Origin: a virus
Lineage: Duplodnaviria; Heunggongvirae; Uroviricota; Caudoviricetes
Strand: one strand, 5' to 3'
DNA length: 64,000 bases
Virus record (IMG/VR): IMGVR_UViG_3300043449_002776
Position numbers and translations under genes: made by a program. The notes below the pieces were generated by a model, which was given only the letters and a program-made list of their open reading frames with translations, was not told the DNA's origin and made no database searches. Positions 1 through 64,000 of this stretch are shown here, one piece after another (positions within the stretch are counted from its first letter, which is position 1; each line of letters begins with the position of its first letter).

Positions 1-9
1 CAAGATGTC

Positions 10-2079
10 TTGCAACCTATCGGCTTTAGCATTTCCATCCAAGTAAATGCATTCCAAGAATATGAAGCCGCAGGAAACATTACTATAAGTGGGTTTGCAA
101 ACGCAACATTCACAAAGAATCTGCCTGAATATAATGTAACTTCCGCTGGCTCCTTATCTATTGCAGGCGAAGCAGAAGCTCACCCTGACCATTTCAGCAT
201 GAGAGGTGGCTCTAGTTTAGGTGGGTCTGCGAGATTGGCATGTAGCAGGTGGTCATTCTCAGGAGGAGAATGGCCAATTCAAACCGCTTCAATATTTGCC
301 ACAGAATCTGCATCAGTATCTCAAACACTTGTTGAGCAGCCTTGGTCATTAACTGATCGAATATTATCTGATAATGGTTTGTATTCATCTACGGATATTA
401 GTTACAGTAAATCTTCTCAAGGTTTACTTGCCAAGAACTTTGGCTTGAATCTACCTTCTTGGGCAAATATTTTGCAAGTTGTAATTGCAATTGATAGAAA
501 GTCTTCGAGCACTAGCATTCGTGACAAAGAGATTTATCTGATGCTTGGTGATCAACAGCTTTCTGAAAATCTTGCAGTAACTGATACTAGTTGGCCTTTA
601 ATTGAAACAAAGAAATATTATGTGCTTAATGTAGGCACATATGATAATTGGCGAAATCCTATTTTCGAATCACAAGTGCCGCCTCAAAAGATTTGGGAAC
701 TTGAAAATATTTCTGTAGAAGATCTTAATGATCCCGACTTTGGCGTAGTTTTAAAGATCAAAAACATTGCTAATGTGAAAGCTATAGCTCGTGTTGATTA
801 TATCAATATTCAAGTCACATATGAAGACGAAACTGGGTCTATAATCAGAATGTCTTCTGGAATAATTGCTAAGAGCCCAAGTTATAGCTGGCAATCTAGT
901 GGAAGAGTAAATTTAAGCAGTCAAACTATTGTTCAGCCAAGAAGAAACTTCGAACAAACAATTTTAAGTGCAGGAGCAAGACTTAGTGGATCTTCATATT
1001 TCACTTATGATATAGAAGCAAATGGGGGGCTTCATCTTGCAGGTGAATCTTTGGTGACTCCGTATATTGAAGAGCCACAAGGAGGATGTCTACTAAATTC
1101 TATTGAGGCACTAATTAATCCAGCTTGGTATACTATGGCTGGCGGTGTTGGCTTGTACAGCAGTGCAGACGTAGACGTGGTTTACAATATTACCACTTCT
1201 GGCTTGGTTGTCATGAATGGGCTCTCAATAGTTACAGCCGATCAATTTTTCCATACTGCTTCTGGCTCTTTAAGCATTGCTGGAAATGCAAGAGCAAGAA
1301 CTCCGAACAGGAGTTTTTCTTCGGACGGCAATGTAGTTTTTGTTGAGGGTGAAGCGGATATTATTGTCGGAGATTTTGAGTTAGAAGATGAAAACATTGG
1401 ATTTGATATGTCTGTATCAAACATAACTGCATCTTTCTTGACAGATGTCGAATTGAATAATCTAAGCGGATTGACAGATAATTTGACAAAATGTGGTTGT
1501 TATAATTTGCCTCTAACCATTCAGCTTTATCATAATTTTGCAACAAGCAATAGTTTTGCTAAATTCTTAGTTAGAAATGGATTAACAATTAATCGCACTC
1601 TGAGTTTAAGATACAATGAAATCAATGATTCTTGGCAAAATAATTTACATTATAAAGGTTTTGCATTTAACAACAACTCTTATGAATCTTGGGATATAAT
1701 TTCAGAATTGAATTGCACTTCCAATATTGGCGGAATTGTTTTAGGAACTTCCGTTTGGCGTCTTGCTTTGCAATTCTTTAGAAGAAATTTGACTACAGGT
1801 GCAATGTATGATTCTCGTATTTTAATTGCGATTATTCCTGACAATATTTGCAGAAGCACCACAAGTCAATTAGATTTTTTAGTTGAGTACAACACTCAAT
1901 CAAGATTAGCGACTGCTACTCCAAATGCTACAATTTATCAATCTACGCTTTACGATAATATTGGCTTGTTTAAGAATCCTGCATGGGTTGACAATCCTAT
2001 TTTGAGACTTAAAGTTTCTCAATCAGGAACAATTAGAAATCAGCCAAGACTTGATTTAACCAGCACTGTTTTGTCTTAA
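10..2079 (+). CDS. Large Gly/Ser/Thr-rich repeat protein, putative virion fibre/structural protein (possibly 5'-partial: frame is open to the window start)
   Basis: 689-aa ORF; recurring S/T-G-G-x-hydrophobic beta-strand-like repeats shared with ORFs 14736-16481, 26771-28213 and 57887-64000. Confidence 0.5.
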   Translation: MQPIGFSISIQVNAFQEYEAAGNITISGFANATFTKNLPEYNVTSAGSLSIAGEAEAHPDHFSMRGGSSLGGSARLACSRWSFSGGEWPIQTASIFATESASVSQTLVEQPWSLTDRILSDNGLYSSTDISYSKSSQGLLAKNFGLNLPSWANILQVVIAIDRKSSSTSIRDKEIYLMLGDQQLSENLAVTDTSWPLIETKKYYVLNVGTYDNWRNPIFESQVPPQKIWELENISVEDLNDPDFGVVLKIKNIANVKAIARVDYINIQVTYEDETGSIIRMSSGIIAKSPSYSWQSSGRVNLSSQTIVQPRRNFEQTILSAGARLSGSSYFTYDIEANGGLHLAGESLVTPYIEEPQGGCLLNSIEALINPAWYTMAGGVGLYSSADVDVVYNITTSGLVVMNGLSIVTADQFFHTASGSLSIAGNARARTPNRSFSSDGNVVFVEGEADIIVGDFELEDENIGFDMSVSNITASFLTDVELNNLSGLTDNLTKCGCYNLPLTIQLYHNFATSNSFAKFLVRNGLTINRTLSLRYNEINDSWQNNLHYKGFAFNNNSYESWDIISELNCTSNIGGIVLGTSVWRLALQFFRRNLTTGAMYDSRILIAIIPDNICRSTTSQLDFLVEYNTQSRLATATPNATIYQSTLYDNIGLFKNPAWVDNPILRLKVSQSGTIRNQPRLDLTSTVLS

Positions 2080-2092
2080 GAAAGAGAGTTTT

Positions 2093-2374
2093 ATGGATTA
2101 CGTCGTGCTTTGTGTCTCAATTTTGAACTTATTGTTGTTGATTGGTATTGCCGGTTCTGTGGCAAAAATACTAAACTATTTGCGGAATGAAGAAAATGAA
2201 AAAGCTGAATGGGCTGAAGTGATTCGGAGTCGAAGAGTTTTTGATTCGCAAAATAGATCTCCAAATTATTCAGATCCTGCTTTTTCAGGGCCTTCTGATG
2301 AACGTGCTCAAAACTGGGATGGGATGCCCAGAACAAATAGAAATTGGGACGGTCTACCGGCTACAAAAGAATAA
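2093..2374 (+). CDS. small membrane protein (hypothetical)
   Basis: 93-aa ORF with N-terminal hydrophobic helix; overlaps start of next ORF. Confidence 0.3.
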   Translation: MDYVVLCVSILNLLLLIGIAGSVAKILNYLRNEENEKAEWAEVIRSRRVFDSQNRSPNYSDPAFSGPSDERAQNWDGMPRTNRNWDGLPATKE

Positions 2375-2391
2375 ATATAGGAGTCGCTGGG

Positions 2392-3420
2392 ATGCGGCAA
2401 TTAATTTACAATGAGCTTTCGAAAAGAAGGTTTGGCGTCGAGATAGAAGTTTCCAATAATGTGACCAAGCAACAAATTGGCCAAGCTATCCAAGAATATG
2501 AAATAACTTATAAAAATCCCTCACATAAACGGATGCGGTCAGTACGAGTCACTACTGGCTTGGCTGGTTGGGCACAGACTAGAAAAAATTCGTATTGGCA
2601 CGTTAAGTACGATAGCACTTGTGGCCCTTTGGGGAAAAACATCGACTCTGGTTGGGAAATAGCCTCATATATTGGATCTGGCATTGGTGATATAGATCAT
2701 ATTTCACGATTAGCCAGATTTTTGAATAATTTTGGCTTAGAAACTAATCTCAATTGTGGACTCCATATTCATATTGAAGTTAAAGACTTCTCATCAATAG
2801 AAATTGGCATACTACTTGCACGTTGGCTAAAAGTAGAAGAGCTTTTAATTAAGATTTGTCATTCTAGTCGAAAACAGAATGAGTATTGCAAATCACTAAG
2901 AAGCGTTCTGGAACAAAGAAAGAAAACTGGATCATTTATGAAGTTAATAGATGATTCATTCAATGGCACAAACTATATTGGCAGTCCACTGGATTTGTGG
3001 GCAATATTACATCCTTTAGATTTAGGCGTTCATAATAATCAAGAGAAAAAAGTCACTCTCAATACAGTAGGGTTCGCCATCTCTCAATTCAATCCTGATT
3101 ATTCAAGGCCAACAATCGAGCTTCGATTGCCTGAATCATTATTGGACGAAAAGCATGTTAAGAATTGGATACGTTTAATTCTCAACTTTGTAGAAACTTC
3201 AAAGGTGTCAAATAAGTGCCCAAGGTGCCTGACTCCATCGCTCAATTTATCAGAAATTTTGAGCTATTTGGGACTAAGCGATGATAATGGATTCATGATT
3301 TTAGAGCATGAACTTTTAAGTACAAAAGTGTGGTTTTTGAACAAAATAATTGAATGTTCAAATGATCAAAATCTTATTAGGCAAGCCAAAAAGCATTTGA
3401 ATTTTACTACTCTAATTTGA
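2392..3420 (+). CDS. hypothetical protein, possible carboxylate-amine (amido)ligase-like enzyme
   Basis: ORF with AGGAG RBS 8 nt upstream of ATG 2392; motifs FGVEIEV near N-terminus and GLHIHIEV resemble GCS2/YbdK-type amidoligases (weak, by eye). Confidence 0.35.
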   Translation: MRQLIYNELSKRRFGVEIEVSNNVTKQQIGQAIQEYEITYKNPSHKRMRSVRVTTGLAGWAQTRKNSYWHVKYDSTCGPLGKNIDSGWEIASYIGSGIGDIDHISRLARFLNNFGLETNLNCGLHIHIEVKDFSSIEIGILLARWLKVEELLIKICHSSRKQNEYCKSLRSVLEQRKKTGSFMKLIDDSFNGTNYIGSPLDLWAILHPLDLGVHNNQEKKVTLNTVGFAISQFNPDYSRPTIELRLPESLLDEKHVKNWIRLILNFVETSKVSNKCPRCLTPSLNLSEILSYLGLSDDNGFMILEHELLSTKVWFLNKIIECSNDQNLIRQAKKHLNFTTLI

Positions 3421-3490
3421 TAGATAGCTTTGAAGACAATTACTTGTTTTTTACAGTTACTTTACACCTTTACAACTACTGGAGTTTATT

Positions 3491-4042
3491 ATGAATACTA
3501 CACAAGAACTTGTGTTAAAATACGTACCTTTAGCCAATAAAATGGCCTATCAGAAGAAAAAAAGTCTTCCAAAATTTGTTGATGTTGAAGACCTGAAGTC
3601 AGCGGCCTATCTTGGTTTGGTTGAAGCTGCAAACAGATTCAATCCAAATCTTGGAATTGCATTTACCACGTTTGCTTATCCTAGAATTTTCGGGGCAATA
3701 CATGATTACCTTAGAGAACAAGGGTGGTTTAAACGGGGCGATTCAACTCCTATGATGAGCTTAGATTCATCTTCTGATGATAAGGAATATGCTTTGAAGG
3801 ATTTGATTTCTTCAAAAATTGACAGCAAAATCGATGAAAGCTTAGAGGTTGTAACACTTGATTTCGACGATCAAGCTAAAGATATATTTAAACATTATTT
3901 TGTCGAAGAGTATTCGATGAAAGAAGTTGGAGATATGATAGGCTTGTCTGAAAGTAGAGTAAGTCAATTGATTAAACTTTACAAAGGCAAAATCAAGGAA
4001 AAATGGTCTCGACCCTTATTGATTGAAGAACTTGCTGCATAA
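3491..4042 (+). CDS. RNA polymerase sigma factor, sigma-70 family (phage-encoded)
   Basis: Region-2-like YLGLVEAANRFNPNLGIAFTTFAYPRIFGAIHDYLRE and C-terminal region-4-like helix-turn-helix (MKEVGDMIGLSESRVSQLIK). Confidence 0.7.
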   Translation: MNTTQELVLKYVPLANKMAYQKKKSLPKFVDVEDLKSAAYLGLVEAANRFNPNLGIAFTTFAYPRIFGAIHDYLREQGWFKRGDSTPMMSLDSSSDDKEYALKDLISSKIDSKIDESLEVVTLDFDDQAKDIFKHYFVEEYSMKEVGDMIGLSESRVSQLIKLYKGKIKEKWSRPLLIEELAA

Positions 4043-4071
4043 AACTACATATAGCATCAAAGGAGACTGCG

Positions 4072-4998
4072 ATGAATAAGCTTATACAAACTTTAGTCCT
4101 ATTTTTTATTATCCCTGCTTTTGCATTTGGGCAAGAAGAAATCACAAAGGTTTTGAGTCCAGAAGAAGTCAAAGTGGAGGTAAAGAACTCTCAGGGCTTG
4201 CCAAAAGAACTCGAAGGTCTCTCTTGGAACCGTTGGACAAGCAAAAATTTCGTAGTATGCAGTTTGAATGACCCTCAAGCCCAGTACCTTCATAAGCACC
4301 TTGAGCTTGTGAAGGGCTGGTGTTTTTCACGATGGGGGATGTATGACATAGATTTGTCAGTGCCATGTAAACTTATTTGCGTCGATAATAAAGACGTTTA
4401 CCGTAAGCTTTTCAATTTAAACGCAACCAAGGTTGAGGTCAGGCGTGATAGTGGAGGAAGAATTACAGAAACGGTAATTTTTCTTTTAATTGATGGGCCT
4501 CCATCTCATACAGTACCAACTCCTTTAACAGAAGTCTGCTTAGCTGAATTTGCTCAAAGATATCAAGGTAATTTTGGAGTGTGGACTTTTCGGGGAATGG
4601 GCAAGCTAAATGGAACTCTAGAGCAAATCCGTAAAAGTATACTGAACATAAAACCCCGCCTAGAGAAGAACGAACCTTTGTTTTTCTCTAAAGGCATTCT
4701 AGAGATGACTTATGATCAATACAAGTTACTGCCCGATGATCAAAAACTTCTTTATGACGACTGTGCAACTGTTTTCGCATTGATGGTTCGTAAAGAATTC
4801 GGTCAAGATAAATACCTGAGATTTCTGCAAAAGACAGCAGAAAATGCTCCTGAAGAAGCAATCAAAGAAGTTCTTATGTTTGGTGGCTATGATAATTTTG
4901 ATCGTGTGTTTAAAAGGTACATGACGGACTTGTCAAATGACATTGCAGCAACAAAGACACCAGACAGTTATCTGCAAATAAGAGAAAGAACAAATTAG
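4072..4998 (+). CDS. secreted hypothetical protein
   Basis: 308-aa ORF, N-terminal signal peptide MNKLIQTLVLFFIIPAFAFGQEE. Confidence 0.5.
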   Translation: MNKLIQTLVLFFIIPAFAFGQEEITKVLSPEEVKVEVKNSQGLPKELEGLSWNRWTSKNFVVCSLNDPQAQYLHKHLELVKGWCFSRWGMYDIDLSVPCKLICVDNKDVYRKLFNLNATKVEVRRDSGGRITETVIFLLIDGPPSHTVPTPLTEVCLAEFAQRYQGNFGVWTFRGMGKLNGTLEQIRKSILNIKPRLEKNEPLFFSKGILEMTYDQYKLLPDDQKLLYDDCATVFALMVRKEFGQDKYLRFLQKTAENAPEEAIKEVLMFGGYDNFDRVFKRYMTDLSNDIAATKTPDSYLQIRERTN

Positions 4999-5210
4999 TC
5001 TTTTTTCATCTTCTTTTTCATCATTTTCATGCCGCTACCCATCATGGCACCTCCGCCACCACCTCCAGATCCTCGTGGAGTGGCACCTGCGATAGGCCCC
5101 AGATTTCTAAATGGCCTACCGTCAGATGGTTTTCTTGCGAAATAAGGCAATGGAAAGCCCATCAAGCCTCTGTCTTCTTCGTTGATTTTGATGAATTCTT
5201 TAAATGTCAT
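4995..5210 (-). CDS. small Gly/Met/Lys-rich hypothetical protein
   Basis: 71-aa ORF filling a gap between convergent genes; low-complexity C-terminus. Confidence 0.3.
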   Translation of the reverse strand: MTFKEFIKINEEDRGLMGFPLPYFARKPSDGRPFRNLGPIAGATPRGSGGGGGGAMMGSGMKMMKKKMKKD

Positions 5211-5259
5211 AGCTACCTTATCTATTGTAGAGAAACTTATTTTTAGGTAAGGTTATTTT

Positions 5260-5469
5260 ATGGATGACATTCAAGTTGCCTTGAAGGCAAGATACCCGCA
5301 CATACACCCTTTGATTTTTCAAAGATCCTTAGAAAAAGCTAAGTCAAATGGAGATTTGTTTGATATTCTAGAAGGCGTCCCCAAACAATATCCAATTGTT
5401 TGGGATGAAAAAAATCATTGTTGGAAGTACACGGACGATTTACTTCAAGCTATACAACAAAAGAAATAG
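5260..5469 (+). CDS. hypothetical protein
   Basis: 69-aa ORF. Confidence 0.35.
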   Translation: MDDIQVALKARYPHIHPLIFQRSLEKAKSNGDLFDILEGVPKQYPIVWDEKNHCWKYTDDLLQAIQQKK

Positions 5470-5483
5470 ATTTGGATTCACGG

Positions 5484-6086
5484 ATGAAAACCCTATCGCT
5501 TCAAGAAGAATACTTGAAAAGGCACCGGTCTAAAATTAGACCAGTGCTTTTCAAGTCTAAAACATGTGTTTTTTTGAAACTCAAAAATGCACATTATAAA
5601 AACCCCAAGTGGCGAATTCTGTCATTTACTTGGAGAGAACAAGAGCGTCATCCGGGCTTTTTTGAAGCTAATTATTGCCAAGTAATTTATAACAGCTACT
5701 TAACTAAAAGTTTTACTAACGAGCTTTTGTCAGATACCCTTTATTGGGATGCGTATGAAATAATGGTCCGAAAACTTATTCAATCTATACAAAAAGAAAA
5801 TTTTGTCGCAATTCCAATGGAGGAACAAGCTTTGGCAGCATGGGAAGTATTTCTTTACGTAGCTGACTCTAAGCTTGCAAAAAGTTTTGATCCATGTTTT
5901 TATACATCTTTAGAAACAAGTATTCGTAAAGATTTGTCTTTGCAACAAAGACTTAAAGCATGTAGAGATTGCCAACTACACTTAAACCAATGTGATAGTT
6001 TTTTGTACGATGTTTGGTTTCATCAATTTTTTGGATTAGAAAAAATAACCGATTCGGAATGGCTGGTAGATTTGATCAATGAGTAA
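5484..6086 (+). CDS. hypothetical protein
   Basis: ORF in frame track 5418-6086; internal ATG 5484 avoids overlap with upstream ORF. Confidence 0.4.
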   Translation: MKTLSLQEEYLKRHRSKIRPVLFKSKTCVFLKLKNAHYKNPKWRILSFTWREQERHPGFFEANYCQVIYNSYLTKSFTNELLSDTLYWDAYEIMVRKLIQSIQKENFVAIPMEEQALAAWEVFLYVADSKLAKSFDPCFYTSLETSIRKDLSLQQRLKACRDCQLHLNQCDSFLYDVWFHQFFGLEKITDSEWLVDLINE

Positions 6087-7170
6087 AAAACCTAAATCAT
6101 TCAATGTAAGTAACCCAACTTCGAACCAGCATTTAGTTCGACTTTGTACCGAACAATCAATTCGTCTGAGATTAGATGATTCCTTTTTTAGAGATCACCG
6201 TTTACAATTTTCAACTCAAAATCTTTTTATTGAAAATGTTGAAGAACACCCTCAATATGTCATTTATGAGATAGCTCAATCGCCTCAAGTAAAAAAATGG
6301 GCAGATTATTCAAATATATTTCTTGGCGATATTTGGATTGATTGCTCTAAACATTCATCAAAAATGAATGTACTTCTGGATACAAACAATAAAAGCAAAT
6401 TAGGCTTTGTCACAACAATTAATCCAGATTGCACAGAAATTCGTATTGTGCCGGGTGACATTTTAGAATTCATTTTATTTGATGAAAGCTTTGGCATAGA
6501 CGCAAGTTGGAGTTGGCAATATCAGCCTGAATTAAAGTCAGGAGTAGAACTTCTAGGCAGTCAGACTCTTTCTGTAAATCCGTTGACCGAAGATCACCCA
6601 GATTTGCCTTATGCTCGTTGTTTAAGACTTGAGAGTTTTAAAAAATCATTTTGGCAGCAACATTTTTGGTTCCGTTTTGATAAGAGCCTTTTACATTTGA
6701 TTGGCAAAGAAACAGAATCCAAAAAAATTGGAACGCTAAGCTTTTTTGGCTATCCTGAGAAAAAATGGAACTTCACTGCTGAATACCATGTTGCGATTCA
6801 TGTGAAATTCGATTTAGAAAAATCCGCCAAGTATAAAATGAGAGCGTTCAATAGTTTGCTTTTGCCAAAGATAGATTCTAAGCCAATATCTGAAGGGTTT
6901 ATTCTGCCTCCAAATTTTTATAGAACCCCAGTTTATTTCAATTCAAAACATAAAGTCATGGAAGTACAAGCGACTTTATTATCTACCAAATCTCTTGAAG
7001 AAGGCTGCAATACCGAATCTGCAATCACTGATGAAAGCCTTGATGCCGAAAACCACAATGCTTCTTGTCAAAATTATCGCTTTGAACACAAGGCACAAAG
7101 ACACTATGATTGTTCTGATTGGCGAGATGATTTTTCTGATTGGCGGGATAATCCTTCTCATTGGTATTAG
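6079..7170 (+). CDS. hypothetical protein
   Basis: 363-aa ORF, tightly packed with neighbours. Confidence 0.5.
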   Translation: MSKKPKSFNVSNPTSNQHLVRLCTEQSIRLRLDDSFFRDHRLQFSTQNLFIENVEEHPQYVIYEIAQSPQVKKWADYSNIFLGDIWIDCSKHSSKMNVLLDTNNKSKLGFVTTINPDCTEIRIVPGDILEFILFDESFGIDASWSWQYQPELKSGVELLGSQTLSVNPLTEDHPDLPYARCLRLESFKKSFWQQHFWFRFDKSLLHLIGKETESKKIGTLSFFGYPEKKWNFTAEYHVAIHVKFDLEKSAKYKMRAFNSLLLPKIDSKPISEGFILPPNFYRTPVYFNSKHKVMEVQATLLSTKSLEEGCNTESAITDESLDAENHNASCQNYRFEHKAQRHYDCSDWRDDFSDWRDNPSHWY

Positions 7171-7794
7171 ATGATGCAAATTGAATTGCAAAAACCGAAA
7201 ATAATTAAATCCTGTAATGTTGATGCTGTCGTGGGATCTTATGCCTTAGATCGTCAACCGCTTGTATTTGAAAATTGCAGAGAGCGGTTTGCTGTTGCAT
7301 TTCAAGAAGCAACGACAGGATTGTACTTTAAACATCAGGCCGCTAAGGGGATTGATATTGCCAATTTTGTATCAAAAACTGAAATTATTATTAGGCAAGG
7401 CCCTTTAAGTAAATTTTCTATTACAAACAGAGATACTATTTTATGGGTTGAGCCTTCCCAATTTTGGAAGTCTTGTCCGATGAAAAGATCTCTTTTTACC
7501 ATTTTACTTCGTGCTGCAAGTGCGTATAATTCGCAAACAGACAATTACGAGGACGCAATATTCTCCCAACAATATCTAGATCCCACTAAAAAAGCTGTAA
7601 TCAGATTTTTGAATGGGTTTACAAAATATGTTGGGCCAGATTTGAAGATAAGCTCGACAGGCACAGTAATTGTCGATGGTTGGAAAACAGTTTTCCAAAA
7701 CAAAACTGAAACAGAAATAAAGAAAATGTTGGTGTCCCCGAACAAATTCTTTTCTTTTTACGGGGATTGGTTTCCTAGTTCATTATGGATTTAG
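7171..7794 (+). CDS. hypothetical protein
   Basis: 207-aa ORF. Confidence 0.5.
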   Translation: MMQIELQKPKIIKSCNVDAVVGSYALDRQPLVFENCRERFAVAFQEATTGLYFKHQAAKGIDIANFVSKTEIIIRQGPLSKFSITNRDTILWVEPSQFWKSCPMKRSLFTILLRAASAYNSQTDNYEDAIFSQQYLDPTKKAVIRFLNGFTKYVGPDLKISSTGTVIVDGWKTVFQNKTETEIKKMLVSPNKFFSFYGDWFPSSLWI

Positions 7795-7795
7795 C

Positions 7796-8416
7796 ATGAG
7801 CTTTTCAAAGCATTTTTTCACTTCAGACACACATTTTGGTCACAGGAATATTATCAAATATTCAAATCGTCCTTTTTCCACTCAGGAAGAAATGGATGAA
7901 CATCTGATTCAACAGATCAATGCCTGTGTGGGAGAAGGTGATATTCTTTGGCATCTTGGTGATTTTTCGATGTATTCGCATTCCAAGGGCAAAAACAATG
8001 TTTATTACTACCGCTGTAAAGGATACAGAGATAGAATCAAATGTAAAACTGTAAACATCATTTGGGGAAATCACGACGATAGGTCAATTTGGGATTTATT
8101 CAATGAAAATTACGCTTTGAAAGAACTTCGTATCGGAAAAGATCGAATGTTTGTGCTTTGTCATTACGCAATGGCAATTTGGAATAAGTCGCATAGAGGA
8201 GCCATCCATTTGTATGGGCATTCTCACAGTATGGCTGAGCCGTGGCTAAACAGAAACATGCCCGGTCGTAAATCCATTGATGTTGGTGTCGATAATGCTG
8301 CCAAAATTCTTGGAGATTATCGGCCTTGGTCAATGGATGAGCTTGTGGCTCATTTCGATAAACAAAAAGGTTTTTGGTTTGATCATCATATTCCAAAAGA
8401 TCAATCTGAAGAATAA
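7796..8416 (+). CDS. calcineurin-like metallophosphoesterase (Ser/Thr phosphatase family)
   Basis: Motifs DTHFGH, GDF and GNHD typical of metallophosphoesterases. Confidence 0.7.
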   Translation: MSFSKHFFTSDTHFGHRNIIKYSNRPFSTQEEMDEHLIQQINACVGEGDILWHLGDFSMYSHSKGKNNVYYYRCKGYRDRIKCKTVNIIWGNHDDRSIWDLFNENYALKELRIGKDRMFVLCHYAMAIWNKSHRGAIHLYGHSHSMAEPWLNRNMPGRKSIDVGVDNAAKILGDYRPWSMDELVAHFDKQKGFWFDHHIPKDQSEE

Positions 8417-8490
8417 TCCCTCTTAAAGAATTGCTTGCCATCTTAATGAATTTATGTTATTGTTAGCCCACCTATTAGAAAGGTGGACTA

Positions 8491-9003
8491 ATGATCGAAG
8501 TAACAATAACAGATGAAATGTTGGATATTGCGAAGGAGAAAGCCGATAAGCTTGGTCAATTAAAAAATAGCATCACAAGAGGGGAAGGTAATGTAGCAGG
8601 CTTCCTTGGTGAATTGGCTGTTCTTTCAGTCATGGGCGGAGAATTGAAGGGAACAAGAGATTATGATATAGTTTTCGACAATGATGTTAAAGCTGATGTT
8701 AAGACCAAGCGATGTACTTCTCCCCCTCAAGAACATTTCGATTGCTCTATTAGTGATTACAACACGACTCAAAAATGTGATCGCTATATCTTTGTGAGAG
8801 TTCTTAAAGATTATAAGAAAGCTTGGATTTTAGGTTGGTATCCGAAAGAGGAATATTACACTGAAGCAACTTTTATCCAACAAGGTCAACTTGATCGTAG
8901 CAATAATTGGCGAGCAAAATGCGATTGCTGGAATATGCCTATTTCGAATCTTAAGAAAATAGAAGACTTTAAGCCGTCTGGTAACGATACTGAACATTCT
9001 TGA
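8491..9003 (+). CDS. hypothetical protein (possible PD-(D/E)xK-type nuclease fold)
   Basis: 170-aa ORF; D..D-x-K-like pattern DYDIVFDNDVKADVKTK; weak. Confidence 0.4.
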   Translation: MIEVTITDEMLDIAKEKADKLGQLKNSITRGEGNVAGFLGELAVLSVMGGELKGTRDYDIVFDNDVKADVKTKRCTSPPQEHFDCSISDYNTTQKCDRYIFVRVLKDYKKAWILGWYPKEEYYTEATFIQQGQLDRSNNWRAKCDCWNMPISNLKKIEDFKPSGNDTEHS

Positions 9004-9406
9004 GTGTATTGCTCGATGCGTTCAGAGTGCCGCCCGTCTTGTTAATAACAACATACTTGTATTTCAGAGGCGGCACTGGAATCATGCGAATGACGTGTCT
9101 CTGTGCCGAAGTTGTTGCACGAATATTAAAAACCCCAACGAGATTTGAAGCTGGGGGATCGATGGAGCCGTCGCCGTCTTCATAGTTGGTGCCATCAAGT
9201 GCAACGACAAGATAAAGCTCAACTACCGAACCAGCGGCTGGAGTGTAGCCCAACGTATTTGTGTAAAGTTCTACATCATCAAAAAGATATAGGTTGGAAG
9301 TATTGTTGATTTCAGAGCTAATGGCATTACCTTCATCTGCAAGCGAATTCATGCCAGTTGTGATCAGTGTAGTTGCCGCTGAAACTTCCCATTTAATTAC
9401 TGCCAT
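8969..9406 (-). CDS. hypothetical protein
   Basis: 145-aa ORF with AAGAGG RBS upstream of ATG; preferred over overlapping + strand 61-aa ORF. Confidence 0.5.
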   Translation of the reverse strand: MAVIKWEVSAATTLITTGMNSLADEGNAISSEINNTSNLYLFDDVELYTNTLGYTPAAGSVVELYLVVALDGTNYEDGDGSIDPPASNLVGVFNIRATTSAQRHVIRMIPVPPLKYKYVVINKTGGTLNASSNTLKNVQYRYQTA

Positions 9407-9533
9407 TGTTTTTACCTCTTATTTTGTCTTCCTTATTTAGTTGTCATAACTTTTTTTCCTTTACTGAAAATCATTTCTCCCGTACAATATGCAGGCAACT
9501 AGGAACAGATTGCCTAAAAATCATGGAGGAATC

Positions 9534-9770
9534 ATGTCAGAAAAAGAACCAGCCCTAGAGTTGGAAGGGGTCGTTGTTGAAGCTTTCAAGTCCAAATTTT
9601 TGGTCAGAACCGATAATGTGGACGTTGCGGGAAAGCCCTACGATGTTATGGCACATATTTCTGGGAAATTGAGAAAGAATTACATCAAAATTGTGCCCGG
9701 TGACCGAGTTAAAGTTGAAGTGACACCATACGATCTTAGTCGAGGTCGTATTACTTACCGCTTGAAGTGA
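9534..9770 (+). CDS. infA: translation initiation factor IF-1
   Basis: S1-like OB-fold sequence [56 protein letters not shown] closely matches IF-1; GGAGG RBS before ATG 9534. Confidence 0.85.
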
Positions 9771-9783
9771 ATCGAGATTAGCC

Positions 9784-11865
9784 ATGATCCAAGTTGGAAA
9801 TCGGTCGTTCGAAACTATTGATGATCTTGAAGAACTCGTCGTTCACGCAGCGACGGAGTATGAACTCAACGGTTACGCCGAAGATTTGGACAACGTAGAG
9901 ATCACTGATCCTGAGTATGATCAACTTTATCGTGAACTAAAAAAGTTAAAGCCAACATCTGTTGCCTTCGTAGGCACTAGTCCAAGTAAGGCGGCAGCAA
10001 AAGGCAAGACTGTCAAACATGATCCGCCAATGACTTCTATTGCCAAGGCCGATGGCGACGAGAAAGATTCCATCTATACTCGATGGATTGCCGATTGTGC
10101 TAAGAGAATTGGTGTAAGAACTGAAGAAGTCAAAATCGCTCAATCGTACAAGCATGATGGGGTTGCGATCCGAATCAATTACGTTAAAGGTAAGTTGCAT
10201 TCTGCTGGTTTGAGGCCAAGAGATGGCGTTAACGGATCTGATGTTACTCGTCACATGAAATATATAAAAGGCGTTCCTTTGGAATTGCCTTTGCCGCTTA
10301 CCCTTTCTCTGAATGGCGAAATTGAGTGTTGGGATGGTGATTTTGCGGCTGTGAATGCTGCACGGGATGCCGCAGGTGAAGAACCTTACAAAAACCCGAG
10401 AAACTATACCGCTGGTTGTATGGGTCGGGATGATGCTGAAGAAAACAAAGATGCTCGATTAAGAATTGCTTTTTACTCAATCACTAGTTTTGATGATTGG
10501 GCAAACTATTATTCATCAGAAATAGAGCGTGCCAAATGGGCAAATTCACCAGAAGGATTAAATCTTCAGGATGAAGAAGGTAAGGGTTTCTTTGTGCAAA
10601 TGCGGCCACATGAGTACCGTCATTTGGCCTTGATGGAAACACACTCTAAGAAACTTCCGTACTACACAGATGGGATTGTACTCAAGGTTGATAATCTTGA
10701 GTGGCAAACCGAACTGGGGAATATTGGCGACGATGCTGTCAATTCTCCAAGGGGTGCAATTGCATGGAAGTTTGAGGAAGAAACTGCCGAGGCAGAAGTT
10801 TCAAGCATTGAATGGAACGCCAGTCGGACGGGCCGTGTTGTGCCTACGGCTATTTTTGATACTCCATTTGTGCTTGCTGACACCGAAAATACACGAGCAA
10901 CATGCAATAATTATGGATGGATGGAATCACAAGGTCTTGGTCCCGGTGCAAAGGTTCGGTGTAAAAAAGGCGGCAAAATCATTCCCAATATTATGGAAGT
11001 GATCAAGCCGGTCAAAAACATTGGAGCCCCATCTTCTTGCCCCACATGTTCAGCTAACCTGAACCTTGTGACAAGTAGTAGTGGAAACAAGGATCTAATT
11101 TGTCCTAACCGTGACTGTGGTGCCAAGCATGTTAAGGGTTGGATGTTTTATGTCCAAAAACTGGGCGGAAAAGGTCTTGGCCTATCGGCTATGGAGAAAA
11201 TACTCCAGACCGGTAAAGTGCGAGGCTTGCACGACCTCTACGATTTGACTTACGATGATTTGATGGCTGGTGGTTTCACCGAACGACAGGCCGCTTTGGC
11301 TCTTGCCACAATCTTCATTATTCCCCCAATCAAGGACACTGATAAGTTATTGGAACAGATCGAAGCGTCCCGATCACAGAAATACAAAATTGAAGCGTGG
11401 AAGTTCTTTGCCGCTCTTGGCATACCGGGTGCAGGTGAAACTGCTGGTAAAGCCTTGGTTGCCCACTATAAAGATTTTGATCGCATCTGTGATGCGACTG
11501 AAGACGATTTGCTTGGAATTGCTGGCGTTGGTCCGGCTACTGCAACTGCGATTGTTGATTTTTTTAATCACCACCGTGCAACGGTTGAAAAATTACGTGA
11601 TCATTTTGATCTCGAACTCCCCAAGTCAGGAAAACTGACTGGGAAAAATTTTTGTTTGACCGGAAGTTTCACAGAAGGCAAGAAACATTGGCAATCGTTG
11701 ATTGAGGATCAAGGCGGTAATATTCAATCAAGTGTGGGTAAAACTACTCATTACTTAGTTCAAGAACATGGGAAGAACGACGGCTCGCCAAGTGAAAAGG
11801 AAGTGAAGGCAGGTAAACTGGGTATTCCAGTCATCTCTGTCAAAGATCTTCAAAAATTATTTTGA
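9784..11865 (+). CDS. ligA: NAD-dependent DNA ligase
   Basis: KxDG adenylation motif (SYKHDGVAIRINY), Cys4 zinc finger (CPTCSANL...CPNRDCGAKH), HhH motifs and C-terminal BRCT-like domain. Confidence 0.85.
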   Translation: MIQVGNRSFETIDDLEELVVHAATEYELNGYAEDLDNVEITDPEYDQLYRELKKLKPTSVAFVGTSPSKAAAKGKTVKHDPPMTSIAKADGDEKDSIYTRWIADCAKRIGVRTEEVKIAQSYKHDGVAIRINYVKGKLHSAGLRPRDGVNGSDVTRHMKYIKGVPLELPLPLTLSLNGEIECWDGDFAAVNAARDAAGEEPYKNPRNYTAGCMGRDDAEENKDARLRIAFYSITSFDDWANYYSSEIERAKWANSPEGLNLQDEEGKGFFVQMRPHEYRHLALMETHSKKLPYYTDGIVLKVDNLEWQTELGNIGDDAVNSPRGAIAWKFEEETAEAEVSSIEWNASRTGRVVPTAIFDTPFVLADTENTRATCNNYGWMESQGLGPGAKVRCKKGGKIIPNIMEVIKPVKNIGAPSSCPTCSANLNLVTSSSGNKDLICPNRDCGAKHVKGWMFYVQKLGGKGLGLSAMEKILQTGKVRGLHDLYDLTYDDLMAGGFTERQAALALATIFIIPPIKDTDKLLEQIEASRSQKYKIEAWKFFAALGIPGAGETAGKALVAHYKDFDRICDATEDDLLGIAGVGPATATAIVDFFNHHRATVEKLRDHFDLELPKSGKLTGKNFCLTGSFTEGKKHWQSLIEDQGGNIQSSVGKTTHYLVQEHGKNDGSPSEKEVKAGKLGIPVISVKDLQKLF

Positions 11866-11969
11866 GTATGGGCTTGATTTGCTCTAGAAAATCCCGTAAA
11901 AACCTTACAGTCCACAATTCGGATTTTGTGGACGGGTTTCTGAGTTCCTAAAGCTGCTGTGCAGCAAGG

Positions 11970-12860
11970 ATGGCACTGATGGAGGTCGAGGAGCAGACCA
12001 GTTTAGAGCAAGTTGCGTTTTTGACCCAAAAAGTACAAGGGAGACTGAAGCGAATTTTCAAGGTGCGTGAATTTGACGATCCAGCCAATCGTCAAGTCTT
12101 TCTAGGTGTCATGCCTCAATACGAATCATATCTGGAACAGGTTCGACAGGTTCAATCACAAAGCACAAGATCTGTTGCTGATCATCTTAAGGCTTGCTAT
12201 CAAGAGCCTCTAATGAGTAAAGATCAGGAATATCATCAGTTCCGAAAATACAACTATCACAAATTTTTGGCCCAAAAGTGGCTGGAACTTGACCGTATTT
12301 TCAAGGCTTGTGCGGAATTGAAGCGTGCCGATGAAGTGCGAAAGATGATTACCAACGCAAATGTGCGTTTGTGTATTCCCATCGTAAAGAAGTACCGAAG
12401 TGCTCGGCATCACGAGGATCTTGTTAGTGAAAGTTACTATTTGATCCATCGTGCCGTCGATTACTATGACTATACTCGGAATTTCAAGTTCAGCACTTAT
12501 GCAACGTGGGCCGTCTACAACACGATGGGCAGAACAGCCCAAGACTTGTTCAAGCACGATGCTGTTCATTGTGGTGAAATTGATACGGTTTCTCCCACTT
12601 TAACCACGGGCGAAGCTGAGCAAAAAGAAAAGCATGATGATGACCACTTCAAAGTGCTTGTCAGCAAGCTTTTGAGTTTTGCACATGAACGAGAGCGAGA
12701 TGTGCTTCACCGCAGATTCTTTGTGGGTGAAACCTTGGACGCAATTGGCAAGGACATGGGGGTCACTAAAGAAAGAGTCAGACAAATTGAAATCGCAGGG
12801 ATCGCTCGTCTTGCCAAGAAGGCGGCGGAAATGGGCTTGTCAATCGAAAATGTTTGGTAA
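11970..12860 (+). CDS. RNA polymerase sigma factor, sigma-70 family (RpoD/RpoS-like)
   Basis: Region 2 (YLIHRAVDYYDYTRNFKFSTYATWAVYN) and region 4 (LDAIGKDMGVTKERVRQIEIAGIARL) recognisable. Confidence 0.8.
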   Translation: MALMEVEEQTSLEQVAFLTQKVQGRLKRIFKVREFDDPANRQVFLGVMPQYESYLEQVRQVQSQSTRSVADHLKACYQEPLMSKDQEYHQFRKYNYHKFLAQKWLELDRIFKACAELKRADEVRKMITNANVRLCIPIVKKYRSARHHEDLVSESYYLIHRAVDYYDYTRNFKFSTYATWAVYNTMGRTAQDLFKHDAVHCGEIDTVSPTLTTGEAEQKEKHDDDHFKVLVSKLLSFAHERERDVLHRRFFVGETLDAIGKDMGVTKERVRQIEIAGIARLAKKAAEMGLSIENVW

Positions 12861-12944
12861 AAAAGTGTAGGTGCCCGAACCTTTTCTTTCCACTGCGTGT
12901 CTTCTCACATTGAAGGGTCAATTGTGAGGAGAAAACACAAGAGA

Positions 12945-12984
12945 CCGAATGTTGTGAGAAATAATTCATAACATTCGGTTTTTT
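12945..12984 (+). terminator. rho-independent terminator after sigma factor gene
   Basis: Inverted repeat CCGAATGTT...AACATTCGG followed by TTTTTT. Confidence 0.7.
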
Positions 12985-13102
12985 GCTTGAATATCTCTTT
13001 CGATTGAACTATATTTATTTTCCGAGACAAATAGTCACACAGTGTTTGTCTCTTTTGTCCCATTTTCGAGCTAACAAGTTCGAACGAAAGGAATGATGTA
13101 GG

Positions 13103-14689
13103 ATGGCTAACAAGAATATTTTCAAGAATACCGGTGCAAGTGTTCCTGCAACCGATACCACAAACAATGCTGGTGGAAAGGCTTATCGCTTTGATAAGCG
13201 ACACTGCCTCGCACAAATTGCGGCGACAAACTGCTTCAACGGCACCTTCTATGCGAGTGCAGAGGACAATCTGAAGCTGGCTAAGGAAGCCGCTCTTGCT
13301 CTGCGAGACGATCCTGAATTCATCGCTAAGGTGGCGTTGTATGCCCGTGACAAGGCATACATGAAAGACATGCCTGCTTTTCTGACCGTGGTTTTGTCGG
13401 AAATCGACAAGCCGCTGTTCCGTAAGGTCTTCCGCAGGGTTGTAGACAACGGCAAGATGCTCCGTAATGTCATTCAGATGGCACGAAGCGGTGCTGTGAC
13501 TACCAAGAAGGCCAACATGTCGGCGGGAACTTGGCGTCATGCGATTCAGGAATGGTTCGATAGCCGAAACGCTGTTGCACTATTCAAGGCATCCATTGGC
13601 AATGATCCAAGCATGAGAGACATTCTCCGTATGGCTCGACCAAAGCCTAACTCCCCTGAAAAGGAGGCGTTGTTTGGTTATTTCATCGGCAAGGATGTGT
13701 CTGTAGATCGTCTGCCCGAGAACGTGCGTGCGTATGAGCTTTACAAGAAGGATAAGTCTGGACCTGTGCCAGATGTGGACTTCCGTATGCTCGACTCGTT
13801 GGGAATCGGTGATGCTGAATGGTCTCAGATCGCAGGGCGTGCTCCTTGGATGATGACTCGGATGAACCTGAATACGTTTGCTCGTCATAACGTATTCAAG
13901 GATTCAGGTCTTACCAAGGTTATTGCTGATCGTCTCAACAACAAGGAACTGATTGAGAAGGCTCGTGCTTTCCCATACCAGTTGTATGTTGCTTGGCGTG
14001 AGATCTCCAACAATAACGATATTCCGTCGTTGGTGAAGGAAGCGTTGCAGGACGCTATGGAAGCTGCCATTGAGAATGTGCCAGCCCTTCCGGGCGAAGG
14101 CTTCGTTTGCGTGGACATGTCCGGCTCTATGAGTAGTCCGATCACGGGCCATTCTGCTGGTCGCCACAGTTCGTCTGTAACCTGTGTTGAGGTTGCTGGC
14201 TTGATCGCTTCAGCGGTTTACCGTAAGAATCGTTCAGCACAGATTTACACCTTCGACAGTACGGCAACTTTGGTTAATCTCAATCCTAGAGATACTGTTT
14301 TGACGAACACTTCGAAGCTGAGCAAGGCCGGTGGCGGAACAAACATTTCTGCTCCTTTGCATGATCTCAACAGAAAAAATGCCAAGGGCGATTGGGTGTT
14401 CTATGTTTCAGACAATGAATCATGGATCGACTCTGGCTCCAGATACAGTTACTACGGTACTGGTCTGGCAGATGAGTGGAAGAAATTCAAGTCTCGTAAC
14501 CCGAAGGCTCGTTTGATTTGTTGCGACTTGACTCCAAGAAACAACAGTCAAATTAAGTGTCAGCCTGATGTTTTGCAGGTTGGTGGATTCAGCGATCAGG
14601 TTTTTGATGTGATTGCATCCTTCTTGGAGCATGGGCACGAATCTGATCACTGGGTCTCTGAGATTGAGAAAGTTGTCTTGCCAGATTAA
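13103..14689 (+). CDS. TROVE-domain (Ro60-like) protein with C-terminal von Willebrand A domain
   Basis: N-terminal TROVE-like sequence (KAYRFDKRHCLAQIAATNCFNGTFYASAEDN...), vWA MIDAS motif VCVDMSGSMSS. Confidence 0.7.
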   Translation: MANKNIFKNTGASVPATDTTNNAGGKAYRFDKRHCLAQIAATNCFNGTFYASAEDNLKLAKEAALALRDDPEFIAKVALYARDKAYMKDMPAFLTVVLSEIDKPLFRKVFRRVVDNGKMLRNVIQMARSGAVTTKKANMSAGTWRHAIQEWFDSRNAVALFKASIGNDPSMRDILRMARPKPNSPEKEALFGYFIGKDVSVDRLPENVRAYELYKKDKSGPVPDVDFRMLDSLGIGDAEWSQIAGRAPWMMTRMNLNTFARHNVFKDSGLTKVIADRLNNKELIEKARAFPYQLYVAWREISNNNDIPSLVKEALQDAMEAAIENVPALPGEGFVCVDMSGSMSSPITGHSAGRHSSSVTCVEVAGLIASAVYRKNRSAQIYTFDSTATLVNLNPRDTVLTNTSKLSKAGGGTNISAPLHDLNRKNAKGDWVFYVSDNESWIDSGSRYSYYGTGLADEWKKFKSRNPKARLICCDLTPRNNSQIKCQPDVLQVGGFSDQVFDVIASFLEHGHESDHWVSEIEKVVLPD

Positions 14690-14706
14690 GACAAGGTCGC
14701 TATTTA

Positions 14707-14737
14707 CCTCTCCCCAAATTTTGGGGAGAGGTTTTTT
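14707..14737. terminator. bidirectional rho-independent terminator between convergent genes
   Basis: CCTCTCCCC AAATTTT GGGGAGAGG then TTTTTT; A-run on other side. Confidence 0.7.
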
Positions 14738-16481
14738 AGCTTCTTCTAACACAAAGGGCATTTCCAATTGGAGTGCCCTTTAATCTTGCAAATTCTTCGA
14801 TGCTTAGTATATTTCTTTCTGCAAAAGAACCAATTCCACAATCGTATATGAACGTATTTTGATTTTTGTCAATTCTTTTTACAGTTTGAAGCACATGACA
14901 GCATAGTTTTGAACAACGCACAAAAACTTTTTCACCTTTTACAAATTTAGGCAAAACTCTTTTTGGGGCTTTGAATAGCGATTTCATAGAACCACCTCTT
15001 ATTTTTGCCCCTCCTTGCGAGGATACATTATTTATGCTTTGCAGTAGATGACTGCCAGAATTTTCAATTCCCCCAATCATAATTTCATTTTTTGCTATTG
15101 CATTGTAACTTTCTCCAGAAACAATTGCCCCTCCCGAAGTTGATTGCTCACTAATAAGGGATACATCAAGTGTGCCAATTAGCACTATTCCGCCTTGCAT
15201 AATTTCTGACTGTGAACTTTCGCTTATGTGGCTTCCAGACAGTAGTATGCCGCCACCAACAGATTCATCATATGCAAGCCCATATAGGCTTTCTCCTGCA
15301 ATAGTAGCCCCACCTGAAAATTCAGTTTGACTTACAGAAGTTATCTCTGCAAAGCCAGTAACTAAAATTCCCCCCTCTAGAAGCAGTTCTGTGTTCGAAA
15401 ATATAAACGACTCTCCACTTACAGAAACGCTAGCCACCATCATTTCATCATAGGTAAATGTAGCAGATGAAAATCCTACATTTACACCGCCGCTCATAGT
15501 GACTTCAGATACGACCTCGGGGTTTGCTGAAGAATTTGCTGACACTCCACCACTAGCAATTTCATCATAAGTTTGCGATGTTACTATCGCCAAACCGAAT
15601 AAAATATTTGCATTGTCAGTAGTTGTGCCATTTATGAATGCTGGATCGCTTGCACCACTGTCGGTGCCAGTTTTAAATGCAAATTCTCCAGTTGCTATTA
15701 TATTTGTCGTTGAGGTCGATCCAGTAGTGCTTGATTGCAATATTTGCGACCAACTAGTTGTTGTATTTAGCAAACCTGTAGTAGTTGTGTCAGATTCAGA
15801 TGCTATTGCTCGAATCCAAATGTGATCAAGAGCATTAGTTCCAGATACACTCATGCTTGCTAAAGCATTATTGGTTCCTGCTTCTTCTAGTATTCCGTCT
15901 ATAGTAACTTGTGAGGAAGTATTATTTTGAAATAGATGTCCAGTTATAGCCTTAGCTGTTTTGCTAGAACTCAATGATGCAGTAATTGTCGAGCCAGATA
16001 ATATATTAGTTGGTGCAACCAAATACCAAGCAGATACTGTTGCACCAGCATCACTTGCACCTCCGCCTTTTGTATACTCTCTTATTTTTGTTGCACTGTA
16101 TCCATCAATAGTAACACTTGAATGCAAGGTTGTGATAGCGTCTGATGTCGCATCATTATCTGATGCCAGAATTACAATCGCTATCTCGTTTGTATTTATT
16201 TCTGCGGTAGATGTAGTGCTTATTGTGCTGCTGCTCGTTTTATCATTGGCACTGACAAAACTTCCTAGATTGGAAAAATTTGGTTTTATTGCCACTAATC
16301 TACTGACTTGGCTGATTCTGGCTTGAGATGTATTTTGGAGAGCGGTCAATTTTGCGACCTGTCCAATTCGCACATCTGATGAAGCCTGCAAAGCAGTCAA
16401 TTTTGCAACTTGGCCAACTCTCACATCAGAATTAGCAGTCAAAGCTGTTAGTTTTGCTACTTGTGTAATTCTGTTAGTCAT
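14736..16481 (-). CDS. repeat-rich fibre/structural protein
   Basis: 581-aa ORF; N-terminal tandem QVAKLTALxxxSDVRxG repeats, then S/T-G-G beta-repeats related to the giant protein at 57887. Confidence 0.55.
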   Translation of the reverse strand: MTNRITQVAKLTALTANSDVRVGQVAKLTALQASSDVRIGQVAKLTALQNTSQARISQVSRLVAIKPNFSNLGSFVSANDKTSSSTISTTSTAEINTNEIAIVILASDNDATSDAITTLHSSVTIDGYSATKIREYTKGGGASDAGATVSAWYLVAPTNILSGSTITASLSSSKTAKAITGHLFQNNTSSQVTIDGILEEAGTNNALASMSVSGTNALDHIWIRAIASESDTTTTGLLNTTTSWSQILQSSTTGSTSTTNIIATGEFAFKTGTDSGASDPAFINGTTTDNANILFGLAIVTSQTYDEIASGGVSANSSANPEVVSEVTMSGGVNVGFSSATFTYDEMMVASVSVSGESFIFSNTELLLEGGILVTGFAEITSVSQTEFSGGATIAGESLYGLAYDESVGGGILLSGSHISESSQSEIMQGGIVLIGTLDVSLISEQSTSGGAIVSGESYNAIAKNEIMIGGIENSGSHLLQSINNVSSQGGAKIRGGSMKSLFKAPKRVLPKFVKGEKVFVRCSKLCCHVLQTVKRIDKNQNTFIYDCGIGSFAERNILSIEEFARLKGTPIGNALCVRRS

Positions 16482-17503
16482 TATGCTATCACTTTTTGTC
16501 CGATTTCAACTGCCTCTACTTGTGCTTGAGTCCAAGCTAAGCTGGTGTCTGGATTCGTTGAAAAAATATCCTGTATTTGGTATGCATATGTGTCAGAAAT
16601 AGCAACATTGGTGCCATCTTGTTCTGTAGAGCCACTTTTAACAACCGCACATATAGTTCGGCTTGTTGCATCGGTTTTTCTACAGTTTACATCTACCCCC
16701 ATAGCCACAATAGAACTTGCAGTTGATCCTAGCGTTGGAAACCCATAAAGATCTTTATGCCCAACAGTATTTGACTGCACATAAGTGGTGTCATCGTCTG
16801 GGTTGGTCTCATCTACAAGCAAATAATTATCGGTCGAATTCCCATCACTGCCTGTCCACGAAGAAGAGCTACCATTGGCATTAGGAAATGAAGTTATAAT
16901 TCTTGTGTCGCCTAAAAAATCTGAGCCAGATCCTACTTGTAAAATAAAGTCATCATAACTCACGTAAGTGCTAGTATCTGAATTTAATCTTAAAGAATTT
17001 GCGTATGCATTTGCACTGGCTTTTGTGTCTTGTCCAGTGGCCACAGTAATAGCAAGCTCTCCATTTATTTTTAGTTGACAACTATTTGCTGATATTGAAT
17101 CAGCAATCATCATTTTCCATTCAATCCAATTCCAAGTATTTGGCCTAAGCATAATGGTGCTAGTTCCATTGGTTAGTGCCGTTCCTCCTCTTGTTATAGA
17201 AACTGTGTAGTTGCCATTTATAAATAAGTCAGCTTGCTGAGTTGAGGCATCTACTAAAGAAAGCAAAGTGCAGCCACTACCTGAAATTGATGTAAGATTT
17301 AGTCCAAAAGAAACACAGAAGTATTGGTTGTTCACAAAAGTTTTTGTGATTCTATCGTTTGAATAAAGCTTAATACATGATCCGCTAATTCTACCAGTTG
17401 TGAAGGTTTGAAAAGTGCTCGATGTGACCCATTTATCGCTTATATTTGCAACTGTGTTATAGTGTTCGAATCCATCCATAAAAATTATATTTGCTGCTGG
17501 CAT
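16481..17503 (-). CDS. putative virion structural protein (paralog A)
   Basis: Internal start chosen so protein begins MPAANIIFMDGFE like its paralog; ConA/lectin-like beta-rich sequence. Confidence 0.55.
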   Translation of the reverse strand: MPAANIIFMDGFEHYNTVANISDKWVTSSTFQTFTTGRISGSCIKLYSNDRITKTFVNNQYFCVSFGLNLTSISGSGCTLLSLVDASTQQADLFINGNYTVSITRGGTALTNGTSTIMLRPNTWNWIEWKMMIADSISANSCQLKINGELAITVATGQDTKASANAYANSLRLNSDTSTYVSYDDFILQVGSGSDFLGDTRIITSFPNANGSSSSWTGSDGNSTDNYLLVDETNPDDDTTYVQSNTVGHKDLYGFPTLGSTASSIVAMGVDVNCRKTDATSRTICAVVKSGSTEQDGTNVAISDTYAYQIQDIFSTNPDTSLAWTQAQVEAVEIGQKVIA

Positions 17504-17517
17504 ACTATGCTCCTTAG

Positions 17518-18537
17518 TTATGATGACAATTTGTAGCCAAACTCTGAAGCTTGCAAACTTTCGCTTGTCCAACTTGAGCTTGTGTTTGGATCATTGATCA
17601 AAATAGTTTCTACATGTGTTTGGTATGTGTCTGATAGATATTTGTTTGATCCATCTTGTTCGGTGCCGCCGCTTTTTACTACAGAACAAATCGTTCTGGA
17701 GCCTGCATCTACTTTCTTTGAATTAATATCAATTTCAACTGCTGAAATTGTAGGGGTAGTCGTTTCTAATGCTGGGAAAGTGAATAAATCCTTTTCCCCC
17801 ACGGTATTGCTCTGAACATAAGTGCTATCACCATCATATACTTGTTCATCAACAAGCAAATAATTATCAGTCGAATTACCGTCACTGCCTAGCCAGTTAG
17901 AAGCACTTCCATTACCGGATGGAAAAGATGTCAAGATTCTTGTGTCCCCAATAAAATCAGAGCCTGCCCCAACTTGCAAGACAAAATCGTCAAATAAAGT
18001 TGAGACCCCATTGGATGCAGTTCTTAACGCCATTCTATTAGCATAAGCATTAGATGTTTGTTTTGTGTCTTCCCCGGTTGCTGCATTTATTATTGTTTCG
18101 TCATTTAATCTTACTTGACAACTATTTGCTGATATTGAATCAGCGATCATCATTTTCCACTCAAGCCAATACCACACCTTAGCTCTGATTGCTACAAGAC
18201 TTGTCCCATTAGTAAGAGCAGTTCCAGATCTTGTTATTGATAAAAAACCGCTAGAATTCATTCTTAGGTCTATTTGGGAACTTCCGTCGAAAGCAGTACA
18301 AAATGGACCTGTGCCGATAGAGGAAAAAAATACGCCGAAAGAAATACATAAAAATTGATTATTGGCAAAACTTCTGTAGGTATAATCAATTGAATTTGTC
18401 AAATTTAGGCTTTTGCCACCATACCTGCCATCTGTGAACGCCGCCCCTACGGAAGTAGTGTGCCATTTATTCGATAGGCTGTCTGGCGTGTTGTATGTTT
18501 CAAAACCATCCATGAATATAATATTAGCTGCTGGCAT
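17518..18537 (-). CDS. putative virion structural protein (paralog B)
   Basis: 339 aa beginning MPAANIIFMDGFE; clearly paralogous to 16481-17503. Confidence 0.55.
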   Translation of the reverse strand: MPAANIIFMDGFETYNTPDSLSNKWHTTSVGAAFTDGRYGGKSLNLTNSIDYTYRSFANNQFLCISFGVFFSSIGTGPFCTAFDGSSQIDLRMNSSGFLSITRSGTALTNGTSLVAIRAKVWYWLEWKMMIADSISANSCQVRLNDETIINAATGEDTKQTSNAYANRMALRTASNGVSTLFDDFVLQVGAGSDFIGDTRILTSFPSGNGSASNWLGSDGNSTDNYLLVDEQVYDGDSTYVQSNTVGEKDLFTFPALETTTPTISAVEIDINSKKVDAGSRTICSVVKSGGTEQDGSNKYLSDTYQTHVETILINDPNTSSSWTSESLQASEFGYKLSS

Positions 18538-18675
18538 AGGCGTCTCCGTCCAAAGCGGTACATGTATTTATGCCTATGAACAAAACATAAAGCAAAAACT
18601 TTTAAGCCAAAAACCAGAAAGTAGTTTGACCAAATTCGAGTTTTGAGGATAAAAGTAAATTTTTGGAGGATTGAG

Positions 18676-18704
18676 TTGATCAGACTTCAATCGATTTGTA
18701 TGAT
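18676..18704 (+). promoter_or_regulatory. sigma-70-like promoter (TTGATC-17-TATGAT)
   Basis: Exact 17-nt spacer; A/T-rich upstream region; precedes gene 18900-19307. Confidence 0.55.
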
Positions 18705-18899
18705 ATATTTGCACCTGCTTCCCTCTCAAAACTTTGAGGAGGGTCTTCTTTGATCTTTCAATGCATAGGAGCACTGTGTCATAGAGACACGTCTTGCTCA
18801 TGCTTGATAGATTTCTCCCTGTTTGATTGCGAATCACAGGAGTAAATGCCATGCAAATGCATAGGGCTAAAAACTCGTGGTTTCCTGTAAGGAAAGAAC

Positions 18900-19307
18900 A
18901 TGAGTACGACCATTCCCACAACCGCAAAGACGAAGTTCTTGAGCGAGCCCAAGTCGCTCAAGATCGCAGAAATTGGAGGCCACAACACGCACTTGGGTGT
19001 GCTGGTCTTGGATGAGCCTATGCAGCCGGGCAATGCTTGCCACTTCTACCAAATTGAAGTTGGGGGTGTTCCTGCTGCGACAATTCACTTTCAGCGAGGC
19101 CCTGTCAAGGAAGCTGGCGTGAATGGAATCAGTGCAGAAGCTTTGCTTGCAATTGTGGCCCACAGACTTGAAGGATTTCAGTCTGGCCAGTTTGCATGTG
19201 AAGAAAATGCAGAAGCCTTGAAGTGCGTTTATGGTGCGTTGGAACAGATGGCGAAACGCACGAAGGGACGTATCGAGAGGCAAGTCGAAGGATACAATCA
19301 ACTTTAA
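18900..19307 (+). CDS. hypothetical protein
   Basis: 135-aa ORF with AGGAAAG RBS; preferred over antisense 148-aa ORF. Confidence 0.5.
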   Translation: MSTTIPTTAKTKFLSEPKSLKIAEIGGHNTHLGVLVLDEPMQPGNACHFYQIEVGGVPAATIHFQRGPVKEAGVNGISAEALLAIVAHRLEGFQSGQFACEENAEALKCVYGALEQMAKRTKGRIERQVEGYNQL

Positions 19308-19334
19308 ACTCAAAAAAATTTTTTGAGAATTTAG

Positions 19335-19363
19335 TTGACCTCACTCTAATTCATTCGTATCAT
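19335..19363 (+). promoter_or_regulatory. sigma-70-like promoter (TTGACC-17-TATCAT) upstream of tRNA pair
   Basis: Exact spacing; shares extended upstream ATTnAGTTGAyC with promoter at 18676. Confidence 0.55.
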
Positions 19364-19686
19364 GTAAGTGTTGCGAGTGAAAACTTGTAACAAGTTGAAC
19401 AGATAGCTTAGTCAGTCCTGTCAAAATTGAATTGAACTCTTGGTTGCAAAATTAAGAGTTCGGTTTAATGAGCGGGGTAAGCAGATCGAAAGATCGGTTT
19501 ACAAAGCGTTACCAAGAAGCCGCCCATCTGCGATATGATGATCAATAAAAGCATCTTGGTAAATACGATGGTGCAATTCCATCTCTGTTCATTTAGCCAC
19601 TACGATTAGCAATCGTGCGAGCAGCCCTTAAATTTGCTTAGGGAATAACGTGGCAAGGACAACTGAAAGTCGTGATGTTGTCCAAC

Positions 19687-19812
19687 TTGGGCAGGTAGCT
19701 CAGTGGTGTTTCCAACAGTAATGTTGGAAACTTCGGCGGGATGCAAGTTCAGTCGTACAGAGCATTCTCCTGAAAAGGAGAAGGGTCGCTGGTTCGAGTC
19801 CAGCCCTGCCCA
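19687..19812 (+). tRNA. tRNA-Phe (anticodon GAA) with about 52-nt insertion in the D-loop
   Basis: Perfect 7-bp acceptor GGGCAGG/CCTGCCC, D-stem GCTC...GAGC split by insertion, anticodon loop CTGAAAA, T-arm GCTGG TTCGAGT CCAGC. Confidence 0.45.
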
Positions 19813-19889
19813 CTTGGCGGAATGACGTTGTGGTTTACATCAAAAGTTGTTTGAAGAACAAACTACAACAACCTTTGTCCGCCAAATAC

Positions 19890-19985
19890 GCCGAATAGTT
19901 TAAGGGCAAAACACTCGGGAAGGTTATCGAGGCAACTCGGTGGACGCCGGGGGAATTGGAGGTTCGAATCCTTCATTCGGCACTA
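19890..19985 (+). tRNA. tRNA, long (96 nt), isotype undetermined
   Basis: Acceptor GCCGAAT/ATTCGGC, T-arm GGAGG TTCGAAT CCTTC; interior contains extra hairpin CGAG GCAA CTCG. Confidence 0.4.
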
Positions 19986-20048
19986 AAGGAATGACGAGCG
20001 GGTTTACATCTAAATACCGCAAAACTCGTTCAACAACTTGTCCTTTTT

Positions 20049-20081
20049 AAAAAAGACCAGCCTCACGGCTGGTCTTTTTTG
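20049..20081. terminator. bidirectional rho-independent terminator
   Basis: AAAAAGACCAGCC TCAC GGCTGGTCTTTTTT. Confidence 0.75.
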
Positions 20082-20082
20082 T

Positions 20083-30416: not shown

Positions 30417-30445
30417 GTTGACTTTGGTGAACCCTTACTGTATTA
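30417..30445 (+). promoter_or_regulatory. sigma-70-like promoter (TTGACT-17-TATTAT) driving main tRNA array
   Basis: Exact consensus-like hexamers, 17-nt spacer, A/T-rich UP region. Confidence 0.6.
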
Positions 30446-30566
30446 TTGTGTCTCAGTCATGGGACTGGCTCGACATCGAAACTTTTGACCTTTGAAAAAT
30501 TTTTCAGAATCGCCTGAACTTTTTTTGAGGTCTAGTGTCTAGATAAGAGCACGACACAATTAACGT

Positions 30567-30641
30567 AGCGGGGTAGAGCAGTCCGGTTAGCTCGCATGGC
30601 TCATAACCATGAGGTCGAAGGTTCGAATCCTTCCTCCGCCA
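30567..30641 (+). tRNA. tRNA-Met (CAT)
   Basis: Cloverleaf by eye; anticodon loop CTCATAA; T-arm GAAGG TTCGAAT CCTTC. Confidence 0.8.
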
Positions 30642-30869
30642 CTGCAAGACAACTTGCGAAACAAGGAATTTAGAATGCTTCATTCAACAACAACACAAAC
30701 ACAAAGATGCTGGCAAGGTCAAGAGACCGAACGCCGATGCTCCGTACATGCGTGCCCCATTAAGGGCATGGATAATGGAGCCAATCCAGCATCCAAGCTG
30801 TTCTGAGTTTAAGTTGAAGACTCAGGGCGGCGAAAACCACCTGAGTCCAGCCAAGCATAACGCACTAAA

Positions 30870-30911
30870 GGCTCGATCAGGTGGGAAACCTCGCCTGATC
30901 GAGCCTTTTTT
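30870..30911 (+). terminator. rho-independent terminator
   Basis: GGCTCGATCAGG ... CCTGATCGAGCC TTTTTT. Confidence 0.75.
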
Positions 30912-30927
30912 CGTTGATACACATAAC

Positions 30928-31000
30928 GGCCCATTCGTCTAATGGTTTAGGACAACAGACTTTCGATCTGTAAATAGGGGTTCGATTCCCCTATGGGTCA
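30928..31000 (+). tRNA. tRNA-Glu (TTC)
   Basis: Acceptor GGCCCAT/ATGGGTC, anticodon stem ACAGA/TCTGT loop CTTTCGA. Confidence 0.8.
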
Positions 31001-31064
31001 CTTGATAGTTGCTGATTATAAGGCAGCTAAGATCTTTGACAATTTGGTAGAATTTGCCACAAGT

Positions 31065-31135
31065 GCTCCTGTCGTTCAATGGCAGGATGCCAATCCTTGT
31101 GATTGGCGATCAAGGTTCGATTCCTTGCTGGAGCA
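31065..31135 (+). tRNA. tRNA-Gln (TTG) (unusual C33)
   Basis: Anticodon stem CCAAT/ATTGG loop CCTTGTG; T-arm CAAGG TTCGATT CCTTG. Confidence 0.6.
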
Positions 31136-31145
31136 TTATGTTTAA

Positions 31146-31218
31146 GACTCCTTGGCATGTCTGGGATTGCAGCAAGCTGTTAACTTGCACTAGCTCGGTT
31201 CGATTCCGAGAGGGGTCT
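31146..31218 (+). tRNA. tRNA-Asn (GTT)
   Basis: Anticodon stem GCAAG/CTTGC loop CTGTTAA. Confidence 0.8.
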
Positions 31219-31223
31219 CTTGT

Positions 31224-31296
31224 GGGTACGAGGAGCAAATGGTAGCTCACCAGCTTGTCACGCTGGAGGTTGCGGGTTCGATTCCCGTGGTACTCG
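31224..31296 (+). tRNA. tRNA-Asp (GTC)
   Basis: Anticodon stem CCAGC/GCTGG loop TTGTCAC; T-arm GCGGG TTCGATT CCCGT. Confidence 0.8.
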
Positions 31297-31355
31297 CCTC
31301 ACGCCACTTCTTGCGAAGTGGGCGGCTTGGTCGGAAATCAAGCCGCATGTGTTAT

Positions 31356-31430
31356 CAGGGTGTAGCTCAGCTTGGCTAGAGCGTCTGGTTTGGGACCAGA
31401 AGGCCGCAGGTTCGAATCCTGTCACCCTGA
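31356..31430 (+). tRNA. tRNA-Pro (TGG)
   Basis: Perfect acceptor CAGGGTG/CACCCTG; loop TTTGGGA. Confidence 0.8.
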
Positions 31431-31437
31431 CTAATAC

Positions 31438-31509
31438 GGGCCGTTGATGATAACGGGAGCATATCTGGCTTGCAACCAGAAAGAAGGGGTTCGATTCCCC
31501 TACGGTCCA
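31438..31509 (+). tRNA. tRNA-Ala (TGC)
   Basis: Acceptor GGGCCGT/ACGGTCC; anticodon stem TCTGG/CCAGA loop CTTGCAA; D-arm atypical. Confidence 0.65.
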
Positions 31510-31541
31510 CTGCATAAAGTTCATTTTGAAAGGATTTAATC

Positions 31542-31931
31542 ATGCCAAGAATAAAGTTAATCAAAGTTCATGATGTTAAAACATCTTGTGATTATTGCGA
31601 TCATTATGTCAAAGACATAGTCGTAGATGAAATGTCGCCTTGGCAAGAAGTGACAGAGGAAGAACTTACTTGGCTACGATGCTGGCAAGCTCGTAGGGAG
31701 ATGGCTAAGAAAAATGTAGCGATTGTGATTTTGGAAGAAATTACAAGCGAAGAAACTGTTGATGGCTTCATCAGTGACATCAAAAAATTTGTCAAAGATG
31801 AAGAGATCAAGCAAAAGGAACGTGACAAGAAATATGCAGAAGCCGAAAAGAAAAGGAAGCTTTTGGCTGAGCAAAAGAAAATTGAACGGGCCAAAAAGGT
31901 TCTACAAAAAAGTGGAATTAAAGTTGATTGA
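31542..31931 (+). CDS. hypothetical protein embedded in tRNA array
   Basis: 129-aa ORF, Lys/Glu-rich C-terminus. Confidence 0.5.
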   Translation: MPRIKLIKVHDVKTSCDYCDHYVKDIVVDEMSPWQEVTEEELTWLRCWQARREMAKKNVAIVILEEITSEETVDGFISDIKKFVKDEEIKQKERDKKYAEAEKKRKLLAEQKKIERAKKVLQKSGIKVD

Positions 31932-31935
31932 TCGA

Positions 31936-32006
31936 AGGTGCGTGATGTAACGGTAGCATGGTGATCTCCAAAGTCATTCGTGCGGGTTCAAATCCTGCCG
32001 CACCTG
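31936..32006 (+). tRNA. tRNA-Trp (CCA)
   Basis: Acceptor AGGTGCG/CGCACCT; loop CTCCAAA. Confidence 0.75.
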
Positions 32007-32011
32007 TTTAT

Positions 32012-32082
32012 GCTCGATTGGTGAAATGGTATCGCATCTCGTTTACACCGAGAAGTCGAAAGTTCGATTCTTTCATCGAGTA
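32012..32082 (+). tRNA. tRNA-Val (TAC)
   Basis: Acceptor GCTCGAT/ATCGAGT; anticodon stem TCTCG/CGAGA loop TTTACAC. Confidence 0.75.
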
Positions 32083-32120
32083 CTTGCCGAAATGCTAGAA
32101 GGGATTACATCTTTTCCGCC

Positions 32121-32197
32121 AAACTTGGGAAAGTGGTGTAGTTGATGCACACCGTCTGCATAAGACGGAGGGATGGGTTTGACTCCCATAAACTTGT
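32121..32197 (+). tRNA. tRNA-like element (Met CAT-type anticodon arm) without pairing acceptor stem; flanked by AAACTTG direct repeat; preceded by conserved 22-nt motif
   Basis: D-arm GTGT..GCAC, anticodon stem CCGTC/GACGG loop TGCATAA, T-arm ATGGG TTTGACT CCCAT, but 5' GGGAAAG cannot pair with 3' AAACTTG. Confidence 0.3.
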
Positions 32198-32226
32198 TCT
32201 CTTCGCCTTTTGTTCGGCAAATTATG

Positions 32227-32298
32227 GTGTCCATAGTGTAGTGGCTCGCACGTCTGCTTGTGAGGCAGAAAGTACCGGTTCAATCCCGGTTGGACACC
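32227..32298 (+). tRNA. tRNA-His (GTG) with encoded G-1
   Basis: G-1 plus acceptor GTGTCCA/TGGACAC with C73; loop TTGTGAG. Confidence 0.8.
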
Positions 32299-32375
32299 CT
32301 TGAGAGAATGCTAGTTGGGATTACATCTTTTTGGTAGAAAAACATCTCAACAATTTTTTTGTCTCTCATTTTTAT

Positions 32376-32492
32376 GGTGGCTGTGATGTAATGGGCCTCT
32401 TAAGTCAAAGTGCGTAGCTTTGTCGGTAAGTTGGACGGAAAGCATCAGATACTGTGACTATCTGAGTGTAGGTTCGAATCCTACCAGCCTCC
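32376..32492 (+). tRNA. second tRNA-His (GTG)-like gene interrupted by about 45-nt insertion within the D-loop
   Basis: G-1 + acceptor GTGGCTG / CAGCCTC + C73; D-stem ATG...CAT separated by insertion; anticodon stem AGATA/TATCT loop CTGTGAC; T-arm GTAGG TTCGAAT CCTAC. Confidence 0.4.
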
Positions 32493-32588
32493 CTTTAGGA
32501 ATTTTAGTCTCTAGCAGGAATTGAAATGTGTGCTTTTGTTAATAGTCGCACTCGTATATACAGGAAACTGTAAAGGTGTGAGCATTGA

Positions 32589-33203
32589 ATGATAAACATA
32601 TTTCAACATATTCCCAGAACTGGTGGCACAACCTTAATTTCAATCTTTAAGAACTTCTATTCTGAAGAGGAAGTATTTCTGTATTACGGTTATAGGATGA
32701 CTGATCTTTACTATTTGCCCACAAATCCTAAAATGATTTATGGACATCTTCCTTTTGGGATTCATAAAATTCTTGATGATGATTTTTTGTATATTGCCAT
32801 GTTGCGAAATCCTATCGAACGAGTTCAATCACTCTACAGATTTGTGCTTGCAAGAGAAGGTGAAATTAAATTTGATGGTTTTTTACGGTCTTATGACCAA
32901 AATGATGTGGTGAAAGCTTTTGTCTATAAGCCACATACAAAGCAACCTTCAGATTGGTTGGATGAAGCTAAAGAAAACATTGCAAAACATTACTTATTAG
33001 GATTTACAGAGAATTACGATGCTTTTTTGGAAGAACTGTCTTTGAAATTTGGGTGGCCTTCAATTCCTTATGAGCAAAAAAATGCAAGCGATAAAACTTA
33101 CGTTTTTTCAAAAGAGGAAGTTGATGCGATCATTGATAGCAATCATTTGGACATGCAGTTATACAGTTGGGCAAGACAAAAATTCTTGAATAAGAATTTG
33201 TAA
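32589..33203 (+). CDS. carbohydrate sulfotransferase-like protein
   Basis: 5'-PSB-like IPRTGGTT and 3'-PB-like LRNPIERVQSLY motifs. Confidence 0.55.
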   Translation: MINIFQHIPRTGGTTLISIFKNFYSEEEVFLYYGYRMTDLYYLPTNPKMIYGHLPFGIHKILDDDFLYIAMLRNPIERVQSLYRFVLAREGEIKFDGFLRSYDQNDVVKAFVYKPHTKQPSDWLDEAKENIAKHYLLGFTENYDAFLEELSLKFGWPSIPYEQKNASDKTYVFSKEEVDAIIDSNHLDMQLYSWARQKFLNKNL

Positions 33204-33217
33204 AATACAAGAGTTTT

Positions 33218-33291
33218 CGGGGTGTGGGCTAAAGGTGAGCCGCCTGCTTTGGGAGCAGGACATCGAGTGAGTTCGATTCTCACCACCCCGA
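33218..33291 (+). tRNA. tRNA-Pro (TGG), second copy
   Basis: Acceptor CGGGGTG/CACCCCG, D-stem GGCT/AGCC, anticodon CCTGC TTTGGGA GCAGG. Confidence 0.7.
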
Positions 33292-33295
33292 CTTT

Positions 33296-33379
33296 GCATT
33301 AGATGTGACCGTAATGAGCAATGGTAGCGAGTCCCGTAAGGGTAGGTACATGTGGGTTCGAGTCCCATCATCTAATGCA
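33296..33379 (+). tRNA. tRNA-like gene (84 nt), isotype undetermined; unusual 10-bp terminal helix
   Basis: GCATTAGATG pairs perfectly with CATCTAATGC; T-arm GTGGG TTCGAGT CCCAT; internal CCC GTAA GGG hairpin; no clear anticodon arm by eye. Confidence 0.35.
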
Positions 33380-33402
33380 ACAAAATTTTGGAGAGGTGGA
33401 TC

Positions 33403-33633
33403 ATGAAAGAAAAGAAGAACAAGGCATTTCTTGAATATCAGGGCAGAAGTTTTTCTGTTTGGCAAGATGAAAAAGATTACTGGTGGTACTCTTTGGGAGC
33501 ATTGTCTGATATCAATACTCAAAACAAAGAGTTGCAGACAGCACTGAATATTGCTCATGAGAGCATTCGTGACAGTATGCCTCGAAAGAAATCTAATCAG
33601 CCACCAAAGAATTCAAAAAATTGGCCGAGGTAA
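33403..33633 (+). CDS. hypothetical protein
   Basis: GGAGAGGTGG RBS before ATG 33403. Confidence 0.4.
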   Translation: MKEKKNKAFLEYQGRSFSVWQDEKDYWWYSLGALSDINTQNKELQTALNIAHESIRDSMPRKKSNQPPKNSKNWPR

Positions 33634-33637
33634 TTAT

Positions 33638-33709
33638 TGCCCTGTAGTGTAGTTGGTAGCACAAAACACTTTGGATGTTTTAGTTTAGGTTCGAACCCTA
33701 ACAGGGTAG
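33638..33709 (+). tRNA. tRNA-Gln (TTG), second copy
   Basis: Acceptor TGCCCTG/CAGGGTA, D-stem GTGT/GCAC, anticodon AAACA CTTTGGA TGTTT, T-arm TTAGG TTCGAAC CCTAA. Confidence 0.65.
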
Positions 33710-33784
33710 TTTTGTTAATTGCGAGCCGTAGCAGATGGGTTTTGGAAAGCCTTTTTAAATTTGAACCATAGTTTTTGGTCTTAA

Positions 33785-33856
33785 GGTTAGTGTAGGCGGG
33801 TTGCCTGATTGATTCTGATAAGGTCAAGATGTTGAGTTCGAGTCTCAAACTAACCA
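33785..33856 (+). tRNA. tRNA-Ile (GAT)
   Basis: Acceptor GGTTAGT/ACTAACC; anticodon stem TGATT/GGTCA loop CTGATAA; T-arm TTGAG TTCGAGT CTCAA. Confidence 0.65.
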
Positions 33857-33954
33857 TTCTTTTTATGTCTTATTCAAAAGTAAAAAATTGGCGACAAAAT
33901 ACAAAAAACTTTTAGTTGAATCTTTAGGCGGAAAATGCAATAGATAAGGATTAC

Positions 33955-34001
33955 ATCTTTTCATCAAAGAGAGGCCGTGGGTTCGAATCCCACCCCCACA
34001 A
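33955..34001 (+). tRNA. 5'-truncated tRNA-Met(CAT)-type 3' portion (pseudogene or split gene) immediately after conserved motif
   Basis: ATCTT TTCATCA AAGAG + V + GTGGG TTCGAAT CCCAC + CCCCACA; no matching 5' acceptor strand within 100 nt upstream. Confidence 0.3.
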
Positions 34002-34058
34002 CTCAGTAAATTTGATATAGTGTTCGAATTCCAGTAAGATAAGTTGAGGAGCAAAGAC

Positions 34059-34430
34059 ATGCCTTTTTACTCAGAGAAACGTGTAAAGTTGCCGCCCGAT
34101 TTTAAAGTCGGCTCCAAAATTTATATTATTGGCGAGGGCTCTGAAGTTTTTGTTGTGCAAAGAATTGTTCGAAACTCTAAAGGAAATGTTGTAAGTGTTG
34201 AACATGATGGCGGCTTTAGAGAGCCCCTAAGTAAACTTTGCTTGATTCGATCAGAGCAAGGTTTTGAAAGTATGTTTGATAAAAATAATTTTATTCAAAC
34301 AGAAATTGGCGAGTGTGATATTTGTAAAGTTGTCTTTCCTGACAGTTGCGAATATTTTGCTGACAAACCTAACAGCATGATTTGTAAGTCTTGCTACAAG
34401 GGTAAAAGTGGTGTGAAAATTTTGATTTGA
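34059..34430 (+). CDS. hypothetical protein with C-terminal Cys-rich zinc-ribbon-like motif
   Basis: GAGGAG RBS before ATG 34059; CDICK...CKSCYKGK. Confidence 0.5.
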   Translation: MPFYSEKRVKLPPDFKVGSKIYIIGEGSEVFVVQRIVRNSKGNVVSVEHDGGFREPLSKLCLIRSEQGFESMFDKNNFIQTEIGECDICKVVFPDSCEYFADKPNSMICKSCYKGKSGVKILI

Positions 34431-34436
34431 CTTTAT

Positions 34437-34541
34437 GCGGAAGATGCTCATGGGAGCTTTTCTCTTTCACTTTTTGTTTCTTAAGCACTTAAGAAAATGC
34501 AGATTGGGATTACATCGTTGGTTCGATTCCAATCTTCCGCT
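34437..34541 (+). tRNA. tRNA-like gene with about 60-nt insertion containing the conserved motif in place of the anticodon arm
   Basis: Acceptor GCGGAAG ... CTTCCGC pair perfectly; D-stem GCTC/GAGC; T-arm GTTGG TTCGATT CCAAT directly follows GGGATTACATC. Confidence 0.35.
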
Positions 34542-34658
34542 CTATGGTAAGCCTTATTCCAATTGAGGGTCAAAGTTCTAGTTGCCTAATCAGCAATGAT
34601 GATGAATAAGTAGCTCAATGAGATGACTCAAGGCCAGCGGGTGATTCCGCTGAATTTT

Positions 34659-34738
34659 GCTAGTGTGGCTCAGTGGCGACAGCACCGCTCTTGTAAAGCG
34701 GAATACAAACACCGTGGGTTCGAGTCCCACCACTAGCT
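34659..34738 (+). tRNA. tRNA-Thr (TGT), 80 nt with extended variable region
   Basis: Perfect acceptor GCTAGTG/CACTAGC; anticodon CCGCT CTTGTAA AGCGG; 12-nt variable region. Confidence 0.65.
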
Positions 34739-34745
34739 CTTTTAT

Positions 34746-34818
34746 GGCGGCATAGCATAGTGGCTAATGCGTTTGTTTCATAAGCAAAAGATCGTCGGTT
34801 CGAGTCCGACTGCCGCTA
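34746..34818 (+). tRNA. tRNA-Met/Ile2 (CAT), second CAT tRNA
   Basis: Acceptor GGCGGCA/TGCCGCT, D-stem GCAT/ATGC, anticodon TTTGT TTCATAA GCAAA. Confidence 0.7.
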
Positions 34819-34825
34819 CTTACTT

Positions 34826-34897
34826 GTCCTCTCCTGCGGATCTCAGGCTCTGTCTCTACGAAAGACGGTTGCAGAAGTTCGACTCTTCTAGGGGGCA
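34826..34897 (+). tRNA. tRNA-Arg (ACG)
   Basis: Acceptor GTCCTCT/AGGGGGC (with G-U), anticodon TGTCT CTACGAA AGACG, T-arm AGAAG TTCGACT CTTCT. Confidence 0.65.
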
Positions 34898-34904
34898 CTT
34901 TTAA

Positions 34905-34975
34905 GCAGGTGTCGTATAATGGTATTACCCCAGTTTTCCAAACTGGCGAAGAGGGTTCGATTCCCTCTACCTGCT
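34905..34975 (+). tRNA. tRNA-Gly (TCC)
   Basis: Acceptor GCAGGTG/TACCTGC; anticodon CCAGT TTTCCAA ACTGG. Confidence 0.75.
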
Positions 34976-34976
34976 C

Positions 34977-35107
34977 TTCGACGTAGCTCAGTGGTAGAGC
35001 ACCTAAAAATAGTCTTTTCACTACTTGTCTGCGAATTAGCAGAATGATAGAAAGGATTACATCGCATTCGGAGCGGGTGGTCGTTGGTTCGAATCCAACC
35101 GTCGATA
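34977..35107 (+). tRNA. tRNA-Arg (TCG) interrupted by a conserved 59-nt insertion between position 26 and the anticodon stem
   Basis: 5' part TTCGACG TA GCTC AGTGGTA GAGC A; insertion 35002-35060 ending in GAATGATAGAAAGGATTAC; 3' part ATCGC ATTCGGA GCGGG + V + GTTGG TTCGAAT CCAAC + CGTCGAT; removing insertion gives a 72-nt cloverleaf. Confidence 0.45.
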
Positions 35108-35153
35108 TTACAGTTTTGTCAGAAGCGGGTTCTGTTTAAAAACCCATTGAACA

Positions 35154-35283
35154 CTCGGCGTAGCTTAATGGCTAAAGCACTAAAAATAGTCTTTTCAATC
35201 TTTGTCTGCGAATTTGCAGAATGTCAGAAAGGATTACATCACCTGTTAAGTGAGGGATGTTGGTTCGAATCCAGCCGCCGAGG
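35154..35283 (+). tRNA. tRNA-Asn (GTT) interrupted by the same conserved 58-nt insertion at position 26/27
   Basis: Perfect 7-bp acceptor CTCGGCG/CGCCGAG; insertion 35180-35237 about 90% identical to that in 34977-35107; anticodon arm ATCAC CTGTTAA GTGAG follows motif. Confidence 0.45.
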
Positions 35284-35461
35284 CATAATTCAACGGGATT
35301 ACATCTCGGTATGAACGAGAACTCCTTCACAGGTCGTAGGGGAGTTTTGAGTCGCCATTGACACGACGACGGTGGATATGGTTGTGCCTGTTTATGGCAT
35401 ACTCAAAAGTAGGTGCAAGCGTAGGCATACGTTCTAATCCTGCTAGTTTCGTTGAATTTAT

Positions 35462-35548
35462 TCTAGGGTAGCCGAGTTGGTAGCAGGCACCTGACTGTTA
35501 ATCAGGAGTGGTTTATCCCCGTCGCAAGTTCGAGTCTTGCCCCTAGAG
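35462..35548 (+). tRNA. tRNA with GTT anticodon and unusually long (17-nt) variable region
   Basis: Acceptor TCTAGGG/CCCTAGA, class-II-like D-arm GCC...GGC, anticodon CCTGA CTGTTAA TCAGG, T-arm GCAAG TTCGAGT CTTGC. Confidence 0.45.
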
Positions 35549-35583
35549 CTAAATTTTGATTATTCATATCATTACATATTGGT

Positions 35584-36138
35584 ATGATTGAAGTCGTTCT
35601 TGCAAGATACAAAGAAGATATAAGTTGGGCAAAAAACCTTTCTGGTTGCAAATTGACTATTTACAACAAATTTGAAGGTCAGAACTTACTCCCTAATGTT
35701 GGTTATGAAGCTCACACTTATTTGCACCACATTGTTACAAATTATGATGATCTTGCAGAGATCACAGTTTTTTCACAAGCAAATCTTCATCCACATATTT
35801 CTGTTCCGTTTTTTCAATCTCAAATTCTGAAACTTGACAGTTTACATTTCAAACCATTTACTGGTTTGCTTTTTTGTCTTAAAGATGGGTCTCCACGTCA
35901 TATTGGCTTAAAAATCGAACAATTTTGGAACTGCCTTTTTGGAACGCCTTGTCCAGATTTTTTTAATTTTCATCCTAATGGGATTTTTTCTGTTCCTGCT
36001 GAAATTATTAGGAAGCATCCATTGACTTTGTATCAAAGAGCATTGGATATGACCAAAACTAAAGAAGATGCCTGCATCATGGAACGTCTGTGGAAGAATT
36101 TGTTCACGACACGACAAAGATGCATAAAAATCTTGTGA
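35584..36138 (+). CDS. hypothetical protein
   Basis: 184-aa ORF. Confidence 0.5.
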   Translation: MIEVVLARYKEDISWAKNLSGCKLTIYNKFEGQNLLPNVGYEAHTYLHHIVTNYDDLAEITVFSQANLHPHISVPFFQSQILKLDSLHFKPFTGLLFCLKDGSPRHIGLKIEQFWNCLFGTPCPDFFNFHPNGIFSVPAEIIRKHPLTLYQRALDMTKTKEDACIMERLWKNLFTTRQRCIKIL

Positions 36139-36207
36139 CAGGCATACTAGACTTTGGTTTTTATTTGCCTAAGATTTTGGAAATCAAATTTGGGCAAGGA
36201 GAGCTAG

Positions 36208-36819
36208 ATGAAAAACGCAAGATGGACTGAACAAGAAATCGAAAACTTGAAAAACGGCATTTTGCCTACTAACCGAACTCAAACCTCAATTATGGTTATG
36301 AAAAGAAGGTTGGGTTTAGTTTCCTTCAAGAAGCCTGTATGGACTTCTGAACACAAAGTGCAACTCAAGCAACTTTTGTCTGAGGGAAAGACAACTAAGC
36401 AGATTTCTGAGATTTTGCCTTACACGCAGAGAAGCATTCAAAAAGAGATTGTGAGGCAAAAGATTCCTCACAATAATATCGTTCGTTTTACCGAGCTTGA
36501 AAAGATTTTCTTTTGCAAGTTTCTGTCTGAAAATTTTGCCCAAAAAACAACACGGGAACTTGTTGATTTGTGGAACAGAGACAATAAACGTAAGGTTAAT
36601 GAGAAAAAGGTTGTTATTTATCTCAAGAAGTTGAATCTTAAAATCTCAAAGGCAGAAGTCATAAAGATGACTTGGTTGCGAAAAAGAGAGCAGGAATGGC
36701 TTCAGGAAAAAGATTTAGATTCAATACGGGCACGGAGAGTTCAAATTATGTCTGAGAGATATAAGAAGCAATTAGATCTCTGGACTGCTCTTCCTAGCCA
36801 TGAAATTGTTGTAGAATAA
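36208..36819 (+). CDS. hypothetical protein (basic, helix-rich)
   Basis: 203-aa ORF. Confidence 0.5.
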   Translation: MKNARWTEQEIENLKNGILPTNRTQTSIMVMKRRLGLVSFKKPVWTSEHKVQLKQLLSEGKTTKQISEILPYTQRSIQKEIVRQKIPHNNIVRFTELEKIFFCKFLSENFAQKTTRELVDLWNRDNKRKVNEKKVVIYLKKLNLKISKAEVIKMTWLRKREQEWLQEKDLDSIRARRVQIMSERYKKQLDLWTALPSHEIVVE

Positions 36820-36878
36820 AAAACGGTTGGTATTCGAAAATACCAACCGCTCCAAGTTGACGATTGTTTCAGCTTTAA

Positions 36879-37103
36879 TTAGCTAATGAATGGATAATCG
36901 GCAGGCGAAGTGACGATAACATCATCAAATGTTTGACCGTCCTTAACAATGCCAACCATCTTACGGTCGGAACCGTCTACAATCATAATTCCAAAGTACT
37001 CTCTTTGGAGTGAATTGCCGCTTGCGTCCTTAACAGTATCGAGTGAACCTTCTGAAGCGAGGTTAACCAATGCTGGTGACAGATCTACAGTAAAAGTAGC
37101 CAT
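36879..37103 (-). CDS. hypothetical small protein
   Basis: 74-aa ORF. Confidence 0.4.
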   Translation of the reverse strand: MATFTVDLSPALVNLASEGSLDTVKDASGNSLQREYFGIMIVDGSDRKMVGIVKDGQTFDDVIVTSPADYPFIS

Positions 37104-37213
37104 AATTGTCTCTCCTTTGCAAAGAATAGATGAATCAATTGATTCTTAATTATTTACACTTGCTAGGAAAATAATCACATTGAATGGTGTCTTATTAGAC
37201 ATAAAAAACTAAT

Positions 37214-37311
37214 AGGGATATGATGTAGTGGTAGCATTCTGAAAAGGGAGCACGGCATAAGCCGCAGTACCAATCGCTTGCAGAGCCTCAGTTCGATTCT
37301 GAGTATCCCTT
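37214..37311 (+). tRNA. tRNA-like gene with about 24-nt extra sequence between D-arm and T-arm (isotype undetermined)
   Basis: Perfect acceptor AGGGATA/TATCCCT; D-arm ATG TAGTGGTAG CAT; T-arm CTCAG TTCGATT CTGAG. Confidence 0.35.
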
Positions 37312-37314
37312 TCT

Positions 37315-37385
37315 TACCCGATGGTGTAACGGTAGCACAAGGGATTTTGGTTCCCTTTGTCTAGGTTCGAATCCTAGTCGGGTAG
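37315..37385 (+). tRNA. tRNA-Gln (TTG)-type, third TTG tRNA
   Basis: Acceptor TACCCGA/TCGGGTA; anticodon AGGGA TTTTGGT TCCCT; T-arm CTAGG TTCGAAT CCTAG. Confidence 0.6.
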
Positions 37386-37670
37386 TAAAATCTTTGAGTC
37401 TGTTAGGCAGATTCATTTTATGAGTTCGTGGCAGACTGGGAAATGCACCTGTCTCTTAAACAGGACTATGCGAGATCGTACCTCGCCGGACTCACTTTCT
37501 TAAGTTTTCCTTTTCAGAGCCTAGTATCTCTTGAAAGTAAGGCTATAATTCTTGGACAATATTTTTGTCGGGTTGGACTTTTTCATGGAGGTTTGAGATG
37601 TGGTGTCTTGAAACAATCGTCGCTTTGAATCAAAAAGTCTGTGAATTTTCTAAGGAAGGCAAATCCTTAA

Positions 37671-38030
37671 GTGCCGCTTATCGAGCGGTCGGCATACAAA
37701 TCGGTGACCGACAAATCTCCAGAAGTGGATCAACTAAAAAATCAGAAGAGAAAGATCAAACTCTTAAAAGAGCAAATTAACATGGATGATTCTGAATTGT
37801 TACAAGCCAATGGATTTGAAGCGGCCTTGCTCGGAGTTGGCAGAAAGAAAGGCTCACAAAATTCGCTGGTCTACGACTACGATAAGTGTATTGAAATCTT
37901 GGTCCAAGGTGGAATGACTGAGGATGAAGCGGTAGAATACATGGAGTTCAATGTTGTTGACGCCTATGTCGGGCCTGCAACACCAATTTTTGTTCATACA
38001 GATAAAATTGATTTGGAAAACTTTGTGTAG
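37671..38030 (+). CDS. hypothetical protein
   Basis: 119-aa ORF. Confidence 0.45.
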   Translation: MPLIERSAYKSVTDKSPEVDQLKNQKRKIKLLKEQINMDDSELLQANGFEAALLGVGRKKGSQNSLVYDYDKCIEILVQGGMTEDEAVEYMEFNVVDAYVGPATPIFVHTDKIDLENFV

Positions 38031-38058
38031 ACATTAGATTGGAATTGCTGTAAATTAT

Positions 38059-38143
38059 GACGGTGTGGCCGAGTGGCTGAAGGCAACAGATTGCAAATCT
38101 GTCGAGTAAATACTCCTCGTGGGTTCGAATCCCACTGCCGTCT
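38059..38143 (+). tRNA. class-II (long variable arm, Ser/Tyr-like body) tRNA with anticodon GCA (Cys by anticodon)
   Basis: Acceptor GACGGTG/TGCCGTC; D-arm GCC GAGTGGCTGAA GGC; anticodon ACAGA TTGCAAA TCTGT; 16-nt variable hairpin CGAG...CTCG; T-arm GTGGG TTCGAAT CCCAC. Confidence 0.5.
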
Positions 38144-38149
38144 TTAAAT

Positions 38150-38223
38150 GCTCCTATAGCTCAACTGGATAGAGCAACAGCCTTCTAAGCTGTAGGTTGC
38201 AGGTTCGAGTCCTGCTGGGAGTA
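38150..38223 (+). tRNA. tRNA-Arg (TCT)
   Basis: Acceptor GCTCCTA/TGGGAGT; D GCTC AACTGGATA GAGC; anticodon ACAGC CTTCTAA GCTGT. Confidence 0.8.
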
Positions 38224-38411
38224 CTTATTATTTGGAGCTTCAAGTGCAAAGACTTTGGAGAATTTGGTGTAAGACGATGGGTAGTCGCATAAGCGAATGC
38301 GACACAGAATCTGATATAGCTGCAATTATCAGAACATTTTATTGGATATTGAATGTCGTGACATGCATTGTGATTATTGCAAATTGCATACGACATTGGA
38401 ATGATTAATTT

Positions 38412-38482
38412 ATCCCAACCAGCGGATCTCTGGCGGCAGGTCTTCGAAACCAGCTTGGAAAGTTCGACTCTTTCTTGGGGTA
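38412..38482 (+). tRNA. tRNA-like, anticodon TCG (Arg) with weak D-stem
   Basis: Acceptor ATCCCAA/TTGGGGT; anticodon CAGGT CTTCGAA ACCAG (one mismatch); T-arm GAAAG TTCGACT CTTTC. Confidence 0.35.
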
Positions 38483-38489
38483 CTAATTC

Positions 38490-38560
38490 AGTCCCTTCTT
38501 TCAATGGTAGGATATCACTATGACACGGTGAAGACAAAGGTTCAATTCCTTTAGGGACTA
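38490..38560 (+). tRNA. tRNA-Val (GAC)
   Basis: Perfect acceptor AGTCCCT/AGGGACT; anticodon TCACT ATGACAC GGTGA; T-arm AAAGG TTCAATT CCTTT. Confidence 0.7.
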
Positions 38561-38718
38561 TTTTCACAAGTAAAATGTGTATATAAGATTGCATTTAAAA
38601 CTTGTGAGAATGCAGACTGGATTACATCTAATTTTATCTTAGTGATTTCCTGCGAAATCAAGTCTTGTCGTTATTTGTCTCACATCTTTTTGCTTTTTGA
38701 ATTGACAAATTTTCGAAT

Positions 38719-39075
38719 CTAAAATGTGTCGGTAAGCTTTACCCATTCTTTGAAACGCCAATACATTGTGCTTGCAGTCGGAGATGATAGCGAGTAGTCG
38801 ATATTACGGCCTTTGTTTTTTACAAATCCAAGAGTTTTGTAAAATTTATCTAACGCCTGTTTGTATCCCTTTTCAGGTTGCGGTCTAAGGACAATTGGCT
38901 TGCCGACCGCTGCTGCATATTTTTGCAATCGCTGAATGATATTTGTGCCGATTCCCATACCTCTTTGCTCTTTGGGCACTTTGATATTCATCAGTTCAAT
39001 TTTTTCTTTGCTTTCGTAAGCATCAATATCAACTGATGGAAATTCGACTCTCAATTGGTTCAGAAGTTTTTCCAT
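38719..39075 (-). CDS. GNAT-family N-acetyltransferase
   Basis: Acetyl-CoA binding motif QRGMGIGTNIIQRL. Confidence 0.65.
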   Translation of the reverse strand: MEKLLNQLRVEFPSVDIDAYESKEKIELMNIKVPKEQRGMGIGTNIIQRLQKYAAAVGKPIVLRPQPEKGYKQALDKFYKTLGFVKNKGRNIDYSLSSPTASTMYWRFKEWVKLTDTF

Positions 39076-39126
39076 GTAGTATATACGTTAACTTGTCAAA
39101 TGATTTTTCTTGCTTAAAGAAAGGAT

Positions 39127-39381
39127 TTGTCCTATAATTTTGCAGTTCAAATAAGGAGTTTCGCTTTGAACAGACTGCAAAAAACAAGACACGAATTGGC
39201 TCAGCATGGCATCGAATGCACAATTGATGAGACAAAAGACTTGATTCACATAGCTTCTCAATTAAGGGAGCTTGCAAAAATTCCTGATGACGAATTCAAA
39301 AACATGATTGATTTTGGAGACTTTAGACAGGAGTCGTTGTATAATGCCGTGTTGAAAGTAAAATATGGGCAAACTGCATGA
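39127..39381 (+). CDS. hypothetical protein
   Basis: 84-aa ORF. Confidence 0.4.
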   Translation: MSYNFAVQIRSFALNRLQKTRHELAQHGIECTIDETKDLIHIASQLRELAKIPDDEFKNMIDFGDFRQESLYNAVLKVKYGQTA

Positions 39382-39427
39382 TGCAAGGTCTAGGCTTACG
39401 CCTAGCTATGCAGCAGTCATCTAAGTA

Positions 39428-39727
39428 ATGAGAGATGACTGGCCCATTTTTTTGTTACCTTTAAAAGGAGTTTGTTCAGTGGTCAACGCAGTTCCAATCA
39501 TTGGATGGTTTTTGTCCATCCTTGTCAGTACCTCTTTGTCGGTGCCTTTTTGGTTTTTTTGGACAGTATGTGGAATTGGGGAAAAGTATTTCTACTTTTT
39601 GCCACCGGTTTGGAAATCAATTCCATTTTTTGAATGCATAGGGCTTTTTATTGCTGTATCAATCATTCAAGCTGTATTTGTTCCAAAGTTAGTGACGGTC
39701 AGTCAAACCACAAAATCTGAGAGCTAA
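39428..39727 (+). CDS. small membrane protein
   Basis: 99 aa, multiple hydrophobic helices. Confidence 0.4.
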   Translation: MRDDWPIFLLPLKGVCSVVNAVPIIGWFLSILVSTSLSVPFWFFWTVCGIGEKYFYFLPPVWKSIPFFECIGLFIAVSIIQAVFVPKLVTVSQTTKSES

Positions 39728-39742
39728 CATCAAGTGTAAAAA

Positions 39743-39768
39743 GGCCCGAAAAGTTCGGGCCTTTTTTG
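39743..39768 (+). terminator. rho-independent terminator
   Basis: GGCCCGAA AAGT TCGGGCC TTTTTT. Confidence 0.75.
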
Positions 39769-39790
39769 TTAATATATCCGAGCAATTCTT

Positions 39791-40369
39791 ATGACTACAT
39801 CTTTAGATTTTCGCAAAGACAATCGATCAACCGAAGTTTTTCAACAGAATATTGCAGAGTTCACACAACGAGAGCAGATTTATGCAGAGGCTTTACGTCT
39901 GGATATGCAAAGCAGGCTCAAAAAAGAAATCAAAATAAGGAATAACGGTGTAGACAACAGTGGCGGTTTGATTGAGGGAAATTTACATAATCACAATGTT
40001 GATATGTGTTTTGATATAGATGGCAAAGACTGGTATTTTGAAATCAAAACCGCACCCGAATACTGTGATTCTTTTTATACTTTCAAGGTTTATTCTTTGC
40101 AGCAGACTTTGTTGCAGAATGCGAAACTTGTTTTACCTAAGCTTGGCTTTTATTATATTTTTAGTAAGCCAGCCATTCAGTGGATGTTGAATTTAAAACA
40201 TTCAATCTATCCAAGGTTTTCGCCAAACGATATGGCGGTCAGAATCATGGCAAGCCAAGTGAATGATTTATACAATTCTAAGATGCTTATTTTTAGAGAA
40301 TGGAGTCCACTAGCAAAAAAATTAGTGAATCAGCATAAAGATTTCTTGCTTCAAGAAAAATCAATTTAA
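39791..40369 (+). CDS. hypothetical protein
   Basis: 192-aa ORF. Confidence 0.5.
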   Translation: MTTSLDFRKDNRSTEVFQQNIAEFTQREQIYAEALRLDMQSRLKKEIKIRNNGVDNSGGLIEGNLHNHNVDMCFDIDGKDWYFEIKTAPEYCDSFYTFKVYSLQQTLLQNAKLVLPKLGFYYIFSKPAIQWMLNLKHSIYPRFSPNDMAVRIMASQVNDLYNSKMLIFREWSPLAKKLVNQHKDFLLQEKSI

Positions 40370-40608
40370 GATTCCTTAGTGCCTCTTGCTTTGTGTGGAT
40401 GCTTGTCAGTGTAGCGGATGATTCCGTTTTTACCGGGAATATTATTTACTCCATACATCATGTCGATATAGGTTATCAAATCTGCCGAAATAGGGGTGCC
40501 GTACAAAGGCGGATATTGGCCTAACGCATCAGAGATTGCTGGATAAAGACCGAGTTTGGCACCGGTTCGTGAAGCATTTTCATTTTGTAGCCATAACTTG
40601 AATTTCAT
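40366..40608 (-). CDS. hypothetical protein
   Basis: 80-aa ORF overlapping stops with neighbours (operon-like). Confidence 0.4.
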   Translation of the reverse strand: MKFKLWLQNENASRTGAKLGLYPAISDALGQYPPLYGTPISADLITYIDMMYGVNNIPGKNGIIRYTDKHPHKARGTKES

Positions 40609-41591
40609 TTAAGCCAGTCTCCGAGTTGCTTTAACTCATCTGGTGTCAATTTTATAGCTGGTGTGGGTGATTCTTTTTTGGACTTGAACCTATCATACAA
40701 ATCCTTAAAATTTGGATATCCATTTTCTAATTCCCTATATCTTGCATTAATATAATCCCCGTGTCGAAGCCCTGTTCGGGTGTCTACCGGATAACTACGT
40801 TCGCCAGTTTCAGGATTGATGTAAGGAAGCACTGGAGTTGGAGATCGCCATCTTTGCATAGAACTTCTGGCTTCTGCATCTTTAATCCACTGTGGTGTCA
40901 TTTGATTAACTTTATCCGAAATTGCCTCACCTGCATCATTGGCTTTTTCAGAAGCAAATTCAATTGTTTTATCAGCGGCATCTTGAGCCAATTCTAAAGC
41001 TTTGCCTCCTGCCGACAGTCCACTATCGACAGCTTTTTTAGCCATCCACATACCCAGCCAAGGGAAAAATCCAATCAATTTCATAAAAGCTTGTTGTCCA
41101 AAAGCACTCACTTTCTCTGTCATTTTGTCCATAAAAGGAACTAAAAAAGGAAACATAGATCTGACTGCGTCAAATTGAAAACCAACAAATATTAAAGAGG
41201 CAACAAATGCTGTAATCCCAAGCACCTTTATCGCCTTGTAAATCATCGAAAGAATGCCACCTTCTTTCTTTACATTTTTCTCAACCACTTCATTTTCTTT
41301 TTCTTCTTCTTTAGATTTTGCGGTCAGTTTGCTCACAAAAAAAGATGTTGCAAAACGCATGGCAATTGATTTTGCAATGTTTGCCGCCATAGGTATTAAA
41401 AAGGCAAATTCTTGGATCAGAATTTGGTGTTCATCGGCAAGAGCTTCTTGCTCCTTAATATTCATCATGTTATACAAGTTGTCCAATACTTGAAATTGCA
41501 GAATTTCAAGTTCATTTTGGCTTAATTGACATTCGTTCAAAAACGATAAATGCTGTCTGTAGGAGGAATATTCCGAAAAACTTTTATACAT
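40605..41591 (-). CDS. hypothetical membrane-associated protein
   Basis: 328 aa; central hydrophobic segment. Confidence 0.5.
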   Translation of the reverse strand: MYKSFSEYSSYRQHLSFLNECQLSQNELEILQFQVLDNLYNMMNIKEQEALADEHQILIQEFAFLIPMAANIAKSIAMRFATSFFVSKLTAKSKEEEKENEVVEKNVKKEGGILSMIYKAIKVLGITAFVASLIFVGFQFDAVRSMFPFLVPFMDKMTEKVSAFGQQAFMKLIGFFPWLGMWMAKKAVDSGLSAGGKALELAQDAADKTIEFASEKANDAGEAISDKVNQMTPQWIKDAEARSSMQRWRSPTPVLPYINPETGERSYPVDTRTGLRHGDYINARYRELENGYPNFKDLYDRFKSKKESPTPAIKLTPDELKQLGDWLK

Positions 41592-41630
41592 GTTTGCCTC
41601 AGAGATTTATTAAGTATTTAGTCTAGTTTT

Positions 41631-42293
41631 TCATAATTTGAAGAATTGCATAAGCTTTTTAGCTAACCAATTTCCTGTGTCGCAATCACTTTGGAAATGG
41701 AAACCAGCTTTGACTCTATTGTCGCCTATTTCTTTGCCGAGTTTTCTCAATTGAGATCTATGTTTAGGGTACAGCCTTGATAACCAAGCACCCATAAATG
41801 TTCCGATAACTGCGTGTGTGGATGGATATGAAGGGGAATCCGTAGTTTTGCCTTTTGGACCAGCATCTTTACCTTGAGCCTTTAGTATTTGAAATGGTCT
41901 TGGACGATCAAATTTAATTTTGAAACTCAAACTTATAGTTGAAAGTTCTTCTGAAACCTTGACAATTTTTTCTTTGAGAGATTTGTCTAATGTTTCTCCT
42001 TGTTGTTCCAAGAGTTCAATGAAACACGTTTCGAGATCTTCTCTGTCTTGTTCTTCAATTCTTTTTAGAACTTCAGAGCTATTGGTATTTCTGAACTTAA
42101 GTATTTGTTTCAATTCTTGCTGTGTTTCTTGACTGTCATTTTTTGGCGGTTCAGGTAATGAAATTGTTTTCCAATTTGAGTCGAAATCGGGGGTGTCTTT
42201 GCCTACAAGATAAGCATCTTGTTTAGGACGACCATATTTCAGTTTTTCTAGATTTTCCTCTTGTAGGAAAAGCCATTTCTTGAAATTGCCCAC
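41631..42293 (-). CDS. PAP2-family (acid phosphatase/phosphatidic-acid-phosphatase-like) protein
   Basis: Motifs K-x6-RP (KIKFDRPRP), PSYPSTHA (PSGH-like) and FHFQSD (H...D). Confidence 0.5.
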   Translation of the reverse strand: MGNFKKWLFLQEENLEKLKYGRPKQDAYLVGKDTPDFDSNWKTISLPEPPKNDSQETQQELKQILKFRNTNSSEVLKRIEEQDREDLETCFIELLEQQGETLDKSLKEKIVKVSEELSTISLSFKIKFDRPRPFQILKAQGKDAGPKGKTTDSPSYPSTHAVIGTFMGAWLSRLYPKHRSQLRKLGKEIGDNRVKAGFHFQSDCDTGNWLAKKLMQFFKL

Positions 42294-42332
42294 AAAAATA
42301 ATCTCCTATTTGTAAATAATACGTGTGTATTT

Positions 42333-42989
42333 ATGAAAATATTAGAAACAATTTTACCACGTAAAATTAAGTCGCCTTTATTTCGTCTAGGCAACCCACA
42401 TGATGGTGGTTATGTAGTTGATGTTGAGGCTTTGCATCGAGTTGATTCTTTATATACTTATGGGGTAGGGGGCAATACAACATTTGAACTAGATTTTTAT
42501 GAAAAAACTAAAAAGCCCGTTTATATGTTTGACCATACTGTAAATGACCCTAAAATCGAAAATTTAAATTTTCGAAAAGAAGGATTAGCAGCTTTTTGCA
42601 ATAAAAACTTTAATAATTTCATAAGTTGCAATTTACATCATCATGTGTTGCTAAAAATTGATGTTGAAGGAGCAGAAGTCGATTGGATAAAAGCTATGGA
42701 TTTTAGCAAAATAGCAGTTGATACAATGATAATTGAATTCCACAACCTTCTTTCTGATTTGCCTTTAATTGAAAAAATAAAAGAACATTATAATATCATT
42801 TGGATACATCCAAATAATTCAGGAGGGATGACAGCAGGGTTTCCCAATGTTTTAGAAGTAACCTTTGTGGCAAAAAAATTAGATATTTTTGAAGGTTGGG
42901 CGAGATGTAAATACCCTTTAAAGATTGATAGTCCTAATATTCCAAACAAACCAGATTATATTTTAGACTTTCGCCCTATTTATCTTTAG
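42333..42989 (+). CDS. FkbM-family methyltransferase
   Basis: GNPHDGGYVVD and LKIDVEGAE...IEFH motifs typical of Methyltransf_21/FkbM. Confidence 0.65.
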   Translation: MKILETILPRKIKSPLFRLGNPHDGGYVVDVEALHRVDSLYTYGVGGNTTFELDFYEKTKKPVYMFDHTVNDPKIENLNFRKEGLAAFCNKNFNNFISCNLHHHVLLKIDVEGAEVDWIKAMDFSKIAVDTMIIEFHNLLSDLPLIEKIKEHYNIIWIHPNNSGGMTAGFPNVLEVTFVAKKLDIFEGWARCKYPLKIDSPNIPNKPDYILDFRPIYL

Positions 42990-43078
42990 GTCATTGAAAG
43001 AAAAATTTTTGCTATTATAAGCTATTTCGATTCAGTTGGCAGAGCCTTTATGGCATCACTATTGTTCTGTAGTTTTTA

Positions 43079-43150
43079 GCTACCTTAGCTCAGTGGTAGA
43101 GCACTTCATTGGTAATGAAGAGGTCATGGGTTCAAGCCCCATAGGTAGCT
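43079..43150 (+). tRNA. tRNA-Thr (GGT)
   Basis: Perfect acceptor GCTACCT/AGGTAGC; D GCTC AGTGGTA GAGC; anticodon CTTCA TTGGTAA TGAAG. Confidence 0.8.
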
Positions 43151-43202
43151 CTGTGATATTATAAACACTTGACTTATTTATGCACCTTCCTTAAGATTGT
43201 GA

Positions 43203-43272
43203 ACTGCTTTAGCTCAATGGAAGAGCCTGCCATTGTAGGGCGGAGACGTGGGTTCGATTCCTACAGGCAGAC
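43203..43272 (+). tRNA. tRNA-Thr (TGT)-type, second TGT tRNA
   Basis: Acceptor ACTGCTT/AGGCAGA (1-72 mismatch); anticodon CTGCC ATTGTAG GGCGG; T-arm GTGGG TTCGATT CCTAC. Confidence 0.55.
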
Positions 43273-43439
43273 CCTTACTTTGTGACAAATCATGACTCAT
43301 TTGCTAGCATGTGCCTGTGGAGGAACAATTGAGATACTTGCTGTATTTGCAGCATGTATGATATCCTCTATTATTGTTGCCTTAGAATGGCTTGGAGTTG
43401 GCTTTAAAAAGCATCACAAAACCAAGGAGGGTTGGTCTG

Positions 43440-43694
43440 ATGAATCCGCAGAGGGATGACGCAGATGATGTTCAGTGTGCAGTGCGAAAGTATAACATTG
43501 ATCCCAAGTGTGAGTTTTGTGCTTCTACACAGGGGCTAAAACTGGAAAGCTCACGCACAGCCTACCCTTGGGAAGGTGAGTTCGATTCTCCAGATGATCC
43601 TAATCGTGAAAAGCTTTTGTGCAGACATTGTGCAAAAGAACATCATGAATATTGGGATGACATGTGGAAGGATTACTACAGTAGTCGATTTTGA
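43440..43694 (+). CDS. hypothetical Cys-rich (zinc-ribbon-like) protein
   Basis: AGGAGG RBS before ATG 43440; CEFC...CRHC. Confidence 0.45.
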   Translation: MNPQRDDADDVQCAVRKYNIDPKCEFCASTQGLKLESSRTAYPWEGEFDSPDDPNREKLLCRHCAKEHHEYWDDMWKDYYSSRF

Positions 43695-43945
43695 AATGGA
43701 GCTTTAACATGGAAGTTTTTCAAGGACATAAAACGATTTACACAGACCGTGGCGAACTTTTTACTCCTGAGTATGTCTCATACTTGGAGAGACAAATTGT
43801 TATTTTAAGCAACAAGTTGGTTACTTCGCAGTCTCAAGTTCGACTACTAACAAGTCAAAATGATAAACGATTTGATAACATAAAAAGGTCTTATGATTTT
43901 GAAGAGGATCATATAGGCTATCCCGATGATGATCATGATCGATGA
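43691..43945 (+). CDS. hypothetical protein
   Basis: 84-aa ORF, overlapping stop/start. Confidence 0.4.
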   Translation: MKWSFNMEVFQGHKTIYTDRGELFTPEYVSYLERQIVILSNKLVTSQSQVRLLTSQNDKRFDNIKRSYDFEEDHIGYPDDDHDR

Positions 43946-43951
43946 TTTTTT

Positions 43952-44040
43952 GGGAGTGAAGCTCATGGTAGAGCGTGGCGGCTTATAACCGTTAGGATCA
44001 GATGAATCTCAAGGTTAGGGTTCGAATCCCTACACTCCTA
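43952..44040 (+). tRNA. tRNA with anticodon TAT (Ile AUA-reading) and 22-nt variable region
   Basis: Acceptor GGGAGTG/CACTCCT; D GCTC ATGGTA GAGC; anticodon GGCGG CTTATAA CCGTT (two G-U); T-arm TAGGG TTCGAAT CCCTA. Confidence 0.45.
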
Positions 44041-44086
44041 CTTTTTTTGAAAAAGCGGGAATTAAAGCACTATAATAGTGTTGATT

Positions 44087-44157
44087 GCGGCCATGATGTA
44101 GTGGTAGCCTACTTGCTTGCCATGCAAGATGTGCGAGTTCGATTCTCGCTGGCCGCT
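44087..44157 (+). tRNA. tRNA-Gly (GCC)
   Basis: Perfect acceptor GCGGCCA/TGGCCGC; anticodon CTTGC TTGCCAT GCAAG; T-arm GCGAG TTCGATT CTCGC. Confidence 0.8.
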
Positions 44158-44169
44158 TAAAGGGATTTT

Positions 44170-44814
44170 ATGAGTAAATTCAATTATGTGTTGCTGATTA
44201 TTGCATTCATTATTGCTTCATTCGTTTTTGGTTTTTTCACATTCTTTATAAATCATATTGCAAAAGCTAATGTGACTAAAACTTATACGCTTGATTACCC
44301 ATTCGAAAAAGTCAAGCGTGTTATGATGCAAGTAGATGTTCTTGAAGAGATGGTAGCCTACGAGCAAGGACAAATTTTAGAGAAAAACTGGACTAAGCTT
44401 TTGGTGTCGGGGGATCGTCCTCTTTTGGAGGGCGTTGATGTAGATGGTAATCTCGATTTTCTTGTCTTAAAGCAAGATCCAGAACTTGGACGAGCTTTAA
44501 TGAGATTCTCCGAAGTCATTTATGTCGGAAAACATAAAATCAATTCTGAAACTTCCTTGGTCGAGCCAGTTTCACATCTGCAAGCCATCAAAACAATCAT
44601 GGAAATAAGCCCAGAAGGTGACAAGACTGTGGTCAAAACTTCTGCCTCCCTTACTTATCAAAGACGAATACCCAAGAATATGGTGGATGAAGTCAATCGT
44701 CGAGTTAATCAAACTGCTGAGCAAATGTTGGCAAACAATAAAGAAGTGCTTACCATGCTTGTAAGCAAATATGCAGATAAAAGATTTGTTATACCTTTTA
44801 AAAGAAAAAATTGA
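44170..44814 (+). CDS. membrane-anchored hypothetical protein
   Basis: N-terminal TM helix. Confidence 0.5.
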   Translation: MSKFNYVLLIIAFIIASFVFGFFTFFINHIAKANVTKTYTLDYPFEKVKRVMMQVDVLEEMVAYEQGQILEKNWTKLLVSGDRPLLEGVDVDGNLDFLVLKQDPELGRALMRFSEVIYVGKHKINSETSLVEPVSHLQAIKTIMEISPEGDKTVVKTSASLTYQRRIPKNMVDEVNRRVNQTAEQMLANNKEVLTMLVSKYADKRFVIPFKRKN

Positions 44815-44827
44815 TAAAAGGATTTGT

Positions 44828-45448
44828 ATGAACGAGCAACAGGTGGCATCAGTTATGCATGTAAATTCTCGTGCAACTATAGATGAAGATAAATGCAGAC
44901 AGCAACTACAAATAAAATTAAATGTATTTGATCTAGCTTTTCACAATTTAGAATCCGCCCAAATGGAAAATCCAGAAGCTTCTAAGAACATCAAAGATGG
45001 CAGATTTACCTTTGTCCCATTTCCCTGTGGTTTTTTTGTTGATACCTTACTTGATGCTTTTTTCTTTTTTGGTAGAGATCGCACTAAAAAATTTCTTGAT
45101 GTTGGTTGTGGGATTGGAACCAAAGTAATTTTAGCTAGTGCCATTTTTGATGCTTATGGAATTGAATATGATGAGAGATATGTTAGTCTTGCCCATGAAT
45201 TGAACATTAATAGAGTTGGCAAAGCCGATGCTTTAACCTTTGATAAGTATGACGAATTTGATTTCATTTACTACTATCGTCCGATACATGACACTGATGG
45301 GTACAGGGCTTTGGAGAGTAAAATTCATCGAGAAATGAAAAGTGGAGCCTTGATAGCTCCGATGCATACTGAATATAATTGGTCTGAATGTGATGACATA
45401 GAAGTTGTCGTAAATAATCCGTATCCAAAACTTTACAAAAAGAAGTGA
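44828..45448 (+). CDS. SAM-dependent methyltransferase
   Basis: Motif I FLDVGCGIGTKV; AAAGGA RBS before internal ATG. Confidence 0.6.
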   Translation: MNEQQVASVMHVNSRATIDEDKCRQQLQIKLNVFDLAFHNLESAQMENPEASKNIKDGRFTFVPFPCGFFVDTLLDAFFFFGRDRTKKFLDVGCGIGTKVILASAIFDAYGIEYDERYVSLAHELNINRVGKADALTFDKYDEFDFIYYYRPIHDTDGYRALESKIHREMKSGALIAPMHTEYNWSECDDIEVVVNNPYPKLYKKK

Positions 45449-45457
45449 TTTTTTCTT

Positions 45458-45766
45458 GTGAATTTCGATTTTCATCGTGAACAGTTAGCTAAAGGAACGT
45501 CTGTTTCTTTTCGGCCAAAAGGCAATTCCATGCAGCCGAAAATAAAGTCTGGGCAACTGGTGACTATCTCTCCAGAGATATCTAATATTGCAGAAGGTGA
45601 TATTGTTTTTTGCAAAGTTCATGGCCATTTTTACGTTCACTTAGTCAGTGCCATCAAAAAAGAGCAGGACAAAACACTTTATCAAATCAGCAACAATAAA
45701 GGTCGAATTAATGGTTGGATAGGCACAAATTCTTTGTATGGGAAAGTCGTAAAAATTGATGATTAA
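45458..45766 (+). CDS. S24/S26-like (LexA/signal-peptidase fold) peptidase domain protein
   Basis: GNSMQP Ser-nucleophile motif and downstream Lys; 102 aa. Confidence 0.5.
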   Translation: MNFDFHREQLAKGTSVSFRPKGNSMQPKIKSGQLVTISPEISNIAEGDIVFCKVHGHFYVHLVSAIKKEQDKTLYQISNNKGRINGWIGTNSLYGKVVKIDD

Positions 45767-45778
45767 GGAGTGTGTGAA

Positions 45779-46174
45779 ATGAAGACTAAGCAAGTAATTG
45801 TCATGAGGTACAAATACCCTGATGGCAAAGGGGGAACTGTTGGCCTTCGGACAGGCAAATATATTGCCCAAGCATGTCATGCCTCAATGGCATTTCTGTC
45901 TCGTCGAGTATTCGAGACACAAGGCACTCCAATCTTTAGTGATGCTGAAATTAATTGGTTCCAGAACAGTTATGCCAAAGTTTGTTGCCGGGTAGATACT
46001 GAAGAAGAGCTATTAGATATTTACGAAAAAGCGAAGGCTGCTGGTTTAGAAGTTCATTTAATTACCGATAGTGGCAAAACGGAATTCAAAGAGCCAACCA
46101 AAACTTGTCTTGCTATTGGTCCTGATTTGGCCGAAAAGATAGATCCAATAACTGGTCATTTAAAACTACTGTAA
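45779..46174 (+). CDS. peptidyl-tRNA hydrolase, PTH2 family
   Basis: GKYIAQACHAS resembles PTH2 GKIAAQCSHA active-site region; AAGGAG RBS. Confidence 0.6.
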   Translation: MKTKQVIVMRYKYPDGKGGTVGLRTGKYIAQACHASMAFLSRRVFETQGTPIFSDAEINWFQNSYAKVCCRVDTEEELLDIYEKAKAAGLEVHLITDSGKTEFKEPTKTCLAIGPDLAEKIDPITGHLKLL

Positions 46175-46182
46175 GGCTAAAT

Positions 46183-46416
46183 ATGGCTAATGACGAACGC
46201 ATAATTTTGGCTTTTAATCAAGCATTTGTCCGCAAATCTTGGAGTCAGGTCAATAAAGGTGATCAGGTCTATTTTCAAATTATCTCTGTGCCTAGTGATA
46301 GGTTTTTTGGCCCATATGAAGTTATTGATCCTAATAAATGCCAACTCAAATTGACTCTGGGTATAACTTGTTCTATGCCAAATAAGAATGTGCAGCTTTT
46401 AAAACCTTGTGATTGA
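46183..46416 (+). CDS. hypothetical protein
   Basis: 77-aa ORF. Confidence 0.4.
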   Translation: MANDERIILAFNQAFVRKSWSQVNKGDQVYFQIISVPSDRFFGPYEVIDPNKCQLKLTLGITCSMPNKNVQLLKPCD

Positions 46417-46418
46417 TT

Positions 46419-46494
46419 GGGGTCACTTAGGAAGCCTTTATCGTAAAACCTACATGGAATGATAAAGTAGAGAGTTCGAGTCTCTCTGACTCCA
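46419..46494 (+). tRNA. tRNA-like element (acceptor + T-arm present, no recognisable anticodon arm; contains motif-like GGAATGATAAAG)
   Basis: Acceptor GGGGTCA/TGACTCC; T-arm GAGAG TTCGAGT CTCTC. Confidence 0.3.
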
Positions 46495-46498
46495 TTTA

Positions 46499-47635
46499 TT
46501 ATTCTGATGAAAGCTCTTTCAAAATTCTTTTATCATAAGCCTCAAATTTCTTGATTCTTTCCTTTTCAAGAGTTTCTTTATCTAACATTGAGATCGCTTC
46601 ATCTACCGATAATCCTTTATCTTGATATTCTTTGAGTCTAAATACTTGATCAAGATTTAATCCCTCACTTGCATTTGCCCAGTTTTCTGGGAGCAGTTTC
46701 AGTCTAGTTTCTAAATTTGGATTTTCAAAACACCGTACAAATTTGAATCGGCTTGGTCTATTTTTTAATGCCGAATCGACTTTATCAATATCGTTGACTG
46801 TCATAATGAAAACCACACCATCATAGGTGTTGTAAACACCGTCGAGACCATTTAAAATGATATCATAGGTGAATTTGATATAATTAGCTTTGTCTCCGCC
46901 GCCTCCTATAATACATGTCCTTTTGTTAAAGTAATTGTCAAAGTCTTCCATCAAGACAATGCATTTGTTTGGTATCTGGGAGAACAAAAGCAGCAAATCA
47001 TGATTGTTCCATTCTGGATTAAGGGTAAAAATCATTACCGGTAAGTTGTGTTTAGTTGCTATATGCTTGACTAAACTTGTTTTTCCATTACCGGGAGGTC
47101 CATATAACAAAGCTGATGTTTTTCTTCGTTTTCCTTCGGCTACCTCTTGAACTTCATCACAAAAATCTTTCCATAGTTTTGAGTCAACAATAGGTTCTGA
47201 TATACTTTCTTTAAGAGAGCCAATCTTATCTGTATAAAAGGGAAGCATAAGTTCAACAGGAACACCTAATGTGCTAAGTTGTAATTCCTTTAATCTTATT
47301 TGAAGATATGTTTTAAGTTTTTTGTACTTCCAACGGAAACAAGAAATAGTTGTAACGTAATCTTTGCTTTGCCACCCCGCCTGCATCATTCTTTCGCTGT
47401 GGTTAAGAAAAAACCAAGGTGCTTCTTTTGAGAAGCATATAGCTGAATAGGACACGGGGTGTCTATTTTCTGTGATGAACTCTTCACTAAGAACAATTTT
47501 GCGTTCTTTTTTGTTTGTCTCATATAGAGTCTTGAAAGTATTGGCATCAATTCTCATTTCAAAGAGAATTACATATTTAAAAATTGCCCACACCCCAACA
47601 AGTGAAGCAAGTAAGGTTAAGATGCCTGACCACAT
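46499..47635 (-). CDS. AAA+ ATPase (membrane-anchored)
   Basis: Walker A LLYGPPGNGKTSLVKH, Walker B-like IVLMEDFD; N-terminal TM. Confidence 0.7.
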   Translation of the reverse strand: MWSGILTLLASLVGVWAIFKYVILFEMRIDANTFKTLYETNKKERKIVLSEEFITENRHPVSYSAICFSKEAPWFFLNHSERMMQAGWQSKDYVTTISCFRWKYKKLKTYLQIRLKELQLSTLGVPVELMLPFYTDKIGSLKESISEPIVDSKLWKDFCDEVQEVAEGKRRKTSALLYGPPGNGKTSLVKHIATKHNLPVMIFTLNPEWNNHDLLLLFSQIPNKCIVLMEDFDNYFNKRTCIIGGGGDKANYIKFTYDIILNGLDGVYNTYDGVVFIMTVNDIDKVDSALKNRPSRFKFVRCFENPNLETRLKLLPENWANASEGLNLDQVFRLKEYQDKGLSVDEAISMLDKETLEKERIKKFEAYDKRILKELSSE

Positions 47636-47713
47636 AGAATTCTCCTATTTCTGAAATAATAACTTATTTCTTGTAGGAGGTCAATGTAAATCAGATTTTG
47701 CGTATTGTGCCAA

Positions 47714-48583
47714 TTAGAAAAGACGCCAGTCTGCAAATGGGAATTTCTTGTTTTGATAGTAGGGATTCATTTGTTGTTTGTCGAGATCTGCTACTTGCAT
47801 AGCTGCATTTCTTGTAGCTATGTCATTCGCTGTTTGTTGCTGTCGTTGTCTTTGTTCAAACCCCTGATTCTCCACGTCTGTGTTCAATTTTCCAGCTTCT
47901 AATTCGGCCAAAGTAACAGTATAACTTTTATTTCCATAAACGCTGATATTAAATTCTGCATCGTCACTCAAATCTGGATCGATATCATATAAACCAGAAG
48001 CTATTTGTCTCATGTCATCTGAAGTAAGTGCTCGACTTTCGATATCATTTCCAGCAACTCGTTTCCATCCCCACTTCATAATTGCGTACAGTCTAGCATC
48101 TCCGTAGCCATTAGCTATTTGCATTTTTTCATTTGCTTCGGGGTCATCCATTTGCAAGGCAATAAATCCATCAGGATCATCATCAGCCTTTTCCGCCAGA
48201 GCTTCATATTCCTCTGGAGAAGCATCTTGTAAGATTTCGTCTACAATTTGCTTTTTGATTTTATCCCAGTCTAAGTATTCAGAATGGCTTTCCACCCCAA
48301 AGTGTGAGGCGATATCGGACTGCATATACATCATGACATAACCTTCATGATTGTAGTCACTATTATCATCAGCTTGCATAACATGGCCGTCTGCGATCCA
48401 GTACTCGCCACGTATTTGATTTTTCTCAAAATATTCTAACCATGTTTTAAACTTCATATTACTTCCAACTAATGGGTTTGCTGCTTTTCTTTCTTCTGGT
48501 GCCTTTTTTATTGCAAGCTGATAATGTGGGCCTACAAGCTGGGTATTCTCTTTCCGCACCTTTGCCAGTTTTCTTTCTTCCAC
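47714..48583 (-). CDS. hypothetical protein
   Basis: 289-aa acidic ORF. Confidence 0.5.
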   Translation of the reverse strand: MEERKLAKVRKENTQLVGPHYQLAIKKAPEERKAANPLVGSNMKFKTWLEYFEKNQIRGEYWIADGHVMQADDNSDYNHEGYVMMYMQSDIASHFGVESHSEYLDWDKIKKQIVDEILQDASPEEYEALAEKADDDPDGFIALQMDDPEANEKMQIANGYGDARLYAIMKWGWKRVAGNDIESRALTSDDMRQIASGLYDIDPDLSDDAEFNISVYGNKSYTVTLAELEAGKLNTDVENQGFEQRQRQQQTANDIATRNAAMQVADLDKQQMNPYYQNKKFPFADWRLF

Positions 48584-48956
48584 AAGGCACTAAATTCCCT
48601 TTACTGCTTTTTTTGCAATCAATCCAACCTTTGCCTTTGTTGCGGGAAAACCAGCCATGTAAGCCTTTGTCTTTTTCTAGATCAAATGTTCCCTCAGATA
48701 TTCCAGCAGAGCATACATCACAGACAGGAACTTCTTCATCCCACATTTCTATGGATGTAGCTGGTGAATCACAAAACTGACAACTCAAGGCACTTTCATT
48801 TTTAGATTTGCCCCAATTTTTAGCCCCTTTTTTGCGACACTTAACCAGTGCCCCTGAAGCATATGCAGACGGCCAGACATCATATCTTGCCTTTACTTTG
48901 TAATAGCAAGCATCTTTTTTCTCATTGAGTTCGAACCATTCTTTAAAGCTTTTCAT
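48459..48956 (-). CDS. hypothetical Cys-rich protein
   Basis: 165-aa ORF; multiple CxxC. Confidence 0.45.
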   Translation of the reverse strand: MKSFKEWFELNEKKDACYYKVKARYDVWPSAYASGALVKCRKKGAKNWGKSKNESALSCQFCDSPATSIEMWDEEVPVCDVCSAGISEGTFDLEKDKGLHGWFSRNKGKGWIDCKKSSKGNLVPCGRKKTGKGAEREYPACRPTLSACNKKGTRRKKSSKPISWK

Positions 48957-48965
48957 AAGTTGCCT

Positions 48966-49385
48966 CTAGCATCTGCACTTCCACACTCTTAGTGCGGCAT
49001 TGATTTTACTTTTTGGATCTTTTGCTGTTTTTGATGATGTGTTTTTCTTTTTGTGTCCACACATTCTGGCACAGAATGATTTGCGGCGTTTCTTGGTCTT
49101 GTCAGACATTTTGTCTACACCGCCTTTCCGCTCTGCCTCTCTCTTGGTTTCGATTCCAGCATGAATGCCAAGTTTCTTTGCATAAGATGGTTTTAAACCC
49201 CCCTCAGGATGGTTTTTGTCTTTGTCAAAGTCTTTGTACGGCTTCTTTTCTTTTTGTTCACGGAGTTGCATCCATTCTGAAAAAGTAGGGAAGGTATCGT
49301 GTTCTGAAACGTGCTCATGCACCAAGTTGTTTTCATCTCTCATGATTTTCTCCCGTGGAACAATTGCACTATTGCTTCGCCCCAT
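48966..49385 (-). CDS. hypothetical basic protein
   Basis: 139-aa ORF, Lys/Arg-rich. Confidence 0.45.
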   Translation of the reverse strand: MGRSNSAIVPREKIMRDENNLVHEHVSEHDTFPTFSEWMQLREQKEKKPYKDFDKDKNHPEGGLKPSYAKKLGIHAGIETKREAERKGGVDKMSDKTKKRRKSFCARMCGHKKKNTSSKTAKDPKSKINAALRVWKCRC

Positions 49386-49708
49386 ACCTCAAGTTCACCA
49401 CTGATTGCTTGAAATTGTCTTTGTGTCATATTTAGGTTTTTAAGTTGAGAAAGTATGCTTTGATATTTGGATTCGAAAAACTTTCGATCTTTTCCTTCTC
49501 GAACTGCTTGCTCAACAGCTTCATACTGTTTCACTTTCGCTGCAAAGTGATAATGCGTGAGTAGGCTTGGGCCACCTTTTTCCTTAGCTTGTGCAGAAAG
49601 TTTTTTCGCACCAGTCATTCTTTTGTCAAAAAATGTCAATGAGTCAGGTGTGCTATTTTTGCTTGCTTCTGTCAAATAGTCGAGAAATTTTTTCATTTTG
49701 AAACCCAA
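49340..49708 (-). CDS. hypothetical protein
   Basis: 122-aa ORF. Confidence 0.45.
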   Translation of the reverse strand: MGFKMKKFLDYLTEASKNSTPDSLTFFDKRMTGAKKLSAQAKEKGGPSLLTHYHFAAKVKQYEAVEQAVREGKDRKFFESKYQSILSQLKNLNMTQRQFQAISGELEVWGEAIVQLFHGRKS

Positions 49709-49956
49709 AAGATTTTTGAATTATTTAGGGTTTGATCAGAAAATTTTACTTTTTGAGTTGCTTTTTGTTTTGGCTTGCTATATAATAATTCCCGAGGAAC
49801 AAATGATGCTCTATACACCGTTCAAATCTAAACGAGGCAAACTCTAGCCTCCCTCAAATTGATGAGGGAGGCCATGACTGGTTTTTGCCCTCATAGAATT
49901 TTGTTATTCTTTGTTGGGCTCCTTTTAGGAGCTTTTTAAAACTCCTAAAAGAAAAA

Positions 49957-50226
49957 GGGTCATTAGCTCAATGGTTAGAGCAACGGACTTCAATAGGAGT
50001 GCTTAGAGGGAAACCTCTAATGTAGAACCTCTCAAATTCGGTGAACGCTTAACTGCCAATACCGAGCCAAGCCTGTTGATCAGGAAGGTGTAGAGACTTG
50101 ACGGGAGGCACCTAAAACCACAAGGTTATGGTGAAGGTAAAGTCCAGACCACAAACTGCAAGGGTAACGAAAGTTATAGTGGTAAAGTTAATCCGTAGGT
50201 TGTAGGTTCGAGTCCTACATGGCCCA
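49957..50226 (+). tRNA. tRNA (probably Lys, TTT) interrupted by about 197-nt group-I-like intron (49991-50187) in the anticodon loop
   Basis: 5' exon GGGTCAT TA GCTC AATGGTTA GAGC A ACGGA CTT; 3' exon TTAA TCCGT AGGTT GTAGG TTCGAGT CCTAC ATGGCCC; exon ends in T and intron ends in G as for group I; intron has R/S-like elements GTAGAGACTTGA and AAGTTATAGTGG. Confidence 0.5.
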
Positions 50227-50943
50227 TTTTTTTTTGCTCCAGTAACCAACTGGTGGTTTGCTGATTCCATACTTTTCACACCAGCCTTGAATTGCTTTGT
50301 CAGTCACTCCATATATTTTGGCGATATGGATGGTTGGTATTTCCCAAATCATCTTTTGAAGTGTGGCCTTGTCAGGCCAAACAACTTTTCTACGAGTAGG
50401 TCTATCAGAATTTCTTTCTTTTTTCTTTTTGATTTCTTTTTCTTTAGCTGTTCTAGTTTTTGTCATAAACGCTTCAAATTTTGCCGTAACAAATTCAGAG
50501 GTTAATGTGATTTCTGGACATTCCAAAATTTTGCTATGAATCTTTCTGTGGCAGTTACTACAAACACATACACATTTTGTAAGTTCGTTTATAAGTCCTT
50601 TTATCGATTTCATGCCAACAAATTGTGATATATTTTTGTCTTTTTGGCCATCTTTGTGGTGAAAATCTAAACAAGCCGGTTCTTTTTCATCACATATACT
50701 GCAACCCAATTCTGCTTTCAAATCTCTAACCGCAATTTGTAAAAGATGTTTTTTCTTTTTGTTGTAGCTGTGGATACGTGTTGATGTATTTTCTTTATTT
50801 TTGTTTTTTTGATACCAATCTTTTGCATTTTGATTTGCACAACTTTTGCACCAGCTATGATATCCAGTTTTACTTTTTGGGTTTTTATTAAACTCTGATT
50901 CATTTTTTGAATAACCGCAATTAGCACATTTTACTTTACACAT
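50215..50943 (-). CDS. HNH homing endonuclease
   Basis: HNH motif DFHHKDGQKDKN...CVCSNCHRKIH; zinc-finger N-terminus; C-terminal HTH-like. Confidence 0.75.
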   Translation of the reverse strand: MCKVKCANCGYSKNESEFNKNPKSKTGYHSWCKSCANQNAKDWYQKNKNKENTSTRIHSYNKKKKHLLQIAVRDLKAELGCSICDEKEPACLDFHHKDGQKDKNISQFVGMKSIKGLINELTKCVCVCSNCHRKIHSKILECPEITLTSEFVTAKFEAFMTKTRTAKEKEIKKKKERNSDRPTRRKVVWPDKATLQKMIWEIPTIHIAKIYGVTDKAIQGWCEKYGISKPPVGYWSKKKWAM

Positions 50944-50993
50944 ATATACCTCTAGTCGTATATATGTGTACTAATTAAAAATTTTTTAAAAAC

Positions 50994-51034
50994 TTTTAAC
51001 TCCGAGGTTGTAGGTTCAAGTCCTACTGGGGGCA
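50994..51034 (+). pseudogene. duplicated tRNA 3'-exon fragment (anticodon-stem 3' strand + V + T-arm + acceptor 3')
   Basis: TTTTAACTCCGAGGTTGTAGGTTCAAGTCCTACTGGGGGCA is about 80% identical to 3' exon of tRNA at 50188-50226; no 5' half upstream. Confidence 0.5.
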
Positions 51035-51044
51035 CTTAAGTTTT

Positions 51045-51776
51045 CTAAATATGGCCGACCTCATGATGGTATTTTTCATCCACAATGATTGAGTTTGGCA
51101 AATTAGATAAATTCTCGGCCTGAGAGCTTATTGGTTCAATCCATCTTTTGAAAGTGTAAACTTTCGAAGACCCGCCTAAGAACATACACCACCAAGCAAA
51201 CGTGCTATTTGACAATATGACTTTGTCAAATGACATAAGATTATAAAAGTCATTTGTTGCATTTGCCGAAATATTCTTAATCTTGTATTTTCTTTGTAAA
51301 TTACGAATGTATATGTTTTTAGGATCATCAGTAATTAAATAGATTTCCTCAAAGTTTTCATTTTCAAGTATGTTTTTGTAATAATCGGGATGTATGATCC
51401 AATTGTAGCTTTTATAATCACCCAACCTAACAGACAGACAGATGTCTTTTTTATTGGTTGCGATATTTGATCGATTATATATGAAAAAGTTTTTTATGAC
51501 ATCTTGCTTGTGTTTGTAAAAACCAAATTTTTGAAAGTAACCGTCTAGCAAGTAGGTTGATTCTTTCAAGTCACTTGGGAATTTAAAAAAATCATCTCTC
51601 AATATAATTGGTTGTGTATCAAAAGACTGGGTCGTCGAACACTCGGTAGTGCTCAGTATTTGATTTTTGGGAAGATCACTAGCTAATTTATAATTGAATT
51701 TTTCAGCTAACATTCTAGCAAAAGCATACTGGAATAAGTGATTTCCGAAGTTCCCTAAATATTTTATTTTGATCAT
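51045..51776 (-). CDS. alpha-1,2-fucosyltransferase-like glycosyltransferase (GT11)
   Basis: N-terminal GNFGNHLFQYAFA matches GT11 GxxGNxxFQYA motif. Confidence 0.6.
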   Translation of the reverse strand: MIKIKYLGNFGNHLFQYAFARMLAEKFNYKLASDLPKNQILSTTECSTTQSFDTQPIILRDDFFKFPSDLKESTYLLDGYFQKFGFYKHKQDVIKNFFIYNRSNIATNKKDICLSVRLGDYKSYNWIIHPDYYKNILENENFEEIYLITDDPKNIYIRNLQRKYKIKNISANATNDFYNLMSFDKVILSNSTFAWWCMFLGGSSKVYTFKRWIEPISSQAENLSNLPNSIIVDEKYHHEVGHI

Positions 51777-51810
51777 ATCTGATTCATCCTGTTAATCACT
51801 CTTATAACAT

Positions 51811-52356
51811 ATGATCAAGAATGAAATTCAAACAATTGCTGGTTCGTATATTATCGAAATAGATCGTTATGACGATGATCGAGGGTTTTTCCAAGAGATA
51901 TTTTCAACAACTCGATACAGCCCTGAGTTTCCTGAAATAGCTCAAATTAACGTAAGTTGCTCAAACAAAAATGTGATTCGTGGTTTGCACGTTGCACCTT
52001 TCGCAAAACTTTGCACATGTATAAGAGGTAGCTTGTTTGATGTAGTGGCCGATGTAAGGAAAGGCAGTCCAACTTTCGGAAATTGGTTTGGTTTATGGTT
52101 AACAGAAAGCAATCGAAAACAGCTTTTTGTTCCCAATGGCTGTGCTCATGGTTTTTACTCAGCCGAAGACAACACAATTCTTTGCTATCAACAAGATGGT
52201 CTATACAGTCCTAAATTTGAGTGTGAGATTCATTTCCAAGATCCCACATTGGGCATATCTTGGCCTGCTGCCGATAATTACATTGTTTCGGCCAAAGATC
52301 AGGCGGCAAGAGATTTAAATGCCGCTCTGCAATTTCTAGACAAGAACCACATCTAG
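51811..52356 (+). CDS. rmlC: dTDP-4-dehydrorhamnose 3,5-epimerase
   Basis: RGLHVAPF...GSLFDVVADVRKGSPTFGNWFG...NGCAHGFY closely matches RmlC cupin signature. Confidence 0.85.
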   Translation: MIKNEIQTIAGSYIIEIDRYDDDRGFFQEIFSTTRYSPEFPEIAQINVSCSNKNVIRGLHVAPFAKLCTCIRGSLFDVVADVRKGSPTFGNWFGLWLTESNRKQLFVPNGCAHGFYSAEDNTILCYQQDGLYSPKFECEIHFQDPTLGISWPAADNYIVSAKDQAARDLNAALQFLDKNHI

Positions 52357-52447
52357 ATTTGCCTTCCTACAAACATCTGTAGGTCAAATGTTCTAATTCA
52401 ATAAATCAAAAAAGTCTTTCGTCTCGCTAAATAAAACGAGGTGAAAA

Positions 52448-52798
52448 ATGAAAAACTGGAACGAATTTTTGGCATCTAAACAAACCTTGTCTGAAGTGGC
52501 CCCGCCGCCACCTCCGCCGCCGCCGCCGCCACCTCCGCCGCCGCCACCTCCGCCGCAACGGTCTCCTTTGCCAAAACCTGATGAGCGATTTTTACCGATT
52601 CCTCAGAGTGGAGCACTGGATTTAATAAAGGTTTTGCAAGAGATTTATAATAAAATTGGAGAGACGGAATCCATTTTGAAAACATTTGGAACCATGTATT
52701 CGCCAGAAGAATATAAAGACATGGCCAAGGGGCCTTGTATTGAGGCAAAAACAAAATTAGCGGAAGTTCTCAAGAAGCTAAGAGAAACTTACAGATAG
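52448..52798 (+). CDS. proline-rich hypothetical protein (19-residue poly-Pro tract)
   Basis: ORF encoding PPPPPPPPPPPPPPPPPPP from CCGCCGCCACCTCCG tandem repeats. Confidence 0.4.
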   Translation: MKNWNEFLASKQTLSEVAPPPPPPPPPPPPPPPPPPQRSPLPKPDERFLPIPQSGALDLIKVLQEIYNKIGETESILKTFGTMYSPEEYKDMAKGPCIEAKTKLAEVLKKLRETYR

Positions 52799-52801
52799 TT
52801 C

Positions 52802-53518
52802 ATGGAATATTTCTTACACATACCTAAGACAGCCGGTACATCTTTAACCAGATTTCTAGATCAATATTACCAACATCAAGATATTTTCCCTCACCAAAGT
52901 TGGGATAAGGTCTTAGAAAATTGGCCAGTGGATGTGTCTAATTTCAAATTAGCTCGTGGGCATTTCGGATATTGTGCCCATCATCTCTTTGGTTTTGACA
53001 ACCTAAACTATATCACCATATTACGAAACCCGGTAGAAAGAACTATTTCTCAGTTTCATCACATGACTGTAGACCGTGATAAGAATAACTGGGTATATAA
53101 GTTTCCTTATACTTCTATTCAACCAATGTTGTATCAGTCGCCTTGGGTGGTTTCTAATATTCAAGTAAAATATCTTTCATTTGATGAAAATGTTTTAACT
53201 ATAGAGAATTTAAATAATCCCGATAGGTTTATTTTCTTAGAAAACTATGAACCCACCAATATGGAGGAGCTTTTTCAAAAAGCTTGTGCGAACCTTGATA
53301 AATTTTTCTTTGTAGGTTTGTTTGAAAAGATCGCAGAGTCAGTTGACAGACTTTGTGAAAAGATGAATTGGGAGAGAAGAGAATTAAAACGTGAAAATGT
53401 TTTAAAAAACCGTCCTGCTATTAAGAATTTCAGAAAACGTGCAATAAGAAGAATCGAAGAACTCAATGAATGGGATTTAAAACTTTATGATTATGTCAAA
53501 GAAAAATTCTTTAAGTGA
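52802..53518 (+). CDS. carbohydrate sulfotransferase-like protein
   Basis: IPKTAGTSL (5'-PSB-like) and LRNPVERTISQF (3'-PB-like); paralog of 32589-33203. Confidence 0.55.
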   Translation: MEYFLHIPKTAGTSLTRFLDQYYQHQDIFPHQSWDKVLENWPVDVSNFKLARGHFGYCAHHLFGFDNLNYITILRNPVERTISQFHHMTVDRDKNNWVYKFPYTSIQPMLYQSPWVVSNIQVKYLSFDENVLTIENLNNPDRFIFLENYEPTNMEELFQKACANLDKFFFVGLFEKIAESVDRLCEKMNWERRELKRENVLKNRPAIKNFRKRAIRRIEELNEWDLKLYDYVKEKFFK

Positions 53519-53605
53519 TTGTCTTGCAGTTTTTATTGTGTTAGAATGCCACTCCTTACTTTTCGTCTCAAAGTTTTAAAAAGGCCAACATAAGCGAATC
53601 CCAAT

Positions 53606-54043
53606 ATGTCAAAATATGACTGTCCAATTTGCGGCCAGTACATGGATTTCATTGTTACCAGTCATCGAAACAAGCCTTTTGTCGATGGCAAGTGTTACCC
53701 CAAAATGTGCTTTGCTTGTTTTCATGTTCCACTTGATTATATCACAACGTATGATGAGCAAGGCAATATAGCAGAGACAAGTGGTCCATTTTTCAGTCAT
53801 CGTCATCTTAATTCTGCCGAGGATTTGCTGAAAAACGGTTCTGTTAACTCTTTAAGAGAAGCTCAAAATTCTGTTGACGCCGTCAAGCGTTCTTGTAGAG
53901 AAGTTGGAGCAAGAAATTTGGACAAGCTCAAGATAACTCGGCCTTCTCCTGACTATGAATTGAATTTTGAGCACGAAAAAAAGCAAATAGAGATGTACAA
54001 AAGACGTGTGCAAAATAGGTCTTCTAGAAAATCCAAAAATTGA
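53606..54043 (+). CDS. hypothetical zinc-ribbon protein
   Basis: CPICGQ...C motifs. Confidence 0.4.
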   Translation: MSKYDCPICGQYMDFIVTSHRNKPFVDGKCYPKMCFACFHVPLDYITTYDEQGNIAETSGPFFSHRHLNSAEDLLKNGSVNSLREAQNSVDAVKRSCREVGARNLDKLKITRPSPDYELNFEHEKKQIEMYKRRVQNRSSRKSKN

Positions 54044-54126
54044 CAAAAATGATTTGACCCCCATTCTGGGTTTCGTAGAATTATGTGATTGTGTTCCCCT
54101 TCACTTTTTCAGGAGATGCTACTCAG

Positions 54127-55455
54127 ATGGATTGGTTGAACGAAAATTGGAAAAAGTTGGTGCTTGTGCTGTTTATGGTTGTCGGATACACCGCTGTATC
54201 CAACATTTATTTCAATAGGCAGCAAGCCGATGATACAAAGGCTGCTTTGGAGTCTTTCAAAGACCCGAGCAAAAGAGTTGAGAATCGGGAGAAATTGTAC
54301 ACCGATTCAACAATTTACAATGTCGGATGGATTCTTGTAGGAATTGCATCCTACCTCGTTTTGAAAGGCAGTTTTACTGTGAATAAGAAATCGATAAATG
54401 CTGCGTCCATTGCTTTGGTCGCTTTGATTACGTTGAGTTCGTCGGGTTGTAGAAAGCCATTTAAGCCAGTAAAGCTCGAAGTGGTTGAGTCACATGAAGT
54501 GGCGTTTTTGATCCCTTATCTTCAAGATGGGACAACTCAGAAATCAACTAGCAATGAGGCTTTTTTCAAGGAAAAGTTGGTTTTTACCCAGCAGGTGGAA
54601 ATTCCACAGCAGTGGGTGCAAAAAGGATATGAGACCTTAGGTTACAATGGTGAGTGGCGTGATGCAGCTATTTTAATCAAGGTAGACACTCAGCCCGTTA
54701 CTAGAGAGTGGACGGCTGATGCGAACTCTGGAACTAGTGACAAGAACGAAGCCATTTGGGTCATGACCTCCGATCAAGTTGAATTTTCAACAGGCTGGAA
54801 TATTACGGCACGAATTCAAGATCGAGATGAAGCTGTTAAGTTTCTTGCAAATTATCCCAACGGTAGTCTTCAAAAAGTCCTCGATCAGGAAGTACACGCT
54901 AAACTTCAAACGACTTTTGCACTTGCTGTGACTGATTTGCCAATGGAGACTCTTCGAAAAGCGGCAACTCCAGTTATAGAAAAGGTTTGTAAAGATGTGA
55001 TTGATTTCTTCGCTCCCCGTGGTATTGCAATTACCAATCTTGGTATTACCGGTGGTTTTGTTTATAAGGACAAAACGATTATGGAGACTTTGGTTAAAGT
55101 CTTCAATGCTGAACAAGACAAGGCAATCGCTGCCGCAGCCACAGCGGCTCAAGAGGAGAAAAACAAGAAAGTTCTTCTTGAGGCAAGCGGTAAGGCTGAT
55201 GCTTTGCTAAAGGAGAAAGAGTCTGAGGCAGAAGCCATTAAATTGGTGGCAGACGCCAAGTTTTATGAGCTTGATAAGACTCAACAAAATTTGGAAGATT
55301 ACGTTGCCTTGAAAAACTTGGAATTGATCAAGGAAATGATCACCAAGTGGGATGGCACTTTCCCTCAGTATTACATGGGTGGCTCTCAAAGCAATCCAAA
55401 TACGCTTTTGCAGTTGCCAAGCTTCAAGCCTGCCGAAAAAGAGCAACCTAAGTAG
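54127..55455 (+). CDS. membrane protein, possibly SPFH/band-7-like
   Basis: Two N-terminal TM segments, long C-terminal Ala/Glu/Lys coiled coil; AGGAG RBS before ATG 54127. Confidence 0.4.
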   Translation: MDWLNENWKKLVLVLFMVVGYTAVSNIYFNRQQADDTKAALESFKDPSKRVENREKLYTDSTIYNVGWILVGIASYLVLKGSFTVNKKSINAASIALVALITLSSSGCRKPFKPVKLEVVESHEVAFLIPYLQDGTTQKSTSNEAFFKEKLVFTQQVEIPQQWVQKGYETLGYNGEWRDAAILIKVDTQPVTREWTADANSGTSDKNEAIWVMTSDQVEFSTGWNITARIQDRDEAVKFLANYPNGSLQKVLDQEVHAKLQTTFALAVTDLPMETLRKAATPVIEKVCKDVIDFFAPRGIAITNLGITGGFVYKDKTIMETLVKVFNAEQDKAIAAAATAAQEEKNKKVLLEASGKADALLKEKESEAEAIKLVADAKFYELDKTQQNLEDYVALKNLELIKEMITKWDGTFPQYYMGGSQSNPNTLLQLPSFKPAEKEQPK

Positions 55456-55483
55456 TGCTTGTTTTAAGTAATGAAAATTATGA

Positions 55484-55518
55484 ACAGACCGGTCTAAAAA
55501 ACCGGTCTGTTTTTTTTA
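55484..55518 (+). terminator. rho-independent terminator
   Basis: ACAGACCGG TCTAAAAAA CCGGTCTGT TTTTTTT. Confidence 0.75.
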
Positions 55519-55582
55519 TGCATATTTGTGAATCGGCAACCCATTTATAGTGTGTAGTAACACTTGAAATAGGAGCAAAAAT

Positions 55583-56296
55583 ATGACTGAGGATGGATTT
55601 GTTCAAATGGCTTCTGGAACTGGCCCTGATACCCGTGAAAATCGAAGTTTACTTCTGGAAAAATTTGACCAAGTACATGAAAATGTAGAATGTGCTCATT
55701 GCGTCAACGACGCTCTTCATATGGCTCATTATTGTTTGGCAAATCAGAAGTTTCCCGGTCCCTTAACAGAATTTGGTTGTTACAAAGGGGGCATGAGTTG
55801 CAAATTATCTCATGTCGCAAAACTGTTGAATAAAAAATATCTTATTTTTGACACGTTTGAGGGCTTGCCATCTGAAGCTATTTACAAATTTCACGATGAT
55901 CGGGACACAGTTGAGTTTCGCAAAGGACAATACTGTGGTGAATATGAAGAAGTGAGTGAGAACTTGAAGAAATATGGAGCTTTCGAATATTGTGCCTTGA
56001 TCAAAGGAAAGATAGAAGACACTTTACCAAAATATCAATTGAGGCCCTCTCACGTTTTTGTCGATGTGGACATTATTGAAACTGCTCTTTTTGTGATCAA
56101 GAATATGTGGCCTTTAATTACCGGGCCTTGGCTTTTTACTCATGAAGCTTGCATTTCAGAGTACATGCAAGCACTCATGAATCCAGACTGGTGGCAAGAA
56201 AATTTTGGCACTAAGCCCCCTTTATTTGGGCATCAGTTATACGGATTCAGATTTGGCTTGCATGGGGCAAGATGCTTGAATTGTCTTATAAAATGA
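55583..56296 (+). CDS. putative class I O-methyltransferase (TylF/MycF-like)
   Basis: EFGCYKGG...FDTFEGLP resembles macrocin-O-methyltransferase family; weak. Confidence 0.4.
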   Translation: MTEDGFVQMASGTGPDTRENRSLLLEKFDQVHENVECAHCVNDALHMAHYCLANQKFPGPLTEFGCYKGGMSCKLSHVAKLLNKKYLIFDTFEGLPSEAIYKFHDDRDTVEFRKGQYCGEYEEVSENLKKYGAFEYCALIKGKIEDTLPKYQLRPSHVFVDVDIIETALFVIKNMWPLITGPWLFTHEACISEYMQALMNPDWWQENFGTKPPLFGHQLYGFRFGLHGARCLNCLIK

Positions 56297-56323
56297 CAAC
56301 ATTAATATTTTTTATCAAACCTA

Positions 56324-56352
56324 TTGACTAAAATTGTATTTTGCTTCATAAT
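56324..56352 (+). promoter_or_regulatory. sigma-70-like promoter (TTGACT-17-CATAAT) with no annotated ORF downstream
   Basis: Exact 17-nt spacer; followed about 200 nt later by terminator 56513-56559. Confidence 0.5.
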
Positions 56353-56358
56353 TACTAA

Positions 56359-56559
56359 ACCAAGAAAGTTAAAGTAGTCTAGTGTGACTCGATGCTAACA
56401 CTACCTCCAATGTAAGATCAGGAGGATCTGTTAGTGCGAGACGACGCTTGGTTGGTTATCCGGCAATGCCAACCCATCATCTTGAACGCCGGTCAGAGTT
56501 GATGTTGCGTCACCCCCACCGGGAATGGATAGTTGAGACCATCCCGGTGGGGTTTTTTT
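56359..56559 (+). ncRNA. candidate small RNA (or micro-ORF transcript) delimited by promoter and terminator
   Basis: About 200-nt promoter-to-terminator unit lacking ORF above 30 codons; internal AGGAGG. Confidence 0.3.
56513..56559 (+). terminator. rho-independent terminator
   Basis: CCCCACCGGGA ... TCCCGGTGGGG TTTTTTT. Confidence 0.7.
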
Positions 56560-56567
56560 GTTTAAAA

Positions 56568-56981
56568 TTATGACTTATCTTCTAAAGATTCAGCGAATAC
56601 TTCAAATTTTCGACGCATTTCTTTGATTTCTTTTTCACTTTTATCTTCTATATTGATCATTTTGGCGTTTGCACCTTTTTGAGCGGCAATCAATTCATTT
56701 AGTTTGAGTTGCATTGCCATAGACTCTTTATTGTGAGCCCTTTGCAAAAGAAACACCATCAAAAAAGTTATGATGGTTGTGCCGGTGTTTATGACCAATT
56801 GCCAAGTGTCGCTGTAATTAAAGAATGGCCCTAGTATAATCCATGCCATAATAGTTGCCAGAGCTATAGCGAATGCGGACGAGCTTCCTGCCCAATTTGT
56901 TGTCCACTTTGCCAGATTTTCAAAAATTCTGAGAATCAAGCTCCACCTCCTGCGGTATAAGGACTCTGGTATATAGAACAA
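56568..56981 (-). CDS. small membrane protein
   Basis: 137 aa with 2-3 TM helices. Confidence 0.45.
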   Translation of the reverse strand: MFYIPESLYRRRWSLILRIFENLAKWTTNWAGSSSAFAIALATIMAWIILGPFFNYSDTWQLVINTGTTIITFLMVFLLQRAHNKESMAMQLKLNELIAAQKGANAKMINIEDKSEKEIKEMRRKFEVFAESLEDKS

Positions 56982-57012
56982 ATAATTTTCTTTACGAAGG
57001 ATAAGTTTTGAT

Positions 57013-57918
57013 ATGACTATGACTTGGGCAGAAAGCTATAATAAGCTCTTGCAAGGCGACTATGATAATGGTTGGCCAAGCCATGATATTATTCCTGTTC
57101 AAAACAAAAACGGCACATCAGCAGCAAGTACGTATGGCTTGCCTATTTGGCAAGGGGATATTGAGCCGATAAGCCTGCTAGTCAATGCCGAGTTTGGCGA
57201 CGGCGATACAATTCAATACTACAGATTCATTGAAGCCGCCAAGCAAAGAGTTAGCAAAGTTATTTTGCGATGCAATGATGAATTTGCTCATTTGTTTTCG
57301 GATATAGAAGTTGCTTCTTCATTCTCAGAGCCTCCAGAGGCTGATAAAATCATTCACATGATGGCTTTGCCCAAAGTCTTGCAAATCAAGAAACAAAATA
57401 TTTGTGGCAAGGCGTATCTTAAACCGAATGGGGCTGTTCCCGCTTGTGAGCCGATACAAGTATTAAGTTCCTATGGCTTTTCTAAGTTTGGACTTAATTG
57501 GGCAGGCAATCCCTTTAGTCCACGAGATTCTATAAGATCTATTCCTGTGGATTTGTTTTCAAAATTGCATATTGAAGGCATACGGTTCTTCAGTCTAAAT
57601 AAACTTTTTACACCTCCACAGTCTTATTTTGATTGCAGAGGCTTGATGTATGACTGGAATCAGACGGCTCATTTGATCAGTTTAATGAGCCTTGTTATTA
57701 CTGTGGAAACATCAATTGCTTGTTTGGCTGGTGCTCTTGGCGTGCCAGTTTGGGTGCTCGTCCCTTCTGAAGCACCTGAATATCGATGGGGACTTGAAGG
57801 CACTTCTACGCTGTGGTATGACAGTATGAAGCTCTACAGGAAGCAAGGAACTTGGGAAAATACTTTAGATCAAGTAGCCTTAGATTTTAGAGAGCATCTT
57901 GCATGTTCTTACTCTTAA
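57013..57918 (+). CDS. putative GT9-family glycosyltransferase (heptosyltransferase-like)
   Basis: C-terminal VITVETSIACLAGALGVPVWVLVPSEAPEYRWG resembles GT9 donor-binding region. Confidence 0.4.
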   Translation: MTMTWAESYNKLLQGDYDNGWPSHDIIPVQNKNGTSAASTYGLPIWQGDIEPISLLVNAEFGDGDTIQYYRFIEAAKQRVSKVILRCNDEFAHLFSDIEVASSFSEPPEADKIIHMMALPKVLQIKKQNICGKAYLKPNGAVPACEPIQVLSSYGFSKFGLNWAGNPFSPRDSIRSIPVDLFSKLHIEGIRFFSLNKLFTPPQSYFDCRGLMYDWNQTAHLISLMSLVITVETSIACLAGALGVPVWVLVPSEAPEYRWGLEGTSTLWYDSMKLYRKQGTWENTLDQVALDFREHLACSYS

Positions 57919-60900
57919 GACTGTTTTTTACTCGTTTGTGCTCGGTCTTTGCTTGCTGCATTACTTTGGACTTAGACTTACTTGAGAGTTTGTCATCTTT
58001 AATCGCTTTAATTGGCTTGGGCAATGCTTTCAATGCAGCCATTTCAGGACTGTTGTTAGTCGCACTAACAGAGCTTTGATTTCTAGAATTGTTTTTATCA
58101 ATCTTCTTGATTTCTGTGACTTCACGAACCACTGGTTTTTGTGGTGCATCCTTAACTTTTGGCTTCGGAGCACTTGGTGTCTCCAGCTTTTTGAGTTGAG
58201 CCATTTGAGGCGTATTGTTAAGTGGTTCTGCTGAATTTTCATTTCTTGCATGACGTTTATTTGTTTTTTTAACTTCGTTTGTTCTTACAATTTCAAGTTC
58301 AATTTGCGGCTTTGCATTTGGTGTTGTAGGAACTTGTAAGCTCTTCAATTGAGCCATTTGTGGTGTGTTTTGCAACTGAGGAGTGCTCAAGTCATCTAAT
58401 CTGAACGAAGGCAACATCATCATGCTGCCAGTTTTGTTAGGCCGAATTTGTGGTTTTGGATCTGCTGGAGGAAAATAAGTTTTCGGAACAGCATCTTCTG
58501 GTTTAACTCTGATTTTTTGACGGCAGAAAGTAATGGCTGGCAAATATGCCACTCCACCAAAACAAGGCAGGGAATCTTGGGATTGGTTGATGCAAAGTGC
58601 AGTAATATCTTTTCTTTGCTTGTAAACAAGCTTTGAGCCAAAGCCTTGAACAAAATCAATTACACCACAGAATTGATGATCATTCTTGTATCCGCATTTG
58701 ACAGCAACTGGGCATTTGCTTACGGTGATGTAAACCTTTCCACTGCTCAGTTTTGCAGTGCCACCACATGTTGCTCCACCTTGTGGATATATTACGAAAA
58801 TATTTGTGAAGTATTCGCCACCGCACAGTACGCCGCCTGTAGCAAGATGTGCATGTGTCATCTGTACTACTGCACTACCTGATGCAAGTACACCGAAGTT
58901 AACTGTTGCTATGTAATCACTTACAGCACTGCCCGAAACTATGGCACCGCCTGTCATACTTGTATCAACAACTGCAAATTTCTCTATATCAGCTTGTCCA
59001 TTTAGTGTGATTCCGCCACTAGTGGAGATATTGTAAATTGCAAATACGCTGCTTGTTCCAGAGCCTTTACATCCACCAGATGCATTGAATGTTTCAGATT
59101 CATTTGATGTGGCACTGCCTGAAGCCCGAACTCCCCCAAACGTAGTTGGGTTGAATACTATGAATTGCCCCGATTGACCAGATGCAACAGATCCACCAGA
59201 TGTAATTGTGTTGATTTGAGTTTCTTGGCTCGAAGCACCTGTCGCAGTTGATCCACCACTACTCATTAAATTGTAAATAGCAGCAATATTACTTGCACCA
59301 TTTACTAAGACGCCTCCAGTCATTTGCTGTGTTTGATCAAGAAGCTGAACACTACTTCCACTAACTAAGCTTCCGCCACTAGCCAATATGTTATAAGCTG
59401 CATTTGCAAGAGCAGAGCCACTTAGGGTTGTTCCGCCTGACATTGTTTCTGTGTTGGCTGAGGCAGAGCCTACAGATCCATTAGCAATCACTCCACCAGA
59501 GCTTGTAATGTTGTAGATTGCTGAGTTTGTTGATGCTCCATTTACAACAATGCCACCACTCATGTTTTCGGTGTTGTTGCTTAATTGACTTACGGTGCCA
59601 GAGGCTAAAACTCCACTTGATCCAAGCACATTGTAAGTCGCCTGTGTGGTTGCTGATCCGCTAGCAAGTACACCACCAGACATAGATTCAATGTCATTTA
59701 ATGCTTGTGAGACGGTTCCATTTGCAGTTATTCCGCCTGATGCAATAACATTATAAATTGCACTAAGTGTAGCACTGCCATTTGCAACAATGCCACCAGA
59801 CATTGATTCTATGTCGGCAAAAGTTGAACCTACTGCTCCGCTAGCAAGAACACCACCAGAAGCGGTTATATTGTAAGCTGCAATATTGATTGCTGCACCG
59901 TTGGCAAGTGAACCACCAGACATTGATTCGGAATCGACAAATGTGGTTCCTATTGTCCCATCGACTTTTGCACCACCCGAAACAGCGAGATTGTAAGTTA
60001 CGACGGCAGTTGCCGCTCCATTAATAAGCACTCCACCGGACATTGTTTCAATATCAGCAAACGTGCTTGCTATTGTTCCTCCAGCAAGGGCACCATTGGT
60101 AGCAGTGATATTGTAAGAAGCAACGACACTTGATGTTCCACCAGCAAGAACACCACCAGACATAGTCTCGATATCGGCAAAAGTCGTTACTATTGTTCCA
60201 TTAACTGCAACCCCGCCACTTGCGGTAACATTATAAGTAACAACAGCATTTGCTATTCCACTGGCAAGAGCACCACCAGACATTGACTCACTGTCAACAA
60301 AGGTAGTTCCCGCTGTTCCGCTTGCAATAACACCGCCGAAAGCGTTAATGTTGTAAGTGGCAAGTGCAGTTGTTGTTCCGCTAGTAACAACACCACCGGC
60401 CATAGTCTCGATATCGGCAAAAGTAGTTGCTATTGCTCCATTAAGTGTAATTCCGCCACTTGCGGCAACATTATAAGCAACAACAGCGGTTGCTGTACCA
60501 CCAGCAAGAGTTCCACCCGACATTCTCTCAATGTCAGCGAAAGCACTTCCTGCTGTGCCATTGACTTTTGCACCGCCACTTGCAATAACATTGTAAATTG
60601 CAGTAGCAGTAGACGTTCCTCCAGCAAGAACTCCACCAGACATTGTCTCGGTGTCAGCAAATGTGGTTCCTGCTGTTCCATTGGGTTTTGCACCACCACT
60701 TGCGGCAACATTATAAGTAGCAACAGCGGTTGCTGTTCCGCCAGCAAGGGTTCCACCTGACATTGTCTCAATGTCAGCAAATGTGGTTCCTGCTGTGGTG
60801 TTTAATTTTACTCCACCAGAAACGGCAACATTGTAAGCTGCAAGGGAGTTTGCTGTTCCACCAGCAACAGCACCACCAGTGACTGTATCAACGTCAGAGA

Positions 60901-63900
60901 AGGTTGCCCCTGCTGTTCCGTCAGCAAGAGCACCGCCTGAAGCAGTGGTATTGTAAGTTGCAACCGTAGTTGCTGTTCCGCCAGCAAGAGCACTACCTGA
61001 AGCGGTGGTATTGTAAATTACAGTTGTGGCAGACGCTCCTCCAGCAAGCACGCCGCCAGACATTAATTCAAGATCGCTAAATGTTGTTGCTGTTGTTCCA
61101 TTTACTTTTATGCCACCTGAAACGGCTACATTGTAAATTGCAGTGATAGCAGACGTTGCTCCAGCAAGAACTCCGCCAGACATCAATTCAGCATCATTGA
61201 AAATTTGTTGTACAGTGCCACCGGCTAAGAGGCCACCTGAGGTAGTAATATTGTAAGTTGCGAGCGGTGTAGTTGCACCATTAACGACAACTCCTCCTGA
61301 TGAAATTTCAGAAGTTATTTTAACTCCATCTGTGCTTCCGTTTACAACAGCCCCAACGTATTCTTCGAAGTTTCCGACAGAAGAAAGAGTTAAATTTTGA
61401 TACAGATCAAATCTACTTGCTGGTGAGTACATCTCATAAGCTTCATTTGCTGTAATTGCTCTGTCGTAAATTCTTATGTCGTCTATCGAAATATTTGCAT
61501 AACTAGAACTCAAAGATAGATCGGAATAACCTGTTCCTATCTTTAATGTTCCCAAGCATGGGGCAATTTCTCCGGTACAGCCTTCGGATTGAATTTGAAT
61601 TCCATTTTTGTAAAGAATTAAAGTTGAACCGTTATAAACTAGACTGTAATGAATCCATGCAGTGCTTGTATTGCTTGAGCCATCAACAATGTCGATAGTA
61701 CTAAATTGTGGAGATGGACTTGATGTGCCTGTTTCAAGCTCGAATCTAAAGCTGCCGTTATAATCTGCATAGAACTTAAATTGTGTAGTAGATGGTGGTG
61801 AAGTCGAAGAATCTGATTGTTCTAAAAACACTTCATCAGCAGTTCCCAATCCATTTCTTCTTACCCACAATGAAATTGTGCAAGAAGATTTATTTCCCAA
61901 GTAATCGACAGTTTCACTTTCGGCAAATTCACTCAAGCCATCAAATGTCAAAACTCTGCCATGAACATCATCAGTTTGCCAATTTAAAGTAACATCCGTT
62001 GACTGAATGGTTGCATGATTATCGCTTATTCTGTTGTAGATAAGTTGAGATTCTGAACCAAAGCCACCCCACCAAGATCTCAATCCTCTCATTTGGCTAG
62101 AAGATCTATTCAAAGACTTAAAGCCAGTTGGTTTGAAATTTTGTGCCAGTCGATTTGGAGGGATTACAAATCCATAATCTGTGTACAATTGTGGGTTGTA
62201 AATTGCATATACGGATGCGGTTCCACCAGCCGATACTCCTGCACCCTCTGTGGTAACATTTCCTGCAACCTTATCGACAATTGCTGTTCCTGAACATATT
62301 ACACCTCCTGAAGTTTGTTGAGTGTAAATGTAATTTATTGAACTTGATCCGTTTAGTATGGCTCCGCCAGATGCACTGACATTGTAAGTTGCAACGGAAT
62401 TTACGGTTCCATTTACAACAATTCCACCAGATATGGATTCAACGTCAGCAAAGGTTGTTCCTGCCGTTCCATTAACTCTTACGCCACTAGAGGTTGTGAT
62501 GTTGTAAGTTGCAAGAGGAGTTGTTGTTCCGCTAGCAAGAATGCCGCTAGACATTGTCTCAATGTCAGTAAAGGTTGTTCCTGCCGTTCCATTAAGTCTT
62601 ACACCGTCGAGTGTTGTGATGTTGTAAGTTGCAAGAGGAGTTGTTGTTCCATTGACTCTTGTTCCGCCTGAAGCAGTGATATTGTAAGTCGCAACAGCAG
62701 TTGCAGTTCCATTAGCAAAAGCACCACCGGACATTGTGTCAACGTCAGCAAAGGTTGTTCCTGCTGTTCCATTTGCTTTTGCACCACCAGAAGCAGTGAC
62801 ATTATATGTTGCAATTACTGTTGCAGTTCCGCCAGCAAGAGCACCACCGGACATAGTGTCAATGTCAGAGAATGTTGTTCCTGCTGTGCCATTTGCTTTT
62901 GCACCACCAGTTGCTGTGACATTGTAAGTTGCAAGAGGAGTTGTTGTTCCGCCAGTAATAGCACCACCAGACATTGTGTCAACATCAGCAAAGGTTGTTC
63001 CTGCTGTTCCATTTGCTTTTGCACCACCAGAAGCAGTGACATTGTAAGTTGCAAGAGCGATTGCTGTGCCACCAGCAAGGGGACCACCAGAAGCAATGAC
63101 ATTGTAAGTTGCAACAGCAGTTGCATTTCCACCAGCAAGGGCACCACCAGACATTGATTCAGTGTCTGCGAATGTTGTTCCTGCTGTACCGTTTACTACA
63201 GTTCCGCCAATTGCTGTGATATTATAAGTTACAACAGCAGTTGCAGTTCCACCAGTAATAGCACCACCAGACATTGTGTCAACATCAGCAAAGGTTGTTC
63301 CTGCTGTTCCATTTGCTTTTGCACCACCAGAAGCAGTGACATTATATGTTACAATTGCTGTTGCATTTCCACTAGCAAGGACACCACCGGACATTGATTC
63401 AATGTCTGCGAATATTGTTCCTGCTGTTCCATTGACTTTTGTACCACCAGAAGCAGTGACATTATATGTTGCAATTACTGTTGCAGTTCCGCCAGCAAGA
63501 GCACCACCGGACATAGTGTCAATGTCAGAGAATGTTGTTCCTGCTGTTCCGCTTACTACATTTCCTCCACTTGCAGTAACATTGTAAGTTACAAAAGCAT
63601 TTGCCGTTCCGCCAGCTAGGGTTCCGCCACTTGCGATAACATTGTAAGTCGCAATTGCAGTAGCGGTTCCACCAGCAAGAGCACCACCTGTAACTATGTC
63701 AACGTCAGCAAATGTTGTTCCTGCTGTTCCACCAGATAGGCTTCCGCCAGAAGCAGTGACATTATATGTTGCAATTACAGTTGCTGTTCCATTTACAACA
63801 ATTCCACCAGCCATTGCTTCAGTATCGCCGAATATTGTTGCCGCTGTTCCGCCAGATAGGGCTCCACCACTTGCGATAATATTGTAAGTTGCTACGGCAG

Positions 63901-64000
63901 TTGCAGTTCCGCCAGCAAGAGCACCACCGGACATTGCATCAACGTCTGCAAATGTTGTTCCTGCTGTTCCATTTACTTTTGCACCACCAGAAGCAGTGAC
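57887..64000 (-). CDS. giant repeat protein (over 2000 aa, N-terminus beyond window): putative tail fibre/adhesin with about 34-aa GGTAxAxATYNVxASGG repeats, a LamG/ConA-like domain and basic C-terminus with TPQMAQLK repeats
   Basis: Single uninterrupted frame; repeats visible at DNA and protein level; central ISLWVRR...YSLVYNGSTLILYKNG lectin-like segment. Confidence 0.6.
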   Translation of the reverse strand, partial: VTASGGAKVNGTAGTTFADVDAMSGGALAGGTATAVATYNIIASGGALSGGTAATIFGDTEAMAGGIVVNGTATVIATYNVTASGGSLSGGTAGTTFADVDIVTGGALAGGTATAIATYNVIASGGTLAGGTANAFVTYNVTASGGNVVSGTAGTTFSDIDTMSGGALAGGTATVIATYNVTASGGTKVNGTAGTIFADIESMSGGVLASGNATAIVTYNVTASGGAKANGTAGTTFADVDTMSGGAITGGTATAVVTYNITAIGGTVVNGTAGTTFADTESMSGGALAGGNATAVATYNVIASGGPLAGGTAIALATYNVTASGGAKANGTAGTTFADVDTMSGGAITGGTTTPLATYNVTATGGAKANGTAGTTFSDIDTMSGGALAGGTATVIATYNVTASGGAKANGTAGTTFADVDTMSGGAFANGTATAVATYNITASGGTRVNGTTTPLATYNITTLDGVRLNGTAGTTFTDIETMSSGILASGTTTPLATYNITTSSGVRVNGTAGTTFADVESISGGIVVNGTVNSVATYNVSASGGAILNGSSSINYIYTQQTSGGVICSGTAIVDKVAGNVTTEGAGVSAGGTASVYAIYNPQLYTDYGFVIPPNRLAQNFKPTGFKSLNRSSSQMRGLRSWWGGFGSESQLIYNRISDNHATIQSTDVTLNWQTDDVHGRVLTFDGLSEFAESETVDYLGNKSSCTISLWVRRNGLGTADEVFLEQSDSSTSPPSTTQFKFYADYNGSFRFELETGTSSPSPQFSTIDIVDGSSNTSTAWIHYSLVYNGSTLILYKNGIQIQSEGCTGEIAPCLGTLKIGTGYSDLSLSSSYANISIDDIRIYDRAITANEAYEMYSPASRFDLYQNLTLSSVGNFEEYVGAVVNGSTDGVKITSEISSGGVVVNGATTPLATYNITTSGGLLAGGTVQQIFNDAELMSGGVLAGATSAITAIYNVAVSGGIKVNGTTATTFSDLELMSGGVLAGGASATTVIYNTTASGSALAGGTATTVATYNTTASGGALADGTAGATFSDVDTVTGGAVAGGTANSLAAYNVAVSGGVKLNTTAGTTFADIETMSGGTLAGGTATAVATYNVAASGGAKPNGTAGTTFADTETMSGGVLAGGTSTATAIYNVIASGGAKVNGTAGSAFADIERMSGGTLAGGTATAVVAYNVAASGGITLNGAIATTFADIETMAGGVVTSGTTTALATYNINAFGGVIASGTAGTTFVDSESMSGGALASGIANAVVTYNVTASGGVAVNGTIVTTFADIETMSGGVLAGGTSSVVASYNITATNGALAGGTIASTFADIETMSGGVLINGAATAVVTYNLAVSGGAKVDGTIGTTFVDSESMSGGSLANGAAINIAAYNITASGGVLASGAVGSTFADIESMSGGIVANGSATLSAIYNVIASGGITANGTVSQALNDIESMSGGVLASGSATTQATYNVLGSSGVLASGTVSQLSNNTENMSGGIVVNGASTNSAIYNITSSGGVIANGSVGSASANTETMSGGTTLSGSALANAAYNILASGGSLVSGSSVQLLDQTQQMTGGVLVNGASNIAAIYNLMSSGGSTATGASSQETQINTITSGGSVASGQSGQFIVFNPTTFGGVRASGSATSNESETFNASGGCKGSGTSSVFAIYNISTSGGITLNGQADIEKFAVVDTSMTGGAIVSGSAVSDYIATVNFGVLASGSAVVQMTHAHLATGGVLCGGEYFTNIFVIYPQGGATCGGTAKLSSGKVYITVSKCPVAVKCGYKNDHQFCGVIDFVQGFGSKLVYKQRKDITALCINQSQDSLPCFGGVAYLPAITFCRQKIRVKPEDAVPKTYFPPADPKPQIRPNKTGSMMMLPSFRLDDLSTPQLQNTPQMAQLKSLQVPTTPNAKPQIELEIVRTNEVKKTNKRHARNENSAEPLNNTPQMAQLKKLETPSAPKPKVKDAPQKPVVREVTEIKKIDKNNSRNQSSVSATNNSPEMAALKALPKPIKAIKDDKLSSKSKSKVMQQAKTEHKRVKNSLKSKNMQDAL

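What the first reader, a model, noticed from the sequence alone, without database searches (positions are those of the whole stretch)
19687..19812. tRNA-Phe(GAA) carrying a 52-nt insertion inside the D-loop; repeated post-tRNA elements
Acceptor, anticodon (CTGAAAA) and T arms are canonical. The D-stem halves (GCTC and GAGC) are separated by AGTGGT + 52 nt containing a clean hairpin (GTTTCCAAC AGTAAT GTTGGAAAC). Each of the two tRNAs in this pair is followed by a GGAATGACG-N5-GGTTTACATC...CAACAAC-TTGTCC element: 19841-19872 after tRNA-Phe, enclosed by an inverted repeat, and 19982-20045 after the second tRNA, just before the terminator. Together with the second His gene at 32376-32492 (D-loop insertion) this indicates a family of non-canonical tRNA insertions in this phage.
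Basis: seen in the sequence. Interest (0 to 1): 0.6.

Follow-up and report, generated by a model that had tools for sequence, protein, structure and literature searches.

The report
Anticodon-less tRNA mimics beside Y RNAs
The supposed phenylalanine tRNA is a tRNA-shaped RNA with no anticodon loop and two extra hairpins at its elbow, transcribed in a string with Y RNAs, the small RNAs that partner the Ro60 protein this phage also encodes; it cannot decode, and no such RNA turned up in the papers I could search.

Summary
The cloverleaf at 19689-19812 is real. It has a 7/7 acceptor stem, a D stem spanning a 58-nt D loop, and a T arm. Its fold is far more stable than shuffles (z -5.6), and an ortholog plus 13 paralog-like copies from related phages show compensatory changes in all four stems.

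It is not tRNA-Phe. "GAA" sits in a GAAA tetraloop closing a 7-bp stem. The loop-closing pair covaries (U:A to A:U), 10 of 15 family members carry GAAA on 5-7-bp stems, and none has a 7-nt loop with U33. The insert is two hairpins capped by GUAA and GCAA. The second "tRNA" (19890-19982) also has one long GNRA-capped arm in place of an anticodon arm.

The post-tRNA elements (19815-19884, 19984-20047) are YrlB-type Y RNAs. They share GAAUG-N7-GGWUUACAUC...UUGUC with the Rfam YrlB consensus, and 13 of 16 pairs covary. A Ro60/Rsr gene lies at 13103-14689, and in five of the relatives whose DNA continues past rsr (two more show only the first tRNA-like copy before the contig ends) the same array follows rsr directly.

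Everything lies in one promoter-to-terminator unit (19335-20081). Function is inferred: non-decoding tRNA mimics that punctuate and accompany Y RNAs.

The parts
13103..14689 (+). rsr: Ro60/Rsr ortholog (TROVE + vWA), the presumed protein partner of the Y RNA modules
   Evidence: Pfam vWA_Ro60 6.6e-13 and TROVE 3.4e-12. 41% identical to the Myxococcus phage Mx1 TROVE protein. Homologs are named '60 kDa SS-A/Ro ribonucleoprotein' by JGI.
19335..19363 (+). sigma-70-like promoter of the ncRNA unit (TTGACC-17-TATCAT)
   Evidence: 10 of 12 consensus matches. The same TTGACT...TATCAT is kept in ortholog L125. It is a consensus match only.
19397..19591 (+). tRNA-like 0: a 195-nt cloverleaf with a 94-nt D loop (two hairpins, GCAA and GAAA loops) and a 54-nt arm in place of the anticodon arm
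   Evidence: Against L125, the acceptor changes GAACAGA to GGACAGA with its partner, and the D stem changes GCTT/AAGC to GCTC/GAGC; both are compensatory.
19657..19683 (+). conserved hairpin GGACAAC-TGAAAGTCGTGAT-GTTGTCC
   Evidence: L125 has GAGCAAC/GTTGCTC, two compensatory changes, with an identical 13-nt loop.
19689..19812 (+). tRNA-like 1, the reported 'tRNA-Phe': acceptor 19689-95/19805-11, D stem 19698-701/19760-63, T arm 19788-19804, discriminator A19812
   Evidence: MFE equals this cloverleaf, z -5.6. In the 15-member family alignment 15 of 21 pairs have double-sided changes and 0 of 500 shuffles reach the observed values.
19708..19731 (+). H1: 10-bp hairpin with a GUAA tetraloop, inserted in the D loop after G18-G19
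   Evidence: L125 keeps the GUAA loop, with two compensatory and two disrupted pairs.
19734..19755 (+). H2: CGGC-G-GGAU-GCAA-GUUC-A-GUCG, the second D-loop hairpin with a GNRA loop
   Evidence: L125 has GGAC-GAAA-GUUC (U.G becomes C-G and the loop stays GNRA). H2 carries a GNRA loop in 12 of 15 family members.
19765..19782 (+). 7-bp stem with a GAAA tetraloop (19772-19775) in the place of the anticodon arm
   Evidence: L125 has TTGTCCA-GAAA-TGGATAA; the loop-closing pair changes U:A to A:U. All 5 outer pairs covary across the family.
19815..19884 (+). Y-A: YrlB-type Y RNA module. P1 is 19815-21 with 19878-84, GAAUG starts at 19820, GGUUUACAUC is at 19832-41.
   Evidence: Model R2, built without window sequences, scores 66.2 bits, E 1.8e-17. 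In the consensus structure 13 of 16 pairs covary.
19890..19982 (+). tRNA-like 2: acceptor, normal D arm and T arm, with one long irregular hairpin capped by GCAA replacing the anticodon and variable arms
   Evidence: RNAalifold on 5 orthologs; the apical loop varies GCAA/GUAA/GAAA. ARAGORN reports 'tRNA-???'. Rfam tRNA 34.3 bits.
19984..20047 (+). Y-B: second YrlB-type Y RNA module (GGUUUACAUC at 20001-20010)
   Evidence: Model R2, 55.5 bits, E 3e-14.
20048..20081 (+). intrinsic terminator (15-bp stem followed by a T run)

Best explanation
19689-19812 encodes a 124-nt tRNA-shaped non-coding RNA that cannot decode. It keeps what makes a tRNA an L: a 7-bp acceptor stem, U8, A14, the G15:C48 Levitt pair, G18-G19, a 4-bp D stem, the T arm with UUCGA, and discriminator A. 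The anticodon arm is replaced by a stem closed by a GAAA tetraloop. The variable pocket of the D loop (position 20, at the elbow) carries two extra hairpins with GNRA loops.

It is the second of three such tRNA mimics in one roughly 700-nt transcription unit (promoter 19335-19363, terminator 20048-20081). That unit also holds two YrlB-type Y RNAs, each starting 2 nt (CU) after a mimic's discriminator base. The unit belongs to the phage's Ro60/Rsr system: in relatives it follows rsr directly.

Inferred mechanism. The mimics are recognised like pre-tRNAs. RNase P cuts at their 5' ends. An RNase Z-type cut after the discriminator, followed by CCA addition, occurs as for the phage's real CCA-less tRNAs, which carry the same CUUG trailer. 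This dices the transcript and gives the Y RNAs defined ends. The released, very stable mimics then probably act as the tRNA-like effector part of the Rsr-Y RNA particle. That role is played in bacteria by the tRNA-like domain built into YrlA; here it is supplied as a separate RNA.

Shown: structure, conservation, non-decoder status, Y RNA identity, and linkage to rsr. Inferred: processing, Rsr binding, and the role of the mimics.
For: Structure. The MFE is the cloverleaf plus H1, H2 and the GAAA-capped stem, z -5.6.

Ortholog L125 (neighbouring protein 80% identical). There are compensatory changes in the acceptor (C:G to U:A), the T stem (C:G to U:A) and the capped stem (U:A to A:U at the loop-closing pair). 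H2 changes U.G to C-G, and its loop GCAA to GAAA.

Family. There are 15 copies across 7 sources (window, L125, L134, L135, L136, L138, L139), all with the insert at the same D-loop position. 99.7% of cells are paired, 15 of 21 pairs show double-sided change, and 0 of 500 shuffles reach these values. The slid controls give 40-51% paired. The Levitt pair covaries: G15:C48 in 13 copies, A15:U48 in 2. Ten of 15 have a GAAA loop and none has a 7-nt loop with U33. H2 has a GNRA loop in 12 of 15.

Y RNAs. The Rfam YrlB consensus contains GaAUGCUgGcCgGGAUUACAUc...UUUGuC, the same motifs. 13 of 16 pairs covary. A model built from relatives alone finds 4 modules in the window, and another model finds a YrlA-like RNA right after tRNA-Ile in phage Mx1.

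Rsr. Pfam hits. The array lies downstream of rsr, or of rsr plus a 135-aa ORF, in L125, L134, L135, L136 and L139; L137 and L138 break off after the first tRNA-like copy.

Punctuation. In the upstream contexts printed and in the Mx1 sequence, nearly all closed modules lie 2-4 nt after a tRNA or mimic discriminator (17 of 18 by my reading). None of 30 tRNA or tRNA-like genes in the window encodes CCA, and 19 have a CU-N trailer.

Precedent. M. smegmatis YrlA has a 7-bp acceptor stem, is cut by RNase P and receives CCA in vivo (PMC4201824).
Against: There are no expression, end-mapping or binding data. The promoter is only a consensus match.

The family was collected with a scan that demanded perfect acceptor and T stems, and the D and capped stems were parsed by pairing. 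The percentage paired is therefore partly built in; only the variety of pair types is independent evidence.

tRNA-like 0 is followed by hairpins rather than a Y RNA, so punctuation cannot be the mimics' only role.

Two hairpins at the elbow might hinder RNase P, RNase Z or the CCA enzyme, all of which read the elbow (my own knowledge).

D-loop-expanded cloverleaves, 43 in all and many with capped anticodon stems, occur in IMG/VR contigs with no Rsr gene or Y module within the fetched flanks. The mimics may therefore have a function independent of Rsr.

Y-A and Y-B themselves do not reach even E = 10 against Rfam YrlB; only the third module does, at 39 bits against a gathering score of 97.
Confidence: 0.7

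Rival explanations
1. It is a working tRNA-Phe(GAA) whose D-loop insert is either tolerated in the mature tRNA or removed as an intron.
For: The cloverleaf is intact and GAA is the Phe anticodon. No canonical tRNA-Phe is found in the window. Archaeal tRNAs do carry D-loop introns.
Against: The arm is 7 bp plus a 4-nt loop, and the best alternative is an 8-nt loop. In L125 the would-be U33 is A and its partner changes to keep the pair. Paralog-like copies have arms of 14-20 nt in total, mostly with GAAA. The core is no closer to tRNA-Phe than to Pro, Met or Ala tRNAs. There is no group I intron signal at this site. No helix other than the D stem spans the insert boundaries in the predicted fold, so no bulge-helix-bulge motif is evident. 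Removing the insert would still leave no anticodon loop.
Confidence: 0.03
2. The mimics are only processing signals (tRNA punctuation) that let RNase P and RNase Z release the Y RNAs; once cut off they have no function of their own.
For: Y modules begin 2 nt after the discriminator of mimics and also of real tRNAs (Val, His; Ile in Mx1). The trailers are the same as those of real tRNAs.
Against: A bare processing signal does not need two conserved GNRA-capped hairpins at a fixed D-loop position, nor a capped stem maintained by compensatory change in 15 copies. tRNA-like 0 and several copies in L134 and L139 are not followed by a Y module. Similar mimics occur without Y RNAs in other phages.
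Confidence: 0.15
3. They are decoys or sponges for host factors that act on the tRNA body or the CCA end. Candidates are tRNA-targeting defence toxins, nucleotidyltransferases and modification enzymes. On this view they act independently of Rsr.
For: The class is widespread in large phage contigs without Rsr or Y RNA nearby, often with encoded CCA. The fold keeps the acceptor/T-arm half and the elbow but discards the anticodon.
Against: In this lineage the mimics are tightly and repeatedly linked to rsr and the Y RNAs. No toxin or partner has been identified. Anticodon nucleases, the best known tRNA-directed defences, could not be decoyed by an RNA with no anticodon loop.
Confidence: 0.1
4. 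It is a decayed remnant: a 5' tRNA fragment duplicated in front of a degenerate tRNA, for example by an integration event. Rfam's 19738-19812 alignment suggests this reading.
For: Rfam aligns an inner 5' half (GGGATGC AA GTTC AGTCGTACA GAGC). Bacterial genomes do contain fragment-plus-tRNA duplications of this kind that fit the same search pattern.
Against: The inner acceptor pairs only 4 of 7 and does not covary, whereas the outer one pairs 7 of 7 and does. The inner segment forms hairpin H2, whose changes in L125 preserve pairing and the GNRA loop. Family members in GC-rich relatives have inserts with no resemblance to a D arm.
Confidence: 0.02

Closest known systems
YrlA and YrlB, the bacterial Y RNAs bound by Rsr (Salmonella, M. 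smegmatis; Chen et al. 2014, PMC4201824; Rfam RF02553 and RF02565)
   Same: They are encoded next to rsr on the same strand, several per locus, and processed from one precursor. The 5' motif GNCGAAN0-1G is here G-R-GAAUG, followed by YUAY (here UUAC within GGWUUACAUC). The 5' and 3' ends pair. A tRNA mimic with T arm, D arm, acceptor stem and a covarying Levitt pair belongs to the system. M. smegmatis YrlA has a 7-bp acceptor stem and is cut by RNase P and CCA-tailed.
   Different: In YrlA the mimic is a domain inside the Y RNA, and the Rsr-binding stem takes the place of the anticodon stem. Here the mimics are separate cloverleaves with free acceptor ends, a GNRA-capped stem and two extra D-loop hairpins. 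The Rsr-type module is a separate hairpin 2 nt downstream. The units are repeated in arrays. Only one module reaches a significant Rfam YrlB score, and it is below the gathering threshold.
Phage Ro60 with phage-encoded Y RNA-like RNAs (Thermus phage phiLo Yrl1/Yrl2, PMC12135203; mycobacteriophages, CcrColossus and Bacillus phage G in Chen et al. 2014)
   Same: A phage carries both Ro60 and Y-like RNAs next to the gene. The RNAs have a CGAA/GAA motif in an internal loop between a closing stem and a distal stem.
   Different: The passages I read from these papers (term searches, not the full texts) mention no tRNA-like cloverleaves interleaved with the Y RNAs, no D-loop hairpins and no tRNA-Y fusions.
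Archaeal tRNA genes with non-canonical introns in the D loop
   Same: A large insertion sits inside the D loop of an otherwise normal cloverleaf; the same search pattern recovers them.
   Different: The archaeal genes keep a canonical 7-nt anticodon loop. By my own knowledge their introns are removed at bulge-helix-bulge motifs by a splicing endonuclease that bacteria lack. Here the anticodon loop is gone and the insert is a pair of tetraloop hairpins under selection.
tRNA-linked release of other small RNAs (mitochondrial tRNA punctuation, MALAT1-mascRNA, murine gammaherpesvirus tRNA-miRNA units); from my own knowledge, not tested here
   Same: A tRNA or tRNA-like fold placed directly against another RNA so that RNase P or RNase Z defines that RNA's ends.
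   Different: Those are eukaryotic or organellar systems. Here the cargo is a Y RNA, the setting is a phage, and the processing is only inferred.

Membership tests
Decoding tRNA (tRNA-Phe) | Cloverleaf with a 7-bp acceptor stem, D stem, T arm and conserved tertiary positions | tested here: met
   U8, A14, G15:C48, GG, UUCGA and A73 are all present.
Decoding tRNA (tRNA-Phe) | 5-bp anticodon stem with a 7-nt loop, U33 and a purine at 37 | tested here: not met
   The arm is 7 bp plus GAAA. The loop-closing pair covaries (U:A to A:U in L125). None of 15 family members has a 7-nt loop with U33.
Decoding tRNA (tRNA-Phe) | D loop of normal size (about 7-11 nt); recognised by tRNA finders | tested here: not met
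   The D loop is 58 nt. ARAGORN makes no call. Rfam aligns only an alternative 75-nt reading at 30.7 bits with three mismatched acceptor pairs.
Decoding tRNA (tRNA-Phe) | Aminoacylation with Phe and use on the ribosome | not testable with these tools
   Needs charging assays or tRNA sequencing.
YrlB-type Y RNA (post-tRNA elements) | Sequence and structure match to Rfam RF02565 at the gathering score | tested here: not met
   The best module (32296-32373) scores 39.1 bits against a gathering score of 97, E 2.9e-7 in a 111-nt search. Y-A and Y-B give no YrlB hit at E <= 10. The Rfam model is built on enterobacterial sequences.
YrlB-type Y RNA (post-tRNA elements) | 5' Rsr-recognition motif GNCGAAN0-1G, then YUAY; 5' and 3' ends paired | tested here: met
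   G-R-GAAUG (a variant: the base before GAA is G or A, not C). UUAC lies inside GGWUUACAUC and is invariant. P1 is 7 bp and covaries. The motif string is identical to the YrlB consensus GAAUG-N7-GGAUUACAUC...UUGUC (PMC4201824).
YrlB-type Y RNA (post-tRNA elements) | Encoded within about 4 kb of rsr on the same strand | tested here: met
   Within 0.3-1.8 kb downstream of rsr in L125, L134, L135, L136 and L139. In the window it is on the same strand but 5.1 kb away, because three tail-fibre-like genes lie between.
YrlB-type Y RNA (post-tRNA elements) | Bound by Rsr | not testable with these tools
   Needs Rsr immunoprecipitation or gel-shift assays.
YrlA-type tRNA mimic | T arm, D arm and acceptor-like stem with tRNA tertiary pairs, including a covarying Levitt pair | tested here: met
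   G15:C48 in 13 copies and A15:U48 in 2 (L135_b, L138_a). Stems covary.
YrlA-type tRNA mimic | The mimic is a domain of the same RNA as the Rsr-binding stem, which replaces the anticodon stem | tested here: not met
   tRNA-like 1 has its own capped stem and no GAAUG/UUGUC motif; the Rsr-type module is a separate hairpin 2 nt downstream. Other RNAs in the window (34437-34541, 35154-35283) do carry the motif hairpin inside a cloverleaf.
Intron-containing tRNA (group I or bulge-helix-bulge) | Group I core, or a bulge-helix-bulge motif at the insert boundaries | tested here: not met
   There is no Intron_gpI hit here, although one is found at 49981-50162. The insert is 52 nt. The predicted fold shows two independent hairpins and no helix joining the insert boundaries other than the D stem, but I ran no explicit bulge-helix-bulge search.

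The most novel reading that the evidence does not exclude
Large phages encode a class, not described in the papers I could search, of anticodon-less tRNA mimics with an enlarged elbow: one or two tetraloop-capped hairpins inserted at D-loop position 20, and a capped stem instead of an anticodon arm. The window's family (at least 15 copies in 7 sources) and at least 43 cloverleaves with 34-62-nt D loops in IMG/VR contigs would be members. On this reading they are not processing by-products but effectors. They would engage host proteins that read the acceptor/T-arm half or the elbow of tRNA, such as processing and repair enzymes or tRNA-directed defence toxins. In this lineage they would have been coupled to Ro60/Rsr as a split, trans-acting version of the YrlA tRNA-like domain.
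Probability: 0.25. Interest if true: 0.8.

Novelty: new variant of a known kind. Interest (0 to 1): 0.6.

Why it matters
Ro60 and its Y RNAs are conserved from bacteria to humans, yet what the tRNA-like part of bacterial Y RNAs does is still unknown. Here the parts are separated by nature. The Rsr-binding module and the tRNA mimic are distinct RNAs, repeated in arrays, in a group of large phages. Each could therefore be deleted or pulled down on its own.

The arrangement also suggests a simple route for making Y RNAs with exact ends, namely tRNA-type processing.

For annotation, genes like this one are either missed (ARAGORN) or mis-called as tRNAs with odd anticodons. In phage Mx1 a Y RNA is annotated as a protein. 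Counts of phage tRNA repertoires, and claims of suppressor or quadruplet-decoding tRNAs, need to exclude such mimics.

The pattern search further suggests that D-loop-expanded, capped-anticodon cloverleaves are common in phage metagenomes and unstudied.

Tried and rejected
1. blastn of 19400-20300 against GenBank phages gave no match.

2. IMG/VR scan for the T-arm/acceptor 22-mer returned only unrelated tRNAs.

3. IMG/VR scan for AATG-N7-GGATTACATC returned 120 single, apparently chance hits, with no multi-copy locus.

4. Exact D-loop string GTTCAGTCGTACAGAGC: none in IMG/VR.

5. Neighbouring protein 20896-22041 has no relatives in IMG/VR. Homologs P0004 and P0006 of the 246-aa neighbour lie in phages where the ncRNA array is not beside that gene.

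6. Frameshift-suppressor idea (8-nt anticodon loops in both 'tRNAs'): rejected, because the extra bases pair and covary, and the second RNA's 'AGGU' lies in an internal loop of a long hairpin.

7. Rfam's 19738-19812 reading: rejected (see rival 4).

8. MAFFT alignment of full-length copies (A4) put the D-stem 3' strand out of register. I therefore counted pairs on trimmed, ungapped cores (A1). I did not build a covariance model of the mimic, since it would mostly re-find ordinary tRNAs.

9. Pfam on 20 ORFs found no RtcB, RNA ligase or CCA-adding enzyme among those tested.

10. Looking up the window's own Rsr returned only short Logan contigs and no habitat information.

11. Six literature searches found no description of D-loop-expanded, anticodon-less phage tRNA mimics. 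The held library is incomplete.
Full report
**1. What is in the sequence**

- Acceptor stem GGGCAGG (19689-19695) with CCTGCCC (19805-19811), 7 of 7 paired, discriminator A19812.
- U8-A9, then D stem GCTC (19698-19701) with GAGC (19760-19763).
- Variable loop GGGTC.
- T arm GCTGG-TTCGAGT-CCAGC (19788-19804).
- A 58-nt D loop (AGTGGT plus 52 nt).

Neither tRNA finder sees it this way. ARAGORN calls nothing here. Rfam's tRNA model aligns a different 75-nt reading, 19738-19812, at 30.7 bits (threshold 29), with three non-standard acceptor pairs and an insertion in the anticodon loop.

The anticodon arm is not canonical. TTCTCCT-GAAA-AGGAGAA (19765-19782) is a 7-bp stem with a 4-nt loop. The only 5-bp reading leaves an 8-nt loop.

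- H1, 19708-19731: 10 bp with a GUAA loop.
- H2, 19734-19755: CGGC-G-GGAU-GCAA-GUUC-A-GUCG.
- The GAAA-capped stem.

The energy is -56.8 kcal/mol against -36.5 +/- 3.6 for shuffles (z -5.6, 0 of 200 shuffles as good). The segment that Rfam took for a second 5' half is H2.

**2. Relatives**

There is no DNA match in GenBank phages. Several exact-pattern scans of IMG/VR and JGI metagenomes returned only chance hits.

Protein anchors worked. The 246-aa gene downstream (20083-20823, minus strand) has graded homologs. The contig of the 80%-identical one, L125, holds the whole ncRNA region directly downstream of a TROVE gene.

ORF 13103-14689 of the window is itself a Ro60/Rsr ortholog: Pfam vWA_Ro60 6.6e-13 and TROVE 3.4e-12, and 41% identity to the TROVE protein of Myxococcus phage Mx1. 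Rsr homologs at 75-85% identity led to loci L134-L139. In these an array of tRNA-like genes and repeated elements starts 0.1-1 kb after rsr, or after rsr plus a conserved 135-aa ORF.

**3. The 'tRNA-Phe' is an anticodon-less tRNA mimic**

Against L125, the 124-nt RNA differs at 20 positions, and the changes respect the fold:
- Acceptor position 4:69 changes C:G to U:A.
- A T-stem pair changes C:G to U:A.
- A capped-stem pair changes C:G to G:U.
- The pair that closes the GAAA loop changes U:A to A:U. If this were an anticodon loop, that change would put A at position 33.
- In H2, U.G becomes C-G and the loop changes GCAA to GAAA.
- The inner pseudo-acceptor does not covary with the 3' strand.

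A scan for T arm plus acceptor stem, followed by parsing, gave 15 copies in the window and six loci. All have the same plan:
- A 7-bp acceptor stem, U-A/G, and D stem GYTY/GARC.
- A D loop that begins A-R-(0-3 nt)-GG and then carries 30-55 extra nt.
- Base 26, then a 5-7-bp stem with a short loop: GAAA in 10 of 15, and 5-7 nt in the rest, none with U33.
- A 5-nt variable loop, a T arm, and a discriminator (A in 13, G in 2).
- No encoded CCA.

On the ungapped cores (alignment A1), 99.7% of cells pair. Fifteen of 21 pairs show changes on both sides, and no shuffle out of 500 reaches the observed values. Sliding the partners drops pairing to 40-51%. The D stem that spans the insert varies C:G (11), U:A (3) and U:G (1). 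All five outer pairs of the capped stem covary.

Caveat: the scan required perfect acceptor and T stems, and the parse chose D and capped stems by pairing. The percentage paired is therefore partly by construction. The diversity of pair types is the real evidence.

The tertiary Levitt pair also covaries: G15:C48 in 13 copies and A15:U48 in 2. This is the signature Chen et al. used for YrlA (PMC4201824).

The D-loop insert folds into two hairpins in 12 of 15 copies. H2 is always GNRA-capped (GCAA or GAAA). In most of the twelve, H1 is capped by a GNRA or UNCG-type loop. The three AT-rich L136 copies have one long hairpin instead.

The core sequence is no closer to tRNA-Phe than to other tRNAs.

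**4. The second 'tRNA' and a third mimic**

The RNA at 19890-19982 has four orthologs. RNAalifold gives an acceptor stem, a normal D arm, a T arm, and one long irregular hairpin in place of the anticodon and variable arms. Its apical loop varies GCAA/GUAA/GAAA, so it stays GNRA. ARAGORN's four-base anticodon 'aggt' lies in an internal loop of that hairpin.

Upstream, 19397-19591 is a 195-nt cloverleaf with a 94-nt D loop (hairpins with GCAA and GAAA loops) and a 54-nt arm. Its acceptor and D stems show compensatory changes against L125.

A relaxed scan finds only three cloverleaves with long D loops in the whole window: these two and 32377-32492. The third is the 'second His'. It keeps a canonical AGATA-CTGTGAC-TATCT arm, and its insert lacks the two-hairpin GNRA design. 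I would not lump it with the others without more data.

**5. The post-tRNA elements are YrlB-type Y RNAs**

GGWTTACATC occurs 12 times in the window (0.18 expected), 11 of them on the plus strand and nearly all in tRNA regions. The full motif is closing stem-AAUG-N7-GGWUUACAUC...UUGU-closing stem.

Fifteen modules from the window and relatives give a consensus with:
- a 7-bp P1;
- an internal loop (AAUG.. opposite ..UUGU);
- a 9-bp P2, in which GGUU pairs with AACU;
- an apical loop starting UACAUC.

Thirteen of 16 pairs have double-sided changes.

Rfam's YrlB model matches the module at 32296-32373 with 39.1 bits (E 2.9e-7 in a 111-nt search; gathering score 97). The printed consensus, GcGaAUGCUgGcCgGGAUUACAUc...UUUGuCgcgC, contains the same strings.

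Chen et al. describe GNCGAAN0-1G as the likely Rsr-recognition motif, followed by a conserved YUAY. Here these are G-R-GAAUG and UUAC.

A covariance model built only from L134-L139 finds four modules in the window with filters off: 19815-19884 (66.2 bits), 32301-32368 (56.7), 19984-20047 (55.5) and 38603-38684 (29.9). It contains a T arm, so it is YrlA-like, and the GenBank record annotates it as a hypothetical protein.

**6. Organisation and inferred mechanism**

A promoter-like site (TTGACC-17-TATCAT, 19335-19363, conserved in L125) and a strong terminator (20048-20081) bracket the following, in order:
- tRNA-like 0;
- a conserved hairpin, 19657-19683;
- tRNA-like 1;
- Y-A;
- tRNA-like 2;
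- Y-B.

By my reading of the upstream contexts and the Mx1 sequence, 17 of 18 closed Y modules lie 2-4 nt after the discriminator of a mimic or of a real tRNA (Val and His in the window, Ile in Mx1), with CU as the usual spacer. The next cloverleaf starts 2-15 nt after the module in the arrays I read.

None of the 30 tRNA or tRNA-like genes in the window encodes CCA, and 19 carry a CU-N trailer. The mimic's CUUG trailer is the same as that of tRNA-Glu, Val and His.

For real tRNAs, a cut after the discriminator and CCA addition are obligatory. The same cut would create the 5' end of the adjoining Y RNA, and RNase P at the next cloverleaf would trim its 3' side.

I therefore propose that the cloverleaves punctuate the transcript. 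That U-rich trailers favour RNase Z is my own recollection, not tested here.

Punctuation cannot be the mimics' only role. The two GNRA-capped D-loop hairpins and the capped stem are maintained by selection, and some mimics have no Y RNA after them.

The most economical reading is that the mimics supply in trans what the tRNA-like domain of YrlA supplies in cis. M. smegmatis YrlA, with its 7-bp acceptor stem, RNase P cleavage and CCA tail, is a natural intermediate. None of the processing or binding steps is shown.

**7. How wide is the class?**

The pattern TAGCTCAG-N30-60-GAGC-N22-28-GGTTCRAATCC found 79 IMG/VR loci. Forty-three parse as full cloverleaves with D loops of 34-62 nt:
- Many have capped stems, for example CCTGCC-TCAC-GGCAGG in nine contigs, and UUCG or GAAA caps in others.
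- One 239-kb contig (L153) has two tandem copies with the same H1/H2 design.
- Some keep 7-nt loops.

None has an Rsr gene or a Y module within the fetched flanks.

In GTDB genomes the same pattern mostly recovers two other things: archaeal tRNAs with D-loop introns and normal anticodon loops, and bacterial duplications of a tRNA fragment in front of a full tRNA.

Capped, D-loop-expanded mimics therefore look like a phage feature, and the coupling to Rsr looks specific to this lineage.

Literature searches found the Y RNA work, phage Ro60 (phiLo) and a jumbo-phage survey that mentions TROVE proteins 'with a tRNA-like partner'. None describes such mimics.

**8. Verdict**

- The label 'tRNA-Phe' is wrong.
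- The repeated elements are Y RNAs of a known kind.
- The mimics are a new variant within the known theme of Y RNA-associated tRNA mimicry.
- Function remains inferred.

Noticed in passing
window 49957-50226 (+): A tRNA gene (perfect acceptor and T arm, 270 nt) interrupted by a group I intron; Rfam Intron_gpI scores 50.6 bits at 49981-50162. I did not work out the anticodon.
   Followed up: partly
window 32377-32492 (+): His-like cloverleaf with G-1, one U.U in the acceptor stem, a 52-nt D loop and a canonical GTG anticodon arm. Its insert folds weakly (-9.9 kcal/mol) and lacks the two GNRA hairpins, so it may be a different phenomenon from the mimics. It sits right after Y module 32301-32368.
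   Followed up: partly
window 34437-34541, 35000-35102, 35154-35283, 33936-34010 (+): The Y RNA motif appears in permuted form (UUGUC-hairpin-GAAUG-N7-GGAUUACAUC) inside cloverleaf scaffolds. At 34437-34541 it replaces the anticodon arm. At 35154-35283 it sits between the D arm and an arm with a GTT anticodon-like loop (Rfam tRNA 40.9 bits). These look like circularly permuted YrlA: free acceptor ends with a closed Rsr-type stem.
   Followed up: partly
window 32086-32226 (+): Directly after tRNA-Val comes CUUG-CCGAAAUG-N7-GGAUUACAUC, followed by tRNA-like sequence up to tRNA-His. This is possibly a YrlA-like RNA. The closed-module models do not detect it.
   Followed up: no
L004 (Myxococcus phage Mx1, OR576727.2) 8607-8710: A YrlA-like Y RNA (CAGUGAAUG-N8-GACUACAUC, T arm AGCGG-UUCGAUU-CCGCA, UUUUGUCACUG) lies directly after tRNA-Ile. 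It overlaps a CDS annotated as a hypothetical protein (WNM70101.1).
   Followed up: partly
L135 10066-12699 and L139 7444-9608: In two relatives the ncRNA array downstream of rsr is followed by a large protein with a major-vault-protein shoulder domain (PF11978). Having a TROVE protein, small RNAs and an MVP-like protein side by side recalls eukaryotic vault components.
   Followed up: no
L134 9197-9322 and L139 6313-6438: One subtype of the mimic family has a 5-bp stem with a 7-nt loop, GAUUAAA or GACUAAA (A at position 33), and discriminator G. The middle triplets UUA and CUA would match stop codons. This is probably coincidence, but I did not test it.
   Followed up: no
IMG/VR loci L142-L220: 43 cloverleaves with 34-62-nt D loops, many with capped anticodon stems and encoded CCA, in contigs up to about 400 kb. 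None has Rsr or a Y module nearby. L153 has two tandem copies with the same two-hairpin design. This class was not described in any paper my searches returned.
   Followed up: partly
window 23113-24713 (+): Adjacent JAB-domain (PF14464) and ThiF (PF00899) genes; the same pair recurs next to the 246-aa gene in relatives L126-L130 and in L136. This is a ubiquitin-like conjugation or deconjugation pair in a phage.
   Followed up: no
window 18900-19307 (+); L135 8682-9089: A conserved 135-aa ORF with no Pfam match lies between rsr (or the tail-fibre insertion) and the ncRNA promoter. It is absent in L125.
   Followed up: no
L134 8594-8800, L137 5597-5800, L139 5609-5810: The 200 nt just downstream of rsr, before the array promoter, are conserved between GC-rich relatives and contain paired segments (GAAAGACGG...CCGGUC...). 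This may be another structured RNA or a terminator/attenuator.
   Followed up: no
window 16481-18537 (-): Two paralogous genes (363 and 339 aa, same N-terminal MPAANIIFMDGFE) plus a 581-aa repeat-rich gene, all on the opposite strand, separate rsr from its ncRNA array in this phage only. They look like an inserted tail-fibre or receptor-binding cassette.
   Followed up: no

What the first reader, a model, noticed from the sequence alone, without database searches (positions are those of the whole stretch)
32376..32492. Second tRNA-His(GTG) gene with G-1/C73 identity elements but about 45-nt D-loop insertion
G-1 plus acceptor GTGGCTG pairs with CAGCCTC, and the discriminator C pairs with G-1 (the His identity feature). 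D-stem ATG...CAT is interrupted by about 45 nt whose 3' end (GGAAAGCATC) looks like a degenerate form of the conserved motif. Anticodon arm AGATA CTGTGAC TATCT and the T-arm are canonical. An uninterrupted tRNA-His lies 150 nt upstream at 32227-32298, so this is a duplicated, interrupted copy.
Basis: seen in the sequence. Interest (0 to 1): 0.55.

Follow-up and report, generated by a model that had tools for sequence, protein, structure and literature searches.

The report
Phage tRNA-His carrying a D-loop hairpin
A second histidine tRNA gene in this large phage carries a conserved 42-base hairpin inside its D-loop, an arrangement not described for bacterial or phage tRNAs, and it looks like a working gene rather than a broken copy.

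Summary
Window 32376-32492 (+) encodes a tRNA-His(GUG)-shaped RNA. It has G-1:C73, a 7-bp acceptor stem, a 4-bp D stem (AUGU/GCAU), and canonical anticodon and T arms. A 42-nt hairpin (32395-32436) sits in the D-loop between G18G19 and A21. ARAGORN and Rfam miss the native sequence. Deleting the 42 nt in silico gives a clean 75-nt tRNA-His call.

Two other phage lineages (L136/L146 and L148) carry the same 118-nt element at the same place. RNAalifold independently returns a cloverleaf plus D-loop hairpin. Five pairs show double compensatory changes, three in the acceptor stem and two in the hairpin. The tRNA body is identical in all three. The hairpin keeps its exact length although half of its distal part differs in L148. 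This argues for a gene under selection, not a pseudogene.

That motif (GAAUG..GGAUUACAUC) is a YrlB-like Y-RNA module, and the phage encodes a Ro60 protein. The insert is not a group I/II intron and has no bulge-helix-bulge motif.

Most likely the hairpin is a retained extra arm at the tRNA elbow. Excision by an unknown splicing route is the main rival. Only three sequence variants exist and there are no expression data.

The parts
32376..32376 (+). G-1, the extra 5' guanosine pairing with C73 (a bacterial tRNA-His identity element)
   Evidence: Sequence. G:C is invariant in all three lineages.
32377..32383 (+). Acceptor stem 5' strand, GUGGCUG (positions 1-7)
   Evidence: Pairs with 32485-32491. 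Pairs 4:69, 6:67 and 7:66 show double compensatory changes. Pair 2:71 is U.U, U.G and U-A in the three lineages.
32384..32385 (+). U8 and G9
   Evidence: Sequence. Invariant.
32386..32389 (+). D stem 5' strand, AUGU (positions 10-13)
   Evidence: Pairs with GCAU at 32442-32445. Invariant. Predicted by RNAalifold.
32390..32394 (+). D-loop 5' part, AAUGG (A14, A15, U16, G18, G19)
   Evidence: Sequence. Invariant. A15 can form the Levitt pair with U48 in the variable loop GAGU (inference from standard tRNA numbering).
32395..32436 (+). 42-nt hairpin inserted in the D-loop between G19 and A21. The proximal helix GCC.CUUA / UAAG.UUGG.A.C is invariant. The distal stem covaries. The loop keeps U..GUA.
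   Evidence: Constrained and free folds. RNAalifold consensus. Two pairs with double changes, and the L148 distal stem has a different sequence. Removing it gives a tRNA-His call. No other copy in the window or in relatives.
32437..32441 (+). D-loop 3' part, GGAAA (ends in A21)
   Evidence: Sequence. L148 has GGUCA, so A21 is kept.
32442..32446 (+). D stem 3' strand GCAU (positions 22-25) plus C26
   Evidence: Invariant.
32447..32463 (+). Anticodon arm AGAUA-CUGUGAC-UAUCU, with anticodon GUG at 32454-32456, U33 and A37
   Evidence: Sequence. Rfam partial tRNA alignment. Invariant in three lineages.
32464..32467 (+). Variable loop GAGU
   Evidence: alignment. Invariant.
32468..32484 (+). T arm GUAGG-UUCGAAU-CCUAC
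   Evidence: alignment. Invariant.
32485..32492 (+). Acceptor 3' strand CAGCCUC (positions 66-72) plus discriminator C73. No CCA is encoded; CUU follows.
32296..32373 (+). Context: a YrlB-like Y-RNA hairpin that ends 2 nt before G-1, carrying GAGAAUGCUAGUUGGGAUUACAUC. This adjacency is conserved in L136 and L148.
   Evidence: Rfam RF02565 hit, 39.1 bits, E 1.3e-6, below the gathering score of 97. Motif enrichment. Synteny.
32226..32298 (+). Context: uninterrupted tRNA-His(GUG), here called His-1, with G-1 at 32226
   Evidence: ARAGORN. Rfam 57.9 bits.

Best explanation
The element is a functional, selectively maintained tRNA-His-type gene, here called His-2. Its transcript folds into a normal tRNA body: an 8-bp His-type acceptor end with G-1:C73, a D stem, a GUG anticodon arm and a T arm.

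The D-loop carries a 42-nt irregular hairpin, placed in the variable pocket between G19 and A21. That is the part of the D-loop that is solvent-exposed at the tRNA elbow. All bases used for tertiary contacts remain in place: U8, A14, A15, G18, G19, A21, U48 and the T-loop.

His-2 is co-transcribed with the surrounding same-strand array of tRNAs and Y-RNA-like hairpins. RNase P would release it at G-1, and that cut would also form the 3' end of the upstream YrlB-like RNA.

I infer that the hairpin stays in the mature RNA as an extra arm projecting from the elbow. It would serve as a handle for a protein or RNA partner, or alter recognition of the elbow. The molecule would then be either a specialised tRNA-His or a tRNA-His mimic.

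What is shown: the gene, its fold, its conservation and its covariation. What is inferred: co-transcription, RNase P processing, retention of the arm, and any partner.
For: Fold:
- The consensus fold (RNAalifold on three lineages) is a cloverleaf plus a D-loop hairpin, with 36 pairs.
- 95.4% of cells are paired, against 29-46% when the partners are slid.
- Five pairs have changes on both sides.
- The unconstrained MFE of L136 is exactly this structure. In the window copy it lies 1 kcal/mol above the MFE.

Conservation:
- The tRNA body is 100% identical in the window, L136 and L148. The neighbouring protein is only 85% and 71% identical.
- 4-fold degenerate sites in that gene differ at 12 of 29 positions.
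- The acceptor stem changed at 7 of 14 positions between window and L136, and every change restores or improves pairing.
- The insert is exactly 42 nt in all three lineages, although about 12 of 25 distal positions differ in L148. The distal part still forms a stem, the proximal helix is invariant, and the loop keeps U..GUA.

tRNA identity:
- Deleting the 42 nt gives a standard tRNA-His by ARAGORN.
- The insertion site leaves A14, A15, G18, G19 and A21 in register (sequence).

No sign of a removal route:
- The insert has no match to intron or ribozyme families.
- It has no BHB geometry (structure).
- No splicing endonuclease or RNA ligase was found among about 50 window ORFs scanned.

Context favours tRNA bodies that carry extra modules:
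- The phage encodes Ro60.
- Several other tRNAs in the array carry YrlB-like modules inside the anticodon stem.
Against: - Only three distinct sequences exist, so the covariation counts are small.
- There are no expression, size or aminoacylation data.
- A bulky hairpin next to the G19:C56 elbow could clash with RNase P, the ribosomal L1 stalk or L5 (established structural knowledge). That would argue for removal if the RNA is to decode.
- The window copy has a U2.U71 mismatch, and its single-sequence MFE is a misfold.
- An intact tRNA-His sits 77 nt upstream (150 nt start to start), so decoding does not need this copy.
- Only 64 kb of a genome of at least 120 kb was available. Absence of splicing enzymes is therefore not established.
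Confidence: 0.5

Rival explanations
1. The 42 nt are an intervening sequence. A phage or host endonuclease would cut at the base of the hairpin, and an RNA ligase would rejoin the halves. The product would be a normal tRNA-His of about 75-76 nt used in translation. This would be protein-dependent splicing at a non-canonical D-loop position.
For: - Precise in-silico removal gives a perfect tRNA-His.
- The invariant proximal helix with small bulges, next to a freely varying distal stem, is the pattern expected for a splice-site recognition structure.
- Related phages encode RNA ligases (PF09414) and metallophosphoesterases inside their tRNA arrays. The window has a metallophosphoesterase-like ORF.
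- An elbow hairpin would probably interfere with the ribosome (established knowledge).
- Other tRNAs in the array, including the only Arg-UCG copy in the window, carry inserts in the anticodon stem. Those would have to be removed for decoding.
Against: - No known machinery fits. The insert is far too small for a group I or II intron and matches neither in Rfam.
- The internal loops flanking the 4-bp helix are 1x2 on both sides, not the two opposed 3-nt bulges of a bulge-helix-bulge motif (structure).
- No EndA-like endonuclease or RNA ligase was found in the window ORFs scanned.
- Strict length conservation and a structured distal stem are not needed for an intron.
- A survey of 4,934 bacterial genomes found only group I introns and, rarely, group II introns in tRNA genes (PMC13011429).
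Confidence: 0.27
2. It is a tRNA-His pseudogene. An insertion disabled it, this was tolerated because an intact tRNA-His lies just upstream, and the copy is drifting.
For: - A redundant intact copy is present.
- Standard tRNA finders fail on the native sequence.
- The window copy has a U.U mismatch in the acceptor stem.
- The primary sequence of the hairpin diverges at roughly the local silent-site rate: 7 of 42 positions, against about 15-40% at silent sites.
Against: - The 60-nt tRNA body has no substitution in three lineages whose neighbouring gene differs by 15-29% at the protein level.
- All seven acceptor substitutions between window and L136 keep or improve pairing.
- The hairpin keeps its exact length and its pairing despite heavy sequence turnover.
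- The 2:71 mismatch is repaired in the other two lineages.
Confidence: 0.06
3. The insert is a degenerate copy of the Y-RNA-like module (GAAUG..GGAUUACAUC) that interrupts the Arg and Asn tRNAs. His-2 would then be one more Ro60-binding tRNA/Y-RNA chimera of the same family.
For: - The phage encodes Ro60.
- The module is strongly over-represented on the + strand of the array: 19 matches against 3.4 expected.
- The module sits inside the Arg(UCG) and Asn(GUU) tRNAs.
- A YrlB-like hairpin ends 2 nt before His-2 in all three lineages.
Against: - A profile HMM of 22 module copies gives no hit in His-2.
- The supposedly similar stretch GGAAAGCAUC becomes GGUCAGCAUC in L148, and it overlaps the D stem.
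- The insertion site differs: the D-loop here, against the 5' strand of the anticodon stem at positions 27/28-29 in the others.
- The Ro-associated CGAA-type motif (PMC4201824) is absent from the insert.
Confidence: 0.07
4. The real gene is a shorter tRNA that starts inside the insert, as ARAGORN calls at L136 1203-1276. On this reading the upstream GGUGGCUG..AAUGGG is only leader sequence.
For: - ARAGORN reports a 74-nt tRNA-His at L136 1203-1276 and L146 6730-6803.
- The partial Rfam hit in the window begins at 32429 with a D-arm-like GUUG/AAGC.
Against: - That call has an acceptor stem of wobble pairs and a mismatch, a 4-bp T stem and a 3-bp D stem.
- It is not called in the window or in L148.
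- In the proper register, the inner 5' strand pairs at only 3 of 7 positions in the window (sequence).
- The outer acceptor stem has three double compensatory changes.
Confidence: 0.03

Closest known systems
Bacterial-type tRNA-His (genome-encoded G-1 pairing with C73, GUG anticodon)
   Same: 8-bp acceptor end with G-1:C73. Anticodon loop CUGUGAC. Canonical T loop UUCGAAU. U8, A14, G18G19 and A21 are all present. After removal of 42 nt, ARAGORN recognises it as tRNA-His.
   Different: The D-loop is 52 nt instead of 7-11 nt because of a structured 42-nt hairpin. No CCA is encoded. Standard tRNA finders do not call the native sequence.
Non-canonical tRNA introns of Archaea, Cyanidioschyzon merolae and nucleomorphs (BHB-dependent, some located in the D-loop; PMC4090602, PMC3728597)
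   Same: A short, non-coding, hairpin-forming intervening sequence in the D-loop of an otherwise normal tRNA gene. Precise removal restores a standard tRNA.
   Different: There is no bulge-helix-bulge motif. The setting is a tailed-phage-like genome with sigma-70-type factors, an NAD-dependent ligase and bacterial-type tRNA-His, not an archaeon or eukaryote. No splicing endonuclease was found in the window. Removal has not been shown.
Bacterial and phage tRNA introns (group I in the anticodon loop; rare group II, one reported in a D-loop; PMC13011429)
   Same: An interruption of a tRNA gene in the bacterial or phage world. The same window also holds a tRNA with a group I intron (49958-50226).
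   Different: At 42 nt the insert is far below the size of any self-splicing intron, and it has no Rfam intron match.
YrlA/YrlB Y RNAs bound by Ro60 (tRNA-mimicking Y RNAs; PMC4201824)
   Same: A tRNA-like RNA encoded in a genome that also encodes Ro60, lying directly next to a YrlB-like hairpin. Like YrlA, it would be a substrate for tRNA-processing enzymes.
   Different: YrlA lacks an anticodon arm and has its ends in the Ro-binding stem. His-2 has natural tRNA ends and a complete GUG anticodon arm. It contains no Ro-binding-type motif.
Class II tRNAs with a long variable arm (Leu, Ser, Tyr)
   Same: A tRNA that carries an additional stem-loop projecting from the core and retained in the mature molecule.
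   Different: Here the extra arm comes out of the D-loop variable pocket, not the variable region, and it is much longer (42 nt).

Membership tests
tRNA-His (bacterial type) | Cloverleaf with a 7-bp acceptor stem, D, anticodon and T arms, supported by covariation | tested here: met
   RNAalifold consensus and pair counts on three lineages: 95.4% paired, with three double changes in the acceptor stem.
tRNA-His (bacterial type) | GUG anticodon in a 7-nt loop with U33 and a purine at 37 | tested here: met
   Loop CUGUGAC at 32452-32458. Invariant.
tRNA-His (bacterial type) | Encoded G-1 opposite C73 | tested here: met
   G 32376 and C 32492. G:C in all three lineages.
tRNA-His (bacterial type) | D-loop of ordinary length (about 7-11 nt) and recognition by standard tRNA models | tested here: not met
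   52 nt lie between the D-stem strands. ARAGORN makes no call and Rfam gives no hit at gathering score. Rfam gives a partial 19.1-bit hit only. The element is called only after in-silico deletion.
tRNA-His (bacterial type) | Expressed, CCA-tailed and charged with histidine | not testable with these tools
   No expression or biochemical data are available.
YrlB-like Y-RNA module (GAAUG-N-GGAUUACAUC) as the insert | Presence of the conserved module sequence | tested here: not met
   nhmmer with an HMM of 22 copies, filters off, E<=1000, gave no hit. L148 changes the proposed remnant.
Group I / group II tRNA intron | Catalytic intron core detectable by covariance model, and adequate size | tested here: not met
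   No intron family appears in the Rfam E-value scan of 32080-32600. The insert is 42 nt.
BHB-type (archaeal/eukaryal) tRNA intron | Two 3-nt bulges on opposite strands separated by a 4-bp helix at the exon-intron junctions | tested here: not met
   In the consensus structure the 4-bp helix CUUA/UAAG is flanked by 1x2 internal loops (U/UU and A/GG), not opposed 3-nt bulges.
BHB-type (archaeal/eukaryal) tRNA intron | Splicing endonuclease and ligase available | tested here: inconclusive
   None was found among about 50 window ORFs by Pfam. Only 64 kb of a genome of at least 120 kb was seen. Relatives encode PF09414 RNA ligases.
YrlA-type tRNA-mimic Y RNA | tRNA-like domain without an anticodon arm, joined to a Ro-binding stem in the same RNA | tested here: not met
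   A complete anticodon arm is present. The Ro-type module lies in a separate hairpin upstream.
YrlA-type tRNA-mimic Y RNA | Encoded together with a Ro60 ortholog | tested here: met
   ORF 13103-14689 matches Pfam TROVE and vWA_Ro60. It also matches solved Ro60/Rsr structures 9KOP, 2NVO and 1YVP.

The most novel reading that the evidence does not exclude
His-2, together with the Arg, Asn and Met-type tRNAs of this phage group that carry Y-RNA modules in the anticodon stem, could be substrates of a previously unknown protein-dependent tRNA splicing pathway in a bacteriophage. The pathway would be neither group I/II nor BHB-type. It would excise structured inserts from non-canonical positions, perhaps releasing the excised Y-like RNAs as Ro60 ligands.
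Probability: 0.15. Interest if true: 0.9.

Novelty: new variant of a known kind. Interest (0 to 1): 0.62.

Why it matters
Bacterial and phage tRNA genes are thought to be interrupted only by self-splicing introns, almost always in the anticodon loop. A conserved, covarying 42-nt hairpin in the D-loop of a phage tRNA-His fits neither that rule nor the archaeal and eukaryotic BHB rule.

If the arm is retained, this is a natural tRNA with an extra arm at the elbow. That would be a new tRNA architecture. It would bear on what RNase P, HisRS, EF-Tu and the ribosome can tolerate, on phage counter-defence against tRNA-targeting nucleases, and on tRNA-scaffold engineering.

If the arm is removed, it points to an unknown splicing activity in the bacterial world.

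It also shows that routine tRNA finders miss such genes. The element lies in a phage that encodes Ro60 and many Y-RNA-like modules fused to tRNA bodies. That makes this a promising system for asking how tRNA-mimicking Y RNAs arose.

Tried and rejected
Searches for relatives:
- Via the downstream sulfotransferase-like gene. Homologs exist, but in non-syntenic contexts or as 100% identical copies of the same phage.
- Exact or gapped DNA patterns from the element. None in IMG/VR. None in GTDB genomes. In JGI metagenomes there was only L146, which is the same type as L136, plus one chance hit in a coding region.
- BLAST against GenBank phages. No match to the element, and only scattered tRNA-Arg matches for the 10-kb region.
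- The motif pattern scan of IMG/VR gave mostly single, chance-like hits.
- A protein-profile scan of IMG/VR gave only the distant L132-type phage.
- Relatives carrying the neighbouring 129-aa protein at 64-68% identity (L129-L131, L140-L142) have only uninterrupted tRNA-His genes.

Readings considered and rejected:
- Degenerate Y-module reading: rejected.
- Inner-tRNA reading: rejected.
- BHB reading: rejected by inspection of the consensus structure.
- Repeat or mobile-element origin of the insert: no other copy found.
- Clear orthology of His-2 to the single His gene of more distant relatives: not resolved. Identity is 65-70%, similar to other comparisons.

Other checks:
- The covariance model R1 found no further D-loop-hairpin tRNAs in 227 kb of related loci.
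- Myxococcus phage Mx1 has the closest cultured Ro60 (41% aa). Its tRNA array is normal and lacks the motif.
- The promoter/terminator scan around the element was uninformative.
- Literature searches found no description of phage tRNAs with D-loop hairpins or of Y-RNA/tRNA chimeras.

Full report
**1. What is at the locus.**

Window 32376-32492 (+) reads G-1, then GUGGCUG, UG and AUGU. The D-loop starts with AAUGG, is interrupted by 42 nt, and ends with GGAAA. Then come GCAU, C, AGAUA-CUGUGAC-UAUCU, GAGU, GUAGG-UUCGAAU-CCUAC, CAGCCUC and C.

ARAGORN finds 27 tRNAs in the window but not this one. Rfam at gathering score also misses it. In E-value mode Rfam gives only a partial tRNA match at 32429-32484 (19.1 bits, E 0.25).

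The 42 nt are an irregular hairpin at 32395-32436. Removing them in silico makes ARAGORN call a 75-nt tRNA-His(GUG), with G-1 directly upstream, in both the window copy and the L136 ortholog.

- The D stem is 4 bp (AUGU/GCAU).
- The insert is 42 nt.
- The window acceptor stem has a U2.U71 mismatch.

**2. Relatives.**

The window has no close relative among GenBank phages. The same phage occurs, 100% identical, in three Logan runs.

The 129-aa ORF at 31542-31931, upstream of the element, has a graded series of homologs. Their contigs gave two further lineages with the same local gene order. That order is Trp, Val, a YrlA-like RNA, His-1, a YrlB-like hairpin, and the interrupted His-2.
- L136, identical to L146 over the element (neighbour protein 85% identical).
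- L148 (neighbour protein 71% identical).

More distant relatives (64-68%) have a single uninterrupted tRNA-His. The insertion is therefore specific to one sub-lineage and predates the split of the three variants.

**3. Structure and selection.**

The three copies are all 118 nt (alignment A2).

RNAalifold, with no guidance, returns a cloverleaf with a hairpin in the D-loop. For that structure the pair counts are as follows:
- 95.4% of cells are standard pairs, against 29-46% when the 3' partners are slid by 1-3 columns.
- Five pairs have changes on both sides: acceptor 4:69 (G-C/A-U), 6:67 (U-A/C-G), 7:66 (G-C/A-U), and two pairs in the distal stem of the insert.
- The U2.U71 mismatch of the window is U.G in L136 and U-A in L148.

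The D stem, anticodon arm, variable loop and T arm are identical in all three. By contrast, 4-fold degenerate sites of the neighbouring gene differ at 12 of 29 positions between window and L136. Divergence along that gene is mosaic.

Within the insert:
- The proximal helix (GCC.CUUA / UAAG.UUGG.A.C) is invariant.
- The distal stem is replaced in L148 by a different sequence (CUGAG..CUCAG in place of CAAAG..CUUUG) of the same length.
- The loop keeps U..GUA.

The unconstrained MFE of L136 is exactly the proposed fold. In the window copy the proposed fold lies 1 kcal/mol above a misfold.

Together this rules out a drifting pseudogene. It indicates selection on the tRNA fold and on a hairpin of fixed size.

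With only three sequences the statistics are limited. In the shuffle control, 2 of 500 shuffles reached the observed covariation score.

**4. Where the insert sits.**

With standard numbering the D-loop reads A14 A15 U16 G18 G19 [hairpin] G G A A A21. The hairpin therefore replaces positions 20/20a/20b.

From established tRNA structure, this is the variable pocket. It is the solvent-exposed, length-variable part of the D-loop beside the G19:C56 elbow pair.

All nucleotides used for tertiary contacts are present: U8:A14, A15:U48, G18 and G19 with the T loop, and A21. This is the position in the D-loop where an added helix would least disturb the L-shape. That is an inference, not a test.

**5. 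What the insert is not.**

- It is not the array's conserved motif. That motif, GAAUG-N5-9-GG(A/U)UUACAUC, has 19 matches in the window at up to 1 mismatch, against 3.4 expected. Nine of them are exact, all on the + strand.
  - The motif matches the core of Rfam YrlB. The hairpin at 32296-32373 scores 39.1 bits, E 1.3e-6.
  - A profile HMM from 22 copies finds nothing in His-2.
  - L148 alters the supposed remnant.
- It is not a repeat. No second copy exists in the window or in relatives.
- It matches no intron or ribozyme family, and 42 nt is too small for a self-splicing intron.
- It lacks a bulge-helix-bulge motif. The 4-bp helix is flanked by 1x2 internal loops.
- ARAGORN's alternative 74-nt tRNA that starts inside the insert of L136 has a poor acceptor stem, T stem and D stem, and it is not reproduced in the other lineages.

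**6. Context.**

The window looks like part of a large tailed phage. It contains:
- a Ro60 ortholog at 13103-14689 (Pfam TROVE and vWA_Ro60; matches to solved Ro60/Rsr structures; 41% identity to Myxococcus phage Mx1);
- sigma factors, an NAD-dependent DNA ligase, PTH2 and a metallophosphoesterase-like ORF;
- more than 27 tRNAs on the + strand.

YrlB-like modules lie between tRNAs. They also lie inside tRNAs.
- Arg(UCG) 34979-35106 and Asn(GUU) 35154-35283 carry an insert of about 60 nt in the 5' strand of the anticodon stem.
- L146 has four such genes.
- A more distant phage (L132) has analogous inserts of a different sequence.

Y RNAs of bacteria and phages are known Ro60 partners, and some mimic tRNA (PMC4201824; PMC12135203). 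His-2 is directly preceded by a YrlB-like hairpin in all three lineages. RNase P cleavage at G-1 would therefore also make that RNA's 3' end (inference).

**7. Mechanism.**

Shown: a conserved gene for a tRNA-His-shaped RNA with a structured D-loop arm.

Most likely (about 0.5): the arm is retained in the mature RNA and projects from the elbow. It would act as a binding handle or alter recognition of the elbow. The molecule would be a specialised tRNA-His or a tRNA-His mimic. Support comes from three points:
- the fixed length and structured distal stem;
- the permissive insertion site;
- the lack of any recognisable removal signal.

Main rival (about 0.27): the 42 nt are excised by an unknown endonuclease and ligase. 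This is favoured by the likely clash of an elbow hairpin with RNase P and the ribosome. It is also favoured by the invariant helix at the junction. Relatives have RNA ligase genes within their tRNA arrays.

Minor rivals: pseudogene (about 0.06), degenerate Y module (about 0.07) and inner tRNA (about 0.03).

**8. Comparison with known systems and novelty.**

The closest analogies are:
- bacterial tRNA-His, the same except for the D-loop;
- BHB-type non-canonical introns of archaea and C. merolae, which can occupy the same position, but here there is no BHB motif and the host domain is wrong (PMC4090602, PMC3728597);
- bacterial tRNA introns, which are group I, with rare group II cases and one reported in a D-loop (PMC13011429);
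- YrlA tRNA mimics;
- class II tRNAs with a long variable arm.

None of these fits fully. I rate the element a new variant of a known kind.

Literature searches in the held library found no description of such phage tRNAs.

**9. Limits.**

- There are only three sequence variants.
- There are no expression data.
- Only 64 kb of the genome was seen.

Noticed in passing
window 13103-14689 (+): Ro60/Rsr ortholog. It matches Pfam TROVE and vWA_Ro60 and solved Ro60 structures. The closest cultured relative is in Myxococcus phage Mx1 (41% aa).
   Followed up: partly
window 19832, 20001, 32102, 32318, 33948, 34507, 35054, 35231, 35296, 38619 (+); also L129, L131, L146: Conserved YrlB-like module GAAUG-N5-9-GG(A/U)UUACAUC. 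It is strongly over-represented on the + strand of the tRNA array (19 matches at up to 1 mismatch, against 3.4 expected). It is conserved in relatives whose neighbouring protein is 65-67% identical.
   Followed up: partly
window 34979-35106 and 35154-35283 (+); L146 8722-8851, 11522-11653, ~11700-11829, 11872-11999: tRNAs Arg(UCG) and Asn(GUU), and in L146 also Arg(UCU) and a CAU tRNA, carry an insert of about 60 nt with the Y-like module in the 5' strand of the anticodon stem (positions 27/28-29). The insert forms the helix UAGUCUUUUC/GAAAGGAUUA and an inner hairpin. ARAGORN misses them, and Rfam catches some. Arg(UCG) exists in the window only in this interrupted form.
   Followed up: partly
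window 32084-32225 (+): YrlA-like RNA between tRNA-Val and His-1. It has an outer stem GCCGAA..UUCGGC, with a compensatory C-G to U-A change in L136. It also has the Y-like module and an internal tRNA-like part (a D arm, a CAU anticodon-like arm and a T arm). ARAGORN calls the L148 ortholog a 93-nt tRNA-Met.
   Followed up: partly
window 34438-34541 (+): tRNA-like RNA with acceptor stem GCGGAAG/CUUCCGC, D arm GCUC-AUGG-GAGC and T arm GUUGG-UUCGAUU-CCAAU. The whole anticodon arm is replaced by a Y-like module.
   Followed up: no
window ~33930-34003 (+): A Y-like module followed by a CAU anticodon arm, a T arm and a 3' acceptor strand (CCCCACA), with no 5' half nearby. L146 8722-8851 has the complete interrupted gene. 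This could be a truncated or split copy.
   Followed up: no
window 33295-33378 (+); L136 ~1771-1853; L148 ~1335-1416: tRNA-like RNA with a 10-bp acceptor-type stem (GCAUUAGAUG/CAUCUAAUGC). The stem is fully compensated in L136 (GCACUUCGUG/CACGAAGUGC). No tRNA finder calls it.
   Followed up: no
window 49958-50226 (+): A tRNA gene interrupted in the anticodon loop by a group I intron (Rfam Intron_gpI at 49981-50162, 50.6 bits). The acceptor is GGGUCAU/AUGGCCC. A further T-arm-like sequence lies at about 51013.
   Followed up: no
window 34659-34739, 35462-35549, 38059-38143, 43952-44041, 19890-19983 (+): Several tRNAs (Thr, Asn, Cys, Ile-UAU and one with a 4-base 'aggt' anticodon call) have unusually long variable regions, 80-94 nt in total. 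This is atypical for these amino acids.
   Followed up: no
window 32226-32298 versus L136 1008-1080 and L148 774-846: The uninterrupted His-1 is hypervariable between lineages (about 27% difference, with compensated stems). It sits inside a block that is otherwise about 97% identical. The His-2 acceptor stem is likewise hypervariable. The cause is unknown.
   Followed up: partly
L132 7052-7154 and 7157-7265 (distant relative, just downstream of a DUF2828/DUF7788 gene): Two tRNA-like genes with a different insert (..AAAACGAGAU-loop-AUCUCUAACAGCAU..). In one it replaces the anticodon arm. In the other it interrupts the anticodon stem of an Arg(UCU) tRNA. tRNA bodies carrying inserted modules therefore recur in this group of large phages.
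   Followed up: no
L136 1560-1680: A tRNA-like gene with about 42 nt in place of a normal anticodon loop. At this point the window instead has a sulfotransferase-like ORF (32589-33203).
   Followed up: no
window 20896-24713 (+) and 45770-46174 (+): A cluster of ubiquitin-like conjugation domains (weak Prok-E2_D, Prok-JAB, ThiF) and a PTH2-type peptidyl-tRNA hydrolase.
   Followed up: no

What the first reader, a model, noticed from the sequence alone, without database searches (positions are those of the whole stretch)
34977..35283. Two adjacent tRNA genes (Arg-TCG and Asn-GTT) each split by a near-identical 58-59-nt insertion between position 26 and the anticodon stem
In both genes a canonical 5' part (acceptor strand, U8, D-arm, nt 26) is followed by CTAAAAATAGTCTTTTCA..CTTGTCTGCGAATT.GCAGAATG..AGAAAGGATTAC (about 90% identical between copies, contains the conserved motif). 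Then comes a canonical anticodon arm, V loop, T-arm and a perfectly complementary acceptor 3' strand. Deleting exactly the inserted block yields 72-nt cloverleaves. The insertion point is not the canonical 37/38 intron site and the element is far too small for a group I or II intron. The tRNA sequences differ while the insert is conserved, which implies mobility or recent spread. This may be a new class of tRNA intervening sequence, or a miniature insertion element needing an unknown excision or ligation activity.
Basis: seen in the sequence. Interest (0 to 1): 0.85.

Follow-up and report, generated by a model that had tools for sequence, protein, structure and literature searches.

The report
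tRNA-shaped Y RNAs with Ro60-binding arm
The two "split tRNA genes" are real, but the inserted block is most likely not an intron or jumping element: it matches the hairpin of bacterial Y RNAs thought to bind the Ro60 protein, which this large phage encodes, so these are complete tRNA bodies carrying a probable Ro60 handle, a gene layout I did not find described.

Summary
Genes at 34977-35107 and 35154-35283 are cloverleaves interrupted after nt 27 by a 58/59-nt block that is 52/58 identical between them. Deleting the block gives tRNA-Arg(UCG) and tRNA-Asn(GUU).

The "new intron or mini-transposon" interpretation is not supported. The block matches, segment by segment, the predicted Ro60/Rsr-binding stem of YrlA/YrlB Y RNAs. 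It has the (GNN)GAAUG motif, two covarying stems, the conserved UUAC and a CUAAAAA 3' strand. The window encodes a Ro60 homolog (13103-14689) and at least six further Y-RNA-like genes carrying the same motif.

Classic YrlA is circularly permuted, with its ends in the Ro stem. Here the Ro stem is a closed hairpin and the ends sit at the acceptor stem. I found about 18 further such units in 11 phage-like contigs. They have compensatory changes in every helix, G15-C48/A15-U48 covariation and anticodon loops that obey tRNA rules. All four complete GUU units have discriminator G. In two contigs the units lie beside a Ro60 gene.

Best reading: one-piece tRNA-shaped Y RNAs that keep the hairpin and tether Ro60 to tRNA-binding partners. 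Excision remains a minority possibility. Verdict: a new variant of a known kind.

The parts
34977..35107 (+). Gene 1: tRNA-shaped Y RNA with an Arg(UCG)-type anticodon arm. It directly abuts the 3' end of tRNA-Gly (34905-34976).
   Evidence: Model R1, built only from non-window units, scores it 124.1 bits, E 2e-32, full length. The minimum-energy fold is a five-arm cloverleaf, z -2.5. ARAGORN calls tRNA-Arg(tcg) after deletion of the block.
35004..35061 (+). Y module of gene 1: linker UAAAAAUA; middle stem GUCUUUUC/GAAAGGAU (35012-19 with 35050-57); internal loop ACUACUUG / AUGAUA; outer stem UCUGC/GCAGA (35028-32 with 35039-43); loop GAAUUA; UACA (35058-61).
   Evidence: Block alignment with 10 permuted YrlA units: 99.5% of cells paired and 13/18 pairs with compensatory changes. 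The hairpin alone folds at -15.6 kcal/mol, z -3.4. A profile of Y 3' strands ranks 35004-35030 among the top three hits of the window.
35154..35283 (+). Gene 2: tRNA-shaped Y RNA with an Asn(GUU)-type anticodon arm and discriminator G.
   Evidence: R1 scores it 103.5 bits, E 9e-27. The Rfam tRNA model gives 40.9 bits across the insertion. Fold z -4.4. An ortholog lies at L127 11523-11652.
35181..35238 (+). Y module of gene 2. Same architecture as in gene 1; it differs only in unpaired positions.
34437..34541 (+). Third unit in tRNA order: acceptor GCGGAAG/CUUCCGC, D arm, Y hairpin (outer stem UUUCUUAA/UUAAGAAA, then AAUGC...GGGAUUACAUC) and T arm. It has no anticodon hairpin.
   Evidence: 7/7 acceptor pairing around the unit; R1 34.3 bits; z -2.8.
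13103..14689 (+). Ro60/Rsr homolog (TROVE ring plus vWA domain), the presumed protein partner.
   Evidence: Pfam vWA_Ro60 6.6e-13 and TROVE 3.4e-12. PDB sequence matches: phage phiLo Ro60 9L5Y/9KOP 1.6e-14, D. radiodurans Rsr 2NVO and Xenopus Ro60 1YVP.
32084..32222 (+). Y RNA with the Ro stem formed by its 5'/3' ends (UUGCCGAA/UUCGGCAA, AAUGC...GGGAUUACAUC). Inside are D-like, anticodon-like and T-like hairpins.
   Evidence: fold -47.4 kcal/mol.
32296..32373 (+). YrlB-like hairpin Y RNA.
   Evidence: Rfam YrlB 39.1 bits, E 1.2e-6 (below the gathering score of 97). The family consensus contains GaAUGCUgGcCgGGAUUACAUcUUU.
33925..34003 (+). Partial unit: Y 5' strand, hairpin, T arm and CCCCACA. 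Its 5' half is missing or degenerate. The complete ortholog is L127 8722-8851.
35288..35455 (+). Large Y-like RNA closed by AAUUCAACG/CGUUGAAUU. It carries GGGAUUACAUC but no GAAUG.
   Evidence: fold -65.4 kcal/mol.
38598..38689 (+). YrlB-like Y RNA (outer stem UGUGAGA/UCUCACA, then AAUGCAGACUGGAUUACAUC).
   Evidence: Rfam YrlB 16.4 bits; fold.

Best explanation
The two genes are tRNA-shaped Y RNAs. Each is a complete L-shaped tRNA body with acceptor stem, D arm, anticodon arm, class-I variable loop and T arm. A hairpin of about 58 nt, homologous to the predicted Ro60/Rsr-binding stem of YrlA/YrlB Y RNAs, is inserted into the 5' strand of the anticodon stem between nt 27 and 28.

They are the one-piece, non-permuted counterpart of classic YrlA. 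In YrlA the ends lie in the Ro stem and the acceptor-like stem is closed. In M. smegmatis that stem is opened by RNase P and receives CCA.

Inferred steps:
1. They are co-transcribed with the tRNA array. Gene 1 abuts tRNA-Gly.
2. They are matured by RNase P, 3' processing and CCA addition, like tRNAs.
3. They keep the hairpin, which is bound by the phage Ro60 ring.
4. The authentic tRNA body, with its anticodon loop and discriminator, is then presented to tRNA-binding proteins.

In this way Ro60, and whatever it recruits (for example an exoribonuclease), is tethered to those proteins. Alternatively the RNA acts as a decoy or competitive inhibitor of tRNA-targeting enzymes such as anticodon nucleases.

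Shown here: the structure, the homology, the covariation, the linkage to Ro60 genes and the tRNA-like identity features. Inferred: expression, processing, Ro60 binding and the biological role.
For: 1. Motif. The 3' half of the block is GAAUG-N6-GAAAGGAUUACAUC. The same motif, (G)AAUG(C)-N5-10-GGAUUACAUC, occurs 8 times on the + strand inside the tRNA region. One copy hits Rfam YrlB, and the YrlB consensus contains that string. The Rfam YrlA consensus reads CgaAUGCuuggGgaaCUAc...GAGC...aAaAcUuG. This corresponds to the window's GAAUG...GGAUUAC and to CUAAAAA...CUUG after the D arm. Chen et al. 2014 (PMC4201824) assign GNCGAAN0-1G to Rsr recognition and describe the conserved YUAY.

2. Protein partner. 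A Ro60 homolog is encoded in the window.

3. Shared architecture. The two-stem structure is shared with 10 permuted YrlA units from IMG/VR: 99.5% of cells paired, 13/18 pairs with compensatory changes, 0/500 shuffles as good. A profile of their 3' strands, which were not part of the fetch pattern, puts its three best window hits on the predicted 3' strands.

4. Known phage relative. The 3' half of gene 1 is 89% identical over 45 nt to a YrlA-like unit of Caulobacter phage CcrPW. Another CcrPW unit has the loop CUGUUAA. Phages of this group were already reported to carry Ro60 and Y RNAs (PMC12135203).

5. More units in tRNA order. About 18 further distinct units were found in 11 contigs. A model built without window sequences scores gene 1 at 124 bits and gene 2 at 104 bits, against 53 bits for the best ordinary tRNA. 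Across 21 aligned matches (20 distinct), 96.8% of cells pair and 25/32 pairs have compensatory changes, including all 7 acceptor pairs and the N27-N43 pair.

6. tRNA fold. The Levitt pair covaries: G15-C48 in 10 units, A15-U48 in 10, with 1 exception.

7. Linkage to Ro60. Units lie directly beside Ro60 genes in L131 and L142.

8. Units with no anticodon arm. Some units lack the anticodon hairpin altogether (34437-34541, L130:531, L131:665, L136), so the hairpin itself is the constant functional part.

9. Closed hairpin. In several units the Y hairpin is closed by a 4-nt GAAA loop, which excludes ends inside it.
Against: - The Rfam YrlA and YrlB models do not hit gene 1 or gene 2 even at E<=10. 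The order of parts differs from the models, so this is expected, but it means family membership rests on my own alignments.
- The Rsr motif is GCAGAAUG, with A where GNCGAA has C.
- In the window the Ro60 gene is 20 kb away, outside the 4-kb rule of Chen et al.
- Alignment A2 was hand-fitted to the structure. The database patterns pre-selected GGATTACA, GGTAGAGC and GGTTCGA.
- A plain Ro60-tether role does not by itself explain why anticodon loops and discriminators keep tRNA identity rules.
- There are no expression, processing or binding data.
Confidence: 0.75

Rival explanations
1. Excisable intervening sequence. The Y hairpin is cut out and the ends are ligated (for example by an RtcB-type ligase, perhaps with Ro60 assisting). 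This would yield ordinary tRNA-Arg(UCG) and tRNA-Asn(GUU), so the genes would be regulated pre-tRNAs.
For: - Exact deletion gives canonical cloverleaves.
- The N27-N43 pair, anticodon-loop rules and discriminators are kept.
- In bacteria rsr and Y RNAs often sit beside rtcB, and Wang et al. (bioRxiv 10.1101/312249) raised the possibility that YrlA could be processed into a tRNA-like form.
Against: - No BHB-like junction pairing appears in the folds.
- No ribozyme or intron family matches at E<=10.
- No RNA ligase, Pnkp or splicing-endonuclease domain was found in the roughly 50 window ORFs scanned.
- The conserved parts of the block are those of a protein-binding Y stem, not of splice junctions.
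- Sister units have no anticodon arm to liberate.
- Characterised YrlA RNAs keep the stem (PMC4201824).
- The window already has a canonical tRNA-Asn(GUU) at 31146-31219.
Confidence: 0.1
2. Decoding tRNAs that keep the extra arm. They are aminoacylated and used on the ribosome, with the Ro60-binding arm protruding from the anticodon stem much as a long variable arm does.
For: - All four complete GUU units have discriminator G, against 0 of 14 other units. The UCC unit has U73.
- The N36/N37 rule holds in 10 of 11 distinct loops.
- Every distinct loop has U33 and R37.
- The Levitt pair and all tRNA core elements are conserved.
Against: - A helix of about 25 bp leaving the anticodon stem at position 27/28 would probably clash in the ribosomal A and P sites (inference, not modelled).
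- Gene 2 is redundant with a canonical tRNA-Asn.
- The His- and Pro-type units lack the expected discriminators.
- Some units have no anticodon arm.
Confidence: 0.1
3. A classic permuted YrlA formed across neighbouring genes. The 3' half of gene 1, the 45-nt spacer and the 5' half of gene 2 would make one YrlA, and the outer halves would be leftovers.
For: The acceptor 3' strand of gene 1 can pair 6/7 with the 5' strand of gene 2, and the two Y half-stems are interchangeable (read). The Sim & Wolin dimeric-tRNA origin model is cited in 10.1101/312249.
Against: - Within-unit acceptor pairing is 7/7 with compensatory changes across the family (99.2% of cells), but only 5-6/7 between neighbours in L127.
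- Stand-alone units exist (L126, L128, L142 and 34437-34541).
- The Y hairpins are closed by 3-6-nt loops, including GAAA tetraloops.
Confidence: 0.03
4. A miniature mobile element (MITE, or IS200/605-like PATE) that inserted into two tRNA genes, or decaying pseudogenes.
For: The block is more conserved (90%) than the tRNA parts (70%).
Against: - There is no target-site duplication, and no terminal inverted repeats other than the functional stems.
- The insertion site is identical (27/28) in all 20 distinct units.
- Compensatory changes in both stems show selection at the RNA level.
- The block is homologous to YrlA stems.
- Full copies of the block occur nowhere else in the window.
Confidence: 0.02

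Closest known systems
YrlA (Y RNA-like A; Rfam RF02553; Chen et al. 2014, PMC4201824; crystal structure in Wang et al. 2018, bioRxiv 10.1101/312249)
   Same: - The Ro-stem sequence blocks are the same: ...GAAUGC, a GG-rich stem, YUAY on the 5' strand and AAAAA...CUUG on the 3' strand.
- The D arm (GUAGCUCAnnGGUAGAGC) and T arm (GGUUCGAAUCC) are conserved.
- The Levitt pair covaries.
- The genes are linked to Ro60, and the family is present in phages.
   Different: - The order of parts differs. In YrlA the T arm precedes the D arm, the acceptor-like stem is a closed loop and the ends lie in the Ro stem.
- Here the ends are at a free 7-bp acceptor stem and the Ro stem is a closed internal hairpin.
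- Most units here also carry a true anticodon arm followed by a class-I variable loop.
- The Rfam YrlA model does not detect them.
[quoted passage not shown]
   Same: The mature architecture is the same: a tRNA body with an open acceptor end plus a Ro-binding stem.
   Different: The mycobacterial RNA is in two pieces and reaches that form by processing. The phage genes encode it in one piece.
YrlB (Rfam RF02565) and D. radiodurans Yrn1/Yrn2
   Same: - YrlB shares the GAAUGC...GGGAUUACAUC string.
- Yrn1 also has its D arm 5' of its T arm, with an anticodon-like arm between them.
   Different: - YrlB is a simple hairpin without a tRNA body.
- In Yrn1 the Ro stem replaces the acceptor stem. The window RNA at 32084-32222 resembles that layout; genes 1 and 2 do not.
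Archaeal non-canonical tRNA introns and permuted or split tRNA genes (BHB-dependent)
   Same: An intervening block at a non-37/38 position whose removal restores a cloverleaf.
   Different: There is no bulge-helix-bulge, no splicing endonuclease in a bacterial or phage context, and the block is a conserved protein-binding module.
YrlA-like cluster of Caulobacter phage CcrPW (Colossusvirus), MH588545.1 about 116.0-117.0 kb
   Same: - One unit is 89% identical over 45 nt to the 3' half of gene 1.
- The anticodon-like loops match (AUUAGGA, CUGUUAA).
- GAGC-R-C(C)UAA follows the D arm.
   Different: The CcrPW units are in permuted order, have a GGUGGCGUAG-type Ro motif, and in one unit ACCA is encoded after the acceptor 3' strand.

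Membership tests
YrlA/YrlB-type bacterial Y RNA | A Ro60/Rsr ortholog is encoded nearby on the same strand (Chen et al.: within 4 kb). | tested here: inconclusive
   The window's Ro60 gene is at 13103-14689 (+), 20 kb upstream on the same strand. In L131 and L142, sister units lie 0.5 kb from a Ro60 gene on the same strand.
YrlA/YrlB-type bacterial Y RNA | Rsr-recognition motif GNCGAAN0-1G on the 5' strand of the stem. | tested here: inconclusive
   Genes 1 and 2 have GCAGAAUG, with A in place of C. The family consensus is NNGAAUG(C). The variable positions lie in the covarying outer stem.
YrlA/YrlB-type bacterial Y RNA | Conserved YUAY after the stem, followed by the variable region and the T arm. 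| tested here: met
   UUAC is invariant in every window copy. It is UUAC in 18 of the 20 distinct units and CUAC in the other two (L131:177 and L131:665), which still fits YUAY.
YrlA/YrlB-type bacterial Y RNA | tRNA-like D and T arms with conserved tertiary-pair nucleotides. | tested here: met
   U8, A9, GG in the D loop and GGUUCGAAUCC are present. G15-C48/A15-U48 covaries in 20 of 21 units.
YrlA/YrlB-type bacterial Y RNA | Permuted order: T arm 5' of D arm, closed acceptor-like stem-loop, RNA ends in the Ro stem. | tested here: not met
   The D arm is 5' of the T arm. The 7-bp acceptor encloses the whole unit. The Ro stem is closed by a 3-6-nt loop.
YrlA/YrlB-type bacterial Y RNA | Reaches the Rfam gathering score of RF02553 or RF02565. 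| tested here: not met
   There is no YrlA or YrlB hit on 34960-35300 at E<=10. The neighbouring copy at 32296-32373 reaches 39 bits against a gathering score of 97.
YrlA/YrlB-type bacterial Y RNA | Physical binding to Ro60/Rsr. | not testable with these tools
   This needs EMSA or RIP with the phage Ro60.
Canonical tRNA | Contiguous cloverleaf of about 72-90 nt recognised by tRNA finders. | tested here: not met
   ARAGORN finds nothing in the native sequence. The cloverleaf is recovered only after deleting 58/59 nt. The Rfam tRNA model gives 40.9 bits for gene 2 by treating the block as an insertion.
Canonical tRNA | Anticodon loop rules (7 nt, U33, R37) and identity elements. | tested here: met
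   The loops are AUUCGGA and CUGUUAA. Across the family, all 11 distinct loops have U33 and R37. GUU units have G73 in 4 of 4 cases.
BHB-type (archaeal/eukaryal) tRNA intron | Bulge-helix-bulge at the exon-intron junctions, and a splicing endonuclease. | tested here: not met
   The folds show the block as an autonomous hairpin with no exon-intron helix. No endonuclease or ligase domain was found in the scanned window ORFs. The rest of the genome was not seen.
Group I/II intron or small self-cleaving ribozyme | Match to a catalytic-core model, and adequate size. | tested here: not met
   The block is 58 nt. No Rfam family other than tRNA reaches E<0.6 in 34960-35300.
Miniature transposable element | Terminal inverted repeats or target-site duplication, and copies at varied sites. 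| tested here: not met
   The full block occurs only inside the two genes. Its position is always 27/28.

The most novel reading that the evidence does not exclude
These RNAs are genuine, chargeable tRNAs (Asn, Arg and others) that carry a Ro60-binding arm. Two sub-readings are possible:
(a) Ro60-bound precursors whose arm is removed by a cut-and-ligate pathway. This would be the first protein-dependent tRNA 'splicing' at position 27/28 in a bacterial or phage system, and a concrete function for Ro60/Y RNA/RtcB modules.
(b) Charged tRNA decoys that deliver Ro60 and an associated nuclease to host anticodon nucleases or other tRNA-targeting defences.

They would also be living examples of the tRNA-to-Y-RNA transition.
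Probability: 0.2. Interest if true: 0.85.

Novelty: new variant of a known kind. Interest (0 to 1): 0.62.

Why it matters
- What the tRNA-like domain of bacterial Y RNAs does, and where Y RNAs came from, are open questions in the Ro60 field.
- These units are full tRNAs, with anticodon loops and discriminators that still follow tRNA identity rules, and with a predicted Ro60-binding hairpin attached. [quoted passage not shown]
- The layout suggests that a Y RNA can arise from a single tRNA by a hairpin insertion, not only from a tRNA dimer.
- Practically, tRNA finders miss these genes, and earlier Y-RNA surveys discarded hits that overlapped tandem tRNA genes. The class may therefore be under-counted in large phages.

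Tried and rejected
Searches that led nowhere:
- Scanning IMG/VR with the central hairpin string TCTGCGAATTNGCAGAATG gave only two chance hits in coding DNA.
- An exact look-up of the neighbouring ORF found nothing. Its relatives in IMG/VR are only 32-48% identical, so no close genome was found that way.
- blastn against cultured phages gave only tRNA-level hits plus CcrPW.
- RNAalifold on an uncurated MAFFT alignment of in-silico-joined modules predicted no pairs. I replaced it with an N-padded curated alignment.
- An nhmmer profile of the Y 5' strand without the GGATTACATC motif was uninformative.
- Two review papers on bacterial Y RNAs were not held in the library. Absence of prior description therefore rests on full-text searches and on reading PMC4201824 and 10.1101/312249.

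Ideas considered and dropped:
- The GGATTACATC motif as a phage promoter. It sits in covarying RNA stems and matches the YrlB consensus.
- An IS200/605-like element ending in TTAC. There is no target variety and no second end.
- A hammerhead or other ribozyme. No Rfam hit.
- The anticodon-like hairpin as a class-II variable arm. It is followed by N43 and a canonical NGGUC variable loop, and it obeys anticodon-loop rules, so it is the anticodon arm.
Full report
**1. The observation**

The window is a stretch of a large bacteriophage-like genome.
- It holds 27 tRNAs called by ARAGORN, mostly between 30.5 and 44.2 kb.
- It encodes two sigma-70-family factors, an NAD-dependent DNA ligase, PTH2 and glycosyltransferases.
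- It has no close relative among cultured phages.

At 34977-35107 and 35154-35283 there are two tRNA-shaped genes that ARAGORN does not call. Each has an acceptor 5' strand, U8 A9, a D arm and A26. A block of 58/59 nt follows, then a 4-5 bp stem with a 7-nt loop (AUUCGGA in gene 1, CUGUUAA in gene 2), a 4-5 nt variable loop, a T arm, an acceptor 3' strand and a discriminator.
- The block pattern occurs exactly twice in the window, against zero expected. The two copies are 52/58 identical, and all six differences fall in predicted unpaired positions.
- Removing the block in silico makes ARAGORN call tRNA-Arg(tcg) and tRNA-Asn(gtt).
- The Rfam tRNA model bridges the block in gene 2 at 40.9 bits.
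- The full RNAs fold as five-arm cloverleaves with z-scores of -2.5 and -4.4. The block alone forms a two-stem hairpin with z -3.4.

Gene 1 has a U1.U72 mismatch; its ortholog has C1-G72. The insertion lies after nt 27, not after nt 26.

**2. What the block is**

Its 3' part, GAAUG-N6-GAAAGGAUUACAUC, is one copy of a motif that recurs in the tRNA region. The motif is (G)AAUG(C)-N5-10-GGAUUACAUC, and it is found eight times on the + strand.

The copy at 32296-32373 hits Rfam YrlB at 39.1 bits, E 1.2e-6. That is below the family's gathering score, but the YrlB consensus literally reads GaAUGCUgGcCgGGAUUACAUcUUU.

The Rfam YrlA consensus reads: cggCgaAUGCuuggGgaaCUAc..[T arm][closed stem][D arm]..uucCccaaAaAcUuGucGccg. 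This lines up with the window's block segment by segment:
- After the D arm: A-C(C)UAAAAAUA, then the 3' strand of a middle stem, then an internal loop ending CUUG, then the outer stem.
- On the other strand: the outer stem, then AAUG.., then a middle stem ending GGAU, then UAC.

Chen et al. (PMC4201824) assign GNCGAAN0-1G to recognition by the Ro60 ortholog Rsr and describe the conserved YUAY.

The window itself encodes a Ro60 homolog at 13103-14689.
- Pfam: TROVE and vWA_Ro60.
- PDB sequence matches: phage phiLo Ro60, D. radiodurans Rsr and Xenopus Ro60.

**3. Tests of that homology**

(a) An IMG/VR scan for GGATTACATC followed by a T arm gave many chance hits. It also gave about 15 genuine YrlA-type units in the classic permuted order.

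I joined the two Y strands of 10 of them in silico and aligned them by blocks with the three contiguous hairpins of the window.
- The two stems are 99.5% paired.
- 13 of 18 pairs show compensatory changes.
- No shuffle and no slid control comes near.
- Caveat: this alignment was hand-fitted to the structure.

(b) I built a profile from only the 3' strands of those 10 units. Those strands played no part in fetching the units. Its three best hits in the whole window fall on 32336-63, 35181-35207 and 35004-35030, exactly the predicted 3' strands. The individual E-values are weak, at 0.25 to 1.3.

(c) blastn links the 3' half of gene 1 (UUAC through the T arm) to a YrlA-like cluster in Caulobacter phage CcrPW at 89% identity over 45 nt.
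- Another CcrPW unit carries the same CUGUUAA loop as gene 2.
- The same GAGC-G-CUAAAAA follows its D arm.
- Ro60 and Y RNAs were already reported for phages of this group (PMC12135203, citing Chen 2014).

**4. The order of parts, and the wider family**

Classic YrlA is circularly permuted relative to tRNA. Its ends lie in the Ro stem, the T arm precedes the D arm and the acceptor-like stem is closed. In the window the order is that of a tRNA, and the Ro stem is a closed hairpin.

I searched for the pattern GGTAGAGC-N35-65-GGATTACA-N0-30-GGTTCGA.
- IMG/VR gave one such unit (L126, from a 262-kb contig).
- JGI metagenome contigs gave ten loci with genuine units.
- GTDB genome contigs gave one (L142).

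A covariance model (R1) built from 10 non-window units gave these scores in the window:

| Target | Bits | E-value |
|---|---|---|
| Gene 1 | 124.1 | 2e-32 |
| Gene 2 | 103.5 | 9e-27 |
| Best ordinary tRNA | 52.6 | 1.1e-12 |

R1 also found further units in the same contigs, often in tandem and up to four per locus. L127 comes from a relative of this phage. It holds orthologs of both genes plus an Arg(UCU) unit and a CAU unit.

Over the 21 aligned matches (20 distinct sequences):
- 96.8% of cells pair and 25 of 32 pairs have compensatory changes, with 0/500 shuffles as good.
- All seven acceptor pairs that enclose the whole unit show compensatory changes.
- The pair between the nucleotide just 5' of the insertion and nt 43 varies as C-G 12, A-U 3 and U-A 1.
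- The tertiary Levitt pair covaries: G15-C48 in 10 units, A15-U48 in 10, with one exception.

Several Y hairpins are closed by GAAA tetraloops.

In L131 three units follow a Ro60 gene that is 47% identical to the window's. In L142 one unit follows a Ro60 gene.

This is therefore a recurrent, selected RNA class linked to Ro60. It is not a peculiarity of this window.

**5. The anticodon arm is real**

The hairpin after UUACA is followed by N43 and a canonical class-I variable loop (NGGUC or GGAU). It therefore occupies the anticodon-arm position, not the variable-arm position.

The 11 distinct 7-nt loops in the family are:
- AUUCGGA, CUUCUAA, CUGUUAA, UUCAUAA, AUCAUAA, CUGUGGA
- UUUGGGA, AUAUGGA, AUUUUGA, AUUAGGC, AUUCCAA

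They follow the rules of real tRNAs:
- All have U33 and a purine at position 37.
- Ten of 11 obey the rule that U36 goes with A37 and G36 goes with G37.
- All four complete GUU units have discriminator G, which is the Asn identity element, against 0 of 14 other units. These four units come from three lineages.
- The UCC unit has U73, as in tRNA-Gly (the identity rules are from my own knowledge of E. coli tRNA identity).

The same kind of anticodon-like loop is seen in the permuted IMG/VR and CcrPW units. Chen et al. called this hairpin a less-conserved 'V' stem-loop.

Some units have the Y hairpin but no anticodon hairpin: window 34437-34541, L130:531, L131:665 and L136.

**6. Mechanism**

*Shown here:* the structure, the homology to the Ro-binding stem, the covariation, the linkage to Ro60 genes and the retention of tRNA identity features.

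*Inferred:*
- Co-transcription with the tRNA array. Gene 1 starts at the nucleotide after tRNA-Gly, and the four preceding tRNAs are 6 nt apart.
- RNase P and 3'-end processing with CCA addition. M. smegmatis YrlA is a proven RNase P and CCA substrate (PMC4201824).
- Retention of the hairpin and its binding by the phage Ro60.

The mature product would be the one-piece equivalent of processed mycobacterial YrlA: a tRNA body with a Ro60 handle protruding from the top of the anticodon stem.

The role is probably to tether Ro60, and the enzymes it recruits, to proteins that recognise specific tRNAs. Alternatively it is a decoy or competitive inhibitor of tRNA-targeting nucleases, an idea already floated for YrlA (PMC7790460). 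Gene 2 is redundant with a canonical tRNA-Asn(GUU) at 31146-31219, which argues against a simple decoding role.

**7. Rival explanations**

*Excision to give ordinary tRNAs* is not excluded, but several points count against it:
- No BHB-like junction pairing appears in the folds.
- No ribozyme or intron family matches.
- No ligase or endonuclease was found in the ORFs scanned in the window.
- Some units lack an anticodon arm altogether.

*A permuted YrlA read across genes 1 and 2* is possible for the window alone, where cross-pairing is 6/7. At family level it is contradicted by within-unit 7/7 covarying acceptors, by stand-alone units and by tetraloop-closed hairpins.

*A mobile element or pseudogenes* is contradicted by the fixed 27/28 site and by the compensatory changes.

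**8. Novelty**

Y RNAs with tRNA-like domains, including in phages, are known.

I did not find any description of this layout, meaning tRNA order, a free acceptor end, a closed internal Ro hairpin and a bona fide anticodon arm.
- Full-text searches found none.
- The two key papers I read do not describe it.
- The 2014 survey explicitly discarded hits that overlapped tandem tRNA genes.
- Two reviews were not available to me.

I therefore rate it a new variant of a known kind. It is not a new class of intron.

Noticed in passing
window 19689-19813 (+) and 19890-19983 (+): A tRNA-shaped gene with a two-hairpin insertion of about 50 nt inside the D loop. The insertion has no GGAUUACA motif. After the insertion is deleted, ARAGORN calls 'tRNA-??? 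(gaaa)' with an 8-nt anticodon loop. Next to it is ARAGORN's 'tRNA-??? (aggt)', which also has a four-base anticodon. This could be a pair of quadruplet-decoding or frameshift-suppressor-like tRNAs.
   Followed up: partly
window 35462-35549 (+): An 88-nt tRNA with a long variable arm (class-II shape) but an Asn-type anticodon loop CUGUUAA and discriminator G. This is an unusual combination.
   Followed up: no
window 32084-32222, 32296-32373, 33925-34003, 35288-35455, 38598-38689 (+): At least five more Y-RNA-like genes with the same motif but different layouts are interspersed in the tRNA array. They include one with the Ro stem at the acceptor position, two YrlB-like hairpins, one large Y-like RNA and one partial unit. 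This is an unusually large Y RNA repertoire for one genome.
   Followed up: partly
window 32377-32493, 33299-33377, 46419-46494, 50162-50227, about 51004-51036 (+): Further tRNA-like elements with good T arms that ARAGORN does not call. One is 117 nt long and one has a terminal stem of about 10 bp.
   Followed up: no
L007 / L035 / L109 (IMG/VR), e.g. L007 about 1328-1420 (+): A tRNA-Lys(UUU)-like gene in tRNA order with only a 20-nt insertion, CUGGAGACAGACGGAUUACA, before the anticodon stem. It has no GAAUG and no hairpin. It may be a reduced form of the same class.
   Followed up: no
L003 (Caulobacter phage CcrPW, MH588545.1 about 116.0-117.0 kb): An unannotated cluster of at least five YrlA-like units upstream of the hypothetical gene gp146c, which has weak Ro60 similarity. 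One unit encodes ACCA after its acceptor 3' strand. ARAGORN finds no tRNA there.
   Followed up: partly
window 57887-63934 (-): A 2015-aa ORF built from dozens of degenerate 120-nt (40-aa) repeats. It is probably a fibre or adhesin-like protein.
   Followed up: no
window 45770-46174 (+), 3491-4042 (+), 11970-12860 (+), 23113-24713 (+): The window also encodes a PTH2-type peptidyl-tRNA hydrolase, two sigma-70-family factors and a JAB/ThiF pair. This is translation- and conflict-related cargo typical of very large phages.
   Followed up: no

Follow-up and report, generated by a model that had tools for sequence, protein, structure and literature searches.

Bacterial tRNAs with long variable arms are, according to the textbooks, tRNALeu, tRNASer, tRNATyr and tRNASec only. 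A stretch of 64,000 nucleotides of DNA from a virus of the Caudoviricetes (IMG/VR record IMGVR_UViG_3300043449_002776), referred to here as the window, carries a tRNA gene that joins a class-II body to a Cys (GCA) anticodon, and in the same array tRNA genes with Ile (TAT), Asn (GTT) and Thr (TGT) anticodons have enlarged variable (V) regions as well (Table 1). Which amino acids would such tRNAs carry, and does the additional sequence stay in the mature RNA? A sequence-only reading of the window had offered two answers, namely that these are missense or decoding-altering tRNAs, or that they are examples of small insertions in the V region. The reading that we prefer, and to which we give roughly three chances in four, is that the long-V tRNAs are genuine elongators, charged according to their anticodons, and that the expansion of the variable region remains in the mature molecule.

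Table 1. Positions of the tRNA array, of its long-V tRNA genes and of their diagnostic elements in the window
Feature	Position	Strand	Description
tRNA array	30567..44157	+	about 30 tRNA genes among small ORFs; ARAGORN and Rfam
tRNA-Thr(TGT)	34659..34739	+	U73, G1:C72, C2:G71; 12-nt V region at 34702-34713; Rfam 60.2 bits; ARAGORN
tRNA-Asn(GTT)	35462..35549	+	G73; 17-nt V region at 35507-35523; Rfam 57.4 bits; ARAGORN
tRNA-Cys(GCA) with class-II-type variable arm	38059..38143	+	85 nt; ARAGORN; Rfam RF00005, 55.7 bits (threshold 29)
Anticodon GCA of the Cys tRNA	38093..38095	+	canonical 7-nt loop TTGCAAA
Variable arm of the Cys tRNA	38103..38118	+	16 nt: C, 4-bp stem GAGT/ACTC, loop AAAT, then CTC
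tRNA-Ile(TAT)	43952..44041	+	anticodon at 43984-43986; A73; 22-nt V region; ARAGORN; Rfam 47.9 bits
V-arm hairpin of the Ile tRNA	43995..44009	+	stem GGAT/ATCT, 7-nt loop CAGATGA (43999-44005)

The tRNA array of a large phage

Of the 27 tRNA genes that ARAGORN calls in the window, 26 belong to the array. Rfam adds an insertion-bearing tRNA at 35154-35283 and a tRNA-Val at 38490-38560 (+; loop ATGACAC, anticodon GAC; 52.6 bits), for which ARAGORN makes no call. The array holds three Gln(TTG) and two Pro(TGG) genes, exactly as had been counted from the sequence. The accompanying statement that Leu, Ser, Tyr and class-I Cys tRNAs are missing also held: none of these, and no tRNAPhe, was found between positions 30000 and 45000 even at an Rfam E-value below 0.5. 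Nearly all of the other examined loci that contain 18 tRNAs or more do have tRNAs for Ser, Leu and Tyr, unlike the window array.

A megablast search of INPHARED (50,697 phage records) returned no close DNA relatives of the window, only generic matches to tRNA-Arg. The window has proteins in common, at 48-53% identity, with two IMG/VR contigs, L015 (527 kb) and L043 (120 kb), which indicates that it is a fragment of a large uncultured phage. Its ORFs include an NAD-dependent ligase, a Ro60/TROVE protein, a sigma factor, a GMP reductase and one ORF of 2015 aa; a Pfam search of 30 window ORFs yielded the first four together with an amidoligase, a JAB domain, a PAP2 domain and a sulfotransferase. 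Among these 30 ORFs, Pfam found no aminoacyl-tRNA synthetase, CCA-adding enzyme, or repair or tRNA-processing enzyme within or adjoining the array.

A Cys(GCA) tRNA gene with a class-II-type variable arm

The GCA anticodon and 16-nt variable hairpin that the sequence-only reading had assigned to 38059-38143 are supported by ARAGORN, by Rfam and by the unconstrained minimum-free-energy (MFE) fold, which gives the same cloverleaf including the V hairpin. The acceptor stem (GACGGTG/TGCCGTC) and T arm (GTGGG-TTCGAAT-CCCAC) have a 7/5 arrangement, and both stems are fully paired and covarying. Three unpaired 3' bases (CTC) close the variable arm, the last of them being C48. The discriminator is T at 38143 (U73), and no CCA is encoded. 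The D arm, GCC-GAGTGGCTGAA-GGC, has a 3-bp D stem. It had been called Ser/Tyr-type, which is accurate as a description of the sequence but not of its specificity, in that 76 ordinary-length phage tRNACys have the same GCCGAGNGGNNNAAGGC D arm. The nearest orthologues, those of L015 and L043, are 93% identical to the window tRNA in the core, and their differences from it include compensatory substitutions in the stems of the acceptor, anticodon and V arms.

Set against the known classes, the gene has the GCA in a canonical loop and the U73 of tRNACys, and it has the class II architecture, with a variable region of more than 10 nt folded as a stem-loop. With its 4-bp V stem, three unpaired bases and U73 it falls outside tRNASer. 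It also falls outside bacterial tRNATyr (A73, U35), having U73 and C35, although the V-arm geometry and D arm match those of tRNATyr; and its 7-bp acceptor and 5-bp T stem separate it from the 8/4 or 9/3 selC* tRNAs and allo-tRNAs. The best reading is that 38059-38143 would encode a genuine tRNACys whose extra arm is structured and is retained.

Relatives in viral contigs, bacterial arrays and cultured phages

We scanned IMG/VR with a single D-arm pattern, GCCGAGNGGNNNAAGGC-N6-YTGCAR. The scan yielded 105 loci, of which 104 were called tRNA-Cys(GCA) by ARAGORN and one received no tRNA call. Most of the matches are ordinary tRNACys of 74-75 nt; in 28 the V region is 12-22 nt long. The same pattern, restricted to the long spacing, was then applied in a bacterial scan to one genome for each of 185,579 species and gave 90 matches. 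About 70 of these are crenarchaeal intron-containing tRNACys, which we set aside as irrelevant, and about 20 are bacterial long-V tRNACys, making the type a rare one. Almost all of the bacterial genes lie within arrays of 20-33 tRNA genes, for example in Piscinibacter caeni MQ-18 and Paucibacter soli AS307. The IMG/VR loci, the bacterial array loci and the window together contain 44 copies with a V region of 12-20 nt. Beyond the window there are 30 distinct long-V tRNACys, found in viral contigs, in bacterial tRNA arrays and, separately from these, in cultured T4-like Enterobacter phages. Members of Karamvirus, cultured T4-like phages of Enterobacter, Klebsiella and Cronobacter (PG7, for example), have an 82-nt tRNACys with a 13-nt V hairpin that is annotated as plain tRNA-Cys.

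In an alignment of 30 distinct long-V sequences (A1) every helix covaries, and all four V-stem pairs vary on both sides. The V stem is paired in 97% of cells, compared with 28-43% in slid controls, and its covariation score was reached by none of 500 shuffles. C48 is invariant; G15 is there as well, though the search pattern required it. The resulting pair is G15:C48, as against G15:G48 in E. coli. Identity over the body averages 0.68 to class-I tRNACys, 0.64 to tRNASer and 0.61 to tRNATyr, with overlapping ranges and with a bias in that the Cys sets were chosen by their D arm; the body could derive from a class-I tRNACys that gained a hairpin or from a recruited tRNATyr or tRNASer.

Amino acid identity of the long-V tRNAs

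Might the long arm instead recruit SerRS, TyrRS or LeuRS, so that Ser, Tyr or Leu would be inserted at Cys codons and, likewise, at codons read by the Ile, Asn and Thr anticodons? The arm is of the class-II type, the D arm is identical to that of tRNASer and tRNATyr of other loci, and the window is without Ser, Leu and Tyr tRNAs. SerRS ignores the anticodon, and allo-tRNAs with U73 are predicted to accept Ser; in allo-tRNAs, U73 together with a long V arm can still suggest recognition by SerRS (PMC5389517). Class-II UAU tRNAs of nematodes are charged with Leu (PMC3333845). The discriminators, however, argue against such a missense role: U73 is present in 42 of the 44 long-V tRNACys copies and in 76 of 76 short ones, whereas tRNASer of the same loci (n=93) mostly has G73 (66/93) and the Tyr and Leu tRNAs have A73. 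GCA is the anticodon in 31/31 distinct long-V relatives. The V arm of these tRNAs consists of one unpaired base, 3-4 bp, a 4-nt loop and three unpaired bases, a geometry found also in tRNATyr and tRNALeu of the same loci, while the tRNASer there have a V stem of 5-7 bp and one unpaired base.

The genomic setting points the same way. In arrays with 20 isotypes (L171, L008 and L119), the long-V form is the sole Cys tRNA and stands beside normal Ser, Leu and Tyr tRNAs, a coexistence that comes from related loci and not from this phage; long and short Cys forms occur together in none of the loci examined. The long-V tRNACys is also found in cultured lytic T4-like Enterobacter phages. In the window itself, the NAD-ligase keeps the conserved Cys4 zinc finger (C419, C422, C440 and C445), with the cysteines encoded by UGY, and Cys accounts for 1.55% of codons, a normal share. 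The Asn, Ile and Thr genes retain the features of their own isotypes that are given in Table 1 (the discriminator and, for Thr, the first two acceptor pairs as well). With U73 and GCA present, with a V arm that is not that of tRNASer, with the long form as sole Cys tRNA in full arrays and with the other isotypes keeping their own discriminators, the missense proposal of the sequence-only reading is not borne out, and we consider it very unlikely.

GCA tRNAs of Ser type look different. In one of them, from a Verrucomicrobiae MAG (L170, 5165-5257), the V stem has 7 bp, the discriminator is G73 and the anticodon loop is 8 nt long, CTGCAAAG; another in a Terracidiphilus MAG (L151, 5345-5432) likewise has a 7-bp V stem and is without U73. 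Both are Ser-type or allo-like and, unlike the window Cys tRNA, are candidates for real recoding of Cys codons or of quadruplets.

For the window tRNACys as a genuine elongator, we propose the following course. The tRNA would be transcribed together with the array and processed by host enzymes, which would presumably also add the CCA, since none is encoded. Host CysRS would charge it through U73 and GCA, aided by the G15:C48 Levitt pair, and the charged tRNA would read UGU and UGC. The 4-bp V hairpin is predicted to point outward on the side of the core that bears the variable region. In complexes with class I synthetases, among them CysRS and IleRS, this side stays open to solvent, and the Cys arm would therefore be tolerated, which explains its tolerance and not its selection. 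SerRS looks for a longer arm, with a single unpaired base, and for G73 by preference; TyrRS uses A73 and U35, and LeuRS uses A73. The shortness of the stem, the three unpaired nucleotides on its 3' side, U73 and C35 would keep these other synthetases off. The arm may have been kept as a means of escape from host tRNA-directed nucleases or factors, or because it stabilises the core. As to the enzyme, U73 and GCA are the major determinants of CysRS, and CysRS of the E. coli type is sensitive to the G15:G48 core (PMC9976931), which is a point against this course, the long-V tRNACys having G15:C48.

An Ile(TAT) family with a GAU loop in the variable arm

ARAGORN agrees with the 22-nt variable region that had been noted in the TAT tRNA (43952-44041). 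Behind the V hairpin there are 6 nt, CAAGGT, and the MFE fold of this tRNA is not a clean cloverleaf. The TAT anticodon had also been described as rare, which applies to bacteria but not to phage tRNA arrays.

The loci fetched with the Cys pattern provide a first sample that is unbiased for Ile. Of its 25 distinct tRNA(TAT), 19 have a V region of 20-27 nt, and in 18 of these 19 the V hairpin has a 7-nt loop, Y-A-G-A-T-N-R. A dedicated scan of IMG/VR gave at least 104 tRNA-Ile(TAT) matches, at least 100 of them distinct, and when the samples were pooled the hairpin was present in 117 of 118 distinct sequences among the matches listed. The three pairs closing the loop are paired in 99-100% of the 118, each with several pair types, compared with 14-72% in shifted registers; in a MAFFT alignment of 37 diverse members (A2), all four hairpin pairs vary on both sides. 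A control scan in which the A was replaced by C, G or T gave at least 28 further distinct members. All of those listed have GAT at loop positions 3-5, and 17 of the 28 listed have CTGAT, including the exact CTGATAA, which is the canonical anticodon loop of tRNAIle(GAU). Because GAT is kept when the A is replaced, the conserved core of the V loop, which is 7 nt long, is Y-N-G-A-U. The bases at positions 6 and 7 are variable, and at position 2 the ratio of A to other bases is roughly 3:1, an estimate only, among the matches listed. The family thus defined has at least 146 distinct long-V phage tRNA(TAT), and a Y-N-G-A-U-N-N loop closed by at least 3 bp is present in 145 of the 146 listed.

The third base pair from the V loop corresponds to C29:G41, which Nureki et al. 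reportedly identified in 1994 as a determinant of E. coli IleRS. C:G occupies this place in 10 of 21 distinct V-hairpin stems (48%) and in 26 of 54 anticodon stems of phage tRNAIle(GAT) (48%), as against 10% of 1255 other tRNAs and 25% of true TAT arms. The V-hairpin stems show no sign of recent duplication when set beside the anticodon stems of tRNAIle(GAT) from the same loci, the similarity being confined to the loop and the C:G pair.

By blastn against INPHARED the window Ile tRNA has no match; other family members do, and cultured phages with the family include Sinorhizobium phage Phosso, Lactobacillus phage LpeD and Synechococcus phages. Other phages have a tRNA(TAT) of class-I length. 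Separately, an unusual wobble, G1-U72, is conserved as the first acceptor pair in 20 of the 37 diverse members in A2 and is seen in the window at 43952/44039.

A possible mimic of an isoleucine anticodon arm

The window Ile tRNA has A73 and A35-U36, with U at position 34 and a GAU triplet in the loop of the V arm. At position 34, G or lysidine is acceptable to IleRS, and a phage cannot change the IleRS of its host. E. coli IleRS prefers LAU over UAU by 360-fold (PMC3575796), and synthetases bind anticodon-like hairpins outside tRNAs, for instance in the thrS operator (PMC9976931). These two observations lead us to a tentative hypothesis, one that we regard as possible rather than probable: the V arm of the Ile tRNA (Table 1) may be a built-in mimic of the tRNAIle(GAU) anticodon stem-loop, through which host IleRS would isoleucylate the tRNA despite its UAU anticodon. 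The arm would present G-A-U, and often a C29:G41-type pair, to the host enzyme, so that identity and decoding elements would be split between two hairpins, and it may work by alternative stacking of either hairpin under the D stem. The variation at loop positions 6 and 7 and the class-I-length tRNA(TAT) of other phages set limits to this hypothesis. The tRNA would decode AUA. By extension, the accessory V arms of phage tRNAs, that of the tRNACys included, may be functional add-ons that work with, or escape from, host factors that the phage has no means of changing.

Variable regions of Asn, Thr and other isotypes

The 17-nt and 12-nt variable regions that had been noted in the GTT and TGT tRNAs were likewise recovered by ARAGORN. 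The Asn V region is weakly structured, and the array has three Asn(GTT) genes; elsewhere we found three long-V Asn tRNAs, which have no motif in common. The Thr V region is unpaired, and a second Thr(TGT) gene lies at 43203-43274; in L067 the orthologous gene shares the D arm and, in the V region, has a hairpin, GGA-GCAA-TCC. Pairing in the V region of the Asn and Thr long-V genes is weak or absent, and normal paralogues are present in the same array; the two may be relaxed or decaying variants.

No conserved V loop was found in the other long-V isotypes (Cys, Lys, Thr, Asn and others), the loops being mostly GNRA-like tetraloops. V hairpins of 3-4 bp with a tetraloop are seen occasionally in Lys, His, Arg, Val, Trp, Phe, Pro and Glu tRNAs (L015, L043, L171, L184, L150, L102 and L070). 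The presence of V hairpins on so many isotypes points to a general tendency, in phage and mobile tRNA arrays, towards the acquisition of variable arms.

Retention of the arms and use of the tRNAs in translation

The V sequences might instead be absent from the mature tRNA, having been cut out as intervening sequences or as mobile mini-insertions. The array offers a parallel of a kind: an Arg gene (~34971-35100, +; loop ATTCGGA, TCG anticodon) and an Asn gene (35154-35283, +; loop CTGTTAA, GTT anticodon, G73) have homologous, structured insertions of ~52 nt at position 26/27, where the D arm meets the anticodon arm. The inserted sequence forms a long hairpin, with z = -4.4 in the Asn gene, and an IMG/VR pattern scan for it gave one chance match, outside any tRNA. 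There is also an Rfam match to a group I intron at 49981-50162 (+), at 50.6 bits against a gathering threshold of 50. The V hairpins, however, at 12-22 nt, are far below the size of self-splicing introns and lie away from the known bacterial intron site in the anticodon loop. In position and geometry they are as in ordinary class-II arms, they show compensatory changes in very divergent tRNAs, and their sequences are not common to tRNAs of different isotype. Removal from the mature tRNA therefore seems to us extremely improbable. The idea of small V insertions retains its value in the evolutionary sense; but the Cys and Ile insertions, being base-paired hairpins kept by compensatory changes, are most likely part of the mature RNA and not removed.

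A further possibility is that the tRNAs take no part in translation, serving as decoys or sponges for tRNA-targeting nucleases or tRNA-binding factors, or decaying as pseudogenes. Phage and mobile tRNA arrays have been discussed as anti-defence devices (PMC10264068, PMC11555353, PMC12803027). The weak or absent V pairing and the normal paralogues of the Thr and Asn genes would fit such a role, as would the irregular MFE fold of the Ile tRNA. Against it, covariation extends to every helix in both the Cys (30 distinct) and Ile(TAT) (at least 146 distinct) families, in both of which the anticodon loop, T loop and discriminator keep a canonical, conserved form. Each of the two is the sole gene with its anticodon in the array, and the codons concerned are well used in the window, both UGY and AUA (25% of Ile codons). 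We consider a non-translating role unlikely, and hold to the reading that the long-V tRNAs are probably elongators.

Other features of the window and of related loci

A Ro60/TROVE ORF with a vWA domain lies at 13103-14689 (+). Two weak tRNA-like elements are found near it at 19738-19812 and 19890-19983 (+), with 30.7 and 34.3 bits, in one of which ARAGORN reads a 4-base anticodon, AGGT. Inside the tRNA array, at 32296-32373 (+), there is a match below threshold to YrlB (Y RNA-like). The ORF, the tRNA-like elements and the YrlB match may form a phage Ro60/Y RNA module.

Among loci L001-L195, the phage and mobile arrays contain 115 distinct tRNAs with a Leu anticodon, and 52 of these combine A73 with a short variable region (<10 nt, mostly 5-6 nt). 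These class-I-shaped tRNALeu, for example at L008 6424-6497 and L119 4956-5030, are the converse of the Cys case. Ten distinct tRNA-Ser have the anticodon ACT, with an unmodified-type A34 (for example L002 6467-6555 and L008 2012-2095), which is unusual for bacteria.

Comparison with known systems

The closest parallel to the window tRNACys is the selC* tRNACys described by Mukai et al. 2017 (PMC5389517), which also combines a long variable arm with U73 and a GCA (or UCA) anticodon. It is charged with cysteine by CysRS and so sets a precedent for a long V arm with Cys identity. The two differ in build and setting: selC* is a tRNASec mimic, 8/4 in arrangement, with an anticodon stem that is long, and it occurs in anaerobic bacteria, linked to selB*/cysS* genes, whereas the window tRNA, a member of a phage tRNA array, is 7/5 and combines the 3-bp D stem of the Ser/Tyr/Cys type with a V arm that is short and Tyr-like. 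With the canonical class II tRNAs (Leu, Ser and Tyr) it has in common the 3-bp D stem, the GAGYGG...AA loop and a stem-loop variable arm, the geometry of which is identical in tRNATyr and tRNALeu. It departs from them in having GCA and U73, which mark it as Cys, and its V stem is too short, and its count of unpaired bases wrong, for tRNASer.

Allo-tRNAs (PMC5389517) and the nev-tRNAs of nematodes (PMC3333845) resemble the phage tRNAs in joining a long arm to an anticodon of a class-I isotype, and UAU is favoured in both. Unlike the phage tRNAs as we read them, they retain the identity of Ser or Leu tRNAs, and they mistranslate or else have no part in translation. Allo-tRNAs are 8/4 or 9/3; the phage Ile(UAU) tRNA is 7/5 and has A73 and, instead of a generic Ser/Leu arm, a loop of the GAU anticodon type. 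The tRNAIle2(UAU) of Mycoplasma mobile and of lactic acid bacteria similarly reads AUA with an unmodified-type UAU and not with lysidine-CAU, but in those organisms it is the IleRS that is adapted (Arg865 in M. mobile), while in the phage family it would be the tRNA itself, with its added GAU hairpin (PMC3575796). The thrS operator and the yeast AspRS mRNA, like the Ile arm, place a cognate anticodon-loop hairpin outside the normal anticodon position of a tRNA (PMC9976931). Those mimics are regulatory elements of mRNAs that are recognised by synthetases; the Ile arm lies inside a decoding tRNA, and its recognition is proposed from sequence. Neither a 7/5 class-II tRNACys nor a variable arm with a GAU loop is described in the open-access papers that we searched, though such absence is not proof, and several GenBank records annotate genes of these kinds as plain tRNA-Cys or tRNA-Ile.

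The Cys and Ile(TAT) types are two recurrent exceptions to the textbook rule, under selection in phage and mobile arrays. Both occur in cultured, easily tested phages, the Cys type in PG7 and the Ile type in Phosso, LpeD and Synechococcus phages. For annotation they carry a warning, in that a class-II body with a class-I anticodon in a phage need not mean mistranslation. If the Ile arm is indeed a mimic recognised by IleRS, it would represent a natural separation of tRNA identity from decoding, of use in engineering orthogonal or recoding tRNAs, and it would explain how phages can supply the decoding of AUA without TilS.
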